This document shows, in pieces, positions 1 through 64,000 of a stretch of DNA of 64,000 bases (positions within the stretch are counted from its first letter, which is position 1; the number at the start of each line of letters is the position of its first letter). A program made the translations under genes and the position numbers. The notes beneath the pieces are model-generated. The model was not told the DNA's origin. It worked only from the letters and a program-made list of their open reading frames with translations, and ran no database searches. Origin of the DNA: Hemiscyllium ocellatum (Eukaryota); NCBI RefSeq assembly GCF_020745735.1, contig NC_083402.1, positions 68,710,004-68,774,003 of the forward strand, read 5' to 3'.

Positions 1-753
1 TGAGCGGTTCCCTGAGCAGACTGTCGTTTAGCAGAATGCCTCATCACCAGAACTTTCCAACAAGCACCAAGACATGAATTGGCTGGTGGTAAGAAGGGCT
101 CTGCCTGTGAGGTCCTTTATGCACGCCTGGACTCTCAGCCACACCGCACGCTGCCCTCGAAGCGGCTGCGGGGGGATGAGACTGTCACACACCTCCTTCT
201 GGAATGTGCCTAAGCAGAAGAAGTCTGGAGAGGAATGCAGTGGTGTTTGTCGAGGTTCGTCCCGAGCAGCGCCGTGACGCGGGACTCCGTGCCACTTTAT
301 GATCCCCAGGACGCACACAGAGACAAACATCAACTGTGCATGGAGGATCATCAACTCGGTGAAGGACGCTCTCTGGGCGGTCCGAAACCTGTTGATCTTC
401 CAGCTGAAGGAGTTGACCCCGACTGAGTGTTGCAAACTGGCACATTCCAAGGTCCAGGACTACGTGTTGAGGGACGTGCTGAAGCTTGGGGCAGCTGCCA
501 CCAAGGCACGGTGGGGAAAGACCACCGTGTAACATCTGCCTGTCTGAGAAGAACAGGGGGCCCACGCAGTCATTTGGGCTCTGCTGATGCCTCAGCTAAA
601 TATATGGATATATGATTGAGAAACATACAGACCTGTATATATGAACGATAAATTCTGAACTCTGTATGCAAATGTTTATGTATGAATGGCATAACCAACT
701 GTACAGACCATCAATTTATTTTATGAATAAAGTATATTTTTGAAATAAAAAAA
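1..753 (+). mobile_element. Tx1-clade (L1-like) non-LTR retrotransposon, 3' end (ORF2 C-terminus, 3'UTR, A-tail)
   Basis: Frameshifted ORF2 C-terminal peptides (...CPRSGCGG...; CAWRIINSVKDALWAVRNLLIFQ...ARWGKTTV*, stop at 532). Highly similar to the copies at 41.0-41.8 kb and 45.8-46.5 kb. AATAAA at 726, A-tail ending at 753. Confidence 0.9.
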
Positions 754-1475
754 TTGTATCTGACATGTGAGCTGTGCAAGGTTACCTTATGAACTCTCCA
801 ATTAGCTCAGATTGGTACCTCTTTATGATAAGAGTTTATCTCGCTAGCAGGTGCCTAACTCGGCTAGGTATGTTTTTCCCACCTGATGAATGGGCCTGTG
901 GGAGTCATTAGTCAAGCATACACAGACCTGTCAATTAACTTTTCTTCCTTACGAATTATTGTCTTTCACTGTTACCTGTCTAATTAAGAACATGCAGTGC
1001 TTCTGTAAACTCTTGTATAAAGGAAGCCACTTTGTATCAGTGCATCGGAGTAGCCTGCTGGGGCACTTGAAGACCTGGTACCCTACTCTCCTAGGTTATT
1101 AGAACCTAGCTAGTTTAGTTTATAAGTATCAGTGTTATGTTGTAACAGTGATGCTGAGTGAATAAAGGGATGACTAAAATTAAACTAATCTGTTTGTAGG
1201 AGTTTTTTTATTCCAGATTTCCAAAGAGTACGATCTCCGGAACGAACCAAGAGAGAGGCTTTACAGGTCTGAGTCCACAAGAGATTGCCTGGGCTGTCAC
1301 AAATCTTACTTTAACATATCTGTGTGAATGAAGTGATTGAGAGTGGAATACCAATCATCAGAATCAATGTACAAAATTATTCAAGATCAAAAGAAACTTT
1401 GCAGAAATAGACTGAACACAAAATAATCAAGAATCGTTAAAAAACAGTAATTCCAAGATTTAAAACAAAAACTCA

Positions 1476-1604
<129 letters not shown>

Positions 1605-4600
1605 TTATTATAAAACAAAAGTAAAATAAAAGTAAACATTTTCACAACCCATTTTGCAGGATGCGCACAGAATAAAGTATTAGCTGAGAACCAGACAAAT
1701 CCTGCTCTGTGTAACTTGCAGTTTAAAAACAAATTACATGCATACAAAAATATCTGGCAGTATTCTACGTACAATACTTGGGAAATCCTCAATTACTTAA
1801 AATGTTCTACATACCTGCAGAACCATTTCAATGGATCTATTGAATTGGCAGACATTCAAAAAGTCTTTGCACTCTGCAATGCAGCGCCAATATTTGGATC
1901 TGAGCAAGAAATGAAAACAACTCCAAAATACTTACGTTTTGATTTTTCCAGGGATTGAATGGAAGATTATACTAAAGTGTGTAGAATGATTTTATTTCAG
2001 CAAAATTATACTTCATCACTTAAAATGTGAATTTCTTCAATGGCTTGCAAGGTACTTAATTTCAAAATTTCACATTTTAAAATGTTAATGCCAGAACTAA
2101 AATAAAAACTGATCTACTTAATCATTATTCCATCAAACAATGAACCTCAAGACCTCTGCAGACTTGTCCAATCAGATATATTCTACACATAGATAGCGCA
2201 AGTTTTCATAATTGCAATTAGATCCAATTGAAACAATACTTATCTGATAGATATTTACTGCATATTCCTGGATTTTTTTTTAAAACATCTGACCAAACCA
2301 ATAACAATGTACTGTACTGGGCTCAGCTTTCTGGAATTCAAATTCATTATATCAAGGAATAAAGACTTCTTGTCGTTATCCTGCATTCGTGCTAGCAACC
2401 TAAAAGACATTCTAGCTATTTTCAGCTGGGAAATCTATGTTGAGATGTGAAGTCTCAAAAGCTTGAAAGGGATGAAAATACAAAATCAATGTAGAAGAAA
2501 GGTACTGGATTACTAATTGGATATTAGTACTAAATGAGTCAGAATTGATTCAGCCTCTAAAGCTCTTGAATATATGATGGAGTTCTTCAATTCAATGTTC
2601 ATATTAATGCTCCGCAGCATTGTTTAAAAAAGCTGTACAAGCTGACAGATGAAAAAAAGGTAGAGTTCTTCATTTTACTTTACGATGACAATACTGCATA
2701 CTGGACATACCAGATTTAATATATGCAAGTCATCAACTTAATTATACTGCTAACTCTACACAAATTTGAATTAACAGAGCAGTATGCAAAAGTACTTAAA
2801 TAGATACATGGCACTGACAACTTTAATAGATTTTCAAATACAGATGAAGAACTGGCAGCATCTGTGAAGAGAAAGCAGTGTTAATGTTTCAAGTCAAGTG
2901 ACCGCTCTGAAGGGTCACTGACCTGAAATATGAACTCTGCTTTCTCTCCACAGATGCTGCCAGACCAGCTGACATTTTCCAGCAATTTTTGATTTTGTTT
3001 CAGTTTTTTAATATTAAAGAACTTGACTTTATTTAATGCCTTTCATGGTCAAAGGACATCCCAAGTATTTCACAGCCAAATGAAATGCTTCTGCTGTAAC
3101 CCTGTAGTGTAGGATATGTATACAGATACAGGTTACTAGACCTGCTGTGTTACTCTAGCACACAGTTTTCGTTTTCAATAATCAGTTAATTTATTTTTAA
3201 AGGATTGGTTGAAAGATAAATGTCAGTGAGGACTCTAGAAGAGTGTCTTATTCTTTTGTGACTTCTATTATTGGTTGTGTACCAGCATATGGTAAATAGT
3301 GCACCATCTGATAAAATGTGAAACCTAACTGTACCAAATAACATGCTTACGGTGTGGGTAGGGTTGAACCACAATCTTGTGACTCAGCTTAGCGTTACCA
3401 CTTTCTTGAGGTTGTCACAAAAACTGTTCTGTCTGGCCTAAATCAGATTTTAGTTCTACAGTAATATGAAGGACACTGCCCTATGAAGTCAGTCTTTTTC
3501 CCAAACTGCCCCTAGTGGTTAAAGCTCAGCAACAGGTAAACAAGCTCTCATAAGCACGGAATACCAGCTTTGTCAGTGGCCACCTTCAGAAAATGTATTC
3601 AAAAGGCCAAATCCCAAACATATTCTCTACAGTTTACCCAGAGCAAAGAAAACCCATTGATAATGCCTCCAACTCCTGAAAGGAACCAGCCTAATTTTCC
3701 TCTCCCTCCCTTCCTTTGGCATCTTCTCAAATGATTCTGAGAAGATGAAGGCTAGTCATTCTGGAATTAAAAGGCTCATCACATCCCCCAAAACCTCCTT
3801 AATGTAAACGCACAAAGGATATTATAACGTGTACTTTGTCAACACAAATTGGCTGTAACATGATTGGCGAATTATGGATGCTGTTCGGATAATGCAAACT
3901 TTCTACTGAATGGGGTATAGAGATTTTATATAGTGATATTCTAAAGCGCGAGGTTGCAGAGGAACAACTGTCACATTATACCAGAAAACCCTGTACAATT
4001 AACAAAAAAGTGAACAGAACCAGCCAAGTGGATATAGTGATTCCATGAGGTTAAATATTAGGAATGCCACAAACTTTCAACTCCCCACTCTATCCACCAT
4101 CTACAAGGCACAAGTCAGGAGTGTGATGGAATACTCTTCACCTACCTGGAAGAGAGCAGCTCCAAAGTATTCAAGTAGCTTGATACCATATTGGTCAAAG
4201 CAGCCTGCTTGTTTAGCACCCCATCTATACCTTCTGTATTCATGAAGTCCACTACAGACAGTGTCAGTGTGTACCAATTAAAAGACACACTGCCAATAAC
4301 TCTAATCCCCTTCAAAAACACCTTTCAAAACAATGACTTCCAGCACCTTGAACGCAGGGGCAGCAGATGCAGAGCACCACTACTGTAAACTCTCCTTCAT
4401 GCCACATTCAATCCTGATTGAAAACTATAACTCCTTTCCGAACAGTATGGTGGATATCTGCCAAAGGACTGCAGTAGCTCACCACCACTTTCTCATGGGC
4501 AATTAGGGATGTGCAATAAATGCCAGACTATCCAACTATCTCCAAGCAAAGAACAAATCAGAAAAAAATTCCATCAGACAAAAGAAATTTAAATTTAGTG

Positions 4601-7600
4601 ATATGAAAACAATGTCTTCAGCGAGGTAAATGGGACTCAGCAGATAAACAAAACATGCTATTGATGATTATGCTATTTTACTGACATCTTCCCTTGACAT
4701 TTTTTTTGTTGTTTCTCCACTAGTCCCATAAAACCAACTTTTGTCTGGCATCTTGCTCCTGCCTTCCACCCAATCACAGACTCTTCCACCCAATCCTCCC
4801 TCCCACTGCCTACGCACTTTTGATTGTATAGATATCTTTAATTTTTCAGTTTGACAACTTGAAAAAAGTTAACTTGCTCCCTCACCATAGATAAAACCTG
4901 AACTGCATTTTTCAGAGTCATGATAGCACGGAGGCAGCCATTCAGTGCATCCTGGCCACGTAAATCACATTAATACCATTCTCCAACCCTCCCCCCACAT
5001 CCCTGATTATTTTTCCTTTTTCAATATCCAAACTTTTAAAATTTTAATATTTTATAGCACAAAAGGCAGTTGGTCTGTCCATTGCGTCTCCATTAGCCAA
5101 AAAAATGAACTGCCCAACCAAATCCTACATTCGGCACTAGGTCCTAAGTTTTTCAGGTGCACATCCAGCCGCCTATTAAAAAGGTTTCAGCCTTTGTTGC
5201 CTATTCAGACAGATTTTCAGACTCTGCCACCCTCCAGGTGAACATGTTTTTCCTCATCTCATCTGTAATTCCTTTACAAATTCCTTGAAGTCTACCCAAC
5301 TAGGACTCTCCCATCTGCTCTATCTAGGCCTTTCACCTAATGAAATAAAGTCTCTCCTCAAGCTTTCTCTGTTCCAAGAAAATAACACCAAACTGAGTCT
5401 TTCCTCATGGCTGGGATTTTTCCATTCTGTATGCTAAGTGCGATTACATGTTTTCTGTATTGAGGGAACCATGGCTGCGTGCAGTACATAACGCATGATT
5501 AATTAATGTTGTATATACCTTCAGCATACCGGTGTTCCTCTGCCCTTTGCTTCAGCTGATAGAACAAAGTATTCCATATACCCTTTTAAATCGCCTCATC
5601 AACACATCTAGCTTGAGGTCCCTGTGCACATTCGCTCAAAGGTCCGTTACTGCCTCAAAACCTCCCTCAAAACTGTATTGTCCATTGCTTTTTTTGACTT
5701 TTCTGAATACATCACCTCAGACTTCTGGATGAGTTCCATTTAACACAAACCTGCCTACCTGGTCAATCAACTGATATTCTCCTGCAGACAATACCTCACT
5801 ATCAAAAACGTGGTCAATTTTTGTGCAACCTGCAAATTTCTTGATCATAGTCCCTGCACCTGCATTCAAGTCATTAATATACACAACAAACAGAAGGGAC
5901 GCAGGACTAAGTCCTGTGGAACATCACTGGAATTGGCCTTTCAGAGGCAACAACACCCATCAATAATTAAACTTTGTTTTCTGCCACCAGGCCAATTTTG
6001 TATCCAGCTTACAATATTCCCTTGCATCCCAAAAAGGCCTTTTTGTTTAAACAAAACAGACTGCTACTTGGGGCCTTGTCATTAGTCCCACACAAATCCA
6101 CATAGACTATCACAATCAGTACCCTCACTAATCCACTTTATTACTTCAAGAAATTCAACCAAGTTAGACACCACGTTGACTGCCCTCAATTAGTCCATGC
6201 CTTTTAAATTAAACAATTTATTTTGTGCTTCAGAATTCGTTTCAATGATTTGCCTACCACAAAGGTTAGACTAAATAACTACAAGCCAGACAACCTATGA
6301 ACAAAAAAGTAATAACAGCAGTCCATCAATTCTATGACATACAGTGAGGATCCACAATGCAGTGACAAGTGACCAATTATGATAAGAACCACCACAAAAT
6401 AATCAGAGACATACCCACATCTTCTGCCTCTACACATTAGCTTTTTGTTTTTAATGGTACTCTTACTTCCTCTTACTCAATGAACTGAAAACATCTTTGG
6501 GTTCACCTGATTTTTAATTGCCAATATTCTTTTACATCCTCTTTGCTTTCCTAAATTCCTTTTTGATTTTAACCCCACACCTTTTATAATGATGCTCAGA
6601 ACTGCACCCTCTCTTGTTGCTATATGCTGGCCAAAAGAAGATTGTTCCACGTCTATCACATCAACATTCTGCCCATTAAACTTGAGGGAGTTAAAATAAT
6701 TCATTATCGTCCTGATGTTTTTCCATTTTTCAGAAATTTATCCCCATAATTTGCTCGATCCCCTGACAGTTTGGTCGTCTAAAAAAGACTTCCAGTACTG
6801 TGACAGAATGGTTTTTTAAAAAAAGGTTTTTAAATCAATGCATATGGTCTCCTTTAATGATTTCCAGTATTTTGTTTTTAATTTCACATTTCCGGCATAC
6901 TCAATATTTTGCATTACAGGTAGAAAATCCTTTATCTGAAATTCTGAAATACAAAACTGTTTTCATTTTTTTCTCCATAACAGGGTTGTTTGGCGTGCAA
7001 ACATTTTAACCAACTCAACACCCACTCGACCCACATTACTCAGCTGTGACGTGGTGGCATGGTCCAGGACTGGCAGGCATCAATTCTGTTTCAGTGCTCA
7101 TAATAGTCACATGTGCGCCTGCAGCTCAGTAAAATTTTTTTTATTTCAATGTGAAAATGCTATTTATTCCAAAATCCCAAACATTCTGAAATCCAGAAAC
7201 CAGCTGACCACAAGGATTTCGGATTTTTGGTCTACCTGTACCTAGTTGGATTTAATAAGTAGTTCTAGGGTTCAAACTAATAACGTTTCTTTTAACAAAC
7301 ATAGATTTGCTACAATTCAAACAAAATGCCTCAGCTCTAAGCTGACAGTAGACAAGCAGAAGGTTGGAAGAACAGGCCAAGCAAAACCCCAGTTATAACA
7401 TTTAATAATTTTGCAGCATGTGCTGGACACAGTGATTGAAGTTTTCAGCAGTATCATTTAAGTTCTCAGAGTTGCCTTTCTGAAGCAAAATGGGCATTTT
7501 GTTTGAGATTCCCACTGAACACCAATATCCAACTATGGAGTTTGGTAACTGGATCATAAGCCAAAACCAATTTTAATTTCTGAAAAGAAAAGGAATTCTA

Positions 7601-8714
7601 CACAGACCAGATTATTTCCAATGAATTACATGGACAGATACTTTTCAATGTGTTAATTGAAGGCAGCATAGACTATTGACTTAGAGCCCTTACGTTGCAG
7701 TGGTAGTTTCAATACCTTAGAGCCAGAAGCCAGGGTTCAAGCCACACTGCAGAGGTGTGTCATAACAGTTGAACATATTGTTTAAAAAATATCTAGACAA
7801 GAGCAGTCCAGACAGGAACCAAGATAATCTTCTTGTAGAGGCAGAGGCTTGGCTGAGTTACTAAATGAGTACTTTACAGGTGACTACATTAGCAATGAGA
7901 ACTCTACTAATTTAGTAAAAAGAGGAAGCAGTTGTGACACTGAACAGGATAAAAATAGATAAAGAAGGATTAAAATGTTAAGGTTGGCCAGCCTCAAAGC
8001 AGGAATGTCACCTGGTCCAGAGGTGAAGCAACCTAGATAACTGACAGAAATAAGATGAAAACTGCAGAGTATCAAACCTGAGTCTTACAATCCCTTGGGC
8101 ATAAGATTGGTGCAACAGATGGAGTACTCAACTTTACATCACATTCAAAAAGAAAATCGGATAAACCTGGCTTTTGGAGGGCAGTCAGCCAAATATCATT
8201 CGTGGAGACAATAATCTGGATATATTAAATTGCAATTTGAAAACCAAATAGGCTAATAAATGTAGGTCAACAGATTTATTAAAGATGGAATGTGCTCAAT
8301 CAACATGTCAAGAGTTAAAGTTACAGAGGAATGATGGCTGCATTACAGCTGATGCTCCATGTACTGACTTTTAAAAGGTAGAGTTCCCACAATGGACTTG
8401 TCAGCAATATTGAAATTCATGAGATTCAAGGGCTAATAGACGTAAAGAACACAAAGACAGTATGAACAACTCCCTCGAGAATGAAAAGGAATGGTGCTCC
8501 CCATGGCGCAACACTAGGACAGCCGCTACTACTATTAATGACTGATGCAAACTTTGAAATAATACATTGTAAGTGATACAAAACTTGGAAATGAAATAAT
8601 AAGGACAGAACAATTTCAGAAGAACATAGACAGGCTAGTGAAAAGGTCATGTTCATGACAGATGAAACTTAAGTTAGACCGAATGTGAGGTGAAACACTT
8701 TGGTGAGGAGAATG

Positions 8715-9370
8715 TGTTATGGTCTAGGCCAAACCCCCCCAAAACATTTCAAGAAAGTAGCCTGGACCATAACTTTACTAGGTATTTTGAGCAAGGGTGA
8801 GGTGGATATTCCAGGAGTGATGCACCTGACCTAGCCACTTGGTTTTAAACAAAACAGAATTTATTTGCAAGATTACTGAATGAAACAAAAAAGACAGTAG
8901 AATATCTTAGCCTATCCGACAACCCAAAGGATTATCCAAAATTAATGATACTTTTGCATCTACTTGCAACAAATCCCATAAACACCCCTGGATAAAAAGA
9001 AAAAGACAAACACAGGTCTTACAGGAGAGACGTCAGAGAGAGAGAGAGAGAGAGATGGCAGAGAGATTCAGCATTGAACACCTTCTTCCATGCAGCTGTT
9101 TCTTCGACCAGCAGCCTCAAAATTGGCTGCTTGCTAAAACCAAACCAAAACAGAGTAAAGCTGAACTGGGAGAACGGACACCTTTCATTGTACAGGTGTT
9201 TTTTTTTTATATAAAACTTTAAAAGACTTTTGCCTAACGTAGTATCTGTTAGCTATAGTCAAATTGGCCCGAAAGCCCCTCCAAACTAGTCCCCTTACTG
9301 GTGTCTTTAGGACCACTGAAAAAAAAAACCAAAGACAACATAACCTAGTTAAAGCAGCACCATCGTCATA
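8715..9370. mobile_element. Putative solo LTR inserted into an old CR1 fragment
   Basis: About 655-bp block with TGTTATG...CGTCATA ends, flanked by AATG/AATA. CR1-like sequence resumes on both sides (tggtgaggagaat | aagaaaagacaacatgaactaaattgtacc). Internal (GA)n tract. Confidence 0.45.
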
Positions 9371-12300
9371 AATAAGAAAAGACAACATGAACTAAATTGT
9401 ACCATTTTTCAAGCAAGAGGAGATTTGGAGGCATGTTTAAACAGTCAAAACTAAAATTATAAAGGCTGGTTTAAAAGCATTTGGAAGATTTAGCTTTAAG
9501 AGAGTGTACAGAAGGAAAGAAATTATGCTAAAAATTTATAAATGCTGGAATATGGCATTCAATTCTCAGCATTGGACTGAGTGCCATAAACAGGCCTGAA
9601 AATCTCAGATTATTTGCCAGGATCAAGAGGCTTCAACTATGTGGATAGACTGGAGAAATTAAGATTGTTCTCGTCAAAGCATAGGTTTAAGAGGAAATCT
9701 AATACAAGTTTCAAAATCATGAAGGGCTTTGCAGTGAAAATAAAGGGAAACTGTTTACAGTAGAAGAGCTGGTAACCAGGGAACAAAGTTAGATGACTTA
9801 CAAAAGAACCCAAAGTGACAAAAGCAAACTTGACATATATTATGTTGTATGTGATCCAAAATGCATACTCAAGCAAAAATAAAACCTGCCAATGCCAGCA
9901 TTAAATACATTCAACGATAGAGATTCTGCAACCCTCTCGGGTAGATAATTCCAAAGATGTACAATCACTTGAGTGAAGAAATGTCCAATCTTGAATGATT
10001 GGGCTTTAATCAAAAGACTGACTGTGTATTTTGGATCCTCTGACCCGAGAAAATAATATCTCAGTGTCTACCCTAAGACCTTTAGAATTACATACACATT
10101 AATGAAATCAGTTCTCATTTCTTCTAAACTCCAAAAAAAAATTCAATTTATTCAGCCTATCATAGGACCTCAGTTTTATATATATACATCTTTTAATATC
10201 ATGTACATTGGATTTTGAACTAGTGTCACATGGCTTTGATGTGTCTTCAAAAGGATTTTATTCATTAAAGTATTTACAACTATTTCTGTGGCTATAGTGT
10301 TTATTTTCAAACAAAGGAAGAAAGACTTCCTGCAGAGATAGGGATTTTGTTTACGTTGGGAGAGCTTTAGGATTGAACAGAATAAACAATGATGCATGAA
10401 GGTTTCAGTTCAAAGAATTAGAATGGTATTTGGGTTATGGGTGTCTAAGGAAAACACCCACCGAGTCAGATATACAGCACAAAAACAAACCCTTTGGTGC
10501 AATTTGACCATGCCGACTAGATATCCTAAATAAATCTGGTCCCATTTGCCAGCACCTGGCCCATATCTCTCTATACTCTACCTATTCATATAGCTTTCCA
10601 GATGCCTTTTAAATGTTCATTTTGCCATCCCTGCATCCAAGTCATGAATGTAGATTGTAAACAGGCTTATGCCCAAAATGTCAATTGTCCTGCTTCTCGG
10701 ATGCTGCCTGGCCTGCTGTGTTTTTCCAGCACCACATTTTTCAACTCTGGTACTCCTGCATCTGCAGTCCTCACTTTCTCCTCCTTGTAAATAGTTAGGA
10801 CCCAAGGACAGAACCCTGCAGCACCGGTTACAGCTTTCAAACTAGAAAGAGATCCACCTATTCCAACTCACTGCTTTTTGTTGGTTAGCCAATCTTCTAC
10901 CCAAACTAACACATTAACATTAACCATGTGCCATCTTTCTTGATGCATTAATCTCTTGTGCAGCACCTACTCATATGTCTCCTTGCAGGCTGGATATACA
11001 TCTACAGGACCCCATGACCTGCTTTGCTCATTACATCTTCGAAGAACTCATGAATTAGTTAAACATTATCTACCTTTCAGAAAATCATGCTTAATTTATG
11101 GATTGCATTTTGACTCTCCAAATATCTTGTTGCTACCTCCTTAATAATGGATTCCAACAATTTCCCAACAAAATACATTAAACCAATTGATCTATAGTTT
11201 CTACTTTCTGCCTCCATCCATTTCCAAATAACGGCGTTACATTAGCATTTTTCTGTGGACTGGAACCTACCCACAAACAGGGAATACTGGAATACTATAA
11301 CCACTGGATCCATTATCTCTGCTGACACTTCATTTAAAGGCCCTAGGAAATCAGCCATCAGGCCCTGAGAACTTGCATGCCTTTGGTCCCAGTCATTTGT
11401 TCAGTACATTTTCGTGGTAATGACGATTATTTTAAGTTCCTCCTTTCCTCTAATCTCTGCTTACCTGATATTATTGGGATGGTTTCAGTTTCTCTCACCA
11501 TGAAAGCTGAGGCGAAGTATTGATTTAGTGTCACTGGAGTCATGTTCCCCATTATTAACTCCCCAGTCTCATTGTCCAAGGAATCAACATTCACTTTAGC
11601 TATTTTCTTCCTTTACACTTGTTGAAACATTTGCTATCCATCTTGATATTTTGCACTGGTCTTTAACAATTAACCTTTGTTCTCTTTATTATTCTTTTTA
11701 GTAACTTTCAAAGCCTTAAAAGCATTCAAAACCTCCAGCCAGCCATTACTCTTGGCAATATGGGACGTCTTAGGTTTTGCCCTCATGTTATCTTTAACAT
11801 CCATGTTTAGTCAGGGATACTTTTCCTCCTTTTACAAACTTGCTTCGTTGCTGGACTATATTGCAGTTGGAAGGAACTGAATTATCTCCTTAAACGTTTG
11901 CTGCTATTCATCAACTATTTTCCTGTTCAGTCTTTCTGCCCTGTCCACTGAGGGAGAATCTGACTCATGCCAGTGTAATTACCTTTAACACCAGAACACT
12001 AAAATGGAACTCCTATTTCCCTTCCTCAAACTGTTAACACTCATCCCTAGAGGCTATTTTACTACAAGATCATTAATTAATCCTATCTCATTACATAATG
12101 CTAAATACAAAATAAAATGCTCCCTGTTTCCACAACATTTTATTTCTTGGAGCAATCTCTAATACACGATGAATTCTCCAAGGCTAACCTTGCCAAATGC
12201 AATTAATCCAGCATATATGCCTATCACCCATGATTACTGTCACATTTTTCTTACAACCTTCCACTAAGAACTGTGTCTTATACTGTATCTTGGAATATAA

Positions 12301-12887
12301 CTTCTCCCAGAAGTTTACTTCCTTGGCCATTTCATTTTGTTATTTTGCCCAGTTGGATTCTATATCTTGATCCTACCTTGTGTCTCCTGCAAACTAATGA
12401 AAGCATCTGCAGAAGGAAAACATGAGAAACAGCATTCTGATCAGCATATCAACCACCTCAGCAGATTCTGCATAAAAAGAACCACTGACCTGCTTTCCAA
12501 ATTTCGCAGCGTTCATAACAACCATGCTTTTGTTTCCTGTACACACATCTTTGTCTATGATCGACTTTATAATAGGTTTAGAGTTTAACCCAATAGGATT
12601 ATATGCTAACAATTATAATTGTCTCCATGTAGCTCGAATCCATTTACTTGGAACAGCAATTCTTGTTAGGTACAGAAATCCTTCCTGTCATCTTGGTTTC
12701 GAAAATTAGGCAAATTGGAGAATTTTTGTATTTCTATGCAACCTTTAAATATTGGGACTACTCTGGGTTTAGCCGGGCTTGGCTTCCAATGCAGCACCCC
12801 AATAATCACTTCCAACACAAGTATATTTTTTTCTTAAATGTGGAGACCAAAATTGTGCACAGTACACCAGATGAAATAGCAAAGAAA

Positions 12888-13635
12888 ATAAACCAGGCTT
12901 AATGGTAAGTGCCTGGGGAACGGTGCCGAACAAAGAGACCATGAAATGCAAGCTCACAGTTCCTTGAGAGCAGAGTCGCAGGTAGCTAGGATAATGAAGG
13001 TGGTGTTTGCTATGCTTTCCTTTAATGGTCACTGCATTGTGCATAGGAATAGGGAGGTCATGTTGCGGCTGTACAAGATGTTGGCTGGGCCATTTTTGGA
13101 ATATTGCATGCAATTCTGGTCTCCTTCCCATCAGAAAGATGTTGTGAAACTTGAAAGGGTTCGGAAAAGATTTACAAGGATGTTACCGGGGTTGGAGAAT
13201 TTGAGCTATAGGGAGAGGCTGAATAGGCTGGGACTGCTTTCCTGGAGTGTCAGAGGCTGAGGGGCCACCTTACAGAGGTTTATAAAATCATGAGGGGCAT
13301 GGATAGAATAAATAGACAAAGGTCTTTTCCGTGAGGTGAGGAGCCCAGAACTAGAGGGCATAGGTTTAGAGTGAGAGGGGTAAGATATAAAAGGGACCTA
13401 ACGGGTAACTTTTTCAGGCAGAGCATAGTGCACATATGGAATGAGCTGCCAGAGAAAGCGGTGGAAGCTGGTACAAATTCAGCATTTAAATGATATCTGG
13501 ATGCAGATATAAATAGGAAAAGTTTAGATGGATATGGGCCAAGTGCTGGCAAATGGGACTAGATTATCTTAGGATATCCAGTTGGCATGGACAGGCAGGT
13601 CCAAAGGGTCTGTCTCCATGCTGTACGTGACTATG
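12888..13635 (+). mobile_element. CR1 LINE 3' fragment
   Basis: ORF 12946-13260 (LYKMLAGPFLEYCMQFWSP...LERVRKRFTRMLPGL) is the CR1 RT C-terminus; 3'UTR shared with other copies in the window. Confidence 0.9.
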
Positions 13636-13955
13636 TGGTGCTATCAAAATCCTCCACAATTGTATTAAGACTTCATTATATTTTTACTTGCAAGACACTC
13701 TATAATTAAGGACTAGCCCTTTCTCTTTACGGTCTCTGTACTAATCATTTTCTCGTACTTTGTAATAAAATCCAAATGCCATTTACTTTAATTGCTTGTT
13801 ATACCTCCATGGTATGTGTACCTTGTAAGAGTTCATAGAGTGCAAGTTTTACACTTTTAAAAGTGATCTGCTGGTAAACATTCAATACAAGTGGTTTCCT
13901 TTGGTTTTGCTGCACCGTTCTAATATATTTCTTCTGCATGCCAATAATTGTTGAG

Positions 13956-14149
13956 GCTGCAAATGTGTTGCTGGTCAAAGCACAGCAGGTTAGGCAGCAT
14001 CTCAGGAATAGAGAATTCGACGTTTCGAGCATAAGCCCTTCATCAGGAATAATTATTCCTGATGAAGGGCTTATGCTCGAAACGTCGAATTCTCTATTCC
14101 TGAGATGCTGCCTAACCTGCTGTGCTTTGACCAGCAACACATTTGCAGC
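13956..14149. repeat. Perfect 194-bp palindrome (97-bp arms, no spacer) built from a Penelope-type terminal repeat
   Basis: Exact reverse-complement symmetry about 14052|14053. Whole insertion flanked by the direct repeat AATAATTGTTG (13943-13953 and 14188-14198). Confidence 0.95.
14055..14090 (+). ncRNA. Minimal type-I hammerhead ribozyme motif (Penelope-associated); mirror copy at 14015-14050 on the minus strand
   Basis: ATTC-CTGATGA-A-GGGC-ttat-GCTC-GAAA-CG-TC-GAAT: intact core, stem I ATTC/GAAT, stem II, 1-bp stem III with palindromic ACGT, GUC cleavage triplet. Confidence 0.75.
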
Positions 14150-15166
14150 TGTGATCTCCAGCATCTGCAGACCTCATTTTTTACTCGAATAATTGTTGTG
14201 GACCTGCTTTATAAGTATTTGGCATAAATTCCTCAGGTTTATATTCTAAAATGCATTATGATATGAAAAGGCATTACCGGGAAGAGCACTTGAAGCAAGT
14301 TGAGTGTGCATGGAAAAGTATACTGGATAAATTCTCAAAGGGAAACATGTACAAGACAAGACAGAAAGAGTAGGGGTGTGAAAGAGCAGGAGAAGAGTCG
14401 TGTTCTGCACCGTAATATTGTGTCACATAATTCCTACATGATGATTCACAAACATCTCAAGCAAATGTATACAAGTCTATTTAAGTAATTCTAATAGCAA
14501 AGTTAACAATTTAAGAGATATCTCAGAAGGGACGGACAAACCTAGCCTGAAAACCATGTTGCGATCTTACTGAACAGTCAAGAGACTTCGAGAAAATAAG
14601 CAACATGAATCACCTTTCCCGATGAAGTATTTTTTTTATTCAAGTTGCAGCCTTCCACGCTTGGCAACTTGTAAACTGAAAGAAACATTAGAACGCGCTC
14701 CCATACATAAGCAGTTCCCTGCTGTCATCTCCATCGCCCCACCCAACATGAAACCTCCGATACTCCGCACGCCTGTTAAACGAGCGGCAAGCTGTCAGTT
14801 GAAGACCCTGTCCCTACACTCGGAGTGGCGGAGGGGATGTTGCCCCCACTCCCTGGTTTACCCGCCTCCCCATGCCCCCGGACACGGCTGGCGGGTCAGG
14901 CCGAGTTTACAGTCCCCTCTGCAGAGGCCTGCCCGATTCTGGATCAGTGGCGCTGAAAGAGCACAGCAGTTCAGGCAGTATCCGAGGAGCAGTAATATCG
15001 ACGTTTCAGGCAAAAGCCCTTCCTCCTGATTTTCCTGTTGTGTTTTTCCAGCATCACTGATCCAGAATGTGGTCTCCAGCTTCTAGTCATTGTTTTTACC
15101 TGGAGGCCTGCCCGAGCCCGTCTCGCTCCCCCTCCCCCCCACGACCCGATTCGGAGCCCGCCCTTA

Positions 15167-15440
<274 letters not shown>

Positions 15441-16334
15441 ACCAAGTAAAGACAAGCCCTTACACTCTGCAACGGTTTGCATCCAGTTAGTTAAGTACGA
15501 ATTGTTACAAAGTTCCAAAATACCATCACGTTTCTCCATGTCAAGGCTTCGTTACGTAGTTTAAAAGGAGCAATCGTGATTGAAACAAACCTCAACAGTT
15601 TGGTTAAAAATGTATGACAATGCCTTCCTTTCCCCTTCCTAATTCCCGCTTTTTGAACAGATTTTGGAACCGATAAGCTGTTCTACAATAACTTCAACCA
15701 AGGTTGCGTTAAGACAATAGCGAAATTAACACAGGTCATTTCAAGCTCGTGTCATTCTGGCTTCAAAACCATTCCACATGTTTTAGTTATAATCCCTACA
15801 CTGAAAGCCTCATATTGAGGCAATCTTTTTCATAACTTCTTAGGTGGTATGGGCACGGAATGCACTGCCTAGTATGTGTGGATGCGACTTAATTGAGACA
15901 ATCAACATAGTATTTGGTCGTTATTCAATTAGAAACGACGTGCAGTGTGAACGGTCAGGTGAATGGCGCCAAGTCATCATGCTCAAAGAGCTGGTGAAGA
16001 CACGAAGGGCTAAACGGTCTCATCCTATACAGTTCTGTGTTTCACAGTCTTGGAAAAATTGGATAGGTCACAATAATAAGTCAGCCATTTGGCTCATTGA
16101 GCCAGATTTGCCATCACGATGACTTTGATTATGCCATAACATCACTTTGCTGTTTGCGTCCTATAATACCCCCAATTCATTGTCAATTAAGCTGGATCCT
16201 TTTGCCAGTTTGGTTCATTCAATCAATGAGTAGTTAAAAAATACTCAAGAAAAGTACTACAATAAACATTAATTGCAATAATTACATTCGTGTACAGTGT
16301 CAGGAAGCTAAAGCAACATTCCCATTAATGACTT

Positions 16335-17325
16335 AGAATCATAGAGACGTACAGCATGGAAACAGACCCTTCGGTCCAACTCGTCCATGCTGACCAGATA
16401 TCCGAACCCAATCTAGTCCCACCTGCCAGCACCTGGCCTATATCCGTCCAAACCCTTCCTATTCATATACCCATCCAAATGCCTCTTAAATGTTACAATT
16501 ATACCATCCTCCACCTCTTCCTCTGGCGGCTCATTCCATACACATACCACCCTCCGTGTGAAAAAGTTGGCCCATAGGTCTCTTTTATATTTTTTCCCTC
16601 TCATCCTAAACCTATGCCCTCGAGTTCTGGACTCCCCAACTTTGTCTATTTATCCTATCTATCCCCCTCATAATTTTGTAAACCTCTATAAGGTCACCAC
16701 CCAGCCTCCGACGCTCCAAGGAAAACAACCCCAAGCCTGTTCAGCCTCTCCCTATAGCTCAAATCCTCCAATCCTGGCAACATCCTTGTTAATCTTTCTG
16801 AAACCTTTCAAGTTTCACAACATCTTTCCGATAGGAAGGAGACCAGAATTGCATACAATATTCCAAAAGTGGCCTAACCAATGTCCTGTACAACCGCAAC
16901 ATGACCTCCCAACTCATGTATTCAATACTCTGACTAATAAAGGAAAACATACCAAACTCCTTCTTCACTATCCTATCTACCTGCGACTCCACTTTGAAGG
17001 AGCTATGAACCTGCACTCCAAGGTCTCTTTGTTCAGCAACACTCCCTAGGACCTTACCATTAAGTGTATAAGTCCTGCTAAGATTTGCTTTCCCAAAATG
17101 CAGCACCTGGCATTTATCTGAATTAAACTCCATCTACCTCTTCTCAGCCCATTGGCCCATCTGGTCAAGATCCTGTTGTAATCTTAGGTAACCCTCTTCG
17201 CTGTCCACTACACCTCCAATTTTGGTGTCATCTGCAAATTTACTAACTGTACTTCTTATGCTCACATCCAAATCATTTATGTAAATGACAAAAAGCAGAG
17301 GACCCAGTGCCGATCTTTGTGGCAT
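16335..17325 (-). mobile_element. CR1 LINE 3' fragment
   Basis: ORFs 17134-17325 (LGPLLFVIYINDLD...KFADDTK), 16789-17133 and 16413-16604 are successive CR1 RT segments. Confidence 0.92.
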
Positions 17326-18964
17326 TTGTTTTATTATTTATCTCCAACCAATTGGATTCTACATTTTGATCCTCCAAACTGTTATTTTTCACTATGGTAA
17401 TGATAATGTTCTTTAGAAACAATTATTCCATCTCCTGTTACTTTTTATTTTTCTGAACTGCCAAATACCCTTGAATATTTAGTTCTCACCTCTGCTCAAT
17501 TTCATATCATACTCATTTATTTATATAATCTATTTTTCTAATCAACCTGGTCAGAGATGTTTTTACACATCTCTTGAACAAATGCAACTTGGACCCAGGT
17601 CTCAGTCCAGGGGTAAGGACACCACTATTGCACCATAAGAGCCCCCCCTCATTAATTTATATTGGTGCAATTAATTTATCCATTATAACTTAAATAAAGA
17701 ACCTTTATTGTACTATGTTTTATCAATTTTCACTACTGACTTTGTTGCTCATAAATTGTTTATGCACTCTATCCCTTTCCACTTCATTACCTGCATTGCT
17801 AATCTGCACGACTGAGTCATCTTCTCTCAAATTGTCCAAATCTCTGTGCATGAACTCTTCCCTCCGCCCACTATTTAATTTAAAGCTTGCCCTCCAGCCA
17901 TGGTTATACAATCTGTCAGGCAGTACACCAGTCCCAGCGTGCTTCAGGTAAACACTGTACCAACTGTTCTCTTCCTCCAGTCCCTGATGCTGTGTTTCAT
18001 CAATTGAAATACCATTTCACCCTAGCAATCTGCATCATCCATTTAAATCTGATTCTATTTACCCTGTGACAATTTGCATTATGTTCGGATATTAATCCAG
18101 ATATTATTAAATTTAAAGCATGAATACAAAGGTAATCTCCCAGGTTTCACATTTCTTCAGCAGAAACCGTTTTTGGTCTTAGTTGTTGGAATGCATGTGG
18201 ACTATGACAAATGTGTTCATCCCTCTCCAAATTCCACTCCAACCTTGAGCAAAAATTCATAATTCATATCCTGGAATTTGGCAGGCAACATAATCTTTAG
18301 AACCATACTTGCAGCTACAGTAAACAGTACTTATTCCCATTTCTATAATGTCATGTACAACTACATTACTTTATACTCCACCCTATTTTACATGAATGGC
18401 TCCTTGCACCAATGTTTTGTGGCAGTTTGCCCATCCACCCTGCAGTCTCAAACTCTTGTCTACAAAAGTTACAGGAAATCAAATCTAATGGACAACTGCA
18501 AAGGCTAAAGTTCCTATGTTGCTAGATCTCGATTCCCATACCTGTCTTCCTCACCTCCCTGAATGTACAGCAACCAAGAGGTGTGAATACCTTCCCAAAT
18601 TTTGCAAAGCTCAAAGTTCAGCTCATCAACTTCGAGCTGAAGTTCCTTAAGGTGAAGCCACGTAGTATAAATTTGGCTGACAGTGTGAATTGCACTACTT
18701 TCTACCAGTTCCCACATTACAGCTGGAACACATTAACTACTCTTATGTATAATTTACCTAACTAAGTTGAGTTTAGAAACACTAAATTTTTGTCCATAGT
18801 TATACCAAGTAGTTTAACTAGTTTAGCCATACATTTAATGTAACACAATACTGCTTTTAACTATTGCCCATGTTTTAGAGGAATAACATTTTAGCAGTTC
18901 AATCACTTACTTATTCCATTAAAGCTTTGAAAACTCATCAGCTTGAGGCCGAAGTAGAAAAAAG

Positions 18965-19990
18965 ATCAAATGGGGAGCTGGTCAATAAGATAAAAAATTG
19001 GCTTTAAGGGAGGAGACAAAGAGTGATGGTCGAGGGTTGCTTTTCAGACAGCAGGCCTGTGACCAGCAGTATGCCACAAGGATTAGTACTGGGTGCATGG
19101 CTTTTTGACATTTATTTAAATGACTTGGATGTGAATGTAGGAGGTATGATTACTAAGTTTGCAGATGACACAAAAGAAATAGGTGGTGTAGTGGACAGCG
19201 AAGGTGATTACCTCAGAGTACATCGGGACCTTGGGCTGAGGAATAGCAGATAGAATTTAAATTAGATAAATGTGAGGTGTTGCATTTTGTTAAGGCAAAC
19301 CAGGGCAGGATGTATACAATTAATGATATGGCCCAGGGGAGTGGTGCCCAAAAGAGACTTTGTGGTGCAGGTGCATAGTTTTTTGAAAGTGGACTTGCAA
19401 GTAGACAGGATGGTAAAGGAAGCATTTAGCGCACTTGCTGTCATTGATCAGAACTTTATGAGTGTAGGAGTTGGGATACCATACTGCGGCAATACAAGAC
19501 ATTGATGAGGCCACTTTTGGAATACCGCATACGACACTGTCACTCTTATATAGGAAGGATGTTGTTAAACTTAAGAGAGTTCAGAAAAGATTTACAAGCA
19601 TATTGGGACTGGAGGGTTTGAGTTATAGGAAGAGGCTGAATAGGCTGGGGCCATTTTCCCGTGGAGCATTGGAGGCTGAGGGGAGACCTCAGGTTTATAA
19701 AATCATGAGGGGCATGGATAGAGTGATTAGTCAAGACCTTTCTCTCCAGAGAATGAGTGTCCAAAACTACAGTCATAGGTTTAAGGTGAGAGGGGAAAGA
19801 TTTAAAAAGGATCTAAGGGGCAACTTTTTTATGCAGAAGGTGGTGCACGTATGGAATAAGCTGCCAGAAAAGTGGCAGAGATTAGTACAATTACAACATT
19901 TAAAAGGTATCTGGATAGGTATATGAATAGGTAGGGTTTAGAGGGTTATGGACCAAATGCTGGCAAATGGTACTAGATCAGTTTGGGATT
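18965..19990 (+). mobile_element. CR1 LINE 3' fragment (degraded)
   Basis: ORF 19023-19253 contains PQGLVLG...KFADDTK; ORF 19471-19926 is the CR1 C-terminus. Confidence 0.9.
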
Positions 19991-20291
19991 CCTCTACTCC
20001 ATGTGTAAATCCCCTCTTTTGGTCGCTACTCAGTCCTCGTTCTCTTTTAACTACACTTTTACTGTTTATGTGCCTAAGATGACTTTAGCATTTCCTTTTG
20101 TTAGCTGCTAGTTTTTTCTTATAGGTCTTCTTTTCTTTGCTCATTTTTCCTCACTACACCAACACCCCCCCCCCCAAAACTTTCAGTATTACCGTTGGTT
20201 CTCAAGATTTGAACACTTCTGTTGAATCTCTATCATCCTCCTCTTCTGGGGAAAACAAACCCAACTTCCCCTATGTTTCCATATAACGCAA

Positions 20292-20786
20292 GTTGAAAGG
20301 GCTCAGAAAAGATTTACAAGGATGTTGCCAGGGTTGGAAGATTTGAGCTATAGGGAGAGGCTGAACAGGCTGGGGCTGTTTTCCCTGGAGCATCAGAGGC
20401 TGAGGGGTGACCTTATAGAGGTTTACAAAATTATGAGGGGCATGGATAGGGTAAATAGGCAAAGTCTTTTCCCTGGGGTCAGGGAGTACAGAACTAGAGG
20501 GCATAGGTTTAGGGTGAGAGGGGAAAGATATAAAAGAGACCTACGGGGCAACTTTTTCACACAGAATGTAGTACGGGTATGGAATGAGCTGCCAGAGGAA
20601 GTGGTGGAGGCTGGTACAATTGCAACAATGAAGAGGCATTTGGATGGGTACATGAATAGGAAGGGTTTGGAGGGATATGGGCCAGGTGCAGCAGGTGGGT
20701 CTAGATTGGGTTGGGATATCTGGTCGGCATGGACAGGTTGGACTGAAGGGTCTGTTTCCATACTGTACATCACTATGACTCTATAA
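20292..20786 (+). mobile_element. CR1 LINE 3' fragment (young)
   Basis: ORF 20322-20786 (LSYRERLNRLGLFSLE...RGDLIEVYKIM...NFFTQNVVRVWNELP). Confidence 0.92.
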
Positions 20787-22059
20787 GTTCCTAGATTGAG
20801 ACAATTCTTGTGAACGTTTTGTATATCCTGTCAAAAGCCTTCATGTCCTTCCTAAGATTTAGTTACCAGAATTGGATACAATAGTTCAGTTGAGGCTACA
20901 CCAGTGTTTTATGTTATATCCCAATTTAGAAGACCCGGGATTTTTTTTTTAAATTATTTTCGCTCTGCCCTGCCACTTCAATGATTGGTGCATATATAAA
21001 CCCAGGTCTCTTTATTCCTGTGGCACCCATTTTTACAACTGTACCCTTTTCCTTTATTCACTCCAAATATGCATCACTTTCTGGGTTCTCTGCCAAGATT
21101 CTGCCCAATTCATCAGCCTGTCCATGTCCTCTTGCATCTTATCCCTATCCTCCTCTCAATTTACAAGATGAAAATATTGCCATCTAAAAATGCTGAAATT
21201 GTGCCCTGTACTCCCAGCTTTTAAGACATTATTATAGTTCAAGGAGCAACTAGAGGAACAATGTTGTAGAACTGAAGTAAGTTAGAGATAGAAATTGCAA
21301 TGCTGCAAAGAGGTTCAAAAGTAGATTAAAATTTAAAATTGGATCAATAGCTACCACAGCTCAAGACTAGGACTACCAGATGAATATCTATATTGCAGCT
21401 TTATTACCCCATATCTCTGCCAAGCCCCTTAGAATATCAACTCTTCTCTCATATCAATTGGTCATTTAAAATATGTACACTTGTAGAATTTACATTTACT
21501 TTTAGTTCTAACCTGTGTCATAATGTCTTCCTCAGGATATTTTTGTGTTTGAGTGATGTGATGTTATTCTTTACCAGCACATACACTTGTTTCCCTTTGT
21601 ATCGATTCTAAAATTATAATAATCTGGAATATTAAATTGTCACTGCTGTCTAAACCCAAGAAATTCAGTCTGAAGAAGGGTCACAGAACTCAAAATGTTA
21701 ACTGTTTTCTCTCCACAGATGCTTCCACACCTGCTGGATTTCTCCTATTTCGTTTTTAGCAGTCCAAATCCTAGCTTTAACTATCATGCTGGTCCAGTTA
21801 TTAATACTTCTCACTCTCCAATTCTACTTTGATAGCTTTGTGCATTCACATTTTCACCATCTCCATTTTTTTCTGATCGTTAACATTTATTTCTCTTCCT
21901 AGTTTTCAGAAGTATATTTTTACCATTTTACAACTTGAACTAACTCATCAACTACTTACTTCATTTCCTTTAAAAGCCTTGCACAATTTATTTAATTATA
22001 CAGGCAATATATACTTCTAATGGTCATTACAATTCTTCAAAACTCATGGAATAATACTG

Positions 22060-22090
22060 TTATATCCCTTGCCTCCAAGATGGAATAGCT
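22060..22090 (-). CDS. CCDC112: CCDC112 coding exon 10 (AIPSWRQGI*)
   Basis: tttttcAG acceptor, TAA stop at 22062-22060. Matches recalled human AIPTWRQGI. Minus-strand AATAAA at 21992-21987 and 21891-21886. Confidence 0.92.
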
Positions 22091-22210
22091 CTGAAAAACA
22101 ATACAGCAAATAAAATGGTTACATATGGAAACAAAGCATAGCAAATGTTCAAGTTTGTTTTATTTGTTTCATATTAAGAGATTTTTTTTTCTCATGATAT
22201 AATCACTTAC

Positions 22211-22329
22211 CGATGGGGAAGAAACAGCATAGGGGCACCACCATTTTGGCCTGTCTCTTTTATGTGTTGCTCCCACCCTTTGGTAGGTTTCAATAGTCTA
22301 GATGGATCTCTTTGTATATGAGCATCATT
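22211..22329 (-). CDS. CCDC112: CCDC112 coding exon 9 (NDAHIQRDPSRLLKPTKGWEQHIKETGQNGGAPMLFLPHR)
   Basis: AG/GTAAGT boundaries, 119 nt, conserved RDPSRL.KPTKGWE motif. Confidence 0.95.
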
Positions 22330-24379
22330 CTAAGTAAATTTAGAACATAACAAGAGTTTAATTTGTTAAACCTCTTTCCAAGGGCAACAGGCAATTAATT
22401 CAGAAGCAGTTACCTTTCCCTCTCCAAAAGATGGTATTTGATATTAAGCTATGGCTGTATAGATACTTAACTTGGAAGTAACTTATCTAAATGGCTCTGC
22501 ATGTAAATGAAACTGGGTAGTAGTAAAACTAAGCTTGTCATCATGCTGTCAATCCTCGGTAGTAATTGAAAACAAAAACAATCTAATTTTACCTCTCCTG
22601 AACATCAATTCACTCAGGACCAGTGGTTGAACCTGGGGCCATCCTTAGCCTGTATGGTACAACATCACATTAATACTCATTGAGTCAAAGGCTCAATAAT
22701 ACTTTTTTTTTGCAGAATTATATTAAAAAAGCTAGTTGAATGGGCATTTTATCTACAAAACAAAGAATGGATGCCATCGGTTATATACATTTCCCCAATC
22801 CAAATTCAAGAAGTAGTAGTTTCCTACTGCACTATTTAGGGGGACTTTCAGTGAGTTATATGATATCAGGATGAAGTAGGTAAATTTCAGAATTTTGTTC
22901 ATTTGGGAAAATAGAGGCACTCACCTTCATTTTGTTCACCAGCTCAAATTTAACTTCAAGCTAACTCTCTCAGTGTAATTATGGCTACCATTTCCATAAG
23001 GTTGCCATAGTCCCAGAGGACAATTGGGCAGCTCTCTCACACTAGAACAACAAATGGTGGCGGTTTAACCTGAGGATCACCACGCTTCGGGCAGGGGAGA
23101 AGCTGAGAAGGAGAGTCCTTCATGGTAACCTCAGCTGGTGTAGGAATTGAACCCATACTGTTGGCATCACTCTACATTGCAAACCAGCCATCCAGCCAAT
23201 TGAGCAAATTGACACTATCTCCCTTCTGTAACATATGGCAGCATTTAAGAAATGCAAACAGCCATTAAGATCAAATCCTGCTAATTTAAATTTTCAAATA
23301 ACTTCTGAAGACTTTTTCTATTAACTTAGTGAACGTGACTTCTGATCAGGATGCTAATTATAAACCCAACATCAAAACGAGCATTAACAGCACATCCTTA
23401 TGCCTTTGAACTGAATAGCTTAAAAGAGGGCAGTTAAAATTCTGTGCTTCTGGATTCATATGTATAGCAAACCAGGTGAGGATGGCAGGTTTAATTCACA
23501 AAGGGCATTAGAGGAGCTTTTATAATAATTGATAATAGTTTCATAGACATCATAACTGAGGTTAGCTTTATAGACCAGATTTAGTAATTAAATTTAAACT
23601 TCATCAGCAAACATGGTCAAATTTGAACTGCTGTTGCCAAACAATTCGTCTCAACCTCTGGTTTACAAGCCCAGCGACATTACCGCTATGTCACTACCTC
23701 AAAAATTACAATTTATATGAGATTTACCAATATTCCCTGCTGAGTACACATAAATTGCACAATGTTCTCATAGTACTGTTTACCATATCATTTAAAAAGA
23801 ACCCCTGGGACTGACAACAGATGCAGGGGAAATTCCACTTTCCTTGATCCAGTTGCTGAACATGTCAGATGCTGAAGCAAATAAAGCACGAGGATTAATA
23901 AAATATTAGAACCTCCATAGCTATAACATCTGCCATAAATTAGAGGAAGATAAATCTGAAGGAAGATATGAAACCTGAATTACAGAAATTATGAAGGCAT
24001 GAAGCACAAATTAACTCAGATGGATTGGGAAAATAGATTAAGAGACAGGACTGTACATAGGCAATTAACAGTCTTTAAATAAATATTACATGGCTTTCAG
24101 CCTCTGTACAATCCTTTAAAGAGCAAAACCTCAAAAAGGTCAGTTAACCACAAAAACAAAGGAAGTTTAGGATTACATAAGATTAAATGAAGAGGCCAAT
24201 AACGTTGCCAGAAATAGCAGTAAAACAAAGCATTGGGAACTTTTTGAGTATGTGAAAGGAGGACCAAGAAACTGACAAAGGACAATGAAAACAGAACATG
24301 AATACAATCTAACAAAAGTAAAACTGGACTGTAAAGCCTCTATAGTTACATTAAAAGAAACATTTGGATAAAACAAAAC

Positions 24380-25300
24380 TTGGGTCCATTATAAGTAAAT
24401 TCAGAAGAATTTATAATGGGGACTAGAGAAACGGCAGAGAAACTTAATGCTAACTTCACATTTGTTTTCACCACCATATTATTATCCCTGCCTTCTAAGT
24501 GTTCCCTCATTTTAAGATCTTTTATAAAGTCTGGCACTAAGTCCAGAATAGCCTGCTCCCTTGTGGGCTCCATCACAAGCTGTTCCAAAAATCCATCCTG
24601 TAAGCATTCCATTAATTCCCTTTCTTTGGATCCACCAGCAGTATTACTCACCCAGCAATTTGCATATTGAAGTCCACATGATCAATGTGACCTTGCCTTT
24701 CTGACGTGCCCTACCTATTTCCTGGTACATCTTGCACGCCCTGGTCCTGACCACTGCTGGGGAGTCTGTACATAACTCCCATTATGTTTTCTTTTGCCTT
24801 TGTGATTCCACAACTCCACCCACACAGACTTCACATCATCTGACCCTATGTCATTCAGTGCCACAAATTTAATTTCATTCTTAACGAACAAGGCAACCGG
24901 CCCCTCTGCCCACCTCCTTGTCTTTTCGATAAGTTGTAAATCCTTGGATGGTTAACTGCCAGTCCTGAAACCCGTGCAACCATGCCTCTGTGATGCCTAC
25001 CACATCATAATCATTCATGATGATTTGTGCCATTAATTCATCTACTTTGTTACGAATACTACGAGCATTCTGGTAGAGCGCCTTAATGCTAATTTTCTTA
25101 TCCTCATGATTTCCATCATCTCTAGTAATATGTCCTAAGTTATCCTTCCTTTTTGCTTCATTTCTATTTTGTCTTGAGCTTAAACTCTGCAGAATTGTTA
25201 ACCTGCTACTTATATTGCTACTTGATTCCATACTCGCTGTTGCTTTCCCTTTTTCTCCTCCCGACTCACAAGTTTAAAGCCCTAGTGACCACCCTACTTA
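24380..25300 (-). mobile_element. CR1 LINE fragment (ORF2 endonuclease region)
   Basis: LYQNARSIRNKVDEL...YDVVGITEAWL and FLEQLVMEPTREQAILDLV are APE-endonuclease motifs of CR1 ORF2. Confidence 0.88.
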
Positions 25301-25799
25301 TTCTTTTCACCATTGTTTTCCAATGCTATGGAAGGACAGAGGTAATCAAACTTGGAAATATTATCCACAAAAACAGAGACATTACCATGCTGAAACTCTG
25401 TGCAGATTCACTACTACATGGTTAATGTACAAGATGGCTCAAATCTGGGCAAGTACTTTTACAGTGATAATTCCCTGTCTTAAAATGCATATCTTCAAAA
25501 CTAAAAACTGTTGAATTTGAACATTCAAAAACTAGATCAGACTTTTAAGAACCAGTAGAGTTGGTTCTTTACTGGAAGAACCAAAACAGCAGATGTCTAT
25601 GAGAATGCTTTTGATTACTAGCTACAAATATACCAGAGTACAGATATTTTAACTTATTCACCAGCTTATAAACAAGTAGTAATCTGAACCACCTGAAGCA
25701 CTGTCCGTTAGGAAGTTCACATGAACAAATGGAGTTAATCAAACTGTCTCCCAATCAGCCAGTTGTTTTTACTCATACTAAACACAGTATTTGCCAAAC

Positions 25800-25895
25800 C
25801 TTCTCTTTCAGTTTGGCTAATCGCTTCTCTTGCTCATCCTTCTTCTCTTGCTTTATTCGTTTTTCTGCTAATTTGCTTTCCAACTTTTGAAAATC
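25800..25895 (-). CDS. CCDC112: CCDC112 coding exon 8 (DFQKLESKLAEKRIKQEKKDEQEKRLAKLKEK)
   Basis: cAG/GT boundaries, 96 nt, phase 0-0, conserved RLAKLKEK. Confidence 0.93.
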
Positions 25896-26209
25896 CTGCA
25901 TGGTATAAAAAAGATCTTCATTAACTGCCATATGATTACCTTTATTTCAAAGCAAAATTCTAGCTTCCATTTTCTATTTCTTTCATGTAGAAATTGCAAG
26001 TGGAAGCACTGTGTACTTGAATACATGGCTATAAAGCATAAAAAGGCAACATACTTTAGGATTACACTGTCAAACTTCTTTAAAATGCAAATTTTTTTCT
26101 GTGTTTAATAAAAATTAAGTTTTTTTTCATATGACTATTGAAATGAACTATACAAAAATTTCATCTCATTTAGCAATTTCATTTACAAGTTACTTTACAC
26201 AAGACCCAC

Positions 26210-26626
26210 CCGGTCTTGAAATCTGGAGATTTCTTTTGCCACAAGCCACTGCCTTTCCTCTCGCTCAGCTTCCTCTCTCATTTGTGCTTCCAGTTGTAGA
26301 AATTCTTCTTTTTCCTTCTTTTGTTCAGTAAAATCTTTGAGCATTCTTTTGATTTCAAGCCGCCTCTGACTGTCCTTCCTTTGTCTTTTCATTTTCTCTG
26401 CTTCCTCTTTCATTTGTTGTTCTTTCTCAAGAGCAAGTTCCAGTTCTTTCTGTTTCTTCCACAATTGCAGCTGAGCTTCTCGCTCTTTTCTCTCTTTCTC
26501 AAGCCTAAGCCGTCTTGCCTTTTCTTTTGCTAGGCGCTCTGCATTTGTCTTCTCTTCCGCTTCTGTTTGCATCTTCAGTAACTTCATTTTCTCATTTTGC
26601 TTCTTTGTTTTCCATTTCTGAATAGC
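26210..26626 (-). CDS. CCDC112: CCDC112 coding exon 7 (AIQKWKTKKQ...KEISRFQDR), charged coiled coil
   Basis: 417 nt, phase 0-0, AG/GT boundaries; overlaps ORF 26195-26587. Confidence 0.95.
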
Positions 26627-27105
26627 CTACAAGGTAAATTCATCAGAGATTCATTTTAACTGTTATGACATTATCTATTTCAGAGGGTACAGATTCAAAC
26701 TTTGAAAGTTAGGGGCTAATACTATGATCTCAAATAATTTAATTTCAAATGCTAGGATTTACACAAAAGCATTACTGACTCTCTGATGTTGAGTTTCTGC
26801 AGAAACAATTTATCACCATGTTTCTTCATGTAAAATTGAGAGTGTGGACCTAAAGAATATTCTCATTTATTGAAGCTCTACTTGCTGTTTAGGATGTGAT
26901 CATAATCTTATTCTTTGTATTTACTTAAAAAAACAAAAGGCTACTGATGAGAAGATATAATTACTTGTACAGAAACGCAGGACATATTAAATTTTACCAG
27001 GAAGAATAATGGAGAATGTCAGGGAAACAAAAACCTCAGGCTCCTAAACTACATTCTACTCTGTACTTCAAAATATTCTAACCAAATATTTCTACAAATT
27101 CCTAC

Positions 27106-27490
27106 CTCCTTCTGCCTCTCTTCTAGAAAGAGAAACTCTTGGTACCATTGCACATGTTGCATTACATCCTCACGGGTCCTCCCTACCAAATGCTGCAGAG
27201 CTTCTTCAATAAATGATGCTTTTCCTTTATGTCTTGTCCAGACTTTAAGAAATTCCTGATGATCAAAATCATCCCAACCACCTTGGCGTCCAGTCTGCTG
27301 AAGGTACTTATCAAGTTCTGTAATTTCAACTAACACATTGTCTGGACCAGAGTTAGTTGATATTCCTTTTGCTACAGCGGATCTGGGTATCACGGCTTCT
27401 AGTGGAATCTGGGCCCACACTTCCATTTTTTTTTCAACAGCTGAAATTTCCTGAGTCGTAGTTTTTTCTTCCTTCAGAAGTTCTTCATAC
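27106..27490 (-). CDS. CCDC112: CCDC112 coding exon 6 (YEELLKEEKTT...QQTGRQGGWDDFDHQEFLKVW...FLEERQKE)
   Basis: 385 nt, AG/GT boundaries, conserved GWDD.DHQ.F.KV motif. Confidence 0.96.
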
Positions 27491-28705
27491 CTTAATTAAA
27501 AATGAATAAAAGCATATTTAATTATATTTTCAAAGGTGCTCTCTGATCACAAATCTAACGTTGCAGGTCAAAAAAAGATACATACAATTAAAGACCTTTT
27601 GAATCAAACCAAAACAGTTGTTTTTGTATGGTTTGCACACCCTCACCCTGAATCCATTCCTGATTGGTAAATCTGACCTTCTTCTAGACAAAGTCCAACT
27701 ACAGGAATTCAAATGTTCTGGTGCATCATGTCATAGTACAATACTAGTAATGCCAGGTCATGTACCTTAAAATGAAAGAAACCAGATTTTGTGATGTCCC
27801 ACTATGTGCTGTGAAATTCACTCCTGAACAAAGGCTACAAGGAAACTGAATGGGAGGAGGGAATAATAGCGTCTTTTTTTCTATTTTTTCATAAAATATA
27901 AAGAATAGATTGACATGCTGTTATTTCTTTGCAAACTGAAATTTATTGAACTTGGAATATATTTATGCTTATATTTTAACAGATAGTTTAAAGCACAACA
28001 AGCACCATTTATTAACATTGGACCCATTAATATTTGGGCAAGTGAAAGGTGGCGGATACAAATGCAAATTTCTTTAGCAGGTTTTCTGTCCCAGCAGCGA
28101 GTGAAGGTATTAAAATAGTGGTGAGTTGGAGCATGTGGGAGGGATTCAAATTTCCTCCAAGGTAACATCTTACAAGACTCAGTAACAGAAAATGACGACT
28201 ACAGTGGACAGGGTTCCTTTATCATCTCAAACTGCTCCCAGCTTTACATTGCAAATTACTAATATTTTAATCGTAACTTTGTAACTTGTTCTCTTGAACC
28301 AACCTAAAGTTATAAATTTATAAATGTGCTGTTGGTGTTTTGCCATAGTTCAGTGAAGATAAACAATGACAATAAAGGGTTCAGATAGCTAATTCCTGCT
28401 ATAGCCACTCTTCCTTAAACTCTGAAATCCTCGTAAGTGATAAAATAGCACCAGAGCTCAATGCAGACACCCAAATTCATTTTTACACTTAAGTTTTTTC
28501 TGCATAGATATTAAAAATAAGTTCACAGATCATGATTAAAAAATTTGCAGTCAGTTCAAGTCTGAAATCTCAGATTCAAAGATTCAGTTTTAATTTTCAT
28601 TGCTTCTGAATTTTACTTTGCTTTTTCTGCATTAACAAATACAGCAACTCAGTCGAAGGTCTGAATTGTTATGGTGCTGAGAAATTTAGATATACAAGAA
28701 CTTAC

Positions 28706-28781
28706 ATCTGCCTTTGTTCTTCTTTAAAGATACTGATTGCGTTTTCAACTTCTTCCATGATTTCCTTCAACTTTTCTATAA
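28706..28781 (-). CDS. CCDC112: CCDC112 coding exon 5 (FIEKLKEIMEEVENAISIFKEEQRQ)
   Basis: 76 nt, cAG/GTAAG boundaries, phase consistent with both neighbours. Confidence 0.94.
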
Positions 28782-29739
28782 CTGAGGACATTATATTTAT
28801 TAATGCATTAGTAAATATATGTTATATATATCTCATCGCTGTATAAATCAAATAGTTGTAAAGATGATAGATCTAAAACTATTCAAGCAAATAAGCATTA
28901 GAAGAAATAATCCATTTCAACTGCTATGAAATCAGTAATACTAAAATGAAGCTGACCAACTCCTAGTCAGAAAGGGATAAGATGATGAAGAATCATCGCA
29001 AAGTCACTATCACTGACCACCTAAAAGCTACAAAGGAGCTTTGTGAACCATAATAACAGAATAAATATATCTTAAATTTCACAGAACTTTGGTAGTCAAA
29101 ATGACAAGCATTTATTAGAAATTCAGGACTACCAGAGATCATAAATTGGTTTCAGAACTATCAGTCACTCAGCGAAGCAGTTTGAAGTTTTGACATTCAT
29201 GGCAGTTGATTTTGTATTGGTGTGTAATTGCATAATCCACTGTGATATGGCTTATAAATTTATGCACAATTAATTCTTCAAATTCACTATCAGTAGACAA
29301 TGTGAACATTTAGCAAAATGAAGATTGATATGGATTGTTGAATTGCTTTATTTAACATCACACAAAGTTGTTCAAGTCAGTGAGTTGCTTCTCAACTACA
29401 AATAATTGTCTCTCTGAAATGTTGTCCACAGACCAGAGGATCTCTTTCTCTGCAGTCTCCTGAATTCATGTGAGCCTGCTGTTCACAGCCACCTCAATCC
29501 TGCAACATTTTTTGTGCCAAAAACATAACAACCCTTTTCTCACCTAAAGTAAAGTTTTCACAGATAAATCAACATAACAAGAATGTTTCTGAAAACTGAG
29601 ATGTTAATAAATTGCTTATTCTTAAATGACTGAAGAATCCAACATTTATCATGGTTTGGCAAAACACCTACTAGAAAAATATTTTCTTTTTATTAAAGGA
29701 ATATCAAAAGTAATTAAGAATTTAACCTTTTAAGGAGGG

Positions 29740-30240
29740 AGGTTATGCTGGAACCGTATAAAATGCTGGTTTGGCCACAACTGGAGTACTGGGCAAAGTT
29801 CTGGTCACCACATTATCAGAAGGATGTGATCTTACTAGAGAAGGTGCAGAAGGCGAGAGATTTACCAGATTGCTCCCTGGTTCTGGTGAGTCTGAGTTGT
29901 AAGGAAAGATCGTATATCCTGGGGCTGTTTGCGTTGGAGTTGTGAAGGTTGAGATAGAAATGGGGTGGATAGAAAGGCGTTTTTTCATTAGTTCAGGGGT
30001 CGATGAACAGGGGACATAGATTTAAACTAAGGTAGAAGATTAAGAGTAAAGTTGAGAAATCTTTTCACCCAGAGGATGTTAGGAATCTGGAACTCATTGC
30101 CTGATTGAGTTTTGAAAGATTTAAACAATATTTAGATATTCACTCCATAGCTATGAGCGAAGAGCTGGAATGTGGGATTAATGTAGTCAGGCCTTTGTTG
30201 ATCAGACCAGGTATGGGCCAGATGGCCACCTTCTGTGCTG
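29740..30240 (+). mobile_element. Old CR1 LINE 3' fragment
   Basis: YKMLVWPQLEYWAKFWSPHYQKDVILLEKVQ in ORF 29745-29945. Confidence 0.75.
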
Positions 30241-30292
30241 CTATTCTTTAAGAATGTTTGAGATTTTTGAGAAGATTTGTAGTTCAGGTTGT

Positions 30293-31694
30293 AAGTTTGC
30301 TCACTGAGCTGGAAGGTTTGTTTTCAAATGTTTTGTCATCATGCTAGGTATCATCATCAGTGAGTCTCCGGTGAAGTGCTGGTGTTATGTCCTGCTTTCT
30401 ACTTATGTGTCTTGATTTCTTAAGGTGGGTGATATCATTTCCGGTTCTTTTTCTCAGAGGATGGTAGAAGGGGTCCAAATCGATGTGTTTACTGATGGAA
30501 TTCCAGTTAGAGTGCCAGGCCTCTAGAAATTCCTGTGCGTGTCTCTGTTTAGCTTGTCCAATGATGGCTGTGTTGTCCTAGTCAAAGTGGTGTTCATCTT
30601 CGTCTGTGGGTAAAGATACTAGTGATAGTGGGTCATGTCTTTTGGTGGTTAGTTGGTTTTAATGTATCCTGGTGGCTAGTTTTCTGCCTGTTTGTCCAAT
30701 GTAGTGTTTGTTACAGTTCTCACAAGGTATTCATTTTGCTGGTTGTTTGTATAGGGTCCTTTTGGTTCATTAGCTGCTATTTAAGTGTGTTGGTAGGTTT
30801 TGTGAACTACCATGATGTCAAGGGGTCTGAGTAGCCTGGAAGTCATTTCAGAGATGTCTTTGATGTAAGGTAATGTGGCTAGAGTTTCTGGGTGTATTGT
30901 GTCTACTCATTTGGTTTTGTTGTTGACAAATCAGCAGACTGTGTTTATTGGGTACCTGTTCTTCCTAAATACACTGTATAGGTATTTTTCTTTAGCTGTT
31001 CATGGTTCCTGGGTGCTGCAGTGTGTTGTGGCTCATTAAAATAATGTCCTGATGCAGCTCCATTTGTGGGTATTGGAATGATTGCTTCCATTGGGATACC
31101 AACACTAAGCAGGAAAAAGGAAGGGAACACACTCAACACACAGGAAAGGATAGCCCGAGAAAAACTCAAAAAAGGCAAAACCATTGTAATCCTACCTGCA
31201 GACAAAGGGCGCATGACCGTCATTCTAAACAGAATGGAGTACTTTGAAAAAGTGTACTCACTGCTTGCAGATACTGACACTTAGCAACAGGTGGCAATAG
31301 ATCTGACCCCACAACTAGAAAACCGTACCACGTCCACACTGAAAAAGCTTCAGAAATCAGGACAATTAAACGAGACAGACTTCCAAAAAAATGACACCGG
31401 ATGGATACAACACACCCTGCTTTTACAGACTACCTAAAGTACACAAACCAGGCACCCCCCCACAGATCCAAAGGCTCACTACCTGGAGCACCAACATATA
31501 GACTAGTCAAGGACCCCATCTACCATCCTCTGAGAAAAAGAACCGGAAATGATATTACCCACCTTCAGAAATCAAGAGACATAAATAGAAAGCAAGACAT
31601 AACACCAGCACTTCACCAGAGGCTCACTGATGATGTTACCTAGTATGGTGACTAAACATTTGAAAACAAACCTTCCAGCTCAGTGAGCAAACTT
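30293..31694. mobile_element. Rearranged Penelope-like element with 184-bp inverted terminal repeats
   Basis: 30293-30476 is a diverged reverse complement of 31511-31694. Plus-strand IVILPADKGRMTVILNR is a Penelope RT N-terminal motif. Degenerate hammerhead motif in each repeat. Confidence 0.85.
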
Positions 31695-32198
31695 TCAACT
31701 GGAATTGTTTAAGAGTCTTTCTGTAGAAGAAATGACCAAAATGATTCTGCAATGTTACAGCATTGCAAACACTGGACTTGAGTGAAACCTCATTAAAAGA
31801 GACAGAAGTCTGAATTAACATTCAAACTTCTCAGTACTCAGGATAAGATGATGTACTGGATTGATGTAGTACACTCTAGCTCTAGTTAATTTGACAGTTT
31901 ATAGAAATGCAACTCTTAACTAGAATGAAGCAAAGAAAGAAATCATCGCTACCAAAACAGCACTAATGTCAGTTGATCCTGATCAGTTATCTAGATTGTT
32001 GCAATACTTTCTTGTTAAAGAAATAGAAAATAAAATTTTGCTTACCTGGTCCATGCCTATCTTTGTACTTTATAGAAACATCCAACCATTCTCCTTGTAC
32101 TAATGGCCTAAAGAATTTCTGCATAGCTTTTGATAGTATGTTATACAGTCTATTACAATCATTGATTCACATACAGTTTATCTGCATGTCGTACATAC

Positions 32199-32288
32199 AT
32201 TCTGGAGTGGGCTTAACATCCATAAGTTGGCTCTGGAATCTCTTCACATTGTGACGTATTTTTGCAAGTCGTTGTTGAATCTTCAGCT
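32199..32288 (-). CDS. CCDC112: CCDC112 coding exon 4 (KLKIQQRLAKIRHNVKRFQSQLMDVKPTPE)
   Basis: 90 nt, cAG/GTATGT boundaries, conserved DVKPTP. Confidence 0.95.
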
Positions 32289-32789
32289 CTGTTAGAAGAA
32301 AAATTAAAACAATAAATTATGAATTAAGCTTACATCATCTTGGAAAGCACCTTTCATGTAATAAAGTGTCTCAAAGGTACTTCAGAGGAATGTTTAAAAG
32401 CAAAGTTTGAAACAAAGCCAGGTATTAGAAATTAGAAAAGCATTCAGTCTCAGAAGAGAGGTTACCACTTGACACAAGACATAAAAGTACAGCAGTAATA
32501 AGGAAAGAACGCCATGTAGTGTAAAATACATTTTTGGATGACTCTGGTGGGGGGGGGGGGGGAGCAGCGAGCAGGAAAGAGAGGGGAGGGAGGCAGGGAG
32601 GATTAAAGGGGACAGGAAACTAGGAGAGTTCAGGGAGAGAGGCAGAGCCCTCCACTCCTGACCGTCTCCTCCCAAATACACTTCTCTCTCCTTTCCCTCC
32701 ACCTGTCCCAGGTCATATATCCCTCACCTTCTTTTGTAATGCTAAAATCAGCGTCAACCTTCCAAACAATCAGCACCCTTCTGTCCTAT

Positions 32790-33600
32790 AAGACCATAAG
32801 ACATAGGAGTGGAAGTAAGGCCATTCAGCCCATCGAGTCCACTCCACCATTCAATCATGGCTGATGGGCATTTCAACTCCACTTACCAGCATTCTCCCCG
32901 TAGCCCTTAATTCCTCGTGACATCAAGAATCTATCAATCTCTGCTTTGAAGACATTTAGTGTCCCGGTCTCCACTGCACTCTGCGGCAATGAATTCCACA
33001 GGCCCACCACTCTCTGGGTGAAGAAATGTCTCCGCATTTCTGTTCCGAATTGACCCCTCTAATTTTAAGGCTGTGTCCACAGGTCCTAGTCTCCTTGCTT
33101 AACGGAAAAAATTTCCTAGCATCCACCCTTTCCAAGCCATGTATTATCTTGTAAGTTTCTATTAAGTCTCCCCTCAATCTTCTAAACTCCAACGAATACA
33201 ATCCCAGGATCCTCAGCCATTCTTCGTATGTTAGACCAACCATTCCAGGGATCATCCGTGTGAATCTCCACTGGACACATTCCAGTATGTCCTTCCTGAG
33301 GTGTGGGGACCAAAACTGGACACTGTACTCCAAATGGGGCCTAACCAGAGCTTTATAAAGTCTCAGTAGCACAACGGTGCTTTTATATTCCAACCCTCTC
33401 GAGAGAAGTGACAACATTGCATTCACTTTCTTAATCACGGACTCAACCTGCACGTTTACCTTCAGAGAATCCTCGACTAGCACTCCCAGATCCCTTTGTA
33501 CTTTGGCTTTACGAATTTTCTCACCGTTTAGAAAGTAGTCTATGCTTTTATTCTTTTTGCCAAAGTGCAAGACCTCGCATTTGCTCACGTTGAATTCCTG
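32790..33600 (-). mobile_element. CR1 LINE 3' fragment (second family)
   Basis: ORF 32956-33606 (FNVSKCEVLHFG...LYKALVRPHLEYSVQFWSPH); short tandem tail near 32790-32805. Confidence 0.92.
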
Positions 33601-33778
33601 ATGCATGATTTGAGATCATTTGAATTTTGATAATTTTTCATTTGTTCTGGTGATTTCAAGACAAAACCCTTTTTTCAGCAATATTCAAAATATATTTTAT
33701 TGTTTGTTATATTGGGGAAAACACAAAGGTTGCTAATGACAGCAAAGAGAACATCCCCATAAATTCATGAATTCTTAC

Positions 33779-33900
33779 TTTCTGTTTTCCTGTTGTTTGT
33801 CAGTTTCAGCTCCAGCTCTTCAAGTGTGCTATATTCAGCTCTAAATTCATTCCTTTTATTGAAAAGATGAGCATTCTTGTCTTTTTCTAAATTGGCTATT
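33779..33900 (-). CDS. CCDC112: CCDC112 coding exon 3 (IANLEKDKNAHLFNKRNEFRAEYSTLEELELKLTNNRKTE)
   Basis: 122 nt, cAG/GTAAG boundaries; aligns to recalled human VINMEKDKHSHFYNQKSDFRIEHSMLEELENKL. Confidence 0.95.
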
Positions 33901-36900
33901 CTGGATTGGGAGGAAAAATAAAAAAATGTTTAAAATTCTACTTCATTGTTTGCAAAGATTTCCCAACTAACAGTGCATTTGCACTACTTCATATTAAAGT
34001 AACTAATGATAAACATGACAGTATTGTGTTTCAGACAGCTAAATTATTTATTCTACAGTTATAATCAACGTGATAATGCAAAAAGTATATTATCTCAAAC
34101 TGAAATATTAACTGTTTTTCTCCACAAATGTTACTTAACCTCCTGAGTAAATTCCATCATTGGCTGTTTTTTTCGAACGTGAAAGGTTTGAATGCAAGTG
34201 CAACAAGTGATTAGGAAAGCTAGTAAAAACTAATCACTTGATGGAGAATTGAAACAAAAATAACAAGGTCATGCTTCAGTTATAGTGTGTTGATACAATC
34301 ACATCTGGAGCACAGTGTACAGTATTGGTTTCCTTATTTAAGGGAGCAGAGAAGAGCAGGAGAGATGAGGACACCAAGACAGTCAGCATCACCAAGAATA
34401 GCGAGGGATGACCCCAAGTCAGGTAGTCAGCAGCATCGAAAGGAGTAGGTAAGGTGAGAACCTCAAGACAGGCATTCAGACAGAGAGCTAGATTCATTAG
34501 AGCTGATTGGAATTGGTTTTTGCTCTGCAACAGTGAATTGAGCTAGCTGTTGGTGAATAAGCAGTTAAGATCTATTCCATTTTTAAATCTTAACAGGTCA
34601 GACAATTGATAAAATTACAATGAACTGAGAGTGCTGGCAAATGGGACTAGATTAGGTTAAGATATTTGGTCAGCATGGACGTTCTGGACTGAAGGGTCTG
34701 TCTCCATGCTGTATGTCTCTGTGCAACTTAAGTCATAAGTCTGAGACCCGCTGTAATCAATTTACTAGACCTCTTTGAAGGAGCAGGTGCTATGAATAAT
34801 TATGAGCATGTATGATTTATTTAAGCTGCTGCATTGAAGAAAACAAAAGCTCATAGTGTACAGGGTATCATATCAGAATGAAGAGAAGAATAGAAAGTTG
34901 ACAGAATGTAGGAATGTACTAAATAGTCTATAATAGGTCTCTGTCTGGCAGGATGTGACGAATGGAGTCCCTTGGGATGTGTTGGAATCCTAACATTTTA
35001 CAATTTACCTCAATGACATAAATGAGGGAGAAGGCACAGTAGCTAAATTCACAGACAATATCAAGAAATATAGGAAAGTATATTGTAAAGGACATACAAT
35101 GAAGTTGCAGATGAACAATAGATAGGTTCAGAGAGCGAACAAAAATCTGGCGGATGGAGTAAAATATGGTGAAATGTGAATTTGGCTGGAAGAACAGAAA
35201 AACGTAGAATATTACTTAGATAACAACTGTAAAATTCTGAGGTGCAAAGGGATTAAGTTACAGAAGTATGCAGGTACAGCTTGTAATCAAGAACATTAAT
35301 GAAATGTTATTCTCACTCATAACAGCAATTGAACATATAAAGCTAGATGGTATGCTTCAGTCCTATAGGACATTGGTTAGACCTCATGCCAAATATTGTG
35401 TACTGTTTTGGTCTCCTTATTGAAGGTAAGATGTAAATACATTGGAGGTGGTTTCCTCGATTGATATCTGGAAAGGGTGAGTTGCCTTATAGTTGGATAG
35501 GCTAGCCTTGCTTTTACTCAAATTTAGAAGAACGAAGGACAACTTAATTGAAGTGAGTAAGATTATGAATGATCTTGCCAAGGTGAATATGGAAATGATG
35601 TTTCCTAACTGGATAGATCCTTGTTAGACAGGGGAAACAAGGGTTATGGGGGAGCAGGTAGGAATATGGAATTTGAAACATAGCTCGATCAGCCATTATC
35701 TTAATGAATGAAGTGCAGGATTGAGGAGTCAAATGGTCTACTTCTGCTCCTACTTCACATATTTGTGTGCTGTAAATACATAGTAAGCACTTTGGAAATG
35801 GTTTACTAGACTAATATCTGAAACAGGTAACTTTTCCTGAAGAAGGGCTCATGCCCGAAATGTCGATTCTCCTGCTCCTTGGATGCCGCTTGACCTGCTG
35901 CGCTTTTCCAGCAACACATTTTCAGCTAATACCTAAAACAGGCAGGTTGTCTTAGGAGGAAAAGTTGGGCAAGCCAGGCCTGATCTCAAGGGAGCTTCAT
36001 AAACTGTGTCTAGAAAAGGATGTTTCCTATTTGATAGAAACTAGTATTTGGGGCTCTGTTTAAAAATAAACAGGTTGCTCATTTAAGACAAAGATAATGA
36101 AATTTTTCTTTTCCGTCAGAATGTCTTCGTTACTGTCTTCCTCAAAAGGTGATGGAAGGAGAGTCCTTGCTTTTCAAAGCAGGTAGCAGAAAGATTTTGA
36201 TAAAGGAGGGATGAAAGGTGATCAAAGGTAGGAAAGAAATTGGAGTGATCAGATAAGAAAAATCTTATTGAGTGGTGCAGCAAGCTTGAAAGACCCAGTA
36301 GCCATTTTTGCTCTTAATTCATAAGTTCTATTTCAACTTTCCACATTTGCAGTATTTCATTTTATTTAATTCACTTGTGGGATGTGGGCATTACTGGCAT
36401 TGTCTGTCCTTCGTTGCCCTTGACAAGGTGTGGTCTACTGCCTTCATGAACCACTGCAGTCATGTGCTGTAGGTAGATCCACAATGTTGTCAGGGAGGGA
36501 ATTGTAAGATTTTGAACCAACAAACAATAAAAGAGCAGCAATATATTTCCAACTCAGGACTGAGAGTCACTAAGAAGGGAACTTGCAGGTGGTAGCCACC
36601 CCACATATCTGCTGCTCAGCCTTCTGGGTAGTAATGGTCATGAATTTGAATGGTGCTATCTAAGAATCGTTCATTAATTTCTGCAACGCTCCTATAGAAA
36701 TACATAGGAACATTATATACATATTAACTGATAGTTGTTTATTGTAGAGCTACTTAGTCAGTAAGGTAACTTTAGAAGTCAATGAAGTTTAGCTTATTTT
36801 AAAGGGTAACACCATTCTGTGAAAAGTACACAAGGCTTTGTAATGTCATTAAGCACAGTTCTTATCTTGGTGAAATAATCTAATCTTTTACTAATTAGTA

Positions 36901-37934
36901 TGAAAATTTTCCCAAACCATTGAGGCAATTGCTCAACTGAGTGTCTACAGCAAGGCAAGGCAGGAAAGGGATGTGCCAAAACATAATGATTATAACTACG
37001 TTAGGAAAAGGAGTTTAGCAGAAAAGCTGGTTGAGGAACAATGGCAATTTTTAAGAAAATAGTTCATGACATGCAGCAACGATATTTCCCGGTGAAGACA
37101 GCTTTTTAAAATAGAGAAAGACTACAGAAAGTTATGAAGAGGGATTTGGGAGACCTTGTTCATAAATCAGAAAAAGCTAGCATACAAGTTCAGCAGGAAA
37201 TACGGAAGACAAGTAGAACGTTGGCCTTTATTTCAATGCAATTGGAGTATAAAATGGGGAGGTTTTGCTAAAATTATACAAGATCCTATATACTAAGCAC
37301 AGCTTGAATTCTGTTGATAGTTTTTGTCCCCTTATCACAAAAGAGATATATTAGCATTGGAAGCAGTCCAGAGAAGATAAACTAAGTTGATGTCGGGTAA
37401 GGGGACTGTTTTATAAGGAGAGCTTGGGCCTGTACCATTATCATTTATTGAAATATTCAAGATTGTTAGAGACATAGACAGGGTAAGTCCTGAGAAGCTG
37501 TTTCTCCTTCTGGGAAAGTCTAGGACTAGAGGGCATAATCTCAGAATAAGATTACACATTTTGACAAAGATAAGGAATTTCTTCCTTCAGACAGTAGTGA
37601 ATCTGAGGATTCTTTACCACAGAGGGCTGTTGAAGTTCAGTCAATAAGTATATTCAAGGCTAAGATGGACACATTTTTAATCAGTAAAGGAACAAGGATA
37701 ACAAGGTAAACACGTGGAGTTAAAGATAATCTGATCAGCCAGGATTTCATTGAATTTGCTAGTTATTTTCATTCATTTTATGAGAGGTGAAGTTAGAAGG
37801 ATAGCTTTCAGCCAGCACATACACTGCGGGCCGAAAGGCTCTATTTATGGTGGTGGTTTTTGAACAGCACAGCACTGTGTGCCAGGCTCTAGGCTGGCGG
37901 TGAAGGTGAAGGTGAAGGAGTTGCTGACACTCAC

Positions 37935-38059
37935 TGCAGCCACAGTTTGCGGAGCTCCCGGCTGAAGGCGGCCTTCCTGCCCGAGTCCCTGCGCTCAGGG
38001 ATGAGAACCTGCAACCGCTGCCCCAACACCGAGTCCGGCTTCCGACCGCAATCGCCAAC
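37935..38059 (-). CDS. CCDC112: CCDC112 coding exon 2 (VGDCGRKPDSVLGQRLQVLIPERRDSGRKAAFSRELRKLWLQ)
   Basis: cAG acceptor, GTGAGT donor, 125 nt ending in phase 2 to join exon 3. RKAAFSRELRKLWLQ aligns with recalled human KKAEFVRTAEKFKNQ. Confidence 0.85.
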
Positions 38060-38143
38060 CTGTCGTACAGAGAGAATTTAACCACAGCCTTTAAACGAGA
38101 AACTTCACACCGAATGCAAACAGGAGAAGGAGTGACTCCTCAC

Positions 38144-38170
38144 CATCGTCCCTGTTACTATGGTTGCCAT
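38144..38170 (-). CDS. CCDC112: CCDC112 probable coding exon 1 (MATIVTGTM)
   Basis: aagATGG Kozak context, GTGAGG donor, 84-bp intron 1, phase 0. Completes a 1488-nt / 495-aa CDS. Confidence 0.72.
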
Positions 38171-38188
38171 CTTTGTCAACAAAGTGCT

Positions 38189-38422
38189 GGGTGTGCGCAG
38201 ACGCAGAATGACCCAAACTGCCCGGGTGTGCGCAGACGCAGAAAGATCCAAACAGCCCGGGTGTGCGCAGACGCAGAATGACCCAAACAGCCCGGGTGTG
38301 CGCAGACGCAGAATGACCTAAACGGCCGGGGCGTACGCAGACGCAGAATGACCTAAACGGCCGGGGCGTACGCAGACGCAGCATGACCAAAACTGCCCGG
38401 GTGTGCGCAGACGTAGAATGAC
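38189..38422. repeat. 35-bp minisatellite, about 6.7 copies, in the bidirectional promoter
   Basis: Unit GGGTGTGCGCAGACGCAGAATGACCCAAACAGCCC; the core recurs at 38191, 38226, 38261, 38296, 38331, 38366 and 38401. Confidence 0.97.
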
Positions 38423-38472
38423 ACTCAGGCACACCTACACCAAGAGTGAATGCGCAGGTGCAAACACTCTGT

Positions 38473-38487
38473 CCGCTAGATGGCGCT
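38473..38487 (+). promoter_or_regulatory. CTCF-like binding motif
   Basis: CCGCTAGATGGCGCT matches the CTCF core consensus CC(A/G)CYAG(A/G)(G/T)GGC(A/G)(C/G). Confidence 0.65.
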
Positions 38488-38850
38488 GGGATTGCAGCAA
38501 AGGCACCAGCATCTTAGCACAAAAAACAACTTTGCAAAGCAAACATATGCAAGCAGAGTGCTGCAAGCTGGCACAACTCCTACTGTAAATTTCTATCGAC
38601 CCCCGCCTACTCACCAAACTCCTTCCTCTCATTCTGCACGCAAACATAGCAGATGTTTAGAAGTTTTCCGCAAACGAAGTTGCTGTGTTGCAGAACGTCC
38701 ATTGATTCATGAACTTTATACATAATTGATAAAAAGGTATTAGGACTGTGGATTCTGCAAAATAAGCTTTTAGGCATGTTGACAACATGCAAATAAATAT
38801 TCTGTTGGGAGTTAGCCACGTGGTGCAAGGAGTTTGCAGATTTCAGCAAA

Positions 38851-39256
38851 ATGGCAGAACAGCAGCAGAGGAGACAGAGACTGCCCAAATTCAGCTCAGA
38901 TGAGCTGGAAGTATTGATTGCAGAGGTGACTGCGCATAAGGATCAACTTTTCAGTCGTGCCCACAGACTGTCACAGGGAGAGCGTGACAGGATATGGCAA
39001 GATATCACTGCCAAGGTCAACGCAGTCTCACAGGTCAAACGGTCTGTAAAGGCCATCAAGACCCGTTGGGATGACCTTATGCGGCGCACTAAAGAAGTTG
39101 CCTACTTGGCACGAGAGGCACATCAGATTCAAGTAGAACCTTCTGGAGCAGAAGATCTAAACCCAGAGGAATGGGGGGTCCATCAGGTCATGCATCCTCA
39201 GTCTATACTTTGGATGGGTGGACTGGATCCTGCAGACTTTCCTTACTGGAGGGCAA
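38851..39256 (+). CDS. Myb/SANT-like DNA-binding domain protein (Myb_DNA-bind_5 / NAIF1-MSANTD-like, Harbinger ORF type), coding exon 1
   Basis: RRQRLPKFSSDELEVLIAEV...LF...RDRIWQDITAKVNAVSQVKRSVKAIKTRWDDL is the family signature. aaaATGG Kozak context; GTAAGT donor at 39257, phase 1. Confidence 0.9.
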
Positions 39257-40671
39257 GTAAGTGTTTCCCTTCAATGAATTCATCATGCTTCTAAATATCA
39301 TTTAATTTTCATTCTGTTTGTAACTAATGGACATTATAGAGAGATTAAATTATCATTTGAAATAATATTTTGCTTCACTTTGGGAGGTGCTGATGGATAT
39401 TTTCTAAACAACCTGTTCAGAGATGTTTTTAAGCACCTCTGGAGCAAGTGGGATTTGAATCAGACCTCCTGGCTCAGAGGTATGGACACTACCTCTGCAT
39501 CATTGCTAAATATCATCAGATTCATAAAACAGAACCCCAGGCTACTGTTCTGGAGATATTGATTTGAATCGCACCAGACGATGGTGAAATTTGAATTCAA
39601 TAGAACCTGGATTAAAAGCCTGCCTGGTCATGATCAGGAAAGCCACTGTCAATTGTTGTAAAACCCAACTGGTTTAGTAATGTCCTTAAGGTTAGGAAAT
39701 CTGCCACCTTACCTGGGCTGGCCTACACATGACTCTGGCAGCCTGTTAATTGCCCTCTGAAATGGCCTAAGCCATTCAGTTGTATCAGACCACTCCAACA
39801 TCTCAAGAAAGGAATGGAAGTTCTCCCCGTGTGGTGCAGATTCGATGAGCCGAATGGGCTCTTTCTGCCCTGTAGGAATTCTCTGATTCTATAACAGCAC
39901 TGTGTCCCCACACACCATGGACAGCAACTGTTCCCCCAAGGCAGTAAGGGATGGGCAATAAATGGTAGCCGAGACAACGATGCCCATAGCTCAAGAATAA
40001 ACAAAACAAAATGCAAGTACATTGGGATTGTTAAGTTACTTTTTGTGTAAAGAAACTCACCAGGAGATAGTTATGAAATGTGCGCTTCCTTTTTCCACGT
40101 TACAGTAATGACTACACTTCAGAAAGTAACTCACTGTCTGTAAAGTAACTCACTGTCTGTAAAGTGCTTTGGCATGTCCTGAGTTCATTGAGATGCTTCA
40201 TACAAATAAAAGTTTTTTTTCTGAATTCATGGTCTAGACATTCATGTATTGGCTGGGCCAAATGACCCTTTTGTATGTTGTACTTGTACGTGCCAAAGTT
40301 CAGATATGAATTGACTGAATCCAAACTGTTTAAATAATTTCAAACATAAAACTAAAAAATATATTCCCACACCAACTGGCATGATAAAAAGCATAAGGGC
40401 TCAGAATCCATGTTCACACCTGGATTGACAGGTTAAAAAAAACACACATTAAGTTAAAATGAACTACTTCTGTCAGGTTTTCCCAGACATAATATGAAAA
40501 GTAATCATGTCTCTTGTTTACTGGAGTAAGAGCTTGGCCCAGTCCAGTCAAGCTGTAGTAAATGGATCCATTTCCTGATTCTTTTGTCCTTTCAGTTTCT
40601 TGGTCATTGGCTTCTTGTTGAGATCAGAATTTACAGTGCAATTGGAAGAAACATCTTTTCCCCTTTCTTTT

Positions 40672-40885
40672 AGAATTCCTACAGAGTGGAAACAGGCCCT
40701 TCAGCTCAACAGGTCTACACTGACTCTCCGAACAGTCTCCCACCCAAACCCAATATGCTATATTTACCCCTGACTAATGCACCTAGCTTACACATCCCTG
40801 AACACTATGCGCAATTTAGCATGGCCAATTCACCTAACCTACACACCTTTGGATTGTGAGAGGAAACTGCAGACATGGGGAGAAT
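40672..40885 (-). mobile_element. HE1-type SINE, 3' half (interrupted by Tx1)
   Basis: Reverse complement of the 3' part of the intact SINE at 52085; continues at 47466. Confidence 0.85.
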
Positions 40886-43800
40886 TTTCTTTTATTTCAA
40901 AAATATACTTTATTCATAAATACTTTGATGATCTATACAACTGGACATGCCGTACATATGTAAACATTCCATTTCTTTGCATACCAAAACAGAGTAATCA
41001 TTCCTATTTACAGGTCGGTATGATTACATTTTGAGCTGAGGTGTCAGCAGAGCCCAAATGACTGCGTGGGCCCCCTGTTCTTCTCAGACAGGCAGATGTT
41101 ACAAGGTGGTCTTGCCCCACGTCGCCTTGGCAGCAGTTGCCCCAAGCTTCAGCGCGTCCCTCAACACGTAGTCCTGAACCTTGGAATGTGCCAGTCTGCA
41201 ACACTCAGTCGGGGTCAACTCCTTCAGCTGGAAGATCAATAGGTCTCGGACCGCCCAGAGAGTGTCCTTCACCAAGTTGATGATCCTCCAGGCGCAGTTG
41301 ATGTTCGACTCAGTGTGCGTCCCAGGAACAGGCCATAGAGCACGGAGTCCTGCGTCACGGCACTGCTCATGATGAATCTCGACAAACACCACTGCATTCC
41401 TCTCCAGACTTCTTCTGCGTAGGCACATTCCAGAATGAGGTATGTGACAGTCTCATCCCCCCCGCAGCCGCTTCGAGGGCAGCGTGCGGTGTGGCTGAGA
41501 GTCCAGGTGTGCATAAAGGATCTCACAGGCAGAGCCCTTCTCACCACCAGCCAAGCCATGTCTTGGTGCTTGTTGGAAAGTTCTGGCAATGAGGCATTCT
41601 GCCAAATGGCTTTGACAGTCTGCTCAGGGAACTGCTCGATTGGATCCGCCCTCTCCTTTTCCCGAAGGGTCTCAAGGATACTACGTGCTGACCACTTCCT
41701 GATGGACTTGTGGCCAAGGTGTTTTTCTTCATAAGTTTCTCCACGAAGGGCAGGTGATAAGGAACGGTCCAACTACTCGGAGCGTTCCGCGGCAGCGAGG
41801 CCAGGCCCATCCTTCGCAACACCGGGGACAGGTAGAACCTCAGTACGTAGTGACACTTGGTGTTTGCCTACCGGGAATCCACACACAGCTTGATGCAGCC
41901 ACACACAAAGGTGGCCATCAGGGTGAGGGTGGTATTGGGTGTACTTTTTCCCCCATTGCTCCGGTCTTTGTACATTGTATCTCTTCGGACCCGGTCCATC
42001 TTTGATCTCCACGTGAAGTGGAAGATGGTCCAGGTGACTGTGGCGGCACAGGTTCTGGGAATAGGCCAGACCTGTGCCACATATAACAATACTGAGAGTA
42101 CTTCACACCTGATGACCAGGTTTTTTCCCGGGATGGAGAGCGACCGTTGCTCCCACCTGCCTAGTTTCTGTCTCATCTTCCTGATCTGCTCCTTGGCGCA
42201 CGCCCCAGCCCCCCCGAACCAAATACCCAGTACCTTCAGGTGGTCAGTCCTGACAGTGAAGGGGATAGAGGATTGGTCGGCCCAGTACCCGAAGAGCATG
42301 GCCTCGTTCTTGCCTCAGTTTACCTTGGCCCCCGAGGCCCGTTCGAACTGGTCACAGATGCACATGAGTCTGTGCACGGACAGCGGATCCGAGCAGAAAA
42401 CGGCAACGTCATCCATGTACAGAGAGGCCTTAACCTGTAGGCCCCTGCTGCCAGGAATAGTCACACCTCTCAGGCTCGCATCCCTGCTGATGGACTTGGC
42501 AAATGGCTCTATGCAACACACAAACAAGATGGGTGAGAGGAGGCAGCCCTGCCTGACTCCAGATCTTACAGGGAAGCTAGCTGATTCCCACCCATTGATT
42601 GAGACTGCACTGACAATGTTGGTGTAGAGCAGTCTGATCCAATTTCCGATTCCCTCCCCAAAGCCCATTTTGGAGAGGACATCCCTCATATGTGTATGCG
42701 ATATCCTGTCAAAGGCTTTCTCCTGGTCCAGGCTGATGAGGCAGGTGTCCACCCCCCTGTCCTGCACGTAGGCAATCGTGACCCTGAGGAGTGCAAGACT
42801 CTCAGAGATCTTCCTGCCCGGTACAGCACAGGTTTGGTCAGGGTGGATCCCAGAGCAGACCTGACCCAGTTGGCGATGACCTTTGACAAGATTTTGTAGT
42901 CTGTGTTTAACAGTGAGATTGGTCTCCAATTTTTGAGTTCCCCCCTCTCCCCCTTCTGCTTGTAGATGAGGGTGATGATGCCTTTCCTCATGGATTCACT
43001 AATGGTACCTGCCTGAAGCAAACTGACATACACCTCCAGCAGGTCCCGGCCAATCAAGTCCCAAAGAGAGGAATAGATCTCGACCGGTAAGCCGTCGCTT
43101 CCGGGAGTTTTATTCTTTTCGAAGGATTCGAGGGCCTTGGTCAGCTCGTCCAGAGATAGCGGCTGGTCCAACCTCTCCCGTGTTCTGTCGTCTATGACCT
43201 CCGTGATAGAGGACAGGAATAAATGGGAGGCTGCGCTGTCGGTCGGCTTCGCGTCATACAGACTGGCATAGAAGGATTTGCTGATCCTCATGACGTCAGC
43301 CTGAGATGACGTTACCGAGCCATCTTCTTCCTTCAGGCTGCTGAGCATGGAGCTCTCTTTGTGCACCTTCTGGAAGAGGAAACGTGAGCACGTCTCATCC
43401 TGCTCCACAGAGCGGACCCTGGACCGGAAGATTATCTTGGAGGCCTCCGAGGCAAAGAGCGAGGCTTGCTGGCCCTTCACTTCCTGGAGATCCTCCATGA
43501 TATCGACCCCCATCGTCTGCAGCAAGAGCAGGTTCTGCATACTTTCCTGGAGCTGGGACAGTTTTCCCCACCTCTCTCTCGCCTCCTGAACACCTTTGAG
43601 GATAAAGAACCTCTTGATGTTCCCTTTTACTGTTTCCCACCAGTCCGCTGGGGACTCAAAGAGGGGCTTCATGGTTCTCCAACCTGCGTAGTCCCTCTTG
43701 AGCTCCTCAATGTTTCCCAGGGTCAACAGCTTTGTGTTCAGCTTCCACGTTCCCTTACCAGCCCACTGCTCATCCTGTAGGCGACAGTCGGCCAGCAGGA

Positions 43801-45776
43801 GGCAGTGGTCAGAGAAGAACACAGGCTTGACGTCGGTGGTTCTGACCGAGAGCATTCGGGACACAAACAGGTAATCTATCCTTGAGTGAATAGACCCGTC
43901 TGCCCGTGACTAGGTGTATCTACGCTGTGCTCCATCTGCAGGGGTGCTGAAGACGTCATGCAGCTTGGCATCTTTAACCATTTCCATCAGGGCTCTGGAT
44001 GTGGCATCCAGTTTACTGTCCCCCCCGCCGGATCGTCCATCTGCATCAATGATACAGTTGAAGTCTCCGGCCAGAATGGCCGGCCTGGACGTAGCCAGCA
44101 ACAGTGGAAGCTGCTACAGGACGGCCAACCGTTCACTCTTATCCACTGGGGCGTACATGTTGATTAGTCTTACGGGAGCTTTTCTGTATTTAACATCCGT
44201 GACGAGGAGGCGTGCGCCCACCACCTCCTTAACCTCGGAGATGGTGAAGTTGCCTCCCCACAACAGGATACCCAGGCCTGAGGAGCAGTTATCGTTGTCC
44301 CCAGACCACACTGACGGCCCATGGGCCCACAAGCTCGACCACCTCCTGTAACTGCTGAGGTGCGGTATCCCACACTCCTGCAGAAACAGGACATCGGCTT
44401 TGACGTTGGTCAGGAAGGCCAGCGTTGAATCACATCTCGCAGCAGATTTGATGCTGCGCACATTAATACTGGCAATTTTAATCCCCATTTCTTTTGCCAA
44501 GTTGTGAGATTACCCGTGTCCAATTGCCGCTGGTCCTGCCCCTCTGGGGTAGCTGTCTGCATCCCCATGCAGAACACGAACTGCTGGACCCTCGCAGCGC
44601 TGAGGTAGCTGTCCAGCTCCTCACTCGGTCCATTTGCCAGCTCCGGTGTCATCGGGCTGCGACCAAGTTCCACGCTGTCTGCTTCTATATCTGACAGCCG
44701 GGCTGTCAGGAGGTCGCTGCTCCCAGTGACCTGGAACTGTGTGGCGGTGGGGCCCTCCTGGCTTTCACCTGGCGGGGGTGGTAGCTTCCCATTGCCTCAG
44801 GAAGTTCGTCCGTTGGTGGGCAGTTGCTGCTCTCCTTTCTCCCCGCAGCACTCTGCCTCTTCTTTTGGTGACGACCCTCCTTACGTCCGTCCTCACCCTC
44901 CGAAGAGCTGTCCGTGTCTTCCCCATGCAGCTGCCTTTTCCCCTTTTTCTGGGAGGTTTGGCGGCCGGGTGGGTTTTCCTCCTCTTGTTTTGCACCAGGA
45001 TCTATTCCTCTGCCTCCTTCTTTCCCTTCTCCTCCTCCTCCGCCTGTCCTGTCGGAGCATTGCTCAGCAGCTGTCCCTCTCCAGTAGCTATCGTCTGCTC
45101 TGCTCCGGCCTGTCCTTCTTTTTGCGTGCCCCCAGACACTGTTCCCTTGCTGGTTTGTGGCCTACCCCCAGCCATCTGCGCGTAGGTGGCGGCCCCACAT
45201 CTTGGGCAGGCCTTGTACACGTGGCCTGCCTCCCCGCACAGATTGCAGTTCTTGACCTCCTTGCTTTCTTTGGTCGGGTGGCCCTCCTTCTTGCAGTTCC
45301 GACAGATCGTGACCTTGCAGTCCGCCGCCATGTGGCCTGACCTCCCGCAGGTTCGGCACACTTTCCCTGCCCTGCATAAGTCAGGTACCCTCTGCTCCCT
45401 CTGATAGCAAAGCTGGAGGGTGGGTGGAGGATGTTCCCGCTGGCATCAACCCTCAGGGTTACCTTGACCTGTCGTTTGCTGGTCCAGATCCCGAGAGGGT
45501 CAACCATGTCAGTGCTTTCTCCCTCAACCTGCATATATCTCCTCAGGAACGTTGGGACATCAGTTGCTGGAACATAGGGGTTGTACATGTGGATCGTGAC
45601 AACCCGACTCCTCTGTGCAGGAAGCACACACAGCGGGACCGCCGACAAGATGGAGAACAGCGGCTCACCTTCCGTTTACTTGAAGACCTTCAGGAGCTGC
45701 TCGCATTGCTTCATGCTCATGAAGGTGACATCGAAGTAGCCTGCCCCAGGGAAATCCTGCAGGCAGTACACATCCT

Positions 45777-47118
45777 TTTTTTTAATTTCAAAATATACTT
45801 TATTCATAAAATAATTTGATGGTCTGTACAGTTTGTCATGCCGTACATACGTAAACATTAACATACAGAGATCAGAATTTATCATTGTTATATACAGGTC
45901 TGTACATTTTTCAATCATATCCCCATATATTTAGCTGAGGCGTCAGCAGAGCCCAAATGACTGCGTGGGCCCCCTGTTCTTCTCAGACAGGCAGATGTTA
46001 CACTGTGGTCTTTCCCCACCGTGCCTTGGCGGCAGCTGCCCCAAGCTTCAGCGTGTCCCTCAACACGTAGTCCTGGACCTTGGAATGTGCCAGTCTGCAA
46101 CACTCAGTCGGGGTCAACTCCTTCAGCTGGAAGATCAACAGGTTTCCGACCACCCAGAGAGCGTCCTTCACCGAGTTGATGATCCTCCGTGCACAGTTGA
46201 TGTTTGTCTCGGTGTCCATCCTGGGGAACAGATCGTAGAGCACGGAGTTCCGCGTCACGGCGCTGCTCGGGACGAACCTCAACAAACACCACTGCATTCC
46301 TCTCCAGATTTCTTCTGTGTCGGCACATTCCAGAAGGAGGTGTGTGACAGTCTCGTCCCCCCCTCAGCCACTTCGAGGGCAGCGTGCGGTGTGGCTGAGA
46401 GTCCAGGCGTGCATAAAGGATCTCACAGGCAGAGCCCTTCTCACCACCAGCCAAGCCATGTCTTGGTGCTTGTTGGAAAGTTCTGGCAATGAGGCATTCT
46501 GCCAAATGACTTTGACAGTCTGCTCAGGGAACCGCTCGATTGGATCCGCCCTCTCCTTTTCCCAAAGGGTCTCAAGGACACTGCGTGCTGACCACTTCCT
46601 GATGGACTTGTGGTCAAAGGTGTTTTTCTTCATAAACTTCTCCACGAAGGACAGGTGGTACGGAATGGTCCAACTACTCGGAGCGTTCTGCGGCAGCGAG
46701 GCCAGGCCCATCCTTCGCAACACTGGGGACAGGTAGAACCTCAGTACGTAGTGACACTTGGTGTTTGCGTACCGGGGATCCACGCACAGCTTGATGCAGC
46801 CACACACATAGGTGGCCATCAGGGTGAGGGTGGGATTCGGTGTATTTTTTCCCCCGTTGCCTAGATCTTTGTACAGCGGGTCCTTTTGGACCTGATCCAT
46901 CTTTGATCTCCATATAAACTGGAAGATGGCCCGGATGACTGCATCGGCACAGGTTCTGGGAATAGGCCAGACCTGTGCCATGTATAATAGCAATGACAGT
47001 GCCTCACACCTGATGACCAGGTTTTTTCCCGCGATGGAGAGTGACCGTAGCTTCCGTCTGCCTAGTTTCTGCCTCACTTTGCTGATAAGCACCTCCCAAG
47101 GCGCACGCCTTCAGATGG
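45777..47118 (-). mobile_element. 5'-truncated Tx1 copy nested inside ORF1 of the full-length Tx1
   Basis: 8-bp TSD CACATCCT at 45769-45776 and 47119-47126; has its own A-tail; ORF 46364-47092 duplicates the ORF2 C-terminus. Confidence 0.95.
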
Positions 47119-47427
47119 CACATCCTCTGCAGCGAACCCACAAGAATCGAGCAGAATCTTCTTGACGAACACTATCCGATCGACCGGTGTACACTCCTCC
47201 AGGGTGACTATCCACTCTGACTATGTTGCGAACGCCCTGGACCGTGGTGCGGGCAGCTGTTGAGGCCATAGCTCTGAGGTTGGCTGGTCTCCGAATTGGC
47301 GTTAGGCCGAAGCCAGCATGAAGATCCGCCAATAGCAGGTCAGCACAACCAAACGATCCTCCAACATCCAATCACAATCCAGTGATGATCTCCACTAGCT
47401 CTGATGACTCGCAACTCGACCCCCGTC

Positions 47428-47464
47428 CTGATAAGAACAGACATTTGATCTTAGCCAAAAGGCC
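47428..47464 (-). pseudogene. U2 snRNA 5' fragment (about nt 11-52, 5-nt internal deletion) fused to the Tx1 5' end
   Basis: Minus strand reads GGCCTTTTGGCTAAGATCAA-atg-TCTGTTCTTATCAG versus recalled vertebrate U2 GGCCTTTTGGCTAAGATCAA-GTGTAGTA-TCTGTTCTTATCAG. Confidence 0.9.
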
Positions 47465-47465
47465 A

Positions 47466-47563
47466 AATGTTCAAACTCCACAGACGGTCACCCAAGGCTC
47501 AAATCGAACCCAGGCCCTTGGTGCTGTGAGGCAGCAGTGTTAACCAGAGCCACTATGCTGCCC
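47466..47563 (-). mobile_element. HE1-type SINE, 5' half (tRNA-derived head)
   Basis: Minus strand GGGCAGCATAGTGG...GGTTCGATT...GTGGAGTTTGAACATT; joins the half ending at 40885. Confidence 0.85.
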
Positions 47564-47974
47564 GTATGACTGCCTGTAAATTTTTCACCTGTAGCCCAAT
47601 CAGATTTAGTGTGATTTGGTGCAGTCTAAAAGCTCACTTCCCTCTGTCTAAGCAGTAGGCTTTCATCCTAATCTGAGGGGAGTAAGGCCTACTGTTTGGA
47701 TGTGAGTGATCTCAATTTGCAAATCAGACATCTGATTGGCTCCTGAATGAGTTTATCAAGTGGAATTCAGTTGTCAGCAGTTTGTTTTGAACCTGATCTT
47801 GGCATTCTTCACCAAGGCTGTATTTTATGATTTTTGATTTGATTTATTTTTGTCACAAGTACTGAAATACAGTGAAAGGTATTGTTTTGTCTGATAACCA
47901 GACAAATCAGACCTTACATAAGTATATCAGGGTAATAGAACAGAATGCAGAATATATTTTTACAGCTACAGAGA

Positions 47975-48285
47975 ATCATGGAAACCCTAGAGTGTGGAAG
48001 CAGGCCATTCAGCCCATTAAGTCCACACCAACGGTCTGAAGAACATCCCACCCAGACCCACTCTGATGCCCTATCCCTGTAACCTTGCATTTCCCATGGC
48101 TAATCCACCTAACCTACACATCTCTGGACACTATGGGTAATTTAGCGTGACCAATCCATCTAACTTGCACATCTTTGGACTGTGGGAGGAAACCAGAGAG
48201 TGTGGAGACAGTGAAAATGTCAGCCAAGGGTACCAAGGGTAGAATCAAACCTGGGTCCCAGCTAATCACTGAACCACCATACTGT
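47975..48285 (-). mobile_element. Degraded HE1-type SINE
   Basis: Contains ttggactgtgggaggaaaccag and other segments complementary to the SINE at 52085. Confidence 0.7.
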
Positions 48286-51200
48286 TGTTTGAGAAGGTGC
48301 AGAGGAAGATCAACTATGATATATGAGAGGTCTGTTCAGAAATCTGATAACAGCCGAATCTGTTGTTGCGCATATTCAAAGTTTTGTATCTTTTACCTGA
48401 TGGAGAGAAACAGAAAAATGTATAACCGGGGTGGGGGGGATCTTTGATTGTGTTAGCTGCTTTCCTGAGACAGCGGTCTTAGGCAGAGCAGATGCCATGT
48501 CAAACTGTGATACATCCAAAATGATTTGGAGGTGCTAGTGTTGGACTGGGGTGGACAAAGTTAACTTAAATCACACAACACCAGTGCAACAGGTTTGTTT
48601 GGTATGTTCCAAAAACCAGTACTTCCAAATAAACCTGTTGGACTATAACCTGGTGTTGTGTTATTTTTAACTTTGTATACGTAGTTAGATTGCTCTCTAA
48701 GGTGGGTGTAGAAGTCATTGTGCACTTACTGAATTCCCTTAGCCTTCTGAGGAAATAGAAGCGGTGGGGTGCTTACTTGACTGCAGCATCAATGTGGATG
48801 GCCCAGGACAGATTGTTGCTGATATTTACTCCCAGGAACTTGAAGCTCTTGACCACTTCCATCTCAGCACCACTGATACAGACAGGAGTGTGTCCTAAAT
48901 GCACCTCAAGCCACTGTTTTGTTTTTCCAGTGAGTGCAACACTGTACTTGGATCATGAATTTCCCTTGAATTGAGACTTTTCATGTGACCCTTATAATTA
49001 TGAGGATGGAGACACTCCCAGCACATCCATCTCGGGTGGAATAAAACATAGGCTTGGGAAATGAAAAATCAAATTGCAGAGGGCTCTCCCACAATTTCAT
49101 GTTTAAGTAGAGCTTTGAGATTGCTGAGGAAGCCACTATATAACCTGGGTTTGTCTATAAATGTACATAATGTAAAAAAAAACAAGAATGGAAATGCACA
49201 GATATAGTAAATATGTGAAAAACATATTTATTTTTCAATTTGTCAATACCTTACTACAGCCTGGACTTGTGCATTAAACGGCACTGAAAAATATTGGGGA
49301 GTTAGCAGTGGTAAAAGTCTTCTTTTGCTGTTTAGTGTGCAATTTTCAGACAAGGGCAATACAACCTACCATCACATCAATGTAGCTAAGACTCCTTTCT
49401 GGGTTTTCCTGCTGCAATCTCACGTCCTAGAATCTTTCGACAGCTTTCACTGTTTTAACCCTGGAAACTGGCAGGTGGGCATTCATCAGGGTCTAACTCC
49501 ACATCCTCACCATAATGCCATGACTTGAATTGGCCCAGCTATCCATCACTGCAGCTGTATTGCTATGGCCCTGGCTCTTTGCCAGTGTGATTCCTATTGC
49601 CTGCAGCATTGGTCAGAGTTGGGAATTCTCTGCCGCAGCTGGTACAGCCACCCTGCTTGGATCAGATGGTTAGGATCACATGGTTACATTACCATGTGTA
49701 CACAGACTTGATTAACGTGAAGCTACCAATCTGAAATTATTAGATTTCTTATTCTGCTGCGAGAATGGCTGACAACTTTATCACAGTCGGAGTTTCAGGT
49801 TATCTGGATTTGACTCATGATTTCACTCTACACTGACCCAATGCACCAGTACCTCTCCTATTGTTTCACTTCTAGATATGGATTCAGCTCCGCATATATC
49901 AATGAGATTCCTGCTCGTACGAATTCATTGTGTATATCAGAATCAGGTGCAGCAGGATCAGTTCAGATATGGAGCATGCTTTGGAGTTAATTGATGATCT
50001 TAGTTTCTGTTACTGGATTGCCAGTTTTAATGTGCTTCTATAAAAAAAAATCTGGCATGCAACTGCCATATCAAGACTTGGTCACACAGTTCCCAGCCAG
50101 CTTTCCAGTGTAATACTGAGGCACTGCTACACTCCAAGAGCTGCTGTCTTTTGATGAAATGTTAAACCATTGTCTTGATGGTTCATTTGGATGGTCAAGA
50201 TCCTTGGCACATTTTTAATCAATATTCAAATTAGTATCACTGTCATTTATCGCATTATTGGGATATCTGGCACAAAGCAACTGCTACTTTTACATAAATC
50301 ACACTTCTAAAGTATAGTGAACTTATATGAAATGTTTTAATTTGATTGGGGTGCCAAATTAATTCAAATATCATATAGATGTGGTAATATTGATTTAAAA
50401 GTAGAAAGTCTATCCTGTCCCCATGTTGATCTTACATTATTGTAGTGCCCTATATCATCCTCAGCTCATCCCAAACTGTTGTGCATTAGATTCTGTTTGA
50501 AGTGTGAGTGGTTGAAGGAGATGACAGCACCTTTACAGTTAAAATATTGATCAATCCATGAAACAGAAATTGAAAGATAATACTTCCTTGCAGATTTAAA
50601 ATCAGAGTGGTCCGAACAAAATGCAAGGCTGGACTTTATGGAGGAAACAGTTCCAAAGATAAAGAACTGCTTCAAAGTTGAATACTAAATCAGAAGCGGA
50701 ACAAATGATGGGTATATGAATAGGAAGGGTTTCGAGAGATATGGGCCAAGTGCTGGCAAATGGGACTAGATTAATTTAGGATATCTGGTCAGCATGGATG
50801 AGTTGGACTGAAGAGTCTGTTTCTGTGCTGTACCTCTCTATGACTTTTAAGTTGCTGCACTACTAAATTTAATAGGTTCTATAGCTGATTATGTTATAAA
50901 TCACCGGAAGATAAAGGTAGGTAGAGACACTAAAGAATAGCAGCCGTTGACAACAGCAAACATGCCCAAGCACTATTCGTTTGGTTTGGTCACTTTTTGT
51001 CATTTCCTGAAGTTGTTTCTCAACTTGATTCATTAAGAATGTTTCGAAGAATAACGAAGAATCTTTCCTTAACAATATGTTATATTCATTACTGAGTTTG
51101 CCTGATTCTGTGAAACAATTTTTGATAGTATGTCTCAAAGAAACTTTTCTCCTTATGCTTTTCAGACTTTTTGAGGAAGATTGAGGACACAGTATGCTTT

Positions 51201-52084
51201 CTTGCTCAATAGTCTGGTTTCCTTCACCTCAATGATTGATGCATTCTCTACTATCTGACATCCTTTATGTTGTAAGATTAATTGCAGCTGTAGATTTGCA
51301 GGTTATAACTTCTTTTTTTCAAGCCTTAGCATTTGTTTGAATAATCCAGTCATACTTCCCCCTGTATCAAGCTTAAATTGAGTACGATATCCAGTGACAT
51401 AAGTAAATTCAGTCTTTTCGATAATGGTGGATCTCCTGTATGCTACAGGAATGCTTTGAGTATCTCTTCCAATGGAGTTATATCTTCACATGAGGGTTTC
51501 TTTTTTAACGGAGATGGCTGATCTAGTGTATTAAGATCTCTATGTTAGTACGTCCACTGTTCTGGAACTTGTTTCAGACCCTACACATCTTTTGGATTTT
51601 ACCCTTTTTTTAACAGATGCAATACACTTTGTCACAGCTGAACACTGCTTTTAGCCTGTCAGGCATTTTATGTCCCACCACATTAACACTGACTCGAAGT
51701 ATTTGATCTCATGCTTTTTTTTTGTTGCCTTGTCATATATCTGTTTAGAATGTGTGTGTGTGTAATGTTAATAAAGTTCTGTACTTCTTATATGGCAAGG
51801 TTGTTCTTTTCCTGTGAGGAGTTTTCTGTGATTTTCCCTCGTGTCTGCTTCACGGTCTCTGCGTGATTTGTACAGTTATGTTTCCTTTGGTCTGTAATCT
51901 GTCTGACAAAGACTGACCAAGTATTCCTCCATGAATTGTGACCTTTATGAACTTGGTCTGCAAGGTTCTATGTACACAGGTTTCAGCTAATTTGGAGTGG
52001 TCACTCATAAAATTGTCTCTGAAATCCATCTTGCCTGTTGAAGAATTGTATTTGTTCTCAAGTAAAAGTATTGCCAAAGTTTTT

Positions 52085-52392
52085 GGGCGGCACGGTGGCA
52101 CAGTGGTTAGCACTGCTGCCTCACAGCTCCAGGGACCTGGGTTCAATTCCCGCCTCAGGCGACTGTCTGTGTGGAGTTTGCACGTTCTCCCCGTGTCTGC
52201 GTGGGTTTCCTCCAGGTGCTCTGGTTTCCTCCCACAATCCAAAGATGTGCGGGTTAGGTGAATTGGCCATGCTAAATTGCCCGTAGTGTTAGGTAAGGGG
52301 TATGGGTGGGTTGCGCTTCGGCGGGTCGGTGTGGACTTGTTGGGCCGAAGGGCCTGTTTCCATATTGTAAGTAATCTAATCTAATCTAATCT
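52085..52392 (+). mobile_element. Intact HE1-type tRNA-derived SINE (V-SINE superfamily)
   Basis: A box TGGCACAGTGG, B box GGTTCAATTCC, central GTGGAGTTTGCACGTTCTCCCCGTGTCTGCGTGGGTTTCCTCC domain, (TAATC)n tail. Confidence 0.93.
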
Positions 52393-52518
52393 TTTTATAA
52401 CATAATCAAATCTTCTGGTGATTTATAACATCATCAACTATAGGACCAATTAAATATAGTGGTTAGTAACTTGTTCTGCTTCTGAGTTAGTGTTCAGCTT
52501 TGAAGCAGTTCTTATCTT

Positions 52519-52890
52519 AGTTAAAAATCACACAACACCAAGTTACAGTCCAACAGGTTTAATTGGAAGCACACTAGCTTTCGGAGCGACGCTCCTTCAT
52601 CAGGTGATAGTGGAGGGCTCAATCCTAACACAGAATTTATAGCAAAAATTTACAGTGTGATGTAACTGAAATTATACATTGAAAAATTGATTGTCTGTTA
52701 AGCCTTTCATCTGTTAGAATACCGTGATAGTTTCACATCTTTCATGTGTAAATCACAAAACCTTTTTTTAAAAAGTTGCCTTCTCGGGACAGCTGTTAGC
52801 AATGGTGATGGTTAGACAATATGTTGAACTTGTTGGCTCCTTGTGTTCTCTGTCTATGACCTGATGTTTAGATTGATTCTAATCTAAAAA
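52519..52890 (-). mobile_element. Penelope-like 3' terminal fragment with hammerhead motif (52572-52606)
   Basis: Near-identical to 62783-63155. Flanked by imperfect direct repeats GTTCT(T)TATCTT (52508-52518 and 52891-52902). Confidence 0.85.
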
Positions 52891-54517
52891 GTTCTTTATC
52901 TTCGGAACTGTATCCTCCAAAAATTCCAATCTTGGGTTTTACTAGGAACTCTCTGATTTTGAATGTGCTCGGAAATGTTATTTTTTAATTTCTCTTTTAA
53001 TGGATTGACAAATATTCTGACTTTAAAGGTATGCACTATTTGTTTATGATTAAATATTGTATCTGCTTGTCTTCTTATATTTAGGAATACAGTTTATTTT
53101 AAATCACTGTAAACTTTGCTAGTGATGTATGTTATTTATTAACCAGTCTTTGTTATTTCAATTTCGGAGTTGAACTGTATCAAATTCTTCTAATAAAGCT
53201 TGGAATTGTATATACTGGGTATTCTACAGTGATTTACTGTTCTAGCTTTTAAATTTCATTTTCTTGAAGAGCTCATGTATTTTTAAATGGTTTGGAATTT
53301 AAAACTTTGCAGTGTGGCAATATTCTCCTAATAAAGCTTTTACAATTCTTCTAAATGTTTTAAAAGTTGTGGAATCTTTTAAATACATTTTCTTAGTAGT
53401 GTTATTGTACCCTTCCTTATTTTAGGATTCAAAATAAAGGAATCCTGCTCCTCTTGTTTCTTTTTGGGAAGTTTCACATCTTTTTGAACAAAATGGAGGG
53501 TACATGTCATTTTCTATTTTTGGGGTGATTGGCGCATTTTTCCCCTGACAAAATAGCATATTCATACTTGTTCCACTATTAAATATGTTCTGTATTTTTC
53601 CTTGCCCATGACGTGCTTTATTCAACCTAATTGTCTTTTGCAGTGACTTGGAAGGTGAATTTTTTTGATGGTTTAAAGGAATTGACATATGTTGACTTTT
53701 ACATTTCATAAACCATGGGACCAAAAAAATCGGTTACATTGTTGCAGAAGATGATGGTCATGATAAGGGGTTAACATTCATATTACAGCGGTCCCACCCA
53801 TTCAACTGATGGTTGAGACAAGGACAAAACATAGGTGTAACAGCTCTCAGTGGTCTTCATAATTAGGCAATAAACCTTCTTGTTATCTAAGAGTACCTCT
53901 CTTGTGGATACTGTTCACTAATTGCCAGATTGCCAGATAGGCTCAAGATAAAGCAAAGACAAAGGAGAATTGGTGTCAGTAACTTATTCCAAACAACCCT
54001 TAGGCAGTTGGTAGAGGTTGCAAATTCCAGAAGATACTTGGTGTCATCATCTTGGAAAATACCACAATGATAATGTTTCAGAATGTATACCGTTTGAACA
54101 AAAGGTTGTTTAACTGACTAATTTGTTTATAATCTTTAAAAGGACAGTGTTGCTGTGGACTGTTGATCTTGCTTAATATTTTCCATTGTTTATATTAAAA
54201 AAAAGATTGCAATGGTACAATGTGTTGCCAGTTGCACCTGAGGCCAAGAAAGTGTGTATTTTTATTTGAATTGCTGCTACAGACATTTCACTGATGGCCA
54301 ACTCAGTAATGTCTGTAAATAATTCGGAGCGTGCTGTTCAATTCATCGAGTCAGCCCAAAACTGCCCATAATGCAATATAATTCAAATTTTAATACCATT
54401 TAAAATGATTAGAAGGTTTGAATTTTTAAAACACATTATAGGGACCTTACTGATGGAAAACGGTGTTTGTCGGTTCTTGTGATTTAACACAGTAACCTCT
54501 AATTGTATTTTTTCCAG

Positions 54518-55203
54518 TCAAGGAAGAAGGAGGATCCTACGCAGAGGAAGCTGGTCCATCGAGAGAACAACTCATTTGCAATGAGGATGGAGCAAGAAGT
54601 TGGACACCATCCTCAGAATCTCCAACTACCCCTAATATGCCACCCTCACTATCAGAGACATACGTTTCTCACAGGGATGCATGCCCACCACCCAATGCCA
54701 AATTAGTGAATGAATTTGAAAGGCAACTGCTTGAATCTCAAAACCAGCAGACTGTACTCTTGAGAGATTTTTGGGTAGAATTCCAGCCCCTTATGCGGGA
54801 TCTCATACAGGCAACCCGGGAGTTAGCTCATGAAACTCACTTAGTAGCTGAGCATACCCATCAGGTGGCCCAGCAGACAAAGGGAGTGGCTGAGAACACC
54901 AGAGAATTGGTGCTGCAAAACCAGCAGTTACTCCTTCACACCCAGGAAATGGCACAAAACATCTCAGAGATGCATCTGTCCTTGCAGCAGCATTTCTCCC
55001 ACACATCCCTTGAGCCACCAAGGCTCATGAGGTCCATGCTCGAACAACCAATCCACAAAACAAATTCAGAAGGCCACTCTCCCATACACCCTCCTCAGCC
55101 CCAGAGTCTAGGATCTTCTACAGTGCAGCAACCAGAAGCACTTTGTTTTGCATTAACAAGAAGGAAGTCTAGGACCCCCGAAAAGAAAAGACGATTATTC
55201 TGA
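54518..55203 (+). CDS. Myb/SANT-like protein, coding exon 2 (linker, heptad coiled coil, basic C-terminus)
   Basis: ttttttccAG acceptor at 54517; phase 1 matches exon 1 (junction A|TC AAG GAA GAA = IKEE). Open for 686 nt into ORF 54637-55203. AATAAA at 55337-55342. Spliced product 363 aa. Confidence 0.8.
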
Positions 55204-58200
55204 GGGAGACATGTGACATAGACTACAATGCGTCAAACAAAGATGTTTAATTCTTTACTGAATATATTTTTAAAATATTTTGTTATATTTTTGATTGCAA
55301 TGTATTGTTCTACTTTTTTTTCTATGTATGTATCAAAATAAAACATCACTTGTTAGTTTTGTTTCAACCATTTTTAAAGAATCTGACATAGAGCAGCATT
55401 GTGCCAAATCTGCATGACAGGAAAAGTTACTCTTGAGGTTATAAAAGTTTGATTTGTATTTATGCTATCTTCATCCCTTCTAGGTGGCACACATTACATT
55501 ATTGGATGATAGGACTAGCAATAGGTAGTTATCATGAAAAGCTAGGACACTGTTTAGATTCTTACCATTTTAAATTTGTTCACATGACATAGGTGTCATT
55601 GAGTAGGCCAGCATTTGTCTCCCATCCCCATTGTTACCAAAGCTCTGGCCTGTGCCTCTATTCCTGCAACAAAGAAAAAAGCTTTCCTCATGTTACTGGA
55701 AGTGACGTCGTAGAGTGCAGTCCTGTGTTTTGTTTCGCATAACTCTTTGAAGTTCTGGGCAGCAGCCCTCTCCTCAGAAGCCAGTAGGATGTTGGCACAT
55801 CCTTGTTGAATCCCCACTCTTCAGGCTGCCATGTGTTTGTGTGAATCACCTGATGTCACTTCCTTACCAGCCTTTTCTAATTCCCTCAGGTGAAATAATC
55901 TGAATTGAGCCAGGAGTTTGAGCTGGAGAAGGAACAGAGAATAATGGGAAAAGAAGTTTGAGCAGGTGCTAATGGATAGTTTCAGATCCAAGTTGATCTC
56001 CTCCCTCACTCCTTCATCCTCGTTCTCCTTTGTTCCCCATCATTGTTGTTTGCATGAGATAGTTGTGTCCCTATTGTCCTCATCACTGTCTTTTCCCAAC
56101 TGTGCCACCATGCTTACCTCACCCCATTGCTGATCAATCTACAGGAAAGAAGATATTAGCTGAGAATGGGATTGAAGCTTGAGGTAGGCAATGAATGGTT
56201 AAGGGGCTCAGTCTGCCTCCATCCATTTCCCAGTATCCCTGAACAGGAAGCATGCAATTGCAATATGTTTCGGTATATGTGGACCTTGTCTGACGAGAGG
56301 ACACAGGAGAGGTATCATTGCCTTCAGATATGCTAATTTAGCTTGTTAAGTTTCTTTTCAGTTTTATTGTGGTAATCCTTTCAAGAGGGGTCACATATTA
56401 CAATCAATGGAAGTACAACAGCTAGAAGGTCATGGTGTTTCACAGGGAAGTCACAATAAGTGTGTTCAACCAGTATCTCAGGCAGCAGCAATACACTTTT
56501 CGATCTGATCATCTGTGAGGAAGCAGCAGAGAACCTCCCAGTGACTAATCTATTTTAAACATTTCTCCTGAACAGACAACATTAACACCAAGTTGAAATT
56601 GGATTCTCTTTCTGGAAGTGGTGTCTGCTATGGGCAGCGGTTAGGCTTGTGGCTTTCCCATCAAACCCCACCAAACTGAGTTAATCAATAATTCACTTTA
56701 ATTGTGGCAACATGTTTTTTAGAAGCCTTTATAATCAAGATCTCATAGATATGTCGCCAATTAATAAGAAAGGAATCAAGGCAGAAAAAATTGGATTGAA
56801 TTTTTCAAACAATTTTCTTTCACTCCTCTAACTGACATGAGTCAAATTTAAATCTTCTCTCACTTGCACCTTCACATAGAACCCTTTCTCCCTCTCTACT
56901 TGGACAGCACTAATCACTTTTTGATCCCACCCTCCAGCCAGCTGTCACTTGATGCCAAGCTGAGATAAACAATTAGGCAGAAGTAGGTACTGCAGATGCT
57001 GGAGATTAGAGTGGTGCTGGAAAATCACGACAGGTCAGGCCCTCATTCCTGATGAAGGGCTTTTGCCCGAATTGTCAATTTTCCTGCTCCTCGGATGCTG
57101 CCTGACCTGCTGTGCTTTTCCAGCACCATTCTAATCTTGAGACAAACAATTGCCAACTCACAAGCAGATAAGGTTTGAAAGTTGAAATTGTCCAGGTCTC
57201 ACACTGAGAGGTCAAGGTTCAGCATTTGCCTGAATAAACATCACGTGTCTGTTTTCTACTTGTGGTTAAAAAGGGGCTTGTGTACACTTTGGTGGGACTA
57301 ATGGTTGACCAAATGCTAAGTAGCTGATGGCCCTCAGAGGGCTATACTCTTCAAATACAAAAGGAGCTATGGGGATGTCAGTTCCCAGTCATGACCCCAT
57401 AACCAGATTGCACTTGGAAGAGTTAGTTATTCTTGATGAAGGGCTTTTGCCCGAAATGCCGATTTTACTGCTCCTCGGATGCTGCCTGAACTGCTGTGCT
57501 TTTCCAGCACCACTAATCCAGAAAAGAGTTAGTTAAAGTCTAGTTGTTAATTTCAAAATGAGAAATTTGCTGTTGCCCTTAGAAGAAATGGTAGGATAGT
57601 TCCTCGTTACCTTGATCAACTCATTGAACATTTTCCAGCGCGTGGATTGAGGACACAAGGAATCTGCAAGGTAGGCTGAGTGAATGTCCAAAAATTGGCA
57701 GATGGAGTTTAATATAGGAAAGTGAGAGATTATACACTTGGTCAGGAGAAAAGGTTAGCCCAGTGCCAGTGTCTTCTCTTGGCATAAGTAGTCTTGTTAT
57801 CCATCTCAGTCCCATGGGAACAAAACAGTTTACCTGTCCGAAAAAGAGCAAAATACTGCAGATGTTGGAGATCTAAAATAAAAACAGCAAGTTCTAGTTC
57901 TGGCAGCATCTGTGGAGAGAGAAACAGAGCCCATATTTTGAGTCCAATATGACTTAGTTGGAATTCCATTTTCTACCTGTCCTGGTTACTCTTCCAAACT
58001 TGTGATGTTTATTTCAACTGATCGTTTTGTGACTATTCCTTCTATAGTTCTCCTGTGTTAGACATTCTTAGAAAATGGCACAAAGCAGTTATGGCACAAA
58101 ATAGTTATGTCACATGCTATCAAGCTGACTGAGCCAAACAATCTTTTTCTACTTTTCTGCTTGTGCCTAGCCTGTCGCTGCAATCTTCAATTAAAACTGC

Positions 58201-60519
58201 ATTTTTGAACTGTAAATTGTGATGTAATTTACAAGGAGACTACTACTGTCTATGTGGGTTTTAAGCCAAGTGTTGCTTTTTCATATACTTCAGCAAGTCA
58301 GCAATATTCTACTTTAAATATCTCTCCACACCAGCCATTATGTACCAGCGGTGTAGCCTCGCAAGAATAGAAGGGAGGACATAAAGAATCTCAAGGGGTG
58401 TAGATATGTTGAGTGAGTGGGCTAAGACTTGGCAGATGGAGTTTAACATAAGAAGGTGAGATCTTACACATTGGCAGGAAGAATCAAAGCCTGGCTATTA
58501 TTTAAGTGGAGAGAAATTGTAAAAAAAATAGTAAAGTAGGGTGAGGTGGGGAAACTGTTGAAGTCCACTGTTGAGGGAGCGGCAGTGAAGGAGGCCCACG
58601 ACCTCTATGTCCTCAGCAGAGTGCGAGGGGGAGTTGAAATGTTGGGCCACAAAGCAGTGTGGTTGATTGGTGCGGGTGTCCCAGAGATGTTCCCTAAAGC
58701 GCTCCGCTAGGAGACGTCCAGTCTCCCCAATGTAGAGACCCTAGTGAGGGGATGAGGGAGGTCATTGTGGAAGAAAGATGCAGCTGCACCTCCCTTCACT
58801 TCTGGTAGAATATCAGCAGCAGATAGATGTGACATTTAGTCAGCAAGTTAAGGACCTTAGTGAATCAGGGGTGTGGTGGTGGGAGTGTGATGTGGAATGA
58901 GTAGAGTGATGTGGAGAATCAATCGAGAATGTAATAGCTGTCCACTCTACACCATCCCATTTGATTACACACCTTTCCCCTCCCGTTCCAACTTCTAAAC
59001 TGCTTCCACTGTGTGCTCATGAAGAGGCAAAAGTGCTTTTCGTATAGCTGAACACAGATAGTTTTCACCTAATTGGTAAGGACAATTTTCATCTTCACCA
59101 TTCATTATCAATATGATCAAATTTGCAGAGTAATAGTACTCTGAGTAATTAAGAGTCATTAGTCTGAGTTGTACACATTTCTGCACTGTAAATTGTAAAA
59201 CTGGCAAGGTGCACATTTCCGAGAGTTAGGCTGCAAATTTTAATTTGCACCAAGGACTATTTCAGTATTAATGTTATTAAAATTAATATCTGCATTCATT
59301 TTATCACTTTACATGGTCTCAAAAATAACCTAGAAACCCCATTTATTATATTTGTGGTGAGCGCATAAGCAACTCTGCCTATTCTGAGTTGCTTGAAACA
59401 GAAGGTAGTCCTTTTTCTAGGTGTGTTTATTCAAAAACAAGTCTCTGGCTAGGCCACTTCAAAGGACATTATGAACGAGCAGACAGTGCATGGAGAAGCA
59501 GGTTATACAGGCCAGGATCAATGGGTTTCTTGAAGCACATTAAGCAATCCATTGTTTTATTTTGTGACAATATAGCAGATTTCATGTCAGTTTCCTTGGA
59601 TTAAGTCACAAATTATTTGATTTTGCACAGTGGAGTTTGAGGTTAGGGTATTGAGGTTAGTAACTAGTATTATAGTCAGTGTACTACTGTATGACTCAAA
59701 ATGAAGGTGAATTGTCAGAGTTTCCATGAAAAAGACAAACTGCTATTGCTTTAATGTAAAGCAAAAACTGAATGTGCTCGAGAAACTCAGAAGGTCTGGC
59801 AGTATCTGTGGAGAGAGAAACACAGTTAATTAACCTTTCAATTCATCTATCTTCATGTGCCTGTCGCATTCCCAGCTGCCTTTTGTCTGGCTGCACCTCC
59901 CTCCCATTTGTTTCTCAGCCCCCTTGGACCACGGGCTTCATTCCAGGGGTGGGCTGGGGCCTGTGCTCGAAGCGTGGATGCTCCTGATCCCTATTCTAAC
60001 CCCATCTTCAGCTTCCTTTTCGCTTGTATTGCTTGCATGTGTCTTAAAAAGGTGGTTTCTCTGTTCTCACGGCTGGAGGTTGCAAGGCAACAGATTGAAA
60101 CCTTGTAACTCCAAATTAGTATCTTTTTTTAGATTTAATTTCTGTAGGGACTTCTCAGAACTGACCAAGAGTCTATTTAATGTCCTCTTTCCATGTTTCT
60201 AGTTTGGCTAGAAACATGAAAAGAACAGGATGAAGAGTAACTTAAGAGCTGATCATTTTGAATGCTTCTCTAGGTTAACTGGAGACTGTTGATAGGGTTG
60301 GTAACAAGGTCCTATGTCCCTACAACTCTCTGAGTAGAGAAACTACCTCTGACATCTGTCCTATATCTCTCACCCCTCAATTTAAAGCTATGCCCCCTCA
60401 TGCTAGCCATCACAACCATCACTGTGTACCCAATCTAACCCTCTGATTATCTTACATGTCTCAATTAAGTCACCTCTCACTCTTCTTCTCTCTAACAAAA
60501 ACAGCCTCAGTTCCCTTGG

Positions 60520-61030
60520 CCTGGTTTTGTATTGGTTTTGTTAGGAGAGGGATTGGGTTTCAGAGCCACGAGGTCATGCTGCGGTTGTACAAAACTCTGG
60601 TGCGGCCGCACTTGGAGTATTGCATACAATTCTGGTCACCGCATTATGGGAAGGATGTGGAAGCTTTGGAAAGGGTGTAGAGGAGATTTACTAGGTAGGA
60701 AGGGAAAGTCTCACGAGGAAAGGCTAAGGGAACTGAGGCCATTTTCATTAGAGAGAAGAAGAGTGAGAGGTGACTTTATTGAGACATGTAAGATAATCAG
60801 AGGGTTAGATTGGGTGCACAGTGATAGTGGTGATGGCTAGCATGAGGGGGCAGAGCCTTAAATTGAGGGGTGATAGATATAGGACAAATGTCAGAGGTAG
60901 TTTCTTTACTCAGAGAGTTGTAGGGACATGGGACATATTGTCTGCAACAATGTTAGACTCGCCAACTTGAAGGGCAATTAAATGGTCATTGGATAAACAT
61001 ATAGATCATAATGGAATAGTGTGTGATAGA
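60520..61030 (+). mobile_element. CR1 LINE 3' fragment
   Basis: LYKTLVRPHLEYCIQFWSPHY in ORF 60456-60680, with a downstream CR1 C-terminus. Confidence 0.85.
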
Positions 61031-61034
61031 TAGG

Positions 61035-62250
61035 AGTCATAGAGTCATAGTGATATATATCATGGAAGCAGGCCCTTTGGTCCAACCCATCCATGCCGAT
61101 CAGATATCTCAACCCAATCTAGTCCCACCTGCCAGCACCAGTTCCATATATAACTCCAAACCCTTCCTATTTATATACCCATCCAAATGCCCCTTAAATG
61201 TTGCAATTGTACCAGCCTCCACCACTTCCTCTGGCAGCTCATTCCATACACGTACTACACACTGTGTGAAAACGTTGCCCCATAGGTCTCTTTTATATCT
61301 TTCCCCTCTCACCCTAAACCTATGCCCTCTAGTTCTGGACTTCCCCACCCCAGAGGAAAGACTTTGCCTATTTACTCTATCCATGCCCCTCATAATTTTG
61401 TAAAACTCTATAAGGTCACCCCTCGGCCTCCGACGTTCCAGGGAAAACAGCCCCAGCCTGTTCAGCCTCTCCCTATAGTTCAAATCCTCCAACTCTGGCA
61501 ATATCCTTGTAAATCTTTTCTGAGCCCTTTCAAGTTTCACGACATCTTTCCGATAGGAAGGAGACCAGAACTGCACACAACATTTCAACTGTGGCCTAAC
61601 CAATGTCCTGTATAGCCGCAACATGACGTCCCAACTCCTGTACTCAACATCCTGACCAAAAAAGGAAAACATACCAATACCTTCTTCACTATCCTATCTA
61701 CCTGCGACTCAACTTTCAAGGAGCTATGAACCTACACTCCAAAGTCTCTTTGTTCAACAACACTCCCTAGGACCTTACCATTAAATCCATAAGTCCTGCT
61801 AAGATTTGCTTTCCCAAATTGCAGCACCTCTCATTTACCTGAATTAAATTCCATCTGCCACTTCTCAGCCCATTGGATCTGGTCAAGATCCTGTTGTAAT
61901 CTGAAGTAACTCTCTTCACTATCCATTACACCTCCAATTTTGGTGTCATCTACAAACTTACTAACTGTATCTCTTATGCTCGCATCCAAATCATTTATGT
62001 AAATGACAAAAAGTAGAGGACCCAGCACCGATCCTTGTGGCACTCCACTGGTCACAGGCCTCCAGTCTGAAAAACAACCCTCCACCACCACACTCTGTCT
62101 TCTACCTTTGAGCCTGTTCTGAATCCAAATGGCTAGTTCTCCCTGTATTTCATGAGATCTAACTTTGCTAATCAGTCTCCCATGGGGAACCTTGTCGAAC
62201 GCCTTACTGAAGCCCATATAGATCACATCTACTGCTCTGCCCTCATCAAT
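61035..62250 (-). mobile_element. CR1 LINE 3' fragment (young)
   Basis: ORFs 61831-62226 (FSKAFDKVPH, GVPQGSVLGP) and 61109-61672. Confidence 0.93.
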
Positions 62251-62749
62251 CGGTGAGTATGGAATTTTGTGTCGGGAATCGGTTGTCAGTGTTCACTTTC
62301 TTTCAGTGGTGGAGGTGATTTCCTCAAATTCCAGGAGCAGCAATTACAGTTTTATATGCTTTTGCATTGTTTTGGAACTTTGGGGAAAAAATAAGTCAAA
62401 ACACCAGCAGTTTTAAAAGGGAGAAGAACAGACAAAGGAAGCACATGGTGTGGTCAGTGCAAGAGAGACCGAGCGAACCTGCGCAGTTACTGCTTTTGCT
62501 GTTTGAATCGTGTATTGCTGGACATCGGAGTGCATCTGGAAAAATTAACAAACAGTGAAATTCACAACTAATCTTGGAGGAACCTGTTTGGTTGAAGTTC
62601 ACAGCACAGAATCAGAGAAGTTAAGCGTTGTTTTAAGTGTGGCCTACAGAGAATCTGTAGAGTGGTTTCTTTCTTAATTATATGTTTTTTGGAGCTATGT
62701 CTCTTGATTAAACTTAAAATATAAGCCATAACTAGTAATTTAACCTGGT

Positions 62750-63970
62750 TTGGAGATGCCGGTGTTGGACTGGGGTGTACAAAGTTAAAAATCACACAAC
62801 ACCAGGTTATAGTCCAACAGGTTTAATTGGAAGCACACGAGCTTTCGGAGTGATGCTCCTTCATCAGGTGGTAGTGGAGGGCTCAATCCAACACACAGAA
62901 TTTATAGCAAAAATTTACAGTGTGATGTAACTGAAATTATTCATTGAAAAATTGATTGTCTGTTAAGCCTTTCATCTGTTAGAATACCATTAAAGTTTCA
63001 CGTCTTTCATGTGTAAATCACAAAACCTTTTTTTAAAAAGTTGCATCCTCGGGTTAGCTGTTAACAATGGGTGATAGCTAGACAATATGTTGAAGGCGTT
63101 GGCCCCCTGTGTTCTCTGTCTATGACCTGATGTTTACATTGATTCTATTTTAAAAAGTGAGATAACGGAGTTTTACATAAATTCATGCAGTTTTTGAGCT
63201 CAGAGTTCTACATGAATGCATGCAGTTTTTGAGCAAAGTACAATGTAACTCTGCAAGTACAAATTCACCCACAAAATATATGTGTGCATATGGGTCTTTG
63301 TCTGTCTGTGTGTGTCTGTCTGGGGTGGGGGTTGTGAGTGTGAGAAAGTATGTGTGTGTGTGCATGTGTAGTGAGTGCAGAGTGTCTTAAGTCTGTGAGG
63401 GGGTGCATGTGTGAGTGTGGGAGTGTGTGTATCTATAAGGGTGTGTGAGGATGTCTGTGTGTGCGTCTGTGTGTACTGTGTCCATGTGTATGTGAGAGTG
63501 TGTGTGTGTAGGAATATCTGTGTGTGTGTGTGTAGTGCAATGGTGATCACCTGTAATGTGACATTTACCCAAGGTCCCGGTTGAGGCCCTCCCTATGGGT
63601 ACTGAACTTTGCTATCAGCCTCTGCTCAGCCACATATCTCTGCTGCCTGTCCCGAAGTCTACTTTGGAGCATGGTCACCCGAAGGTCCGAGGCTGAATGT
63701 CCTGGACCACAGAAGTGTTCCCCAACTGGGAGGGAAGCCTCCTGTCTGTTGATTGTTGTGCGGTGCCCATTCATCTGTTGTCGTAGCCTTTGCTCAGTTT
63801 CCCCAATGTACCATACCTCCGGGCATCCTTGCTTGCAACTAATAAGATAGACAACGTTGGCTGAGTCACACCTGCCATGTACAAGGTGGGAGGTGTTCCC
63901 ACGCGTAATAGTGGTATCTATGTCCACAATCTGACACGTCTTGCAGCATCCACCGTGACAGGGTTGTAAT
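62750..63970 (-). mobile_element. Penelope-like element 3' end: GIY-YIG endonuclease, (CA)-rich tract, terminal repeat with hammerhead motif (62836-62870)
   Basis: ORF 63565-63927 (CDSANVVYLISC..GC....YIGETEQRLRQQMNGHR...EQRLI..F...GLNRD) is a Penelope-type GIY-YIG domain. Confidence 0.92.
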
Positions 63971-64000
63971 TTTTCAGCTCCTGGGAAGTACTAAACAACG

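What the first reader, a model, noticed from the sequence alone, without database searches (positions are those of the whole stretch)
38851..55342. Candidate lineage-specific domesticated Harbinger-type Myb/SANT gene head-to-head with CCDC112
Seen: two intact exons 15.26 kb apart splice in frame (phase 1) into a 363-aa protein with an N-terminal Myb/SANT-like domain, a coiled coil and a basic tail. It has a Kozak ATG, a polyA signal, and a start 680 bp from the CCDC112 ATG. Neighbouring transposon ORFs are broken while this one is open, and its intron has accumulated many insertions. I found no TIRs or DDE transposase partner. Known: PIF/Harbinger transposons encode a Myb-like protein that was repeatedly domesticated (NAIF1, MSANTD family), and as I recall human CCDC112 is flanked by PGGT1B and FEM1C with no such gene. 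Inference: an old, possibly chondrichthyan-specific domesticated transcription or chromatin factor that captured the CCDC112 promoter in the antisense direction.
Basis: partly seen in the sequence, partly recalled or inferred. Interest (0 to 1): 0.85.

Follow-up and report, generated by a model that had tools for sequence, protein, structure and literature searches.

The report
Shark-lineage Myb gene from a Harbinger transposon
This is a real two-exon gene for a DNA-binding Myb/SANT protein with a long coiled coil, most likely derived from a Harbinger-type transposon, kept under selection next to CCDC112 in sharks and rays (and present in a chimaera); it is already annotated but unstudied, and no equivalent was found in bony vertebrates.

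Summary
Exon 1 (38851-39256) and exon 2 (54518-55203) join in phase 1 into a 363-aa protein. That protein is 100% identical to a RefSeq model named 'MYPOP-like' in Hemiscyllium ocellatum. Full-length orthologues occur in 14 chondrichthyan species including a chimaera. Intron position, phase and the head-to-head CCDC112 neighbour were checked in whale shark and sawfish and are the same. dN/dS is about 0.22 overall and about 0.09 in the Myb domain. No terminal inverted repeats, transposase or second copy were found.

An exhaustive profile search of 1.84 billion representatives found no full-length relative outside Chondrichthyes. The nearest relatives are about 31% identical over about 250 residues. 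They are the Myb-like module at the bird PRDM11 locus and a coelacanth model. A careful tree separates this clade from MYPOP, PRDM11-Myb/TSNARE1 and NAIF1-like genes.

A teleost relative with the same layout and a phase-1 intron lies 1.3 kb from a DDE_Tnp_4 transposase gene. This supports a Harbinger origin.

Verdict: a new member of a known kind, of moderate interest. Two points stay open. NCBI labels two orthologues with a zebrafish symbol that I could not retrieve. Promoter sharing with CCDC112 is inferred only.

The parts
38851..39256 (+). Coding exon 1 (residues 1-135 plus the first base of codon 136). The Myb/SANT-like domain, residues 10-82, is coded at 38878-39096.
39257..54517 (+). 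Phase-1 intron of 15,261 bp, GTAAGT...CCAG. The same position and phase are seen in whale shark (7,550 bp) and sawfish (6,036 bp).
54518..55203 (+). Coding exon 2 (residues 136-363 and the TGA stop). It codes an acidic, Ser/Pro-rich linker, the FERQLLESQNQQT motif, the long helix, a disordered tail and a basic C-terminus.
54712..55002 (+). Predicted single long helix or coiled coil (residues 201-297). It includes five heptads of the form x-T-x-x-[V/L]-A-x.
55159..55200 (+). Basic C-terminal tail (residues 350-363, with KKRRL). It is a likely nuclear localisation signal; K358, K359, R360 and L362 are invariant in ten orthologues.
   Evidence: NLS function is inferred
55337..55342 (+). AATAAA hexamer 134 nt after the stop codon. 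It is not conserved as a canonical hexamer in whale shark or sawfish.
37750..38750 (.). CpG island spanning the 680-bp gap between the two ATGs. GC is 0.51-0.57 and CpG observed/expected 0.66-0.92, against 0.34 for the whole window. Candidate bidirectional promoter.
   Evidence: promoter function is inferred
38189..38422 (.). Tandem array of a 35-bp unit, 6.7 copies, inside the CpG island.
25776..38170 (-). CCDC112-like neighbour (CCDC148/CCDC112 family, annotated product 495 aa), with its ATG at 38170. Open frames that contain exons lie at 33768-33929, 27052-27495, 26198-26626 and 25776-25946.
41100..47100 (-). L1-like LINE insertion or insertions within the intron. It carries an ORF1 with a ZCCHC3-type RNA-binding domain and zinc knuckle, RT split across frames, and zf-RVT. 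It is absent from the whale shark intron.

Best explanation
This is a single-copy host gene derived from the Myb-like (second) gene of a PIF/Harbinger-type transposon. It was fixed before the shark-chimaera split and kept under purifying selection in cartilaginous fishes.

The 363-aa protein has four parts:
- an N-terminal trihelix Myb/SANT DNA-binding domain;
- a disordered acidic linker;
- a helix of about 97 residues that most likely forms a homo-oligomeric coiled coil;
- a basic C-terminal nuclear localisation signal.

The most likely mode of action is a nuclear, sequence-specific DNA-binding adaptor or transcription/chromatin regulator. It would bind DNA through the Myb domain and oligomerise or recruit partners through the coiled coil, as transposon-borne Myb-like proteins and NAIF1 do. 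It is probably transcribed divergently from the CpG island it shares with CCDC112.

Shown here: the gene model, its conservation, the selection on it, the shared neighbour in shark and sawfish, the domain folds, and the absence of transposon hallmarks.

Inferred: DNA binding, oligomerisation, nuclear import, promoter sharing, and the Harbinger origin itself.
For: - **Gene model:** identical to RefSeq.
- **Orthologues:** colinear 359-371-aa proteins in 14 chondrichthyan species, one locus each where a contig is on record.
- **Structure and neighbour:** the same phase-1 intron and the same CCDC112 head-to-head neighbour in whale shark and sawfish.
- **Selection:** dN/dS is 0.22-0.23 overall, 0.08-0.11 in the Myb region and 0.14-0.16 in the coiled coil across the shark-sawfish distance.
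- **Domain:** Myb_DNA-bind_5, E 1e-18.
- **Solved-structure match:** the best hits are the Zeste DNA-binding domain bound to DNA (TM by target 0.75) and the GT-1 trihelix.
- **Predicted-structure match:** the best Swiss-Prot hits are MYPOP, MSANTD4, NAIF1, MSANTD3 and TSNARE1.
- **Helix:** a long confident helix at residues 201-297.
- **Harbinger link:** the teleost relative P0219 has the same layout and a phase-1 intron, and lies 1.3 kb from a DDE_Tnp_4/Plant_tran gene.
- **Literature:** NAIF1 and MSANTD1-4 are described as Harbinger Myb-like derivatives, and MYPOP, PRDM11 and TSNARE1 as putative ones (PMC9392472).
- **Promoter region:** a CpG island lies between the two ATGs.
Against: - No transcript or protein evidence could be examined.
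- The Harbinger link is indirect. I did not show that the Gouania Myb-DDE pair is a mobile element: no flanking TIRs stood out and its copy number is unknown.
- The tree does not place the shark clade next to the Gouania group.
- Deep branching among Myb_DNA-bind_5 clades is unresolved. Independent domestication therefore cannot be told from duplication of an older domesticated gene.
- NCBI's zebrafish-derived name on two orthologues suggests a teleost counterpart may exist.
- The predicted structure is a monomer model of the whale shark orthologue. The oligomeric state is a guess.
Confidence: 0.65

Rival explanations
1. It is an ancient jawed-vertebrate gene and not a chondrichthyan-specific one. 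Bony fishes would keep a fast-diverged orthologue, for example zebrafish si:ch211-261d7.3, perhaps also beside ccdc112. The apparent restriction would then come from divergence and from the limits of my searches.
For: - NCBI names the Rhincodon and Stegostoma orthologues 'si:ch211-261d7.3'. That naming normally follows a computed orthology.
- Several actinopterygian and sarcopterygian proteins share the F[D/E]xQLLxxQxxQT motif and the coiled coil.
- The emu relative has its intron at the aligned position and in the same phase.
Against: - The exhaustive profile search found only two clusters at E<1e-30. One is the chondrichthyan cluster. The other is a coelacanth model that matches only residues 7-127 and 176-246.
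- The bony-vertebrate relatives I could place sit at other loci: inside PRDM11 in emu and between KIFBP-like and IRF genes in Albula. The Alosa copy is intronless and isolated, and the Gouania copy lies beside a DDE gene.
- No CCDC112 exon was found in any of those loci.
- Only two of the named orthologue models carry the zebrafish symbol.
Confidence: 0.25
2. It arose by duplication or relocation of an already domesticated Myb-like gene, such as the lineage that gave the PRDM11-linked module and TSNARE1. It would then not be a separate capture of a transposon gene.
For: - The nearest non-chondrichthyan relatives are the PRDM11-linked and coelacanth proteins. They are 31% identical over residues 8-260 and about 57% identical in the Myb core.
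- They share the FDRQLL.SQ.QQT motif.
- The emu gene has a phase-1 intron at the aligned position.
Against: - The careful tree does not join the two clades. PRDM11-Myb groups with TSNARE1 at 100/99 support, while the shark clade stands apart in a polytomy.
- The Gouania gene, which sits beside a transposase gene, has the same layout and intron phase. The shared features could therefore be inherited from the transposon gene itself.
- The loci differ.
Confidence: 0.3
3. It is simply the cartilaginous-fish orthologue of MYPOP, as the RefSeq name 'MYPOP-like' suggests.
For: - The RefSeq product name.
- MYPOP is the best Swiss-Prot structural match.
Against: - MYPOP sequences from frog, bat and yak form their own 100/100 clade, apart from the shark clade.
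- Identity to MYPOP is about 39% and confined to roughly the first 115-125 residues (Myb domain and the adjoining stretch), against about 57% in the Myb core for PRDM11-Myb.
- The structural match has TM near 0.2. It reflects shared architecture only.
Confidence: 0.03
4. It is a decaying transposon remnant or a chance open frame without function.
For: The region is rich in repeats, and the intron holds LINE debris.
Against: - The frame has stayed open in 14 chondrichthyan species, from sharks and rays to a chimaera.
- dN/dS is 0.22.
- Splice sites and intron phase are conserved.
- The locus is the same in shark and sawfish.
- There are no TIRs.
Confidence: 0.02

Closest known systems
Myb-like module at the PRDM11 locus of sarcopterygians (annotated in birds as 'MYPOP-like' or as PRDM11 isoforms; PRDM11 is listed as putatively Harbinger-derived in PMC9392472)
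   Same: - It is the best non-chondrichthyan sequence match: 31% identity over about 250 residues and about 57% in the Myb core.
- It shares the FDRQLL.SQ.QQT motif followed by a helix, and a basic C-terminus.
- It has two coding exons split by a phase-1 intron at the aligned position.
   Different: - It lies inside PRDM11 and not beside CCDC112.
- Its coiled coil is shorter.
- The tree does not join the two clades.
- It is spliced to PR/SET exons in some models.
NAIF1 and MSANTD1-4 (Harbinger Myb-like-derived vertebrate genes; Sinzelle 2008 as cited in PMC9392472; Etchegaray 2022)
   Same: - An N-terminal trihelix Myb/SANT domain followed by helical and disordered regions.
- A single-copy host gene under selection.
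- Structural hits to NAIF1, MSANTD3 and MSANTD4.
   Different: [quoted passage not shown] This gene was found only in Chondrichthyes.
- Sequence similarity is limited to the Myb domain.
- A separate shark 'NAIF1-like' group exists (P0012-P0017) and forms its own clade.
MYPOP (p42POP)
   Same: - A Myb_DNA-bind_5-type N-terminal domain followed by a helical region.
- It is the source of the RefSeq product name.
- It is the top Swiss-Prot structural hit.
   Different: It forms a separate, fully supported clade, and identity is only about 39% over the N-terminal 115-125 residues.
Myb-like protein of PIF/Harbinger transposons (for example the Gouania willdenowi gene P0219 next to a DDE_Tnp_4 gene)
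   Same: The same order of Myb domain, D/E-x-x-LL-Q-rich motif, helix and basic tail, with two coding exons and a phase-1 intron about 50 residues after the Myb domain.
   Different: - Here there is no transposase partner, no TIRs and one fixed locus.
- Identity is only about 28%.
- The Gouania group falls in the other half of the tree.
Drosophila Zeste and plant GT-1 trihelix DNA-binding domains
   Same: Best solved-structure matches to the N-terminal domain (5cqq, TM by target 0.75, solved in complex with DNA).
   Different: Similarity is at the level of fold only (24% identity), and the rest of the protein is unrelated.

Membership tests
Domesticated Harbinger Myb-like genes (NAIF1/MSANTD/MYPOP/PRDM11-Myb/TSNARE1 group) | N-terminal SANT/Myb/trihelix domain of the Myb_DNA-bind_5 type | tested here: met
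   Pfam PF13873 at E 1.4e-18 over residues 10-82. The model shows three helices at pLDDT of about 90. Fold matches are Zeste and GT-1.
Domesticated Harbinger Myb-like genes (NAIF1/MSANTD/MYPOP/PRDM11-Myb/TSNARE1 group) | Demonstrable kinship with Myb-like proteins encoded beside a DDE_Tnp_4 transposase | tested here: inconclusive
   The relative P0219 has the same layout and intron phase and lies 1.3 kb from a DDE_Tnp_4 gene. However, the tree does not place it nearest, and the mobility of that pair was not shown.
Domesticated Harbinger Myb-like genes (NAIF1/MSANTD/MYPOP/PRDM11-Myb/TSNARE1 group) | Loss of transposon hallmarks: no TIRs, no adjacent transposase, single fixed locus | tested here: met
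   The longest flanking inverted repeat is 11 nt, within the shuffled range. There is no second copy in the window. Shark and sawfish share the same neighbour. Each orthologue with a contig on record lies on a single contig.
Domesticated Harbinger Myb-like genes (NAIF1/MSANTD/MYPOP/PRDM11-Myb/TSNARE1 group) | Purifying selection across orthologues | tested here: met
   Nei-Gojobori dN/dS is 0.22-0.23 in three pairwise comparisons and 0.08-0.11 in the Myb region.
Domesticated Harbinger Myb-like genes (NAIF1/MSANTD/MYPOP/PRDM11-Myb/TSNARE1 group) | Expression as a spliced host mRNA | not testable with these tools
   No RNA-seq data were available. RefSeq models exist in 14 species, but their evidence was not visible.
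Active PIF/Harbinger transposon | TIRs, a DDE transposase gene, and multiple near-identical copies | tested here: not met
   the only transposon ORFs nearby are LINE-derived. The orthologue is at the same position in other species.
MYPOP orthologue group | Clusters with MYPOP sequences in a phylogeny | tested here: not met
   MYPOP forms a 100/100 clade that excludes the shark clade.
PRDM11-linked Myb-like module | Location within or adjacent to PRDM11, and a monophyletic grouping | tested here: not met
   The emu relative lies inside PRDM11, while this gene lies beside CCDC112. The two clades are not joined in the tree.
Bidirectional CpG-island gene pair | Head-to-head starts less than 1 kb apart within a CpG island | tested here: met
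   The gap between the two ATGs is 680 bp, and CpG observed/expected is up to 0.92 over 37750-38750. Divergent transcription itself was not tested.

The most novel reading that the evidence does not exclude
This would be an independent transposon-gene capture, confined to cartilaginous fishes and more than 400 million years old. Its unusual Thr/Val/Ala heptads (x-T-x-x-V/L-A-x, five in a row, resembling designed 'Type-2' coiled coils) would build a higher-order helical assembly. That would make an oligomeric DNA-binding factor with a lineage-specific regulatory role, possibly in partnership with HARBI1 or another transposase-derived protein.
Probability: 0.2. Interest if true: 0.55.

Novelty: new member of a known kind. 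Interest (0 to 1): 0.4.

Why it matters
Recurrent capture of the Harbinger Myb-like gene is a recognised source of vertebrate regulators: NAIF1, MSANTD1-4, and probably MYPOP, PRDM11 and TSNARE1. The published catalogue was built from human genes, so it misses lineage-restricted cases. This gene would add a chondrichthyan-restricted example, conserved from sharks to a chimaera and held at the same locus in shark and sawfish. It gives a clean case for asking what such captured DNA-binding adaptors do when no transposase partner is linked to them. It would not change current concepts.

Tried and rejected
- **Zebrafish gene:** I tried to retrieve the protein behind the NCBI symbol si:ch211-261d7.3. 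Two full-text searches found no paper. The word-indexed protein searches returned only chondrichthyan orthologues or were swamped, probably by poly-Q words from one orthologue. The atlas search gave only family-level clusters.\n- **Synteny of relatives:** the Erpetoichthys and Pleurodeles look-ups returned no DNA and no neighbouring genes. The Latimeria, Gouania X2 and P0090 products were not on record. The Alosa copy is intronless with no neighbour within 10 kb.\n- **Fused gene models:** Pfam scans of ten long models among the hits, in search of a Myb-DDE fusion, found none. The partners were KRAB, Syntaxin_2, CARD and C2H2.\n- **CCDC112 exons:** Pfam gave no direct hit. Their identity rests on the atlas hit to the CCDC148 family, the annotation of this genome, and exon homology.\n- **Solved structures:** a sequence search found only designed coiled coils.\n- **Rfam:** no family reached the gathering threshold anywhere in the window.\n- **Rejected readings:** active transposon, chance ORF, and MYPOP orthologue.

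Full report
**1. The observation**

Exon 1 starts at an ATG at 38851 in a good Kozak context (A at -3, G at +4). It ends at 39256, directly before GTAAGT. Exon 2 follows a pyrimidine tract and AG at 54516-54517 and runs from 54518 to the TGA at 55201-55203. The two pieces total 1092 nt. They join in phase 1 and translate to 363 residues with a single terminal stop.

Pfam places Myb_DNA-bind_5 on residues 10-82 with E 1.4e-18. Weaker hits go to related Myb/SANT and MADF models. Exon 2 matches no family.

The spliced protein is identical at all 363 positions to XP_060700522.1, named 'myb-related transcription factor, partner of profilin-like', from Hemiscyllium ocellatum. It is preceded on the other strand by a 495-aa gene with a confident CCDC148-family Pfam hit, whose coding range ends 681 bases before the Myb ATG. 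This puts the neighbour's ATG at window 38170, where the minus strand reads ATGGCAACC.

So the anatomy is right in every detail. However, the gene model is not new: RefSeq already carries it.

**2. Conservation**

A search with exon 2 alone returned full-length proteins of 359-371 aa from eleven chondrichthyans, including Callorhinchus. The 90% cluster of the whale shark protein adds two Chiloscyllium species and Hemiscyllium. The total is 14 species.

The alignment is colinear across the splice junction. The split codon (Ile) is invariant, and 134 columns are invariant across ten species.

In whale shark and sawfish the coding sequence has the same two exons: a 406-nt exon 1, a GTAAGT donor, and a phase-1 intron of 7.5 or 6.0 kb. 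Both loci carry a minus-strand gene directly upstream that contains the CCDC112 exon-2 homologue at 84-90% identity.

Pairwise Nei-Gojobori dN/dS values are:

| Region | dN/dS |
|---|---|
| Whole coding sequence | 0.22-0.23 |
| Myb region (residues 1-135) | 0.08-0.11 |
| Coiled coil, shark-sawfish distance | 0.14-0.16 |
| C-terminal tail, shark-sawfish distance | 0.57-0.66 |
| C-terminal tail, window-whale shark | 0.25 |

The window is about 80% identical to whale shark DNA through introns and flanks. The size difference between the introns comes mainly from an insertion of about 6.9 kb at 40.7-47.6 kb. Its ORFs are L1-like: a ZCCHC3-type RNA-binding domain, a zinc knuckle, split RVT_1 and zf-RVT.

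**3. Not a transposon**

The longest inverted repeat between the two flanks is 11 nt, which is within the range seen in shuffled sequence. The window holds no second copy. Each orthologue for which a contig is on record sits on a single contig.

**4. What the protein looks like**

I ran AlphaFold2 on the whale shark orthologue, which is 90% identical, with a 24-row alignment. It gives confident Myb helices at residues 16-91 and one uninterrupted helix at 201-297 with pLDDT above 90. The linker and the tail are disordered.

The best solved-structure match is the Zeste DNA-binding domain bound to DNA (TM by target 0.75), followed by the GT-1 trihelix. Among reviewed proteins the best predicted-structure matches are MYPOP, MSANTD4, NAIF1, MSANTD3, FSBP and TSNARE1. 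Most of these belong to the set discussed as Harbinger Myb-like derivatives (PMC9392472).

The helix carries five consecutive heptads of the form x-T-x-x-V/L-A-x. The only PDB sequence hits are designed Type-2 coiled coils with Thr at position a and Ile at position d. This is a lead on oligomerisation and nothing more.

The C-terminus ends in an invariant KKR.L, which is a likely nuclear localisation signal.

**5. Relatives outside Chondrichthyes**

A profile of ten orthologues was scored against every one of 1.84 billion cluster representatives. Only two hits reached E<1e-30. One is the chondrichthyan cluster. The other is a coelacanth model fused to LIN37.

The next hits are:
- bird proteins annotated as MYPOP-like or as PRDM11 isoforms;
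- a wombat protein;
- proteins from sturgeon, newt, bichir and lungfish;
- a few teleost proteins;
- true MYPOP and TSNARE1.

BLASTP gives 31% identity over residues 8-260 for the coelacanth and bird proteins, and about 57% in the Myb core.

The C-terminal similarity is real. A profile of residues 135-363 alone finds the coelacanth and bird proteins at 1e-8 to 1e-11. A motif F[D/E]xQLLxxQxxQT followed by a helix is shared by four groups: the shark clade, the PRDM11-linked clade, a bichir/Albula clade and a Gouania/Sphaeramia clade.

The relatives sit at other loci:
- The emu gene lies inside PRDM11.
- The Albula gene lies between KIFBP-like and IRF genes.
- The Alosa copy is intronless and alone.
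- None of these loci contains CCDC112 exons.

A careful IQ-TREE analysis (LG+C20) recovers five clades, each with support of 100/99 or better: the shark clade, MYPOP, PRDM11-Myb with TSNARE1, the bichir/Albula clade, and the shark 'NAIF1-like' paralogues. The nodes that would join them are unresolved. The gene is therefore not the MYPOP orthologue its product name suggests, and it has no demonstrable orthologue among named vertebrate genes.

**6. The Harbinger link**

The Gouania willdenowi relative P0219 has the same order of parts: Myb_DNA-bind_5, a D-L-E-LL-QQQ motif, a helix and a basic tail. It lies 1.3 kb from a convergent two-exon gene for a 344-aa DDE_Tnp_4/Plant_tran protein. A Myb-like gene beside a DDE_Tnp_4 transposase is the signature of PIF/Harbinger elements (PMC9392472).

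The shark gene, the emu PRDM11-linked gene and the Gouania gene each have two coding exons split by a phase-1 intron about 50 residues after the Myb domain. The emu intron falls at the aligned position of the shark intron. The whole gene architecture, and not just the domain, is therefore shared with a gene that sits beside a transposase gene.

Two caveats apply. I saw no clear TIRs around the Gouania pair and could not measure its copy number. The tree also does not place it next to the shark clade.

**7. The promoter claim**

The 680-bp gap between the two ATGs lies in a CpG island. GC is 0.51-0.57 and CpG observed/expected is 0.66-0.92, against 0.34 for the whole window. The island contains a 35-bp unit repeated 6.7 times.

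This fits a bidirectional promoter. Whether the Myb gene 'captured' it cannot be decided from sequence.

The AATAAA at 55337-55342 is not conserved as a canonical hexamer in whale shark or sawfish, although the 3' UTR around it is well conserved.

**8. Verdict**

This is a real, annotated, uncharacterised gene. It is best read as a domesticated Harbinger-type Myb-like gene, present in sharks, rays and a chimaera, and so far found only in Chondrichthyes. It most likely encodes a nuclear DNA-binding protein that oligomerises through a coiled coil.

It is a new member of a known kind. The paper that lists Harbinger Myb-like derivatives does not mention CCDC112, and the zebrafish gene symbol occurs in no searchable paper.

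The main open point is the zebrafish symbol that NCBI put on two orthologues, which I could not follow up.

Noticed in passing
window 38189-38422: A 35-bp unit repeated 6.7 times (90% matches) sits inside the CpG island between the two divergent genes. Whale shark shows extra alignments to this stretch, so copy number probably varies between species.
   Followed up: partly
window 41100-47100 (minus strand): An L1-like LINE lies in the intron. It has an ORF1 with a ZCCHC3-type RNA-binding domain and CCHC knuckle, RT split over several frames, and zf-RVT. A second partial copy lies at about 46.0-47.1 kb. The whole block is missing from the whale shark intron.
   Followed up: partly
window 38060-38170 versus L001:9170-9370: The whale shark RefSeq model of the neighbour fuses CCDC112 with a prenyltransferase (PGGT1B-like), giving 774 aa. 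It also starts at an ATG 86 nt downstream of the conserved one, and that codon is GTG in this window. The whale shark model is probably wrong at both ends.
   Followed up: partly
window 55204-55400 versus L002:17129-17340: The first 130 nt or so of the 3' UTR are clearly alignable between epaulette shark and sawfish, with long identical runs. This looks more conserved than the coding dS of about 0.6 would predict and hints at regulatory constraint.
   Followed up: no
P0010 / P0226 (Amblyraja radiata): The skate has an annotated isoform X2 of 252 aa that lacks the Myb domain but keeps the whole exon-2 part. This could be a coiled-coil-only form.
   Followed up: no
L003:10001-12784 (Dromaius) and P0022/P0170-P0182: In birds a 337-aa Myb + coiled-coil gene lies inside PRDM11 on the same strand. 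Some models splice it to the PR/SET exons (516-aa 'PRDM11 isoform X4'). The coelacanth counterpart is modelled as a LIN37 isoform.
   Followed up: partly
L006:10001-15699 (Gouania willdenowi): A Myb-like gene and a DDE_Tnp_4 gene face each other 1.3 kb apart, both with one intron, between a MARVEL-domain gene and an ASPSCR1-like gene. This is either a Harbinger element without obvious TIRs or a co-domesticated pair.
   Followed up: partly
P0012-P0017, P0131: Sharks carry a second gene of similar length (366-385 aa) and architecture, annotated as NAIF1-like. It forms its own fully supported clade. A sturgeon NAIF1-like protein aligns to the query over its full length but only weakly.
   Followed up: partly
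residues 234-270 of the protein (window about 54811-54921): Five consecutive heptads of the form x-T-x-x-V/L-A-x. The only PDB sequence hit is a designed Type-2 coiled coil with Thr at a and Ile at d (E 0.005).
   Followed up: no

Follow-up and report, generated by a model that had tools for sequence, protein, structure and literature searches.

The RNA that gave rise to a LINE copy in the genome of the shark Hemiscyllium ocellatum started with a leader derived from U2 snRNA. The leader lies within the window, that is, the whole stretch of 64,000 nucleotides that was analysed (NC_083402.1, positions 68,710,004 to 68,774,003 of assembly GCF_020745735.1), and it joins the 5′UTR of a Tx1-type LINE directly. 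The copy is an old and degenerate member of a U2-headed family, the founder of which may have resided in a U2 gene and produced RNA by read-in transcription, its descendants dispersing later to other sites.

The structure of the leader was established by comparison with U2 snRNA. Read on the minus strand from 47464 to 47428, it consists of GGCCTTTTGGCTAAGATCAA, then ATG, then TCTGTTCTTATCAG. The first block is identical to U2 nt 11-30 at 20 of 20 positions (47445-47464, minus strand), occurs only once in the window and gave no match in 100 shuffles. The last block matches U2 nt 39-52 exactly (14 of 14 positions; 47428-47441, minus strand), and ATG stands, on the same strand, where U2 nt 31-38 (GTGTAGTA) would be. 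The Rfam U2 model aligned with the leader over U2 nt 11-52 as GGCCUUUUGGCUAAGAUCAA-AUGU-----CUGUUCUUAUC, with the gap placed over the bases that pair with the branch point. The score of this alignment (16.9 bits) is lower than the gathering score because the leader is only a fragment. Together, the exact matches and the Rfam alignment confirmed that a head of approximately U2 nt 11-52 is joined to the LINE 5′UTR, as the preliminary description of this DNA had proposed, and the exact matches also confirmed that most of GUAGUA has been lost between perfect stretches of 20 nt and 14 nt. Judged by the letters, the lesion can be read in two equally valid ways, either as the replacement of nt 31-38 (GTGTAGTA) by ATG or as a G31A change accompanied by the loss of 5 nt (34-38 or 35-39). 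Under both readings, GUAGUA, which pairs with the branch point, has lost its AGUA. The end of the lesion falls at nt 38/39, which is the published insertion point of the Keno and Utopia elements.

The boundaries of the insertion were defined with the help of an intact copy of a tRNA-derived SINE located at 52085-52379. The SINE halves found on either side of the LINE (47466-47565 and 40670-40884) are contiguous in this intact copy, indicating that the unit from 47465 to 40885 entered a SINE cleanly in one insertion event. The sole duplication is TT/ATT, the TT at 40883-40884 repeating the TT at 47466-47467. The comparison bore out the earlier view that the insertion lies outside U2 genes and that both flanks are SINE halves. 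Since the U2 piece is placed within the boundaries of the insertion, it must have been reverse-transcribed as part of the LINE RNA. No U2 gene or further snRNA fragment was found anywhere in the window, and no other small-RNA pieces were found in the 5′UTR of the host LINE. Just downstream of the insertion point, the interrupted SINE (40884-40850) does not contain about 22 nt that are present in the intact copy (compared region 52187-52240), a difference that may be either a subfamily difference or a deletion.

Table 1. Features of the U2-headed LINE insertion and its flanks (positions of the window)
Position	Strand	Feature	Remark
47466..47565	-	Upstream flank: 5′ half of interrupted tRNA-derived SINE	
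47465		One extra T beyond the leader	
47428..47464	-	U2 snRNA-derived leader	U2 nt 11-30, ATG for nt 31-38, nt 39-52
47270..47427	-	Host LINE 5′UTR, 158 nt, up to candidate ORF1 start codon at 47269	Multicopy in contigs, three species
47119..47269	-	Start of host ORF1, shifted frame	47119-47125 is the first GGATGTG target duplication copy
47110..47118	-	Nine filler bases at 5′ junction of nested copy	CCATCTGAA
45776..47109	-	Nested 5′-truncated copy, same LINE family	
45769-45775		Second GGATGTG copy, in host ORF1	
45002..45775	-	Remaining host ORF1, frame broken	ZCCHC3-type RNA-binding domain and CCHC knuckles
41099..44500	-	Host ORF2, several broken frames	AP-endonuclease, reverse transcriptase, zf-RVT
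40885..41098	-	Host 3′UTR	AATAAA and short A-rich tail
40670..40884	-	Downstream flank: 3′ half of interrupted tRNA-derived SINE	

After subtraction of a second LINE copy nested within it, the host LINE is about 5.2 kb long and full-length, with a layout that comprises the U2 head, a 158-nt 5′UTR, ORF1, ORF2, a 3′UTR and a short A-rich tail (Table 1). The copy is old, because every one of its reading frames is broken. The protein domains encoded by ORF1 were identified as RBD_ZCCHC3_2nd (E 4.4e-25) and zf-CCHC (E 6e-9), that is, RNA-binding domains and CCHC knuckles of a non-L1 type; this kind of ORF1 is one that we take to be a mark of the Tx1 clade. The pieces of ORF2 matched RVT_1 (E 1.2e-23), zf-RVT (E 2.5e-10) and, weakly, Exo_endo_phos (E 0.0057), and ORF2 thus combines an AP-type endonuclease, whose match is the weak one, with a reverse transcriptase and a C-terminal zinc-binding domain, as do Tx1 elements. 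By this set of proteins, the host LINE is classified as Tx1-type. The nested copy runs from 47109 to 45776 and contains the 3′ 1.33 kb of the element (part of ORF2, the 3′UTR and an A8 tail), which is 87% identical to the 3′ end of the host LINE and has the same orientation. It is located inside host ORF1, flanked by a 7-bp duplication (GGATGTG) and with 9 filler bases at the 5′ joint. The element had been presented earlier as a full-length Tx1; this holds once the nested copy (47109 to 45776) is removed, but the element is not uninterrupted, ORF1 being split by that copy. Contigs of three species connect 45771 straight to 47123-47147, that is, without the nested copy, and therefore the segment 47110-47427 represents the true 5′ end of the family. 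The insertion point of the nested copy in the family's own ORF1 is GGATGTG/TACTGCCTGCAGG, and the use of this site may reflect a self-targeting preference. Separately, one contig from another run carries the LINE tail beside a variant of that ORF1 site.

Searches with the ORF2 protein retrieved shark relatives, including a protein of Cetorhinus maximus with 70% identity. The closest relatives from outside sharks are about 31-34% identical and include LINEs that reside inside U1, U2 and 5S gene arrays. Keno is a U2-gene-specific lineage of the Tx1 clade (Kojima & Fujiwara, 2004, cited in PMC4494074 and PMC4640811), in agreement with what had been stated in the preliminary description, and Keno and the unrelated Utopia have identical 3′ junctions, after which the downstream U2 sequence begins at nt 39 (PMC4640811). 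The shark LINE resembles Keno in its Tx1-type composition (APE, RT, zf-RVT and a CCHC ORF1) and in the presence of U2 sequence at the edge of the element, and the lesion of its head ends precisely at the 3′ junction of Keno (nt 38/39). Unlike Keno, the shark copy does not lie in a U2 gene, and its tail is followed by SINE sequence instead of U2 sequence from nt 39. Among the relatives from gene arrays, an environmental contig (ENA ctg81134, 1-18007) holds an array of genes for U2, U1 and 5S, and every one of them has a LINE next to it or within it. One Tx1-type LINE of this contig shares 31% identity over 328 aa (E 4e-51) with the piece of shark ORF2 and is inserted into U2-like sequence in such a way that U2 nt 1-30 lie upstream and U2 from nt 23 lies downstream, nt 23-30 being duplicated. 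A different element interrupts a second U2 gene of the contig at nt 39. This element was considered as a Keno-like candidate and discarded, given that its match to the shark ORF2 was weak (25% over 137 aa) and that it gave no endonuclease hit; it is probably of the Utopia type. The 3′ end of this element reads GATAAGAAC, which corresponds to U2 nt 42-50 in reverse complement. Another Tx1-type element in the same contig ends right before a stretch that aligns with U1. In a 10.6-kb TARA contig, two tandem Tx1-type LINEs precede a partial U1 gene, whose first 52 nt (10565-10616) form the end of the contig.

The distribution of the leader was analysed in sequencing runs and their contigs. Summed contig depth in the bin 47366-47456 reached 400-9,400 in four runs, compared with 0-10 in the unique flank 47639-47700. 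At the level of short words, two of the three sampled 31-mers of the interval 47400-47465, which two not being distinguished, were present in 20 runs that belong to five organisms and ten studies. Each 31-mer of this interval spans either the joint between the 5′UTR and U2 or the ATG lesion, and therefore none can derive from a true U2 gene. Many of the positive runs are small (41-300 M letters), and a single-copy locus would not be expected to appear so regularly in such small data sets. The occurrence of diagnostic words in many runs of five organisms thus indicates that the leader is a heritable trait of the LINE family and no private accident, in accordance with the earlier idea that the head is general beyond the copy at 47428-47464, and the ATG lesion itself is likely to be common to the family. 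Protein searches with the ORF1 piece and with an 86-aa ORF of the 5′ region found no relatives, and exact scans of metagenome contigs with the lesioned head gave no match.

Several explanations can be considered for the origin of the leader. The U2 piece might belong to the copy at 47428-47464 alone, as a one-off chimera that acquired the lesion after insertion, and a single copy has its 5′ end inside the window, as such a scenario would have it. A U2 head restricted to one copy is contradicted by the diagnostic words, which recur across five organisms in 20 runs, often of very small size, and the chimeric joint is not unique to one insertion, as it would be in a one-off template-switch chimera. 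By these sequence data, this scenario is very unlikely. A different possibility, to which about an even chance can be given, is that the leader arose at the target. The founding copy is inferred to have resided in a U2 gene, at the canonical Keno insertion site, where a bottom-strand nick at nt 38/39 and a top-strand nick at nt 52/53 would have generated a 14-bp target duplication, as is assumed for Keno, leaving U2 nt 1-52 as the upstream flank. The small lesion would stem from imprecise sealing at the 38/39 nick, U2-headed LINE RNA would have been produced by read-in transcription from U2 +1, and the descendants would have dropped U2 specificity and spread to other sites. That the lesion ends exactly at nt 38/39 points to a scar left by an endonuclease or by integration, the latter being our preferred reading. 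Both the end of the lesion (38/39) and the end of the head (nt 52) could be accounted for by a single integration event at the canonical site. The Tx1-type LINE with U2 nt 1-30 upstream in the environmental array could illustrate, by analogy, how a U2-headed co-transcript arises. Against an origin at the target, snRNA promoters are poor at producing long polyadenylated RNAs, template switching is directly precedented in the clade, and none of the three insertion sites of the window resembles the U2 target.

Alternatively, the Tx1 reverse transcriptase may have jumped from the LINE RNA to U2 snRNA and copied nt 52 to approximately nt 11, after which the chimera became a master. All heads would then descend from this chimeric master, and the lesion would be an ordinary later mutation or a slip of the reverse transcriptase. 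Such template switching keeps an appreciable, if minor, share of the probability. It is the published account for the U1 and U2 heads of the crocodilian Tx1-Mar LINEs and of SINEU, and the passages of that paper on these families report 26 SINEU-2 copies with independent 5′ additions of 3′-truncated U1, as well as U1 heads in families related to Keno, which itself targets U2 (Kojima, 2015; PMC4494074). Moreover, chimeras between snRNAs and L1 are well documented in mammals, and the shark head is shortened at both ends as the crocodilian heads are. What template switching leaves unexplained is that the lesion ends at the Keno/Utopia nick (38/39), a coincidence estimated at about 1 in 20, and that the head stops at nt 52, a position internal to the RNA rather than its 3′ end. 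The two landmarks of the head provide a testable discriminator between read-in from a target-resident master and template switching by the reverse transcriptase.

The preliminary description had gone further and envisaged a master element in a U2 gene, transcribed from the snRNA promoter, in which the loss of GUAGUA had been selected for splicing safety. This full model is compatible with a family-wide head and with the location of Tx1-type LINEs in U2 sequences that keep U2 5′ parts upstream, as in the environmental array, but a 42-nt U2 fragment that contains neither the Sm site nor stem-loops IIb-IV is unable to form a U2 snRNP. Therefore, the bare GUAGUA hexamer in a LINE leader is no credible competitor for branch sites and no plausible threat to splicing, and the position of the lesion fits an integration scar. 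The full model is accordingly considered improbable, and the concept of a head disarmed as an adaptation to splicing is not supported; the loss of the branch-point-pairing bases would be a by-product. If the lesion brings any benefit, it is, speculatively, more likely to lie in freeing the leader of a U2-type cleavage site than in splicing safety. With regard to transcription, the PSE and DSE of snRNA genes sit upstream of +1. Because of this, the leader carries no snRNA promoter, and it is therefore a passenger in daughter copies, which need an internal or flanking promoter.

Returning to an origin of the leader at the target, a U2-targeting ancestor can be proposed more tentatively, with considerable doubt, as the source of a leader that would keep both founding nicks and in which the scar would have destroyed the U2 target. 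Copies bearing such a head would be immune to U2-specific endonucleases, either its own or those of Keno and Utopia, and this immunity could have aided the escape of the family from a low-copy target and its spread genome-wide in several shark species.

A U2-headed Tx1 LINE at a non-U2 site is already known in kind, and the shark family is a new member of this group. In the passages of Kojima (2015; PMC4494074) that deal with them, crocodilian Tx1-Mar families group with Keno and have a Mariner transposon as their target; U1 heads are described for Tx1-2_Crp and Tx1-4_AMi and a U2 head for Tx1-11_Crp, SINEU is similarly headed, and these heads are attributed mainly to template switching. As in Tx1-Mar according to that account, the 5′ end of the shark Tx1-clade family derives from a 3′-truncated U1 or U2 segment, here from U2, and its copies are found at non-snRNA sites. 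The U2-derived 5′ terminus was observed directly for the copy of the window and is supported indirectly, at the level of the family, by contigs and 31-mers; of the copies outside snRNA genes, the host LINE occupies a SINE, whereas ORF1 of the family itself harbours the nested copy. The differences from crocodilian Tx1-Mar and SINEU, as far as these are described there, are the shark host and the targets, a SINE and the own ORF1 versus Mariner-N4 in crocodilians. In addition, the shark head, compared here with the published description of the crocodilian heads, is interrupted by a lesion whose end coincides with the insertion point of Keno. Mammalian snRNA/L1 chimeras are independent one-off events, mostly formed by full-length U6 and 5′-truncated L1 (Buzdin, 2002; Garcia-Perez, 2007; PMC11838501). 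The shark element shares with them a sense snRNA piece 5′ of a LINE in a single insertion, whereas it combines a short U2 fragment with a complete 5′UTR and is inherited by the family. The R2 element of 28S rDNA offers a further parallel, in that the co-transcription model outlined in PMC4494074 assigns it no promoter of its own and a transcript that begins in the target gene, as is modelled for the shark element. However, the upstream rRNA is removed from the R2 transcript by processing and R2 remains faithful to its target, whereas the shark leader was retained and carried to new sites.

With the shark family, the known range of snRNA-headed Tx1 retrotransposons comes to include cartilaginous fishes in addition to crocodilians, and the snRNA head would then be an old or a recurrent trait of the Keno-related lineage. 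The family is also relevant to the question of how a LINE with strict target specificity can escape from a low-copy target. It represents no new kind of system and lends no support to a function related to splicing.

The three insertion sites present in the window were compared with the U2 target, and no likeness to it was found. At two of these sites (40850-40884 and 45745-45775), CTGCAG followed by TTTCC is located 12-13 nt downstream of the 3′ junction, the letters being TTCTCCCCATGTCTGCAGTTTCC at the SINE site and GGATGTGTACTGCCTGCAGGATTTCC at the ORF1 site. With n = 2 sites, this common arrangement could be due to chance or to a weak target preference. Finally, a third copy of the LINE family, truncated at the 5′ end and cut by the start of the window, occupies positions 2-753 on the plus strand; its identity amounts to 92% with the nested copy and to 85% with the host LINE.
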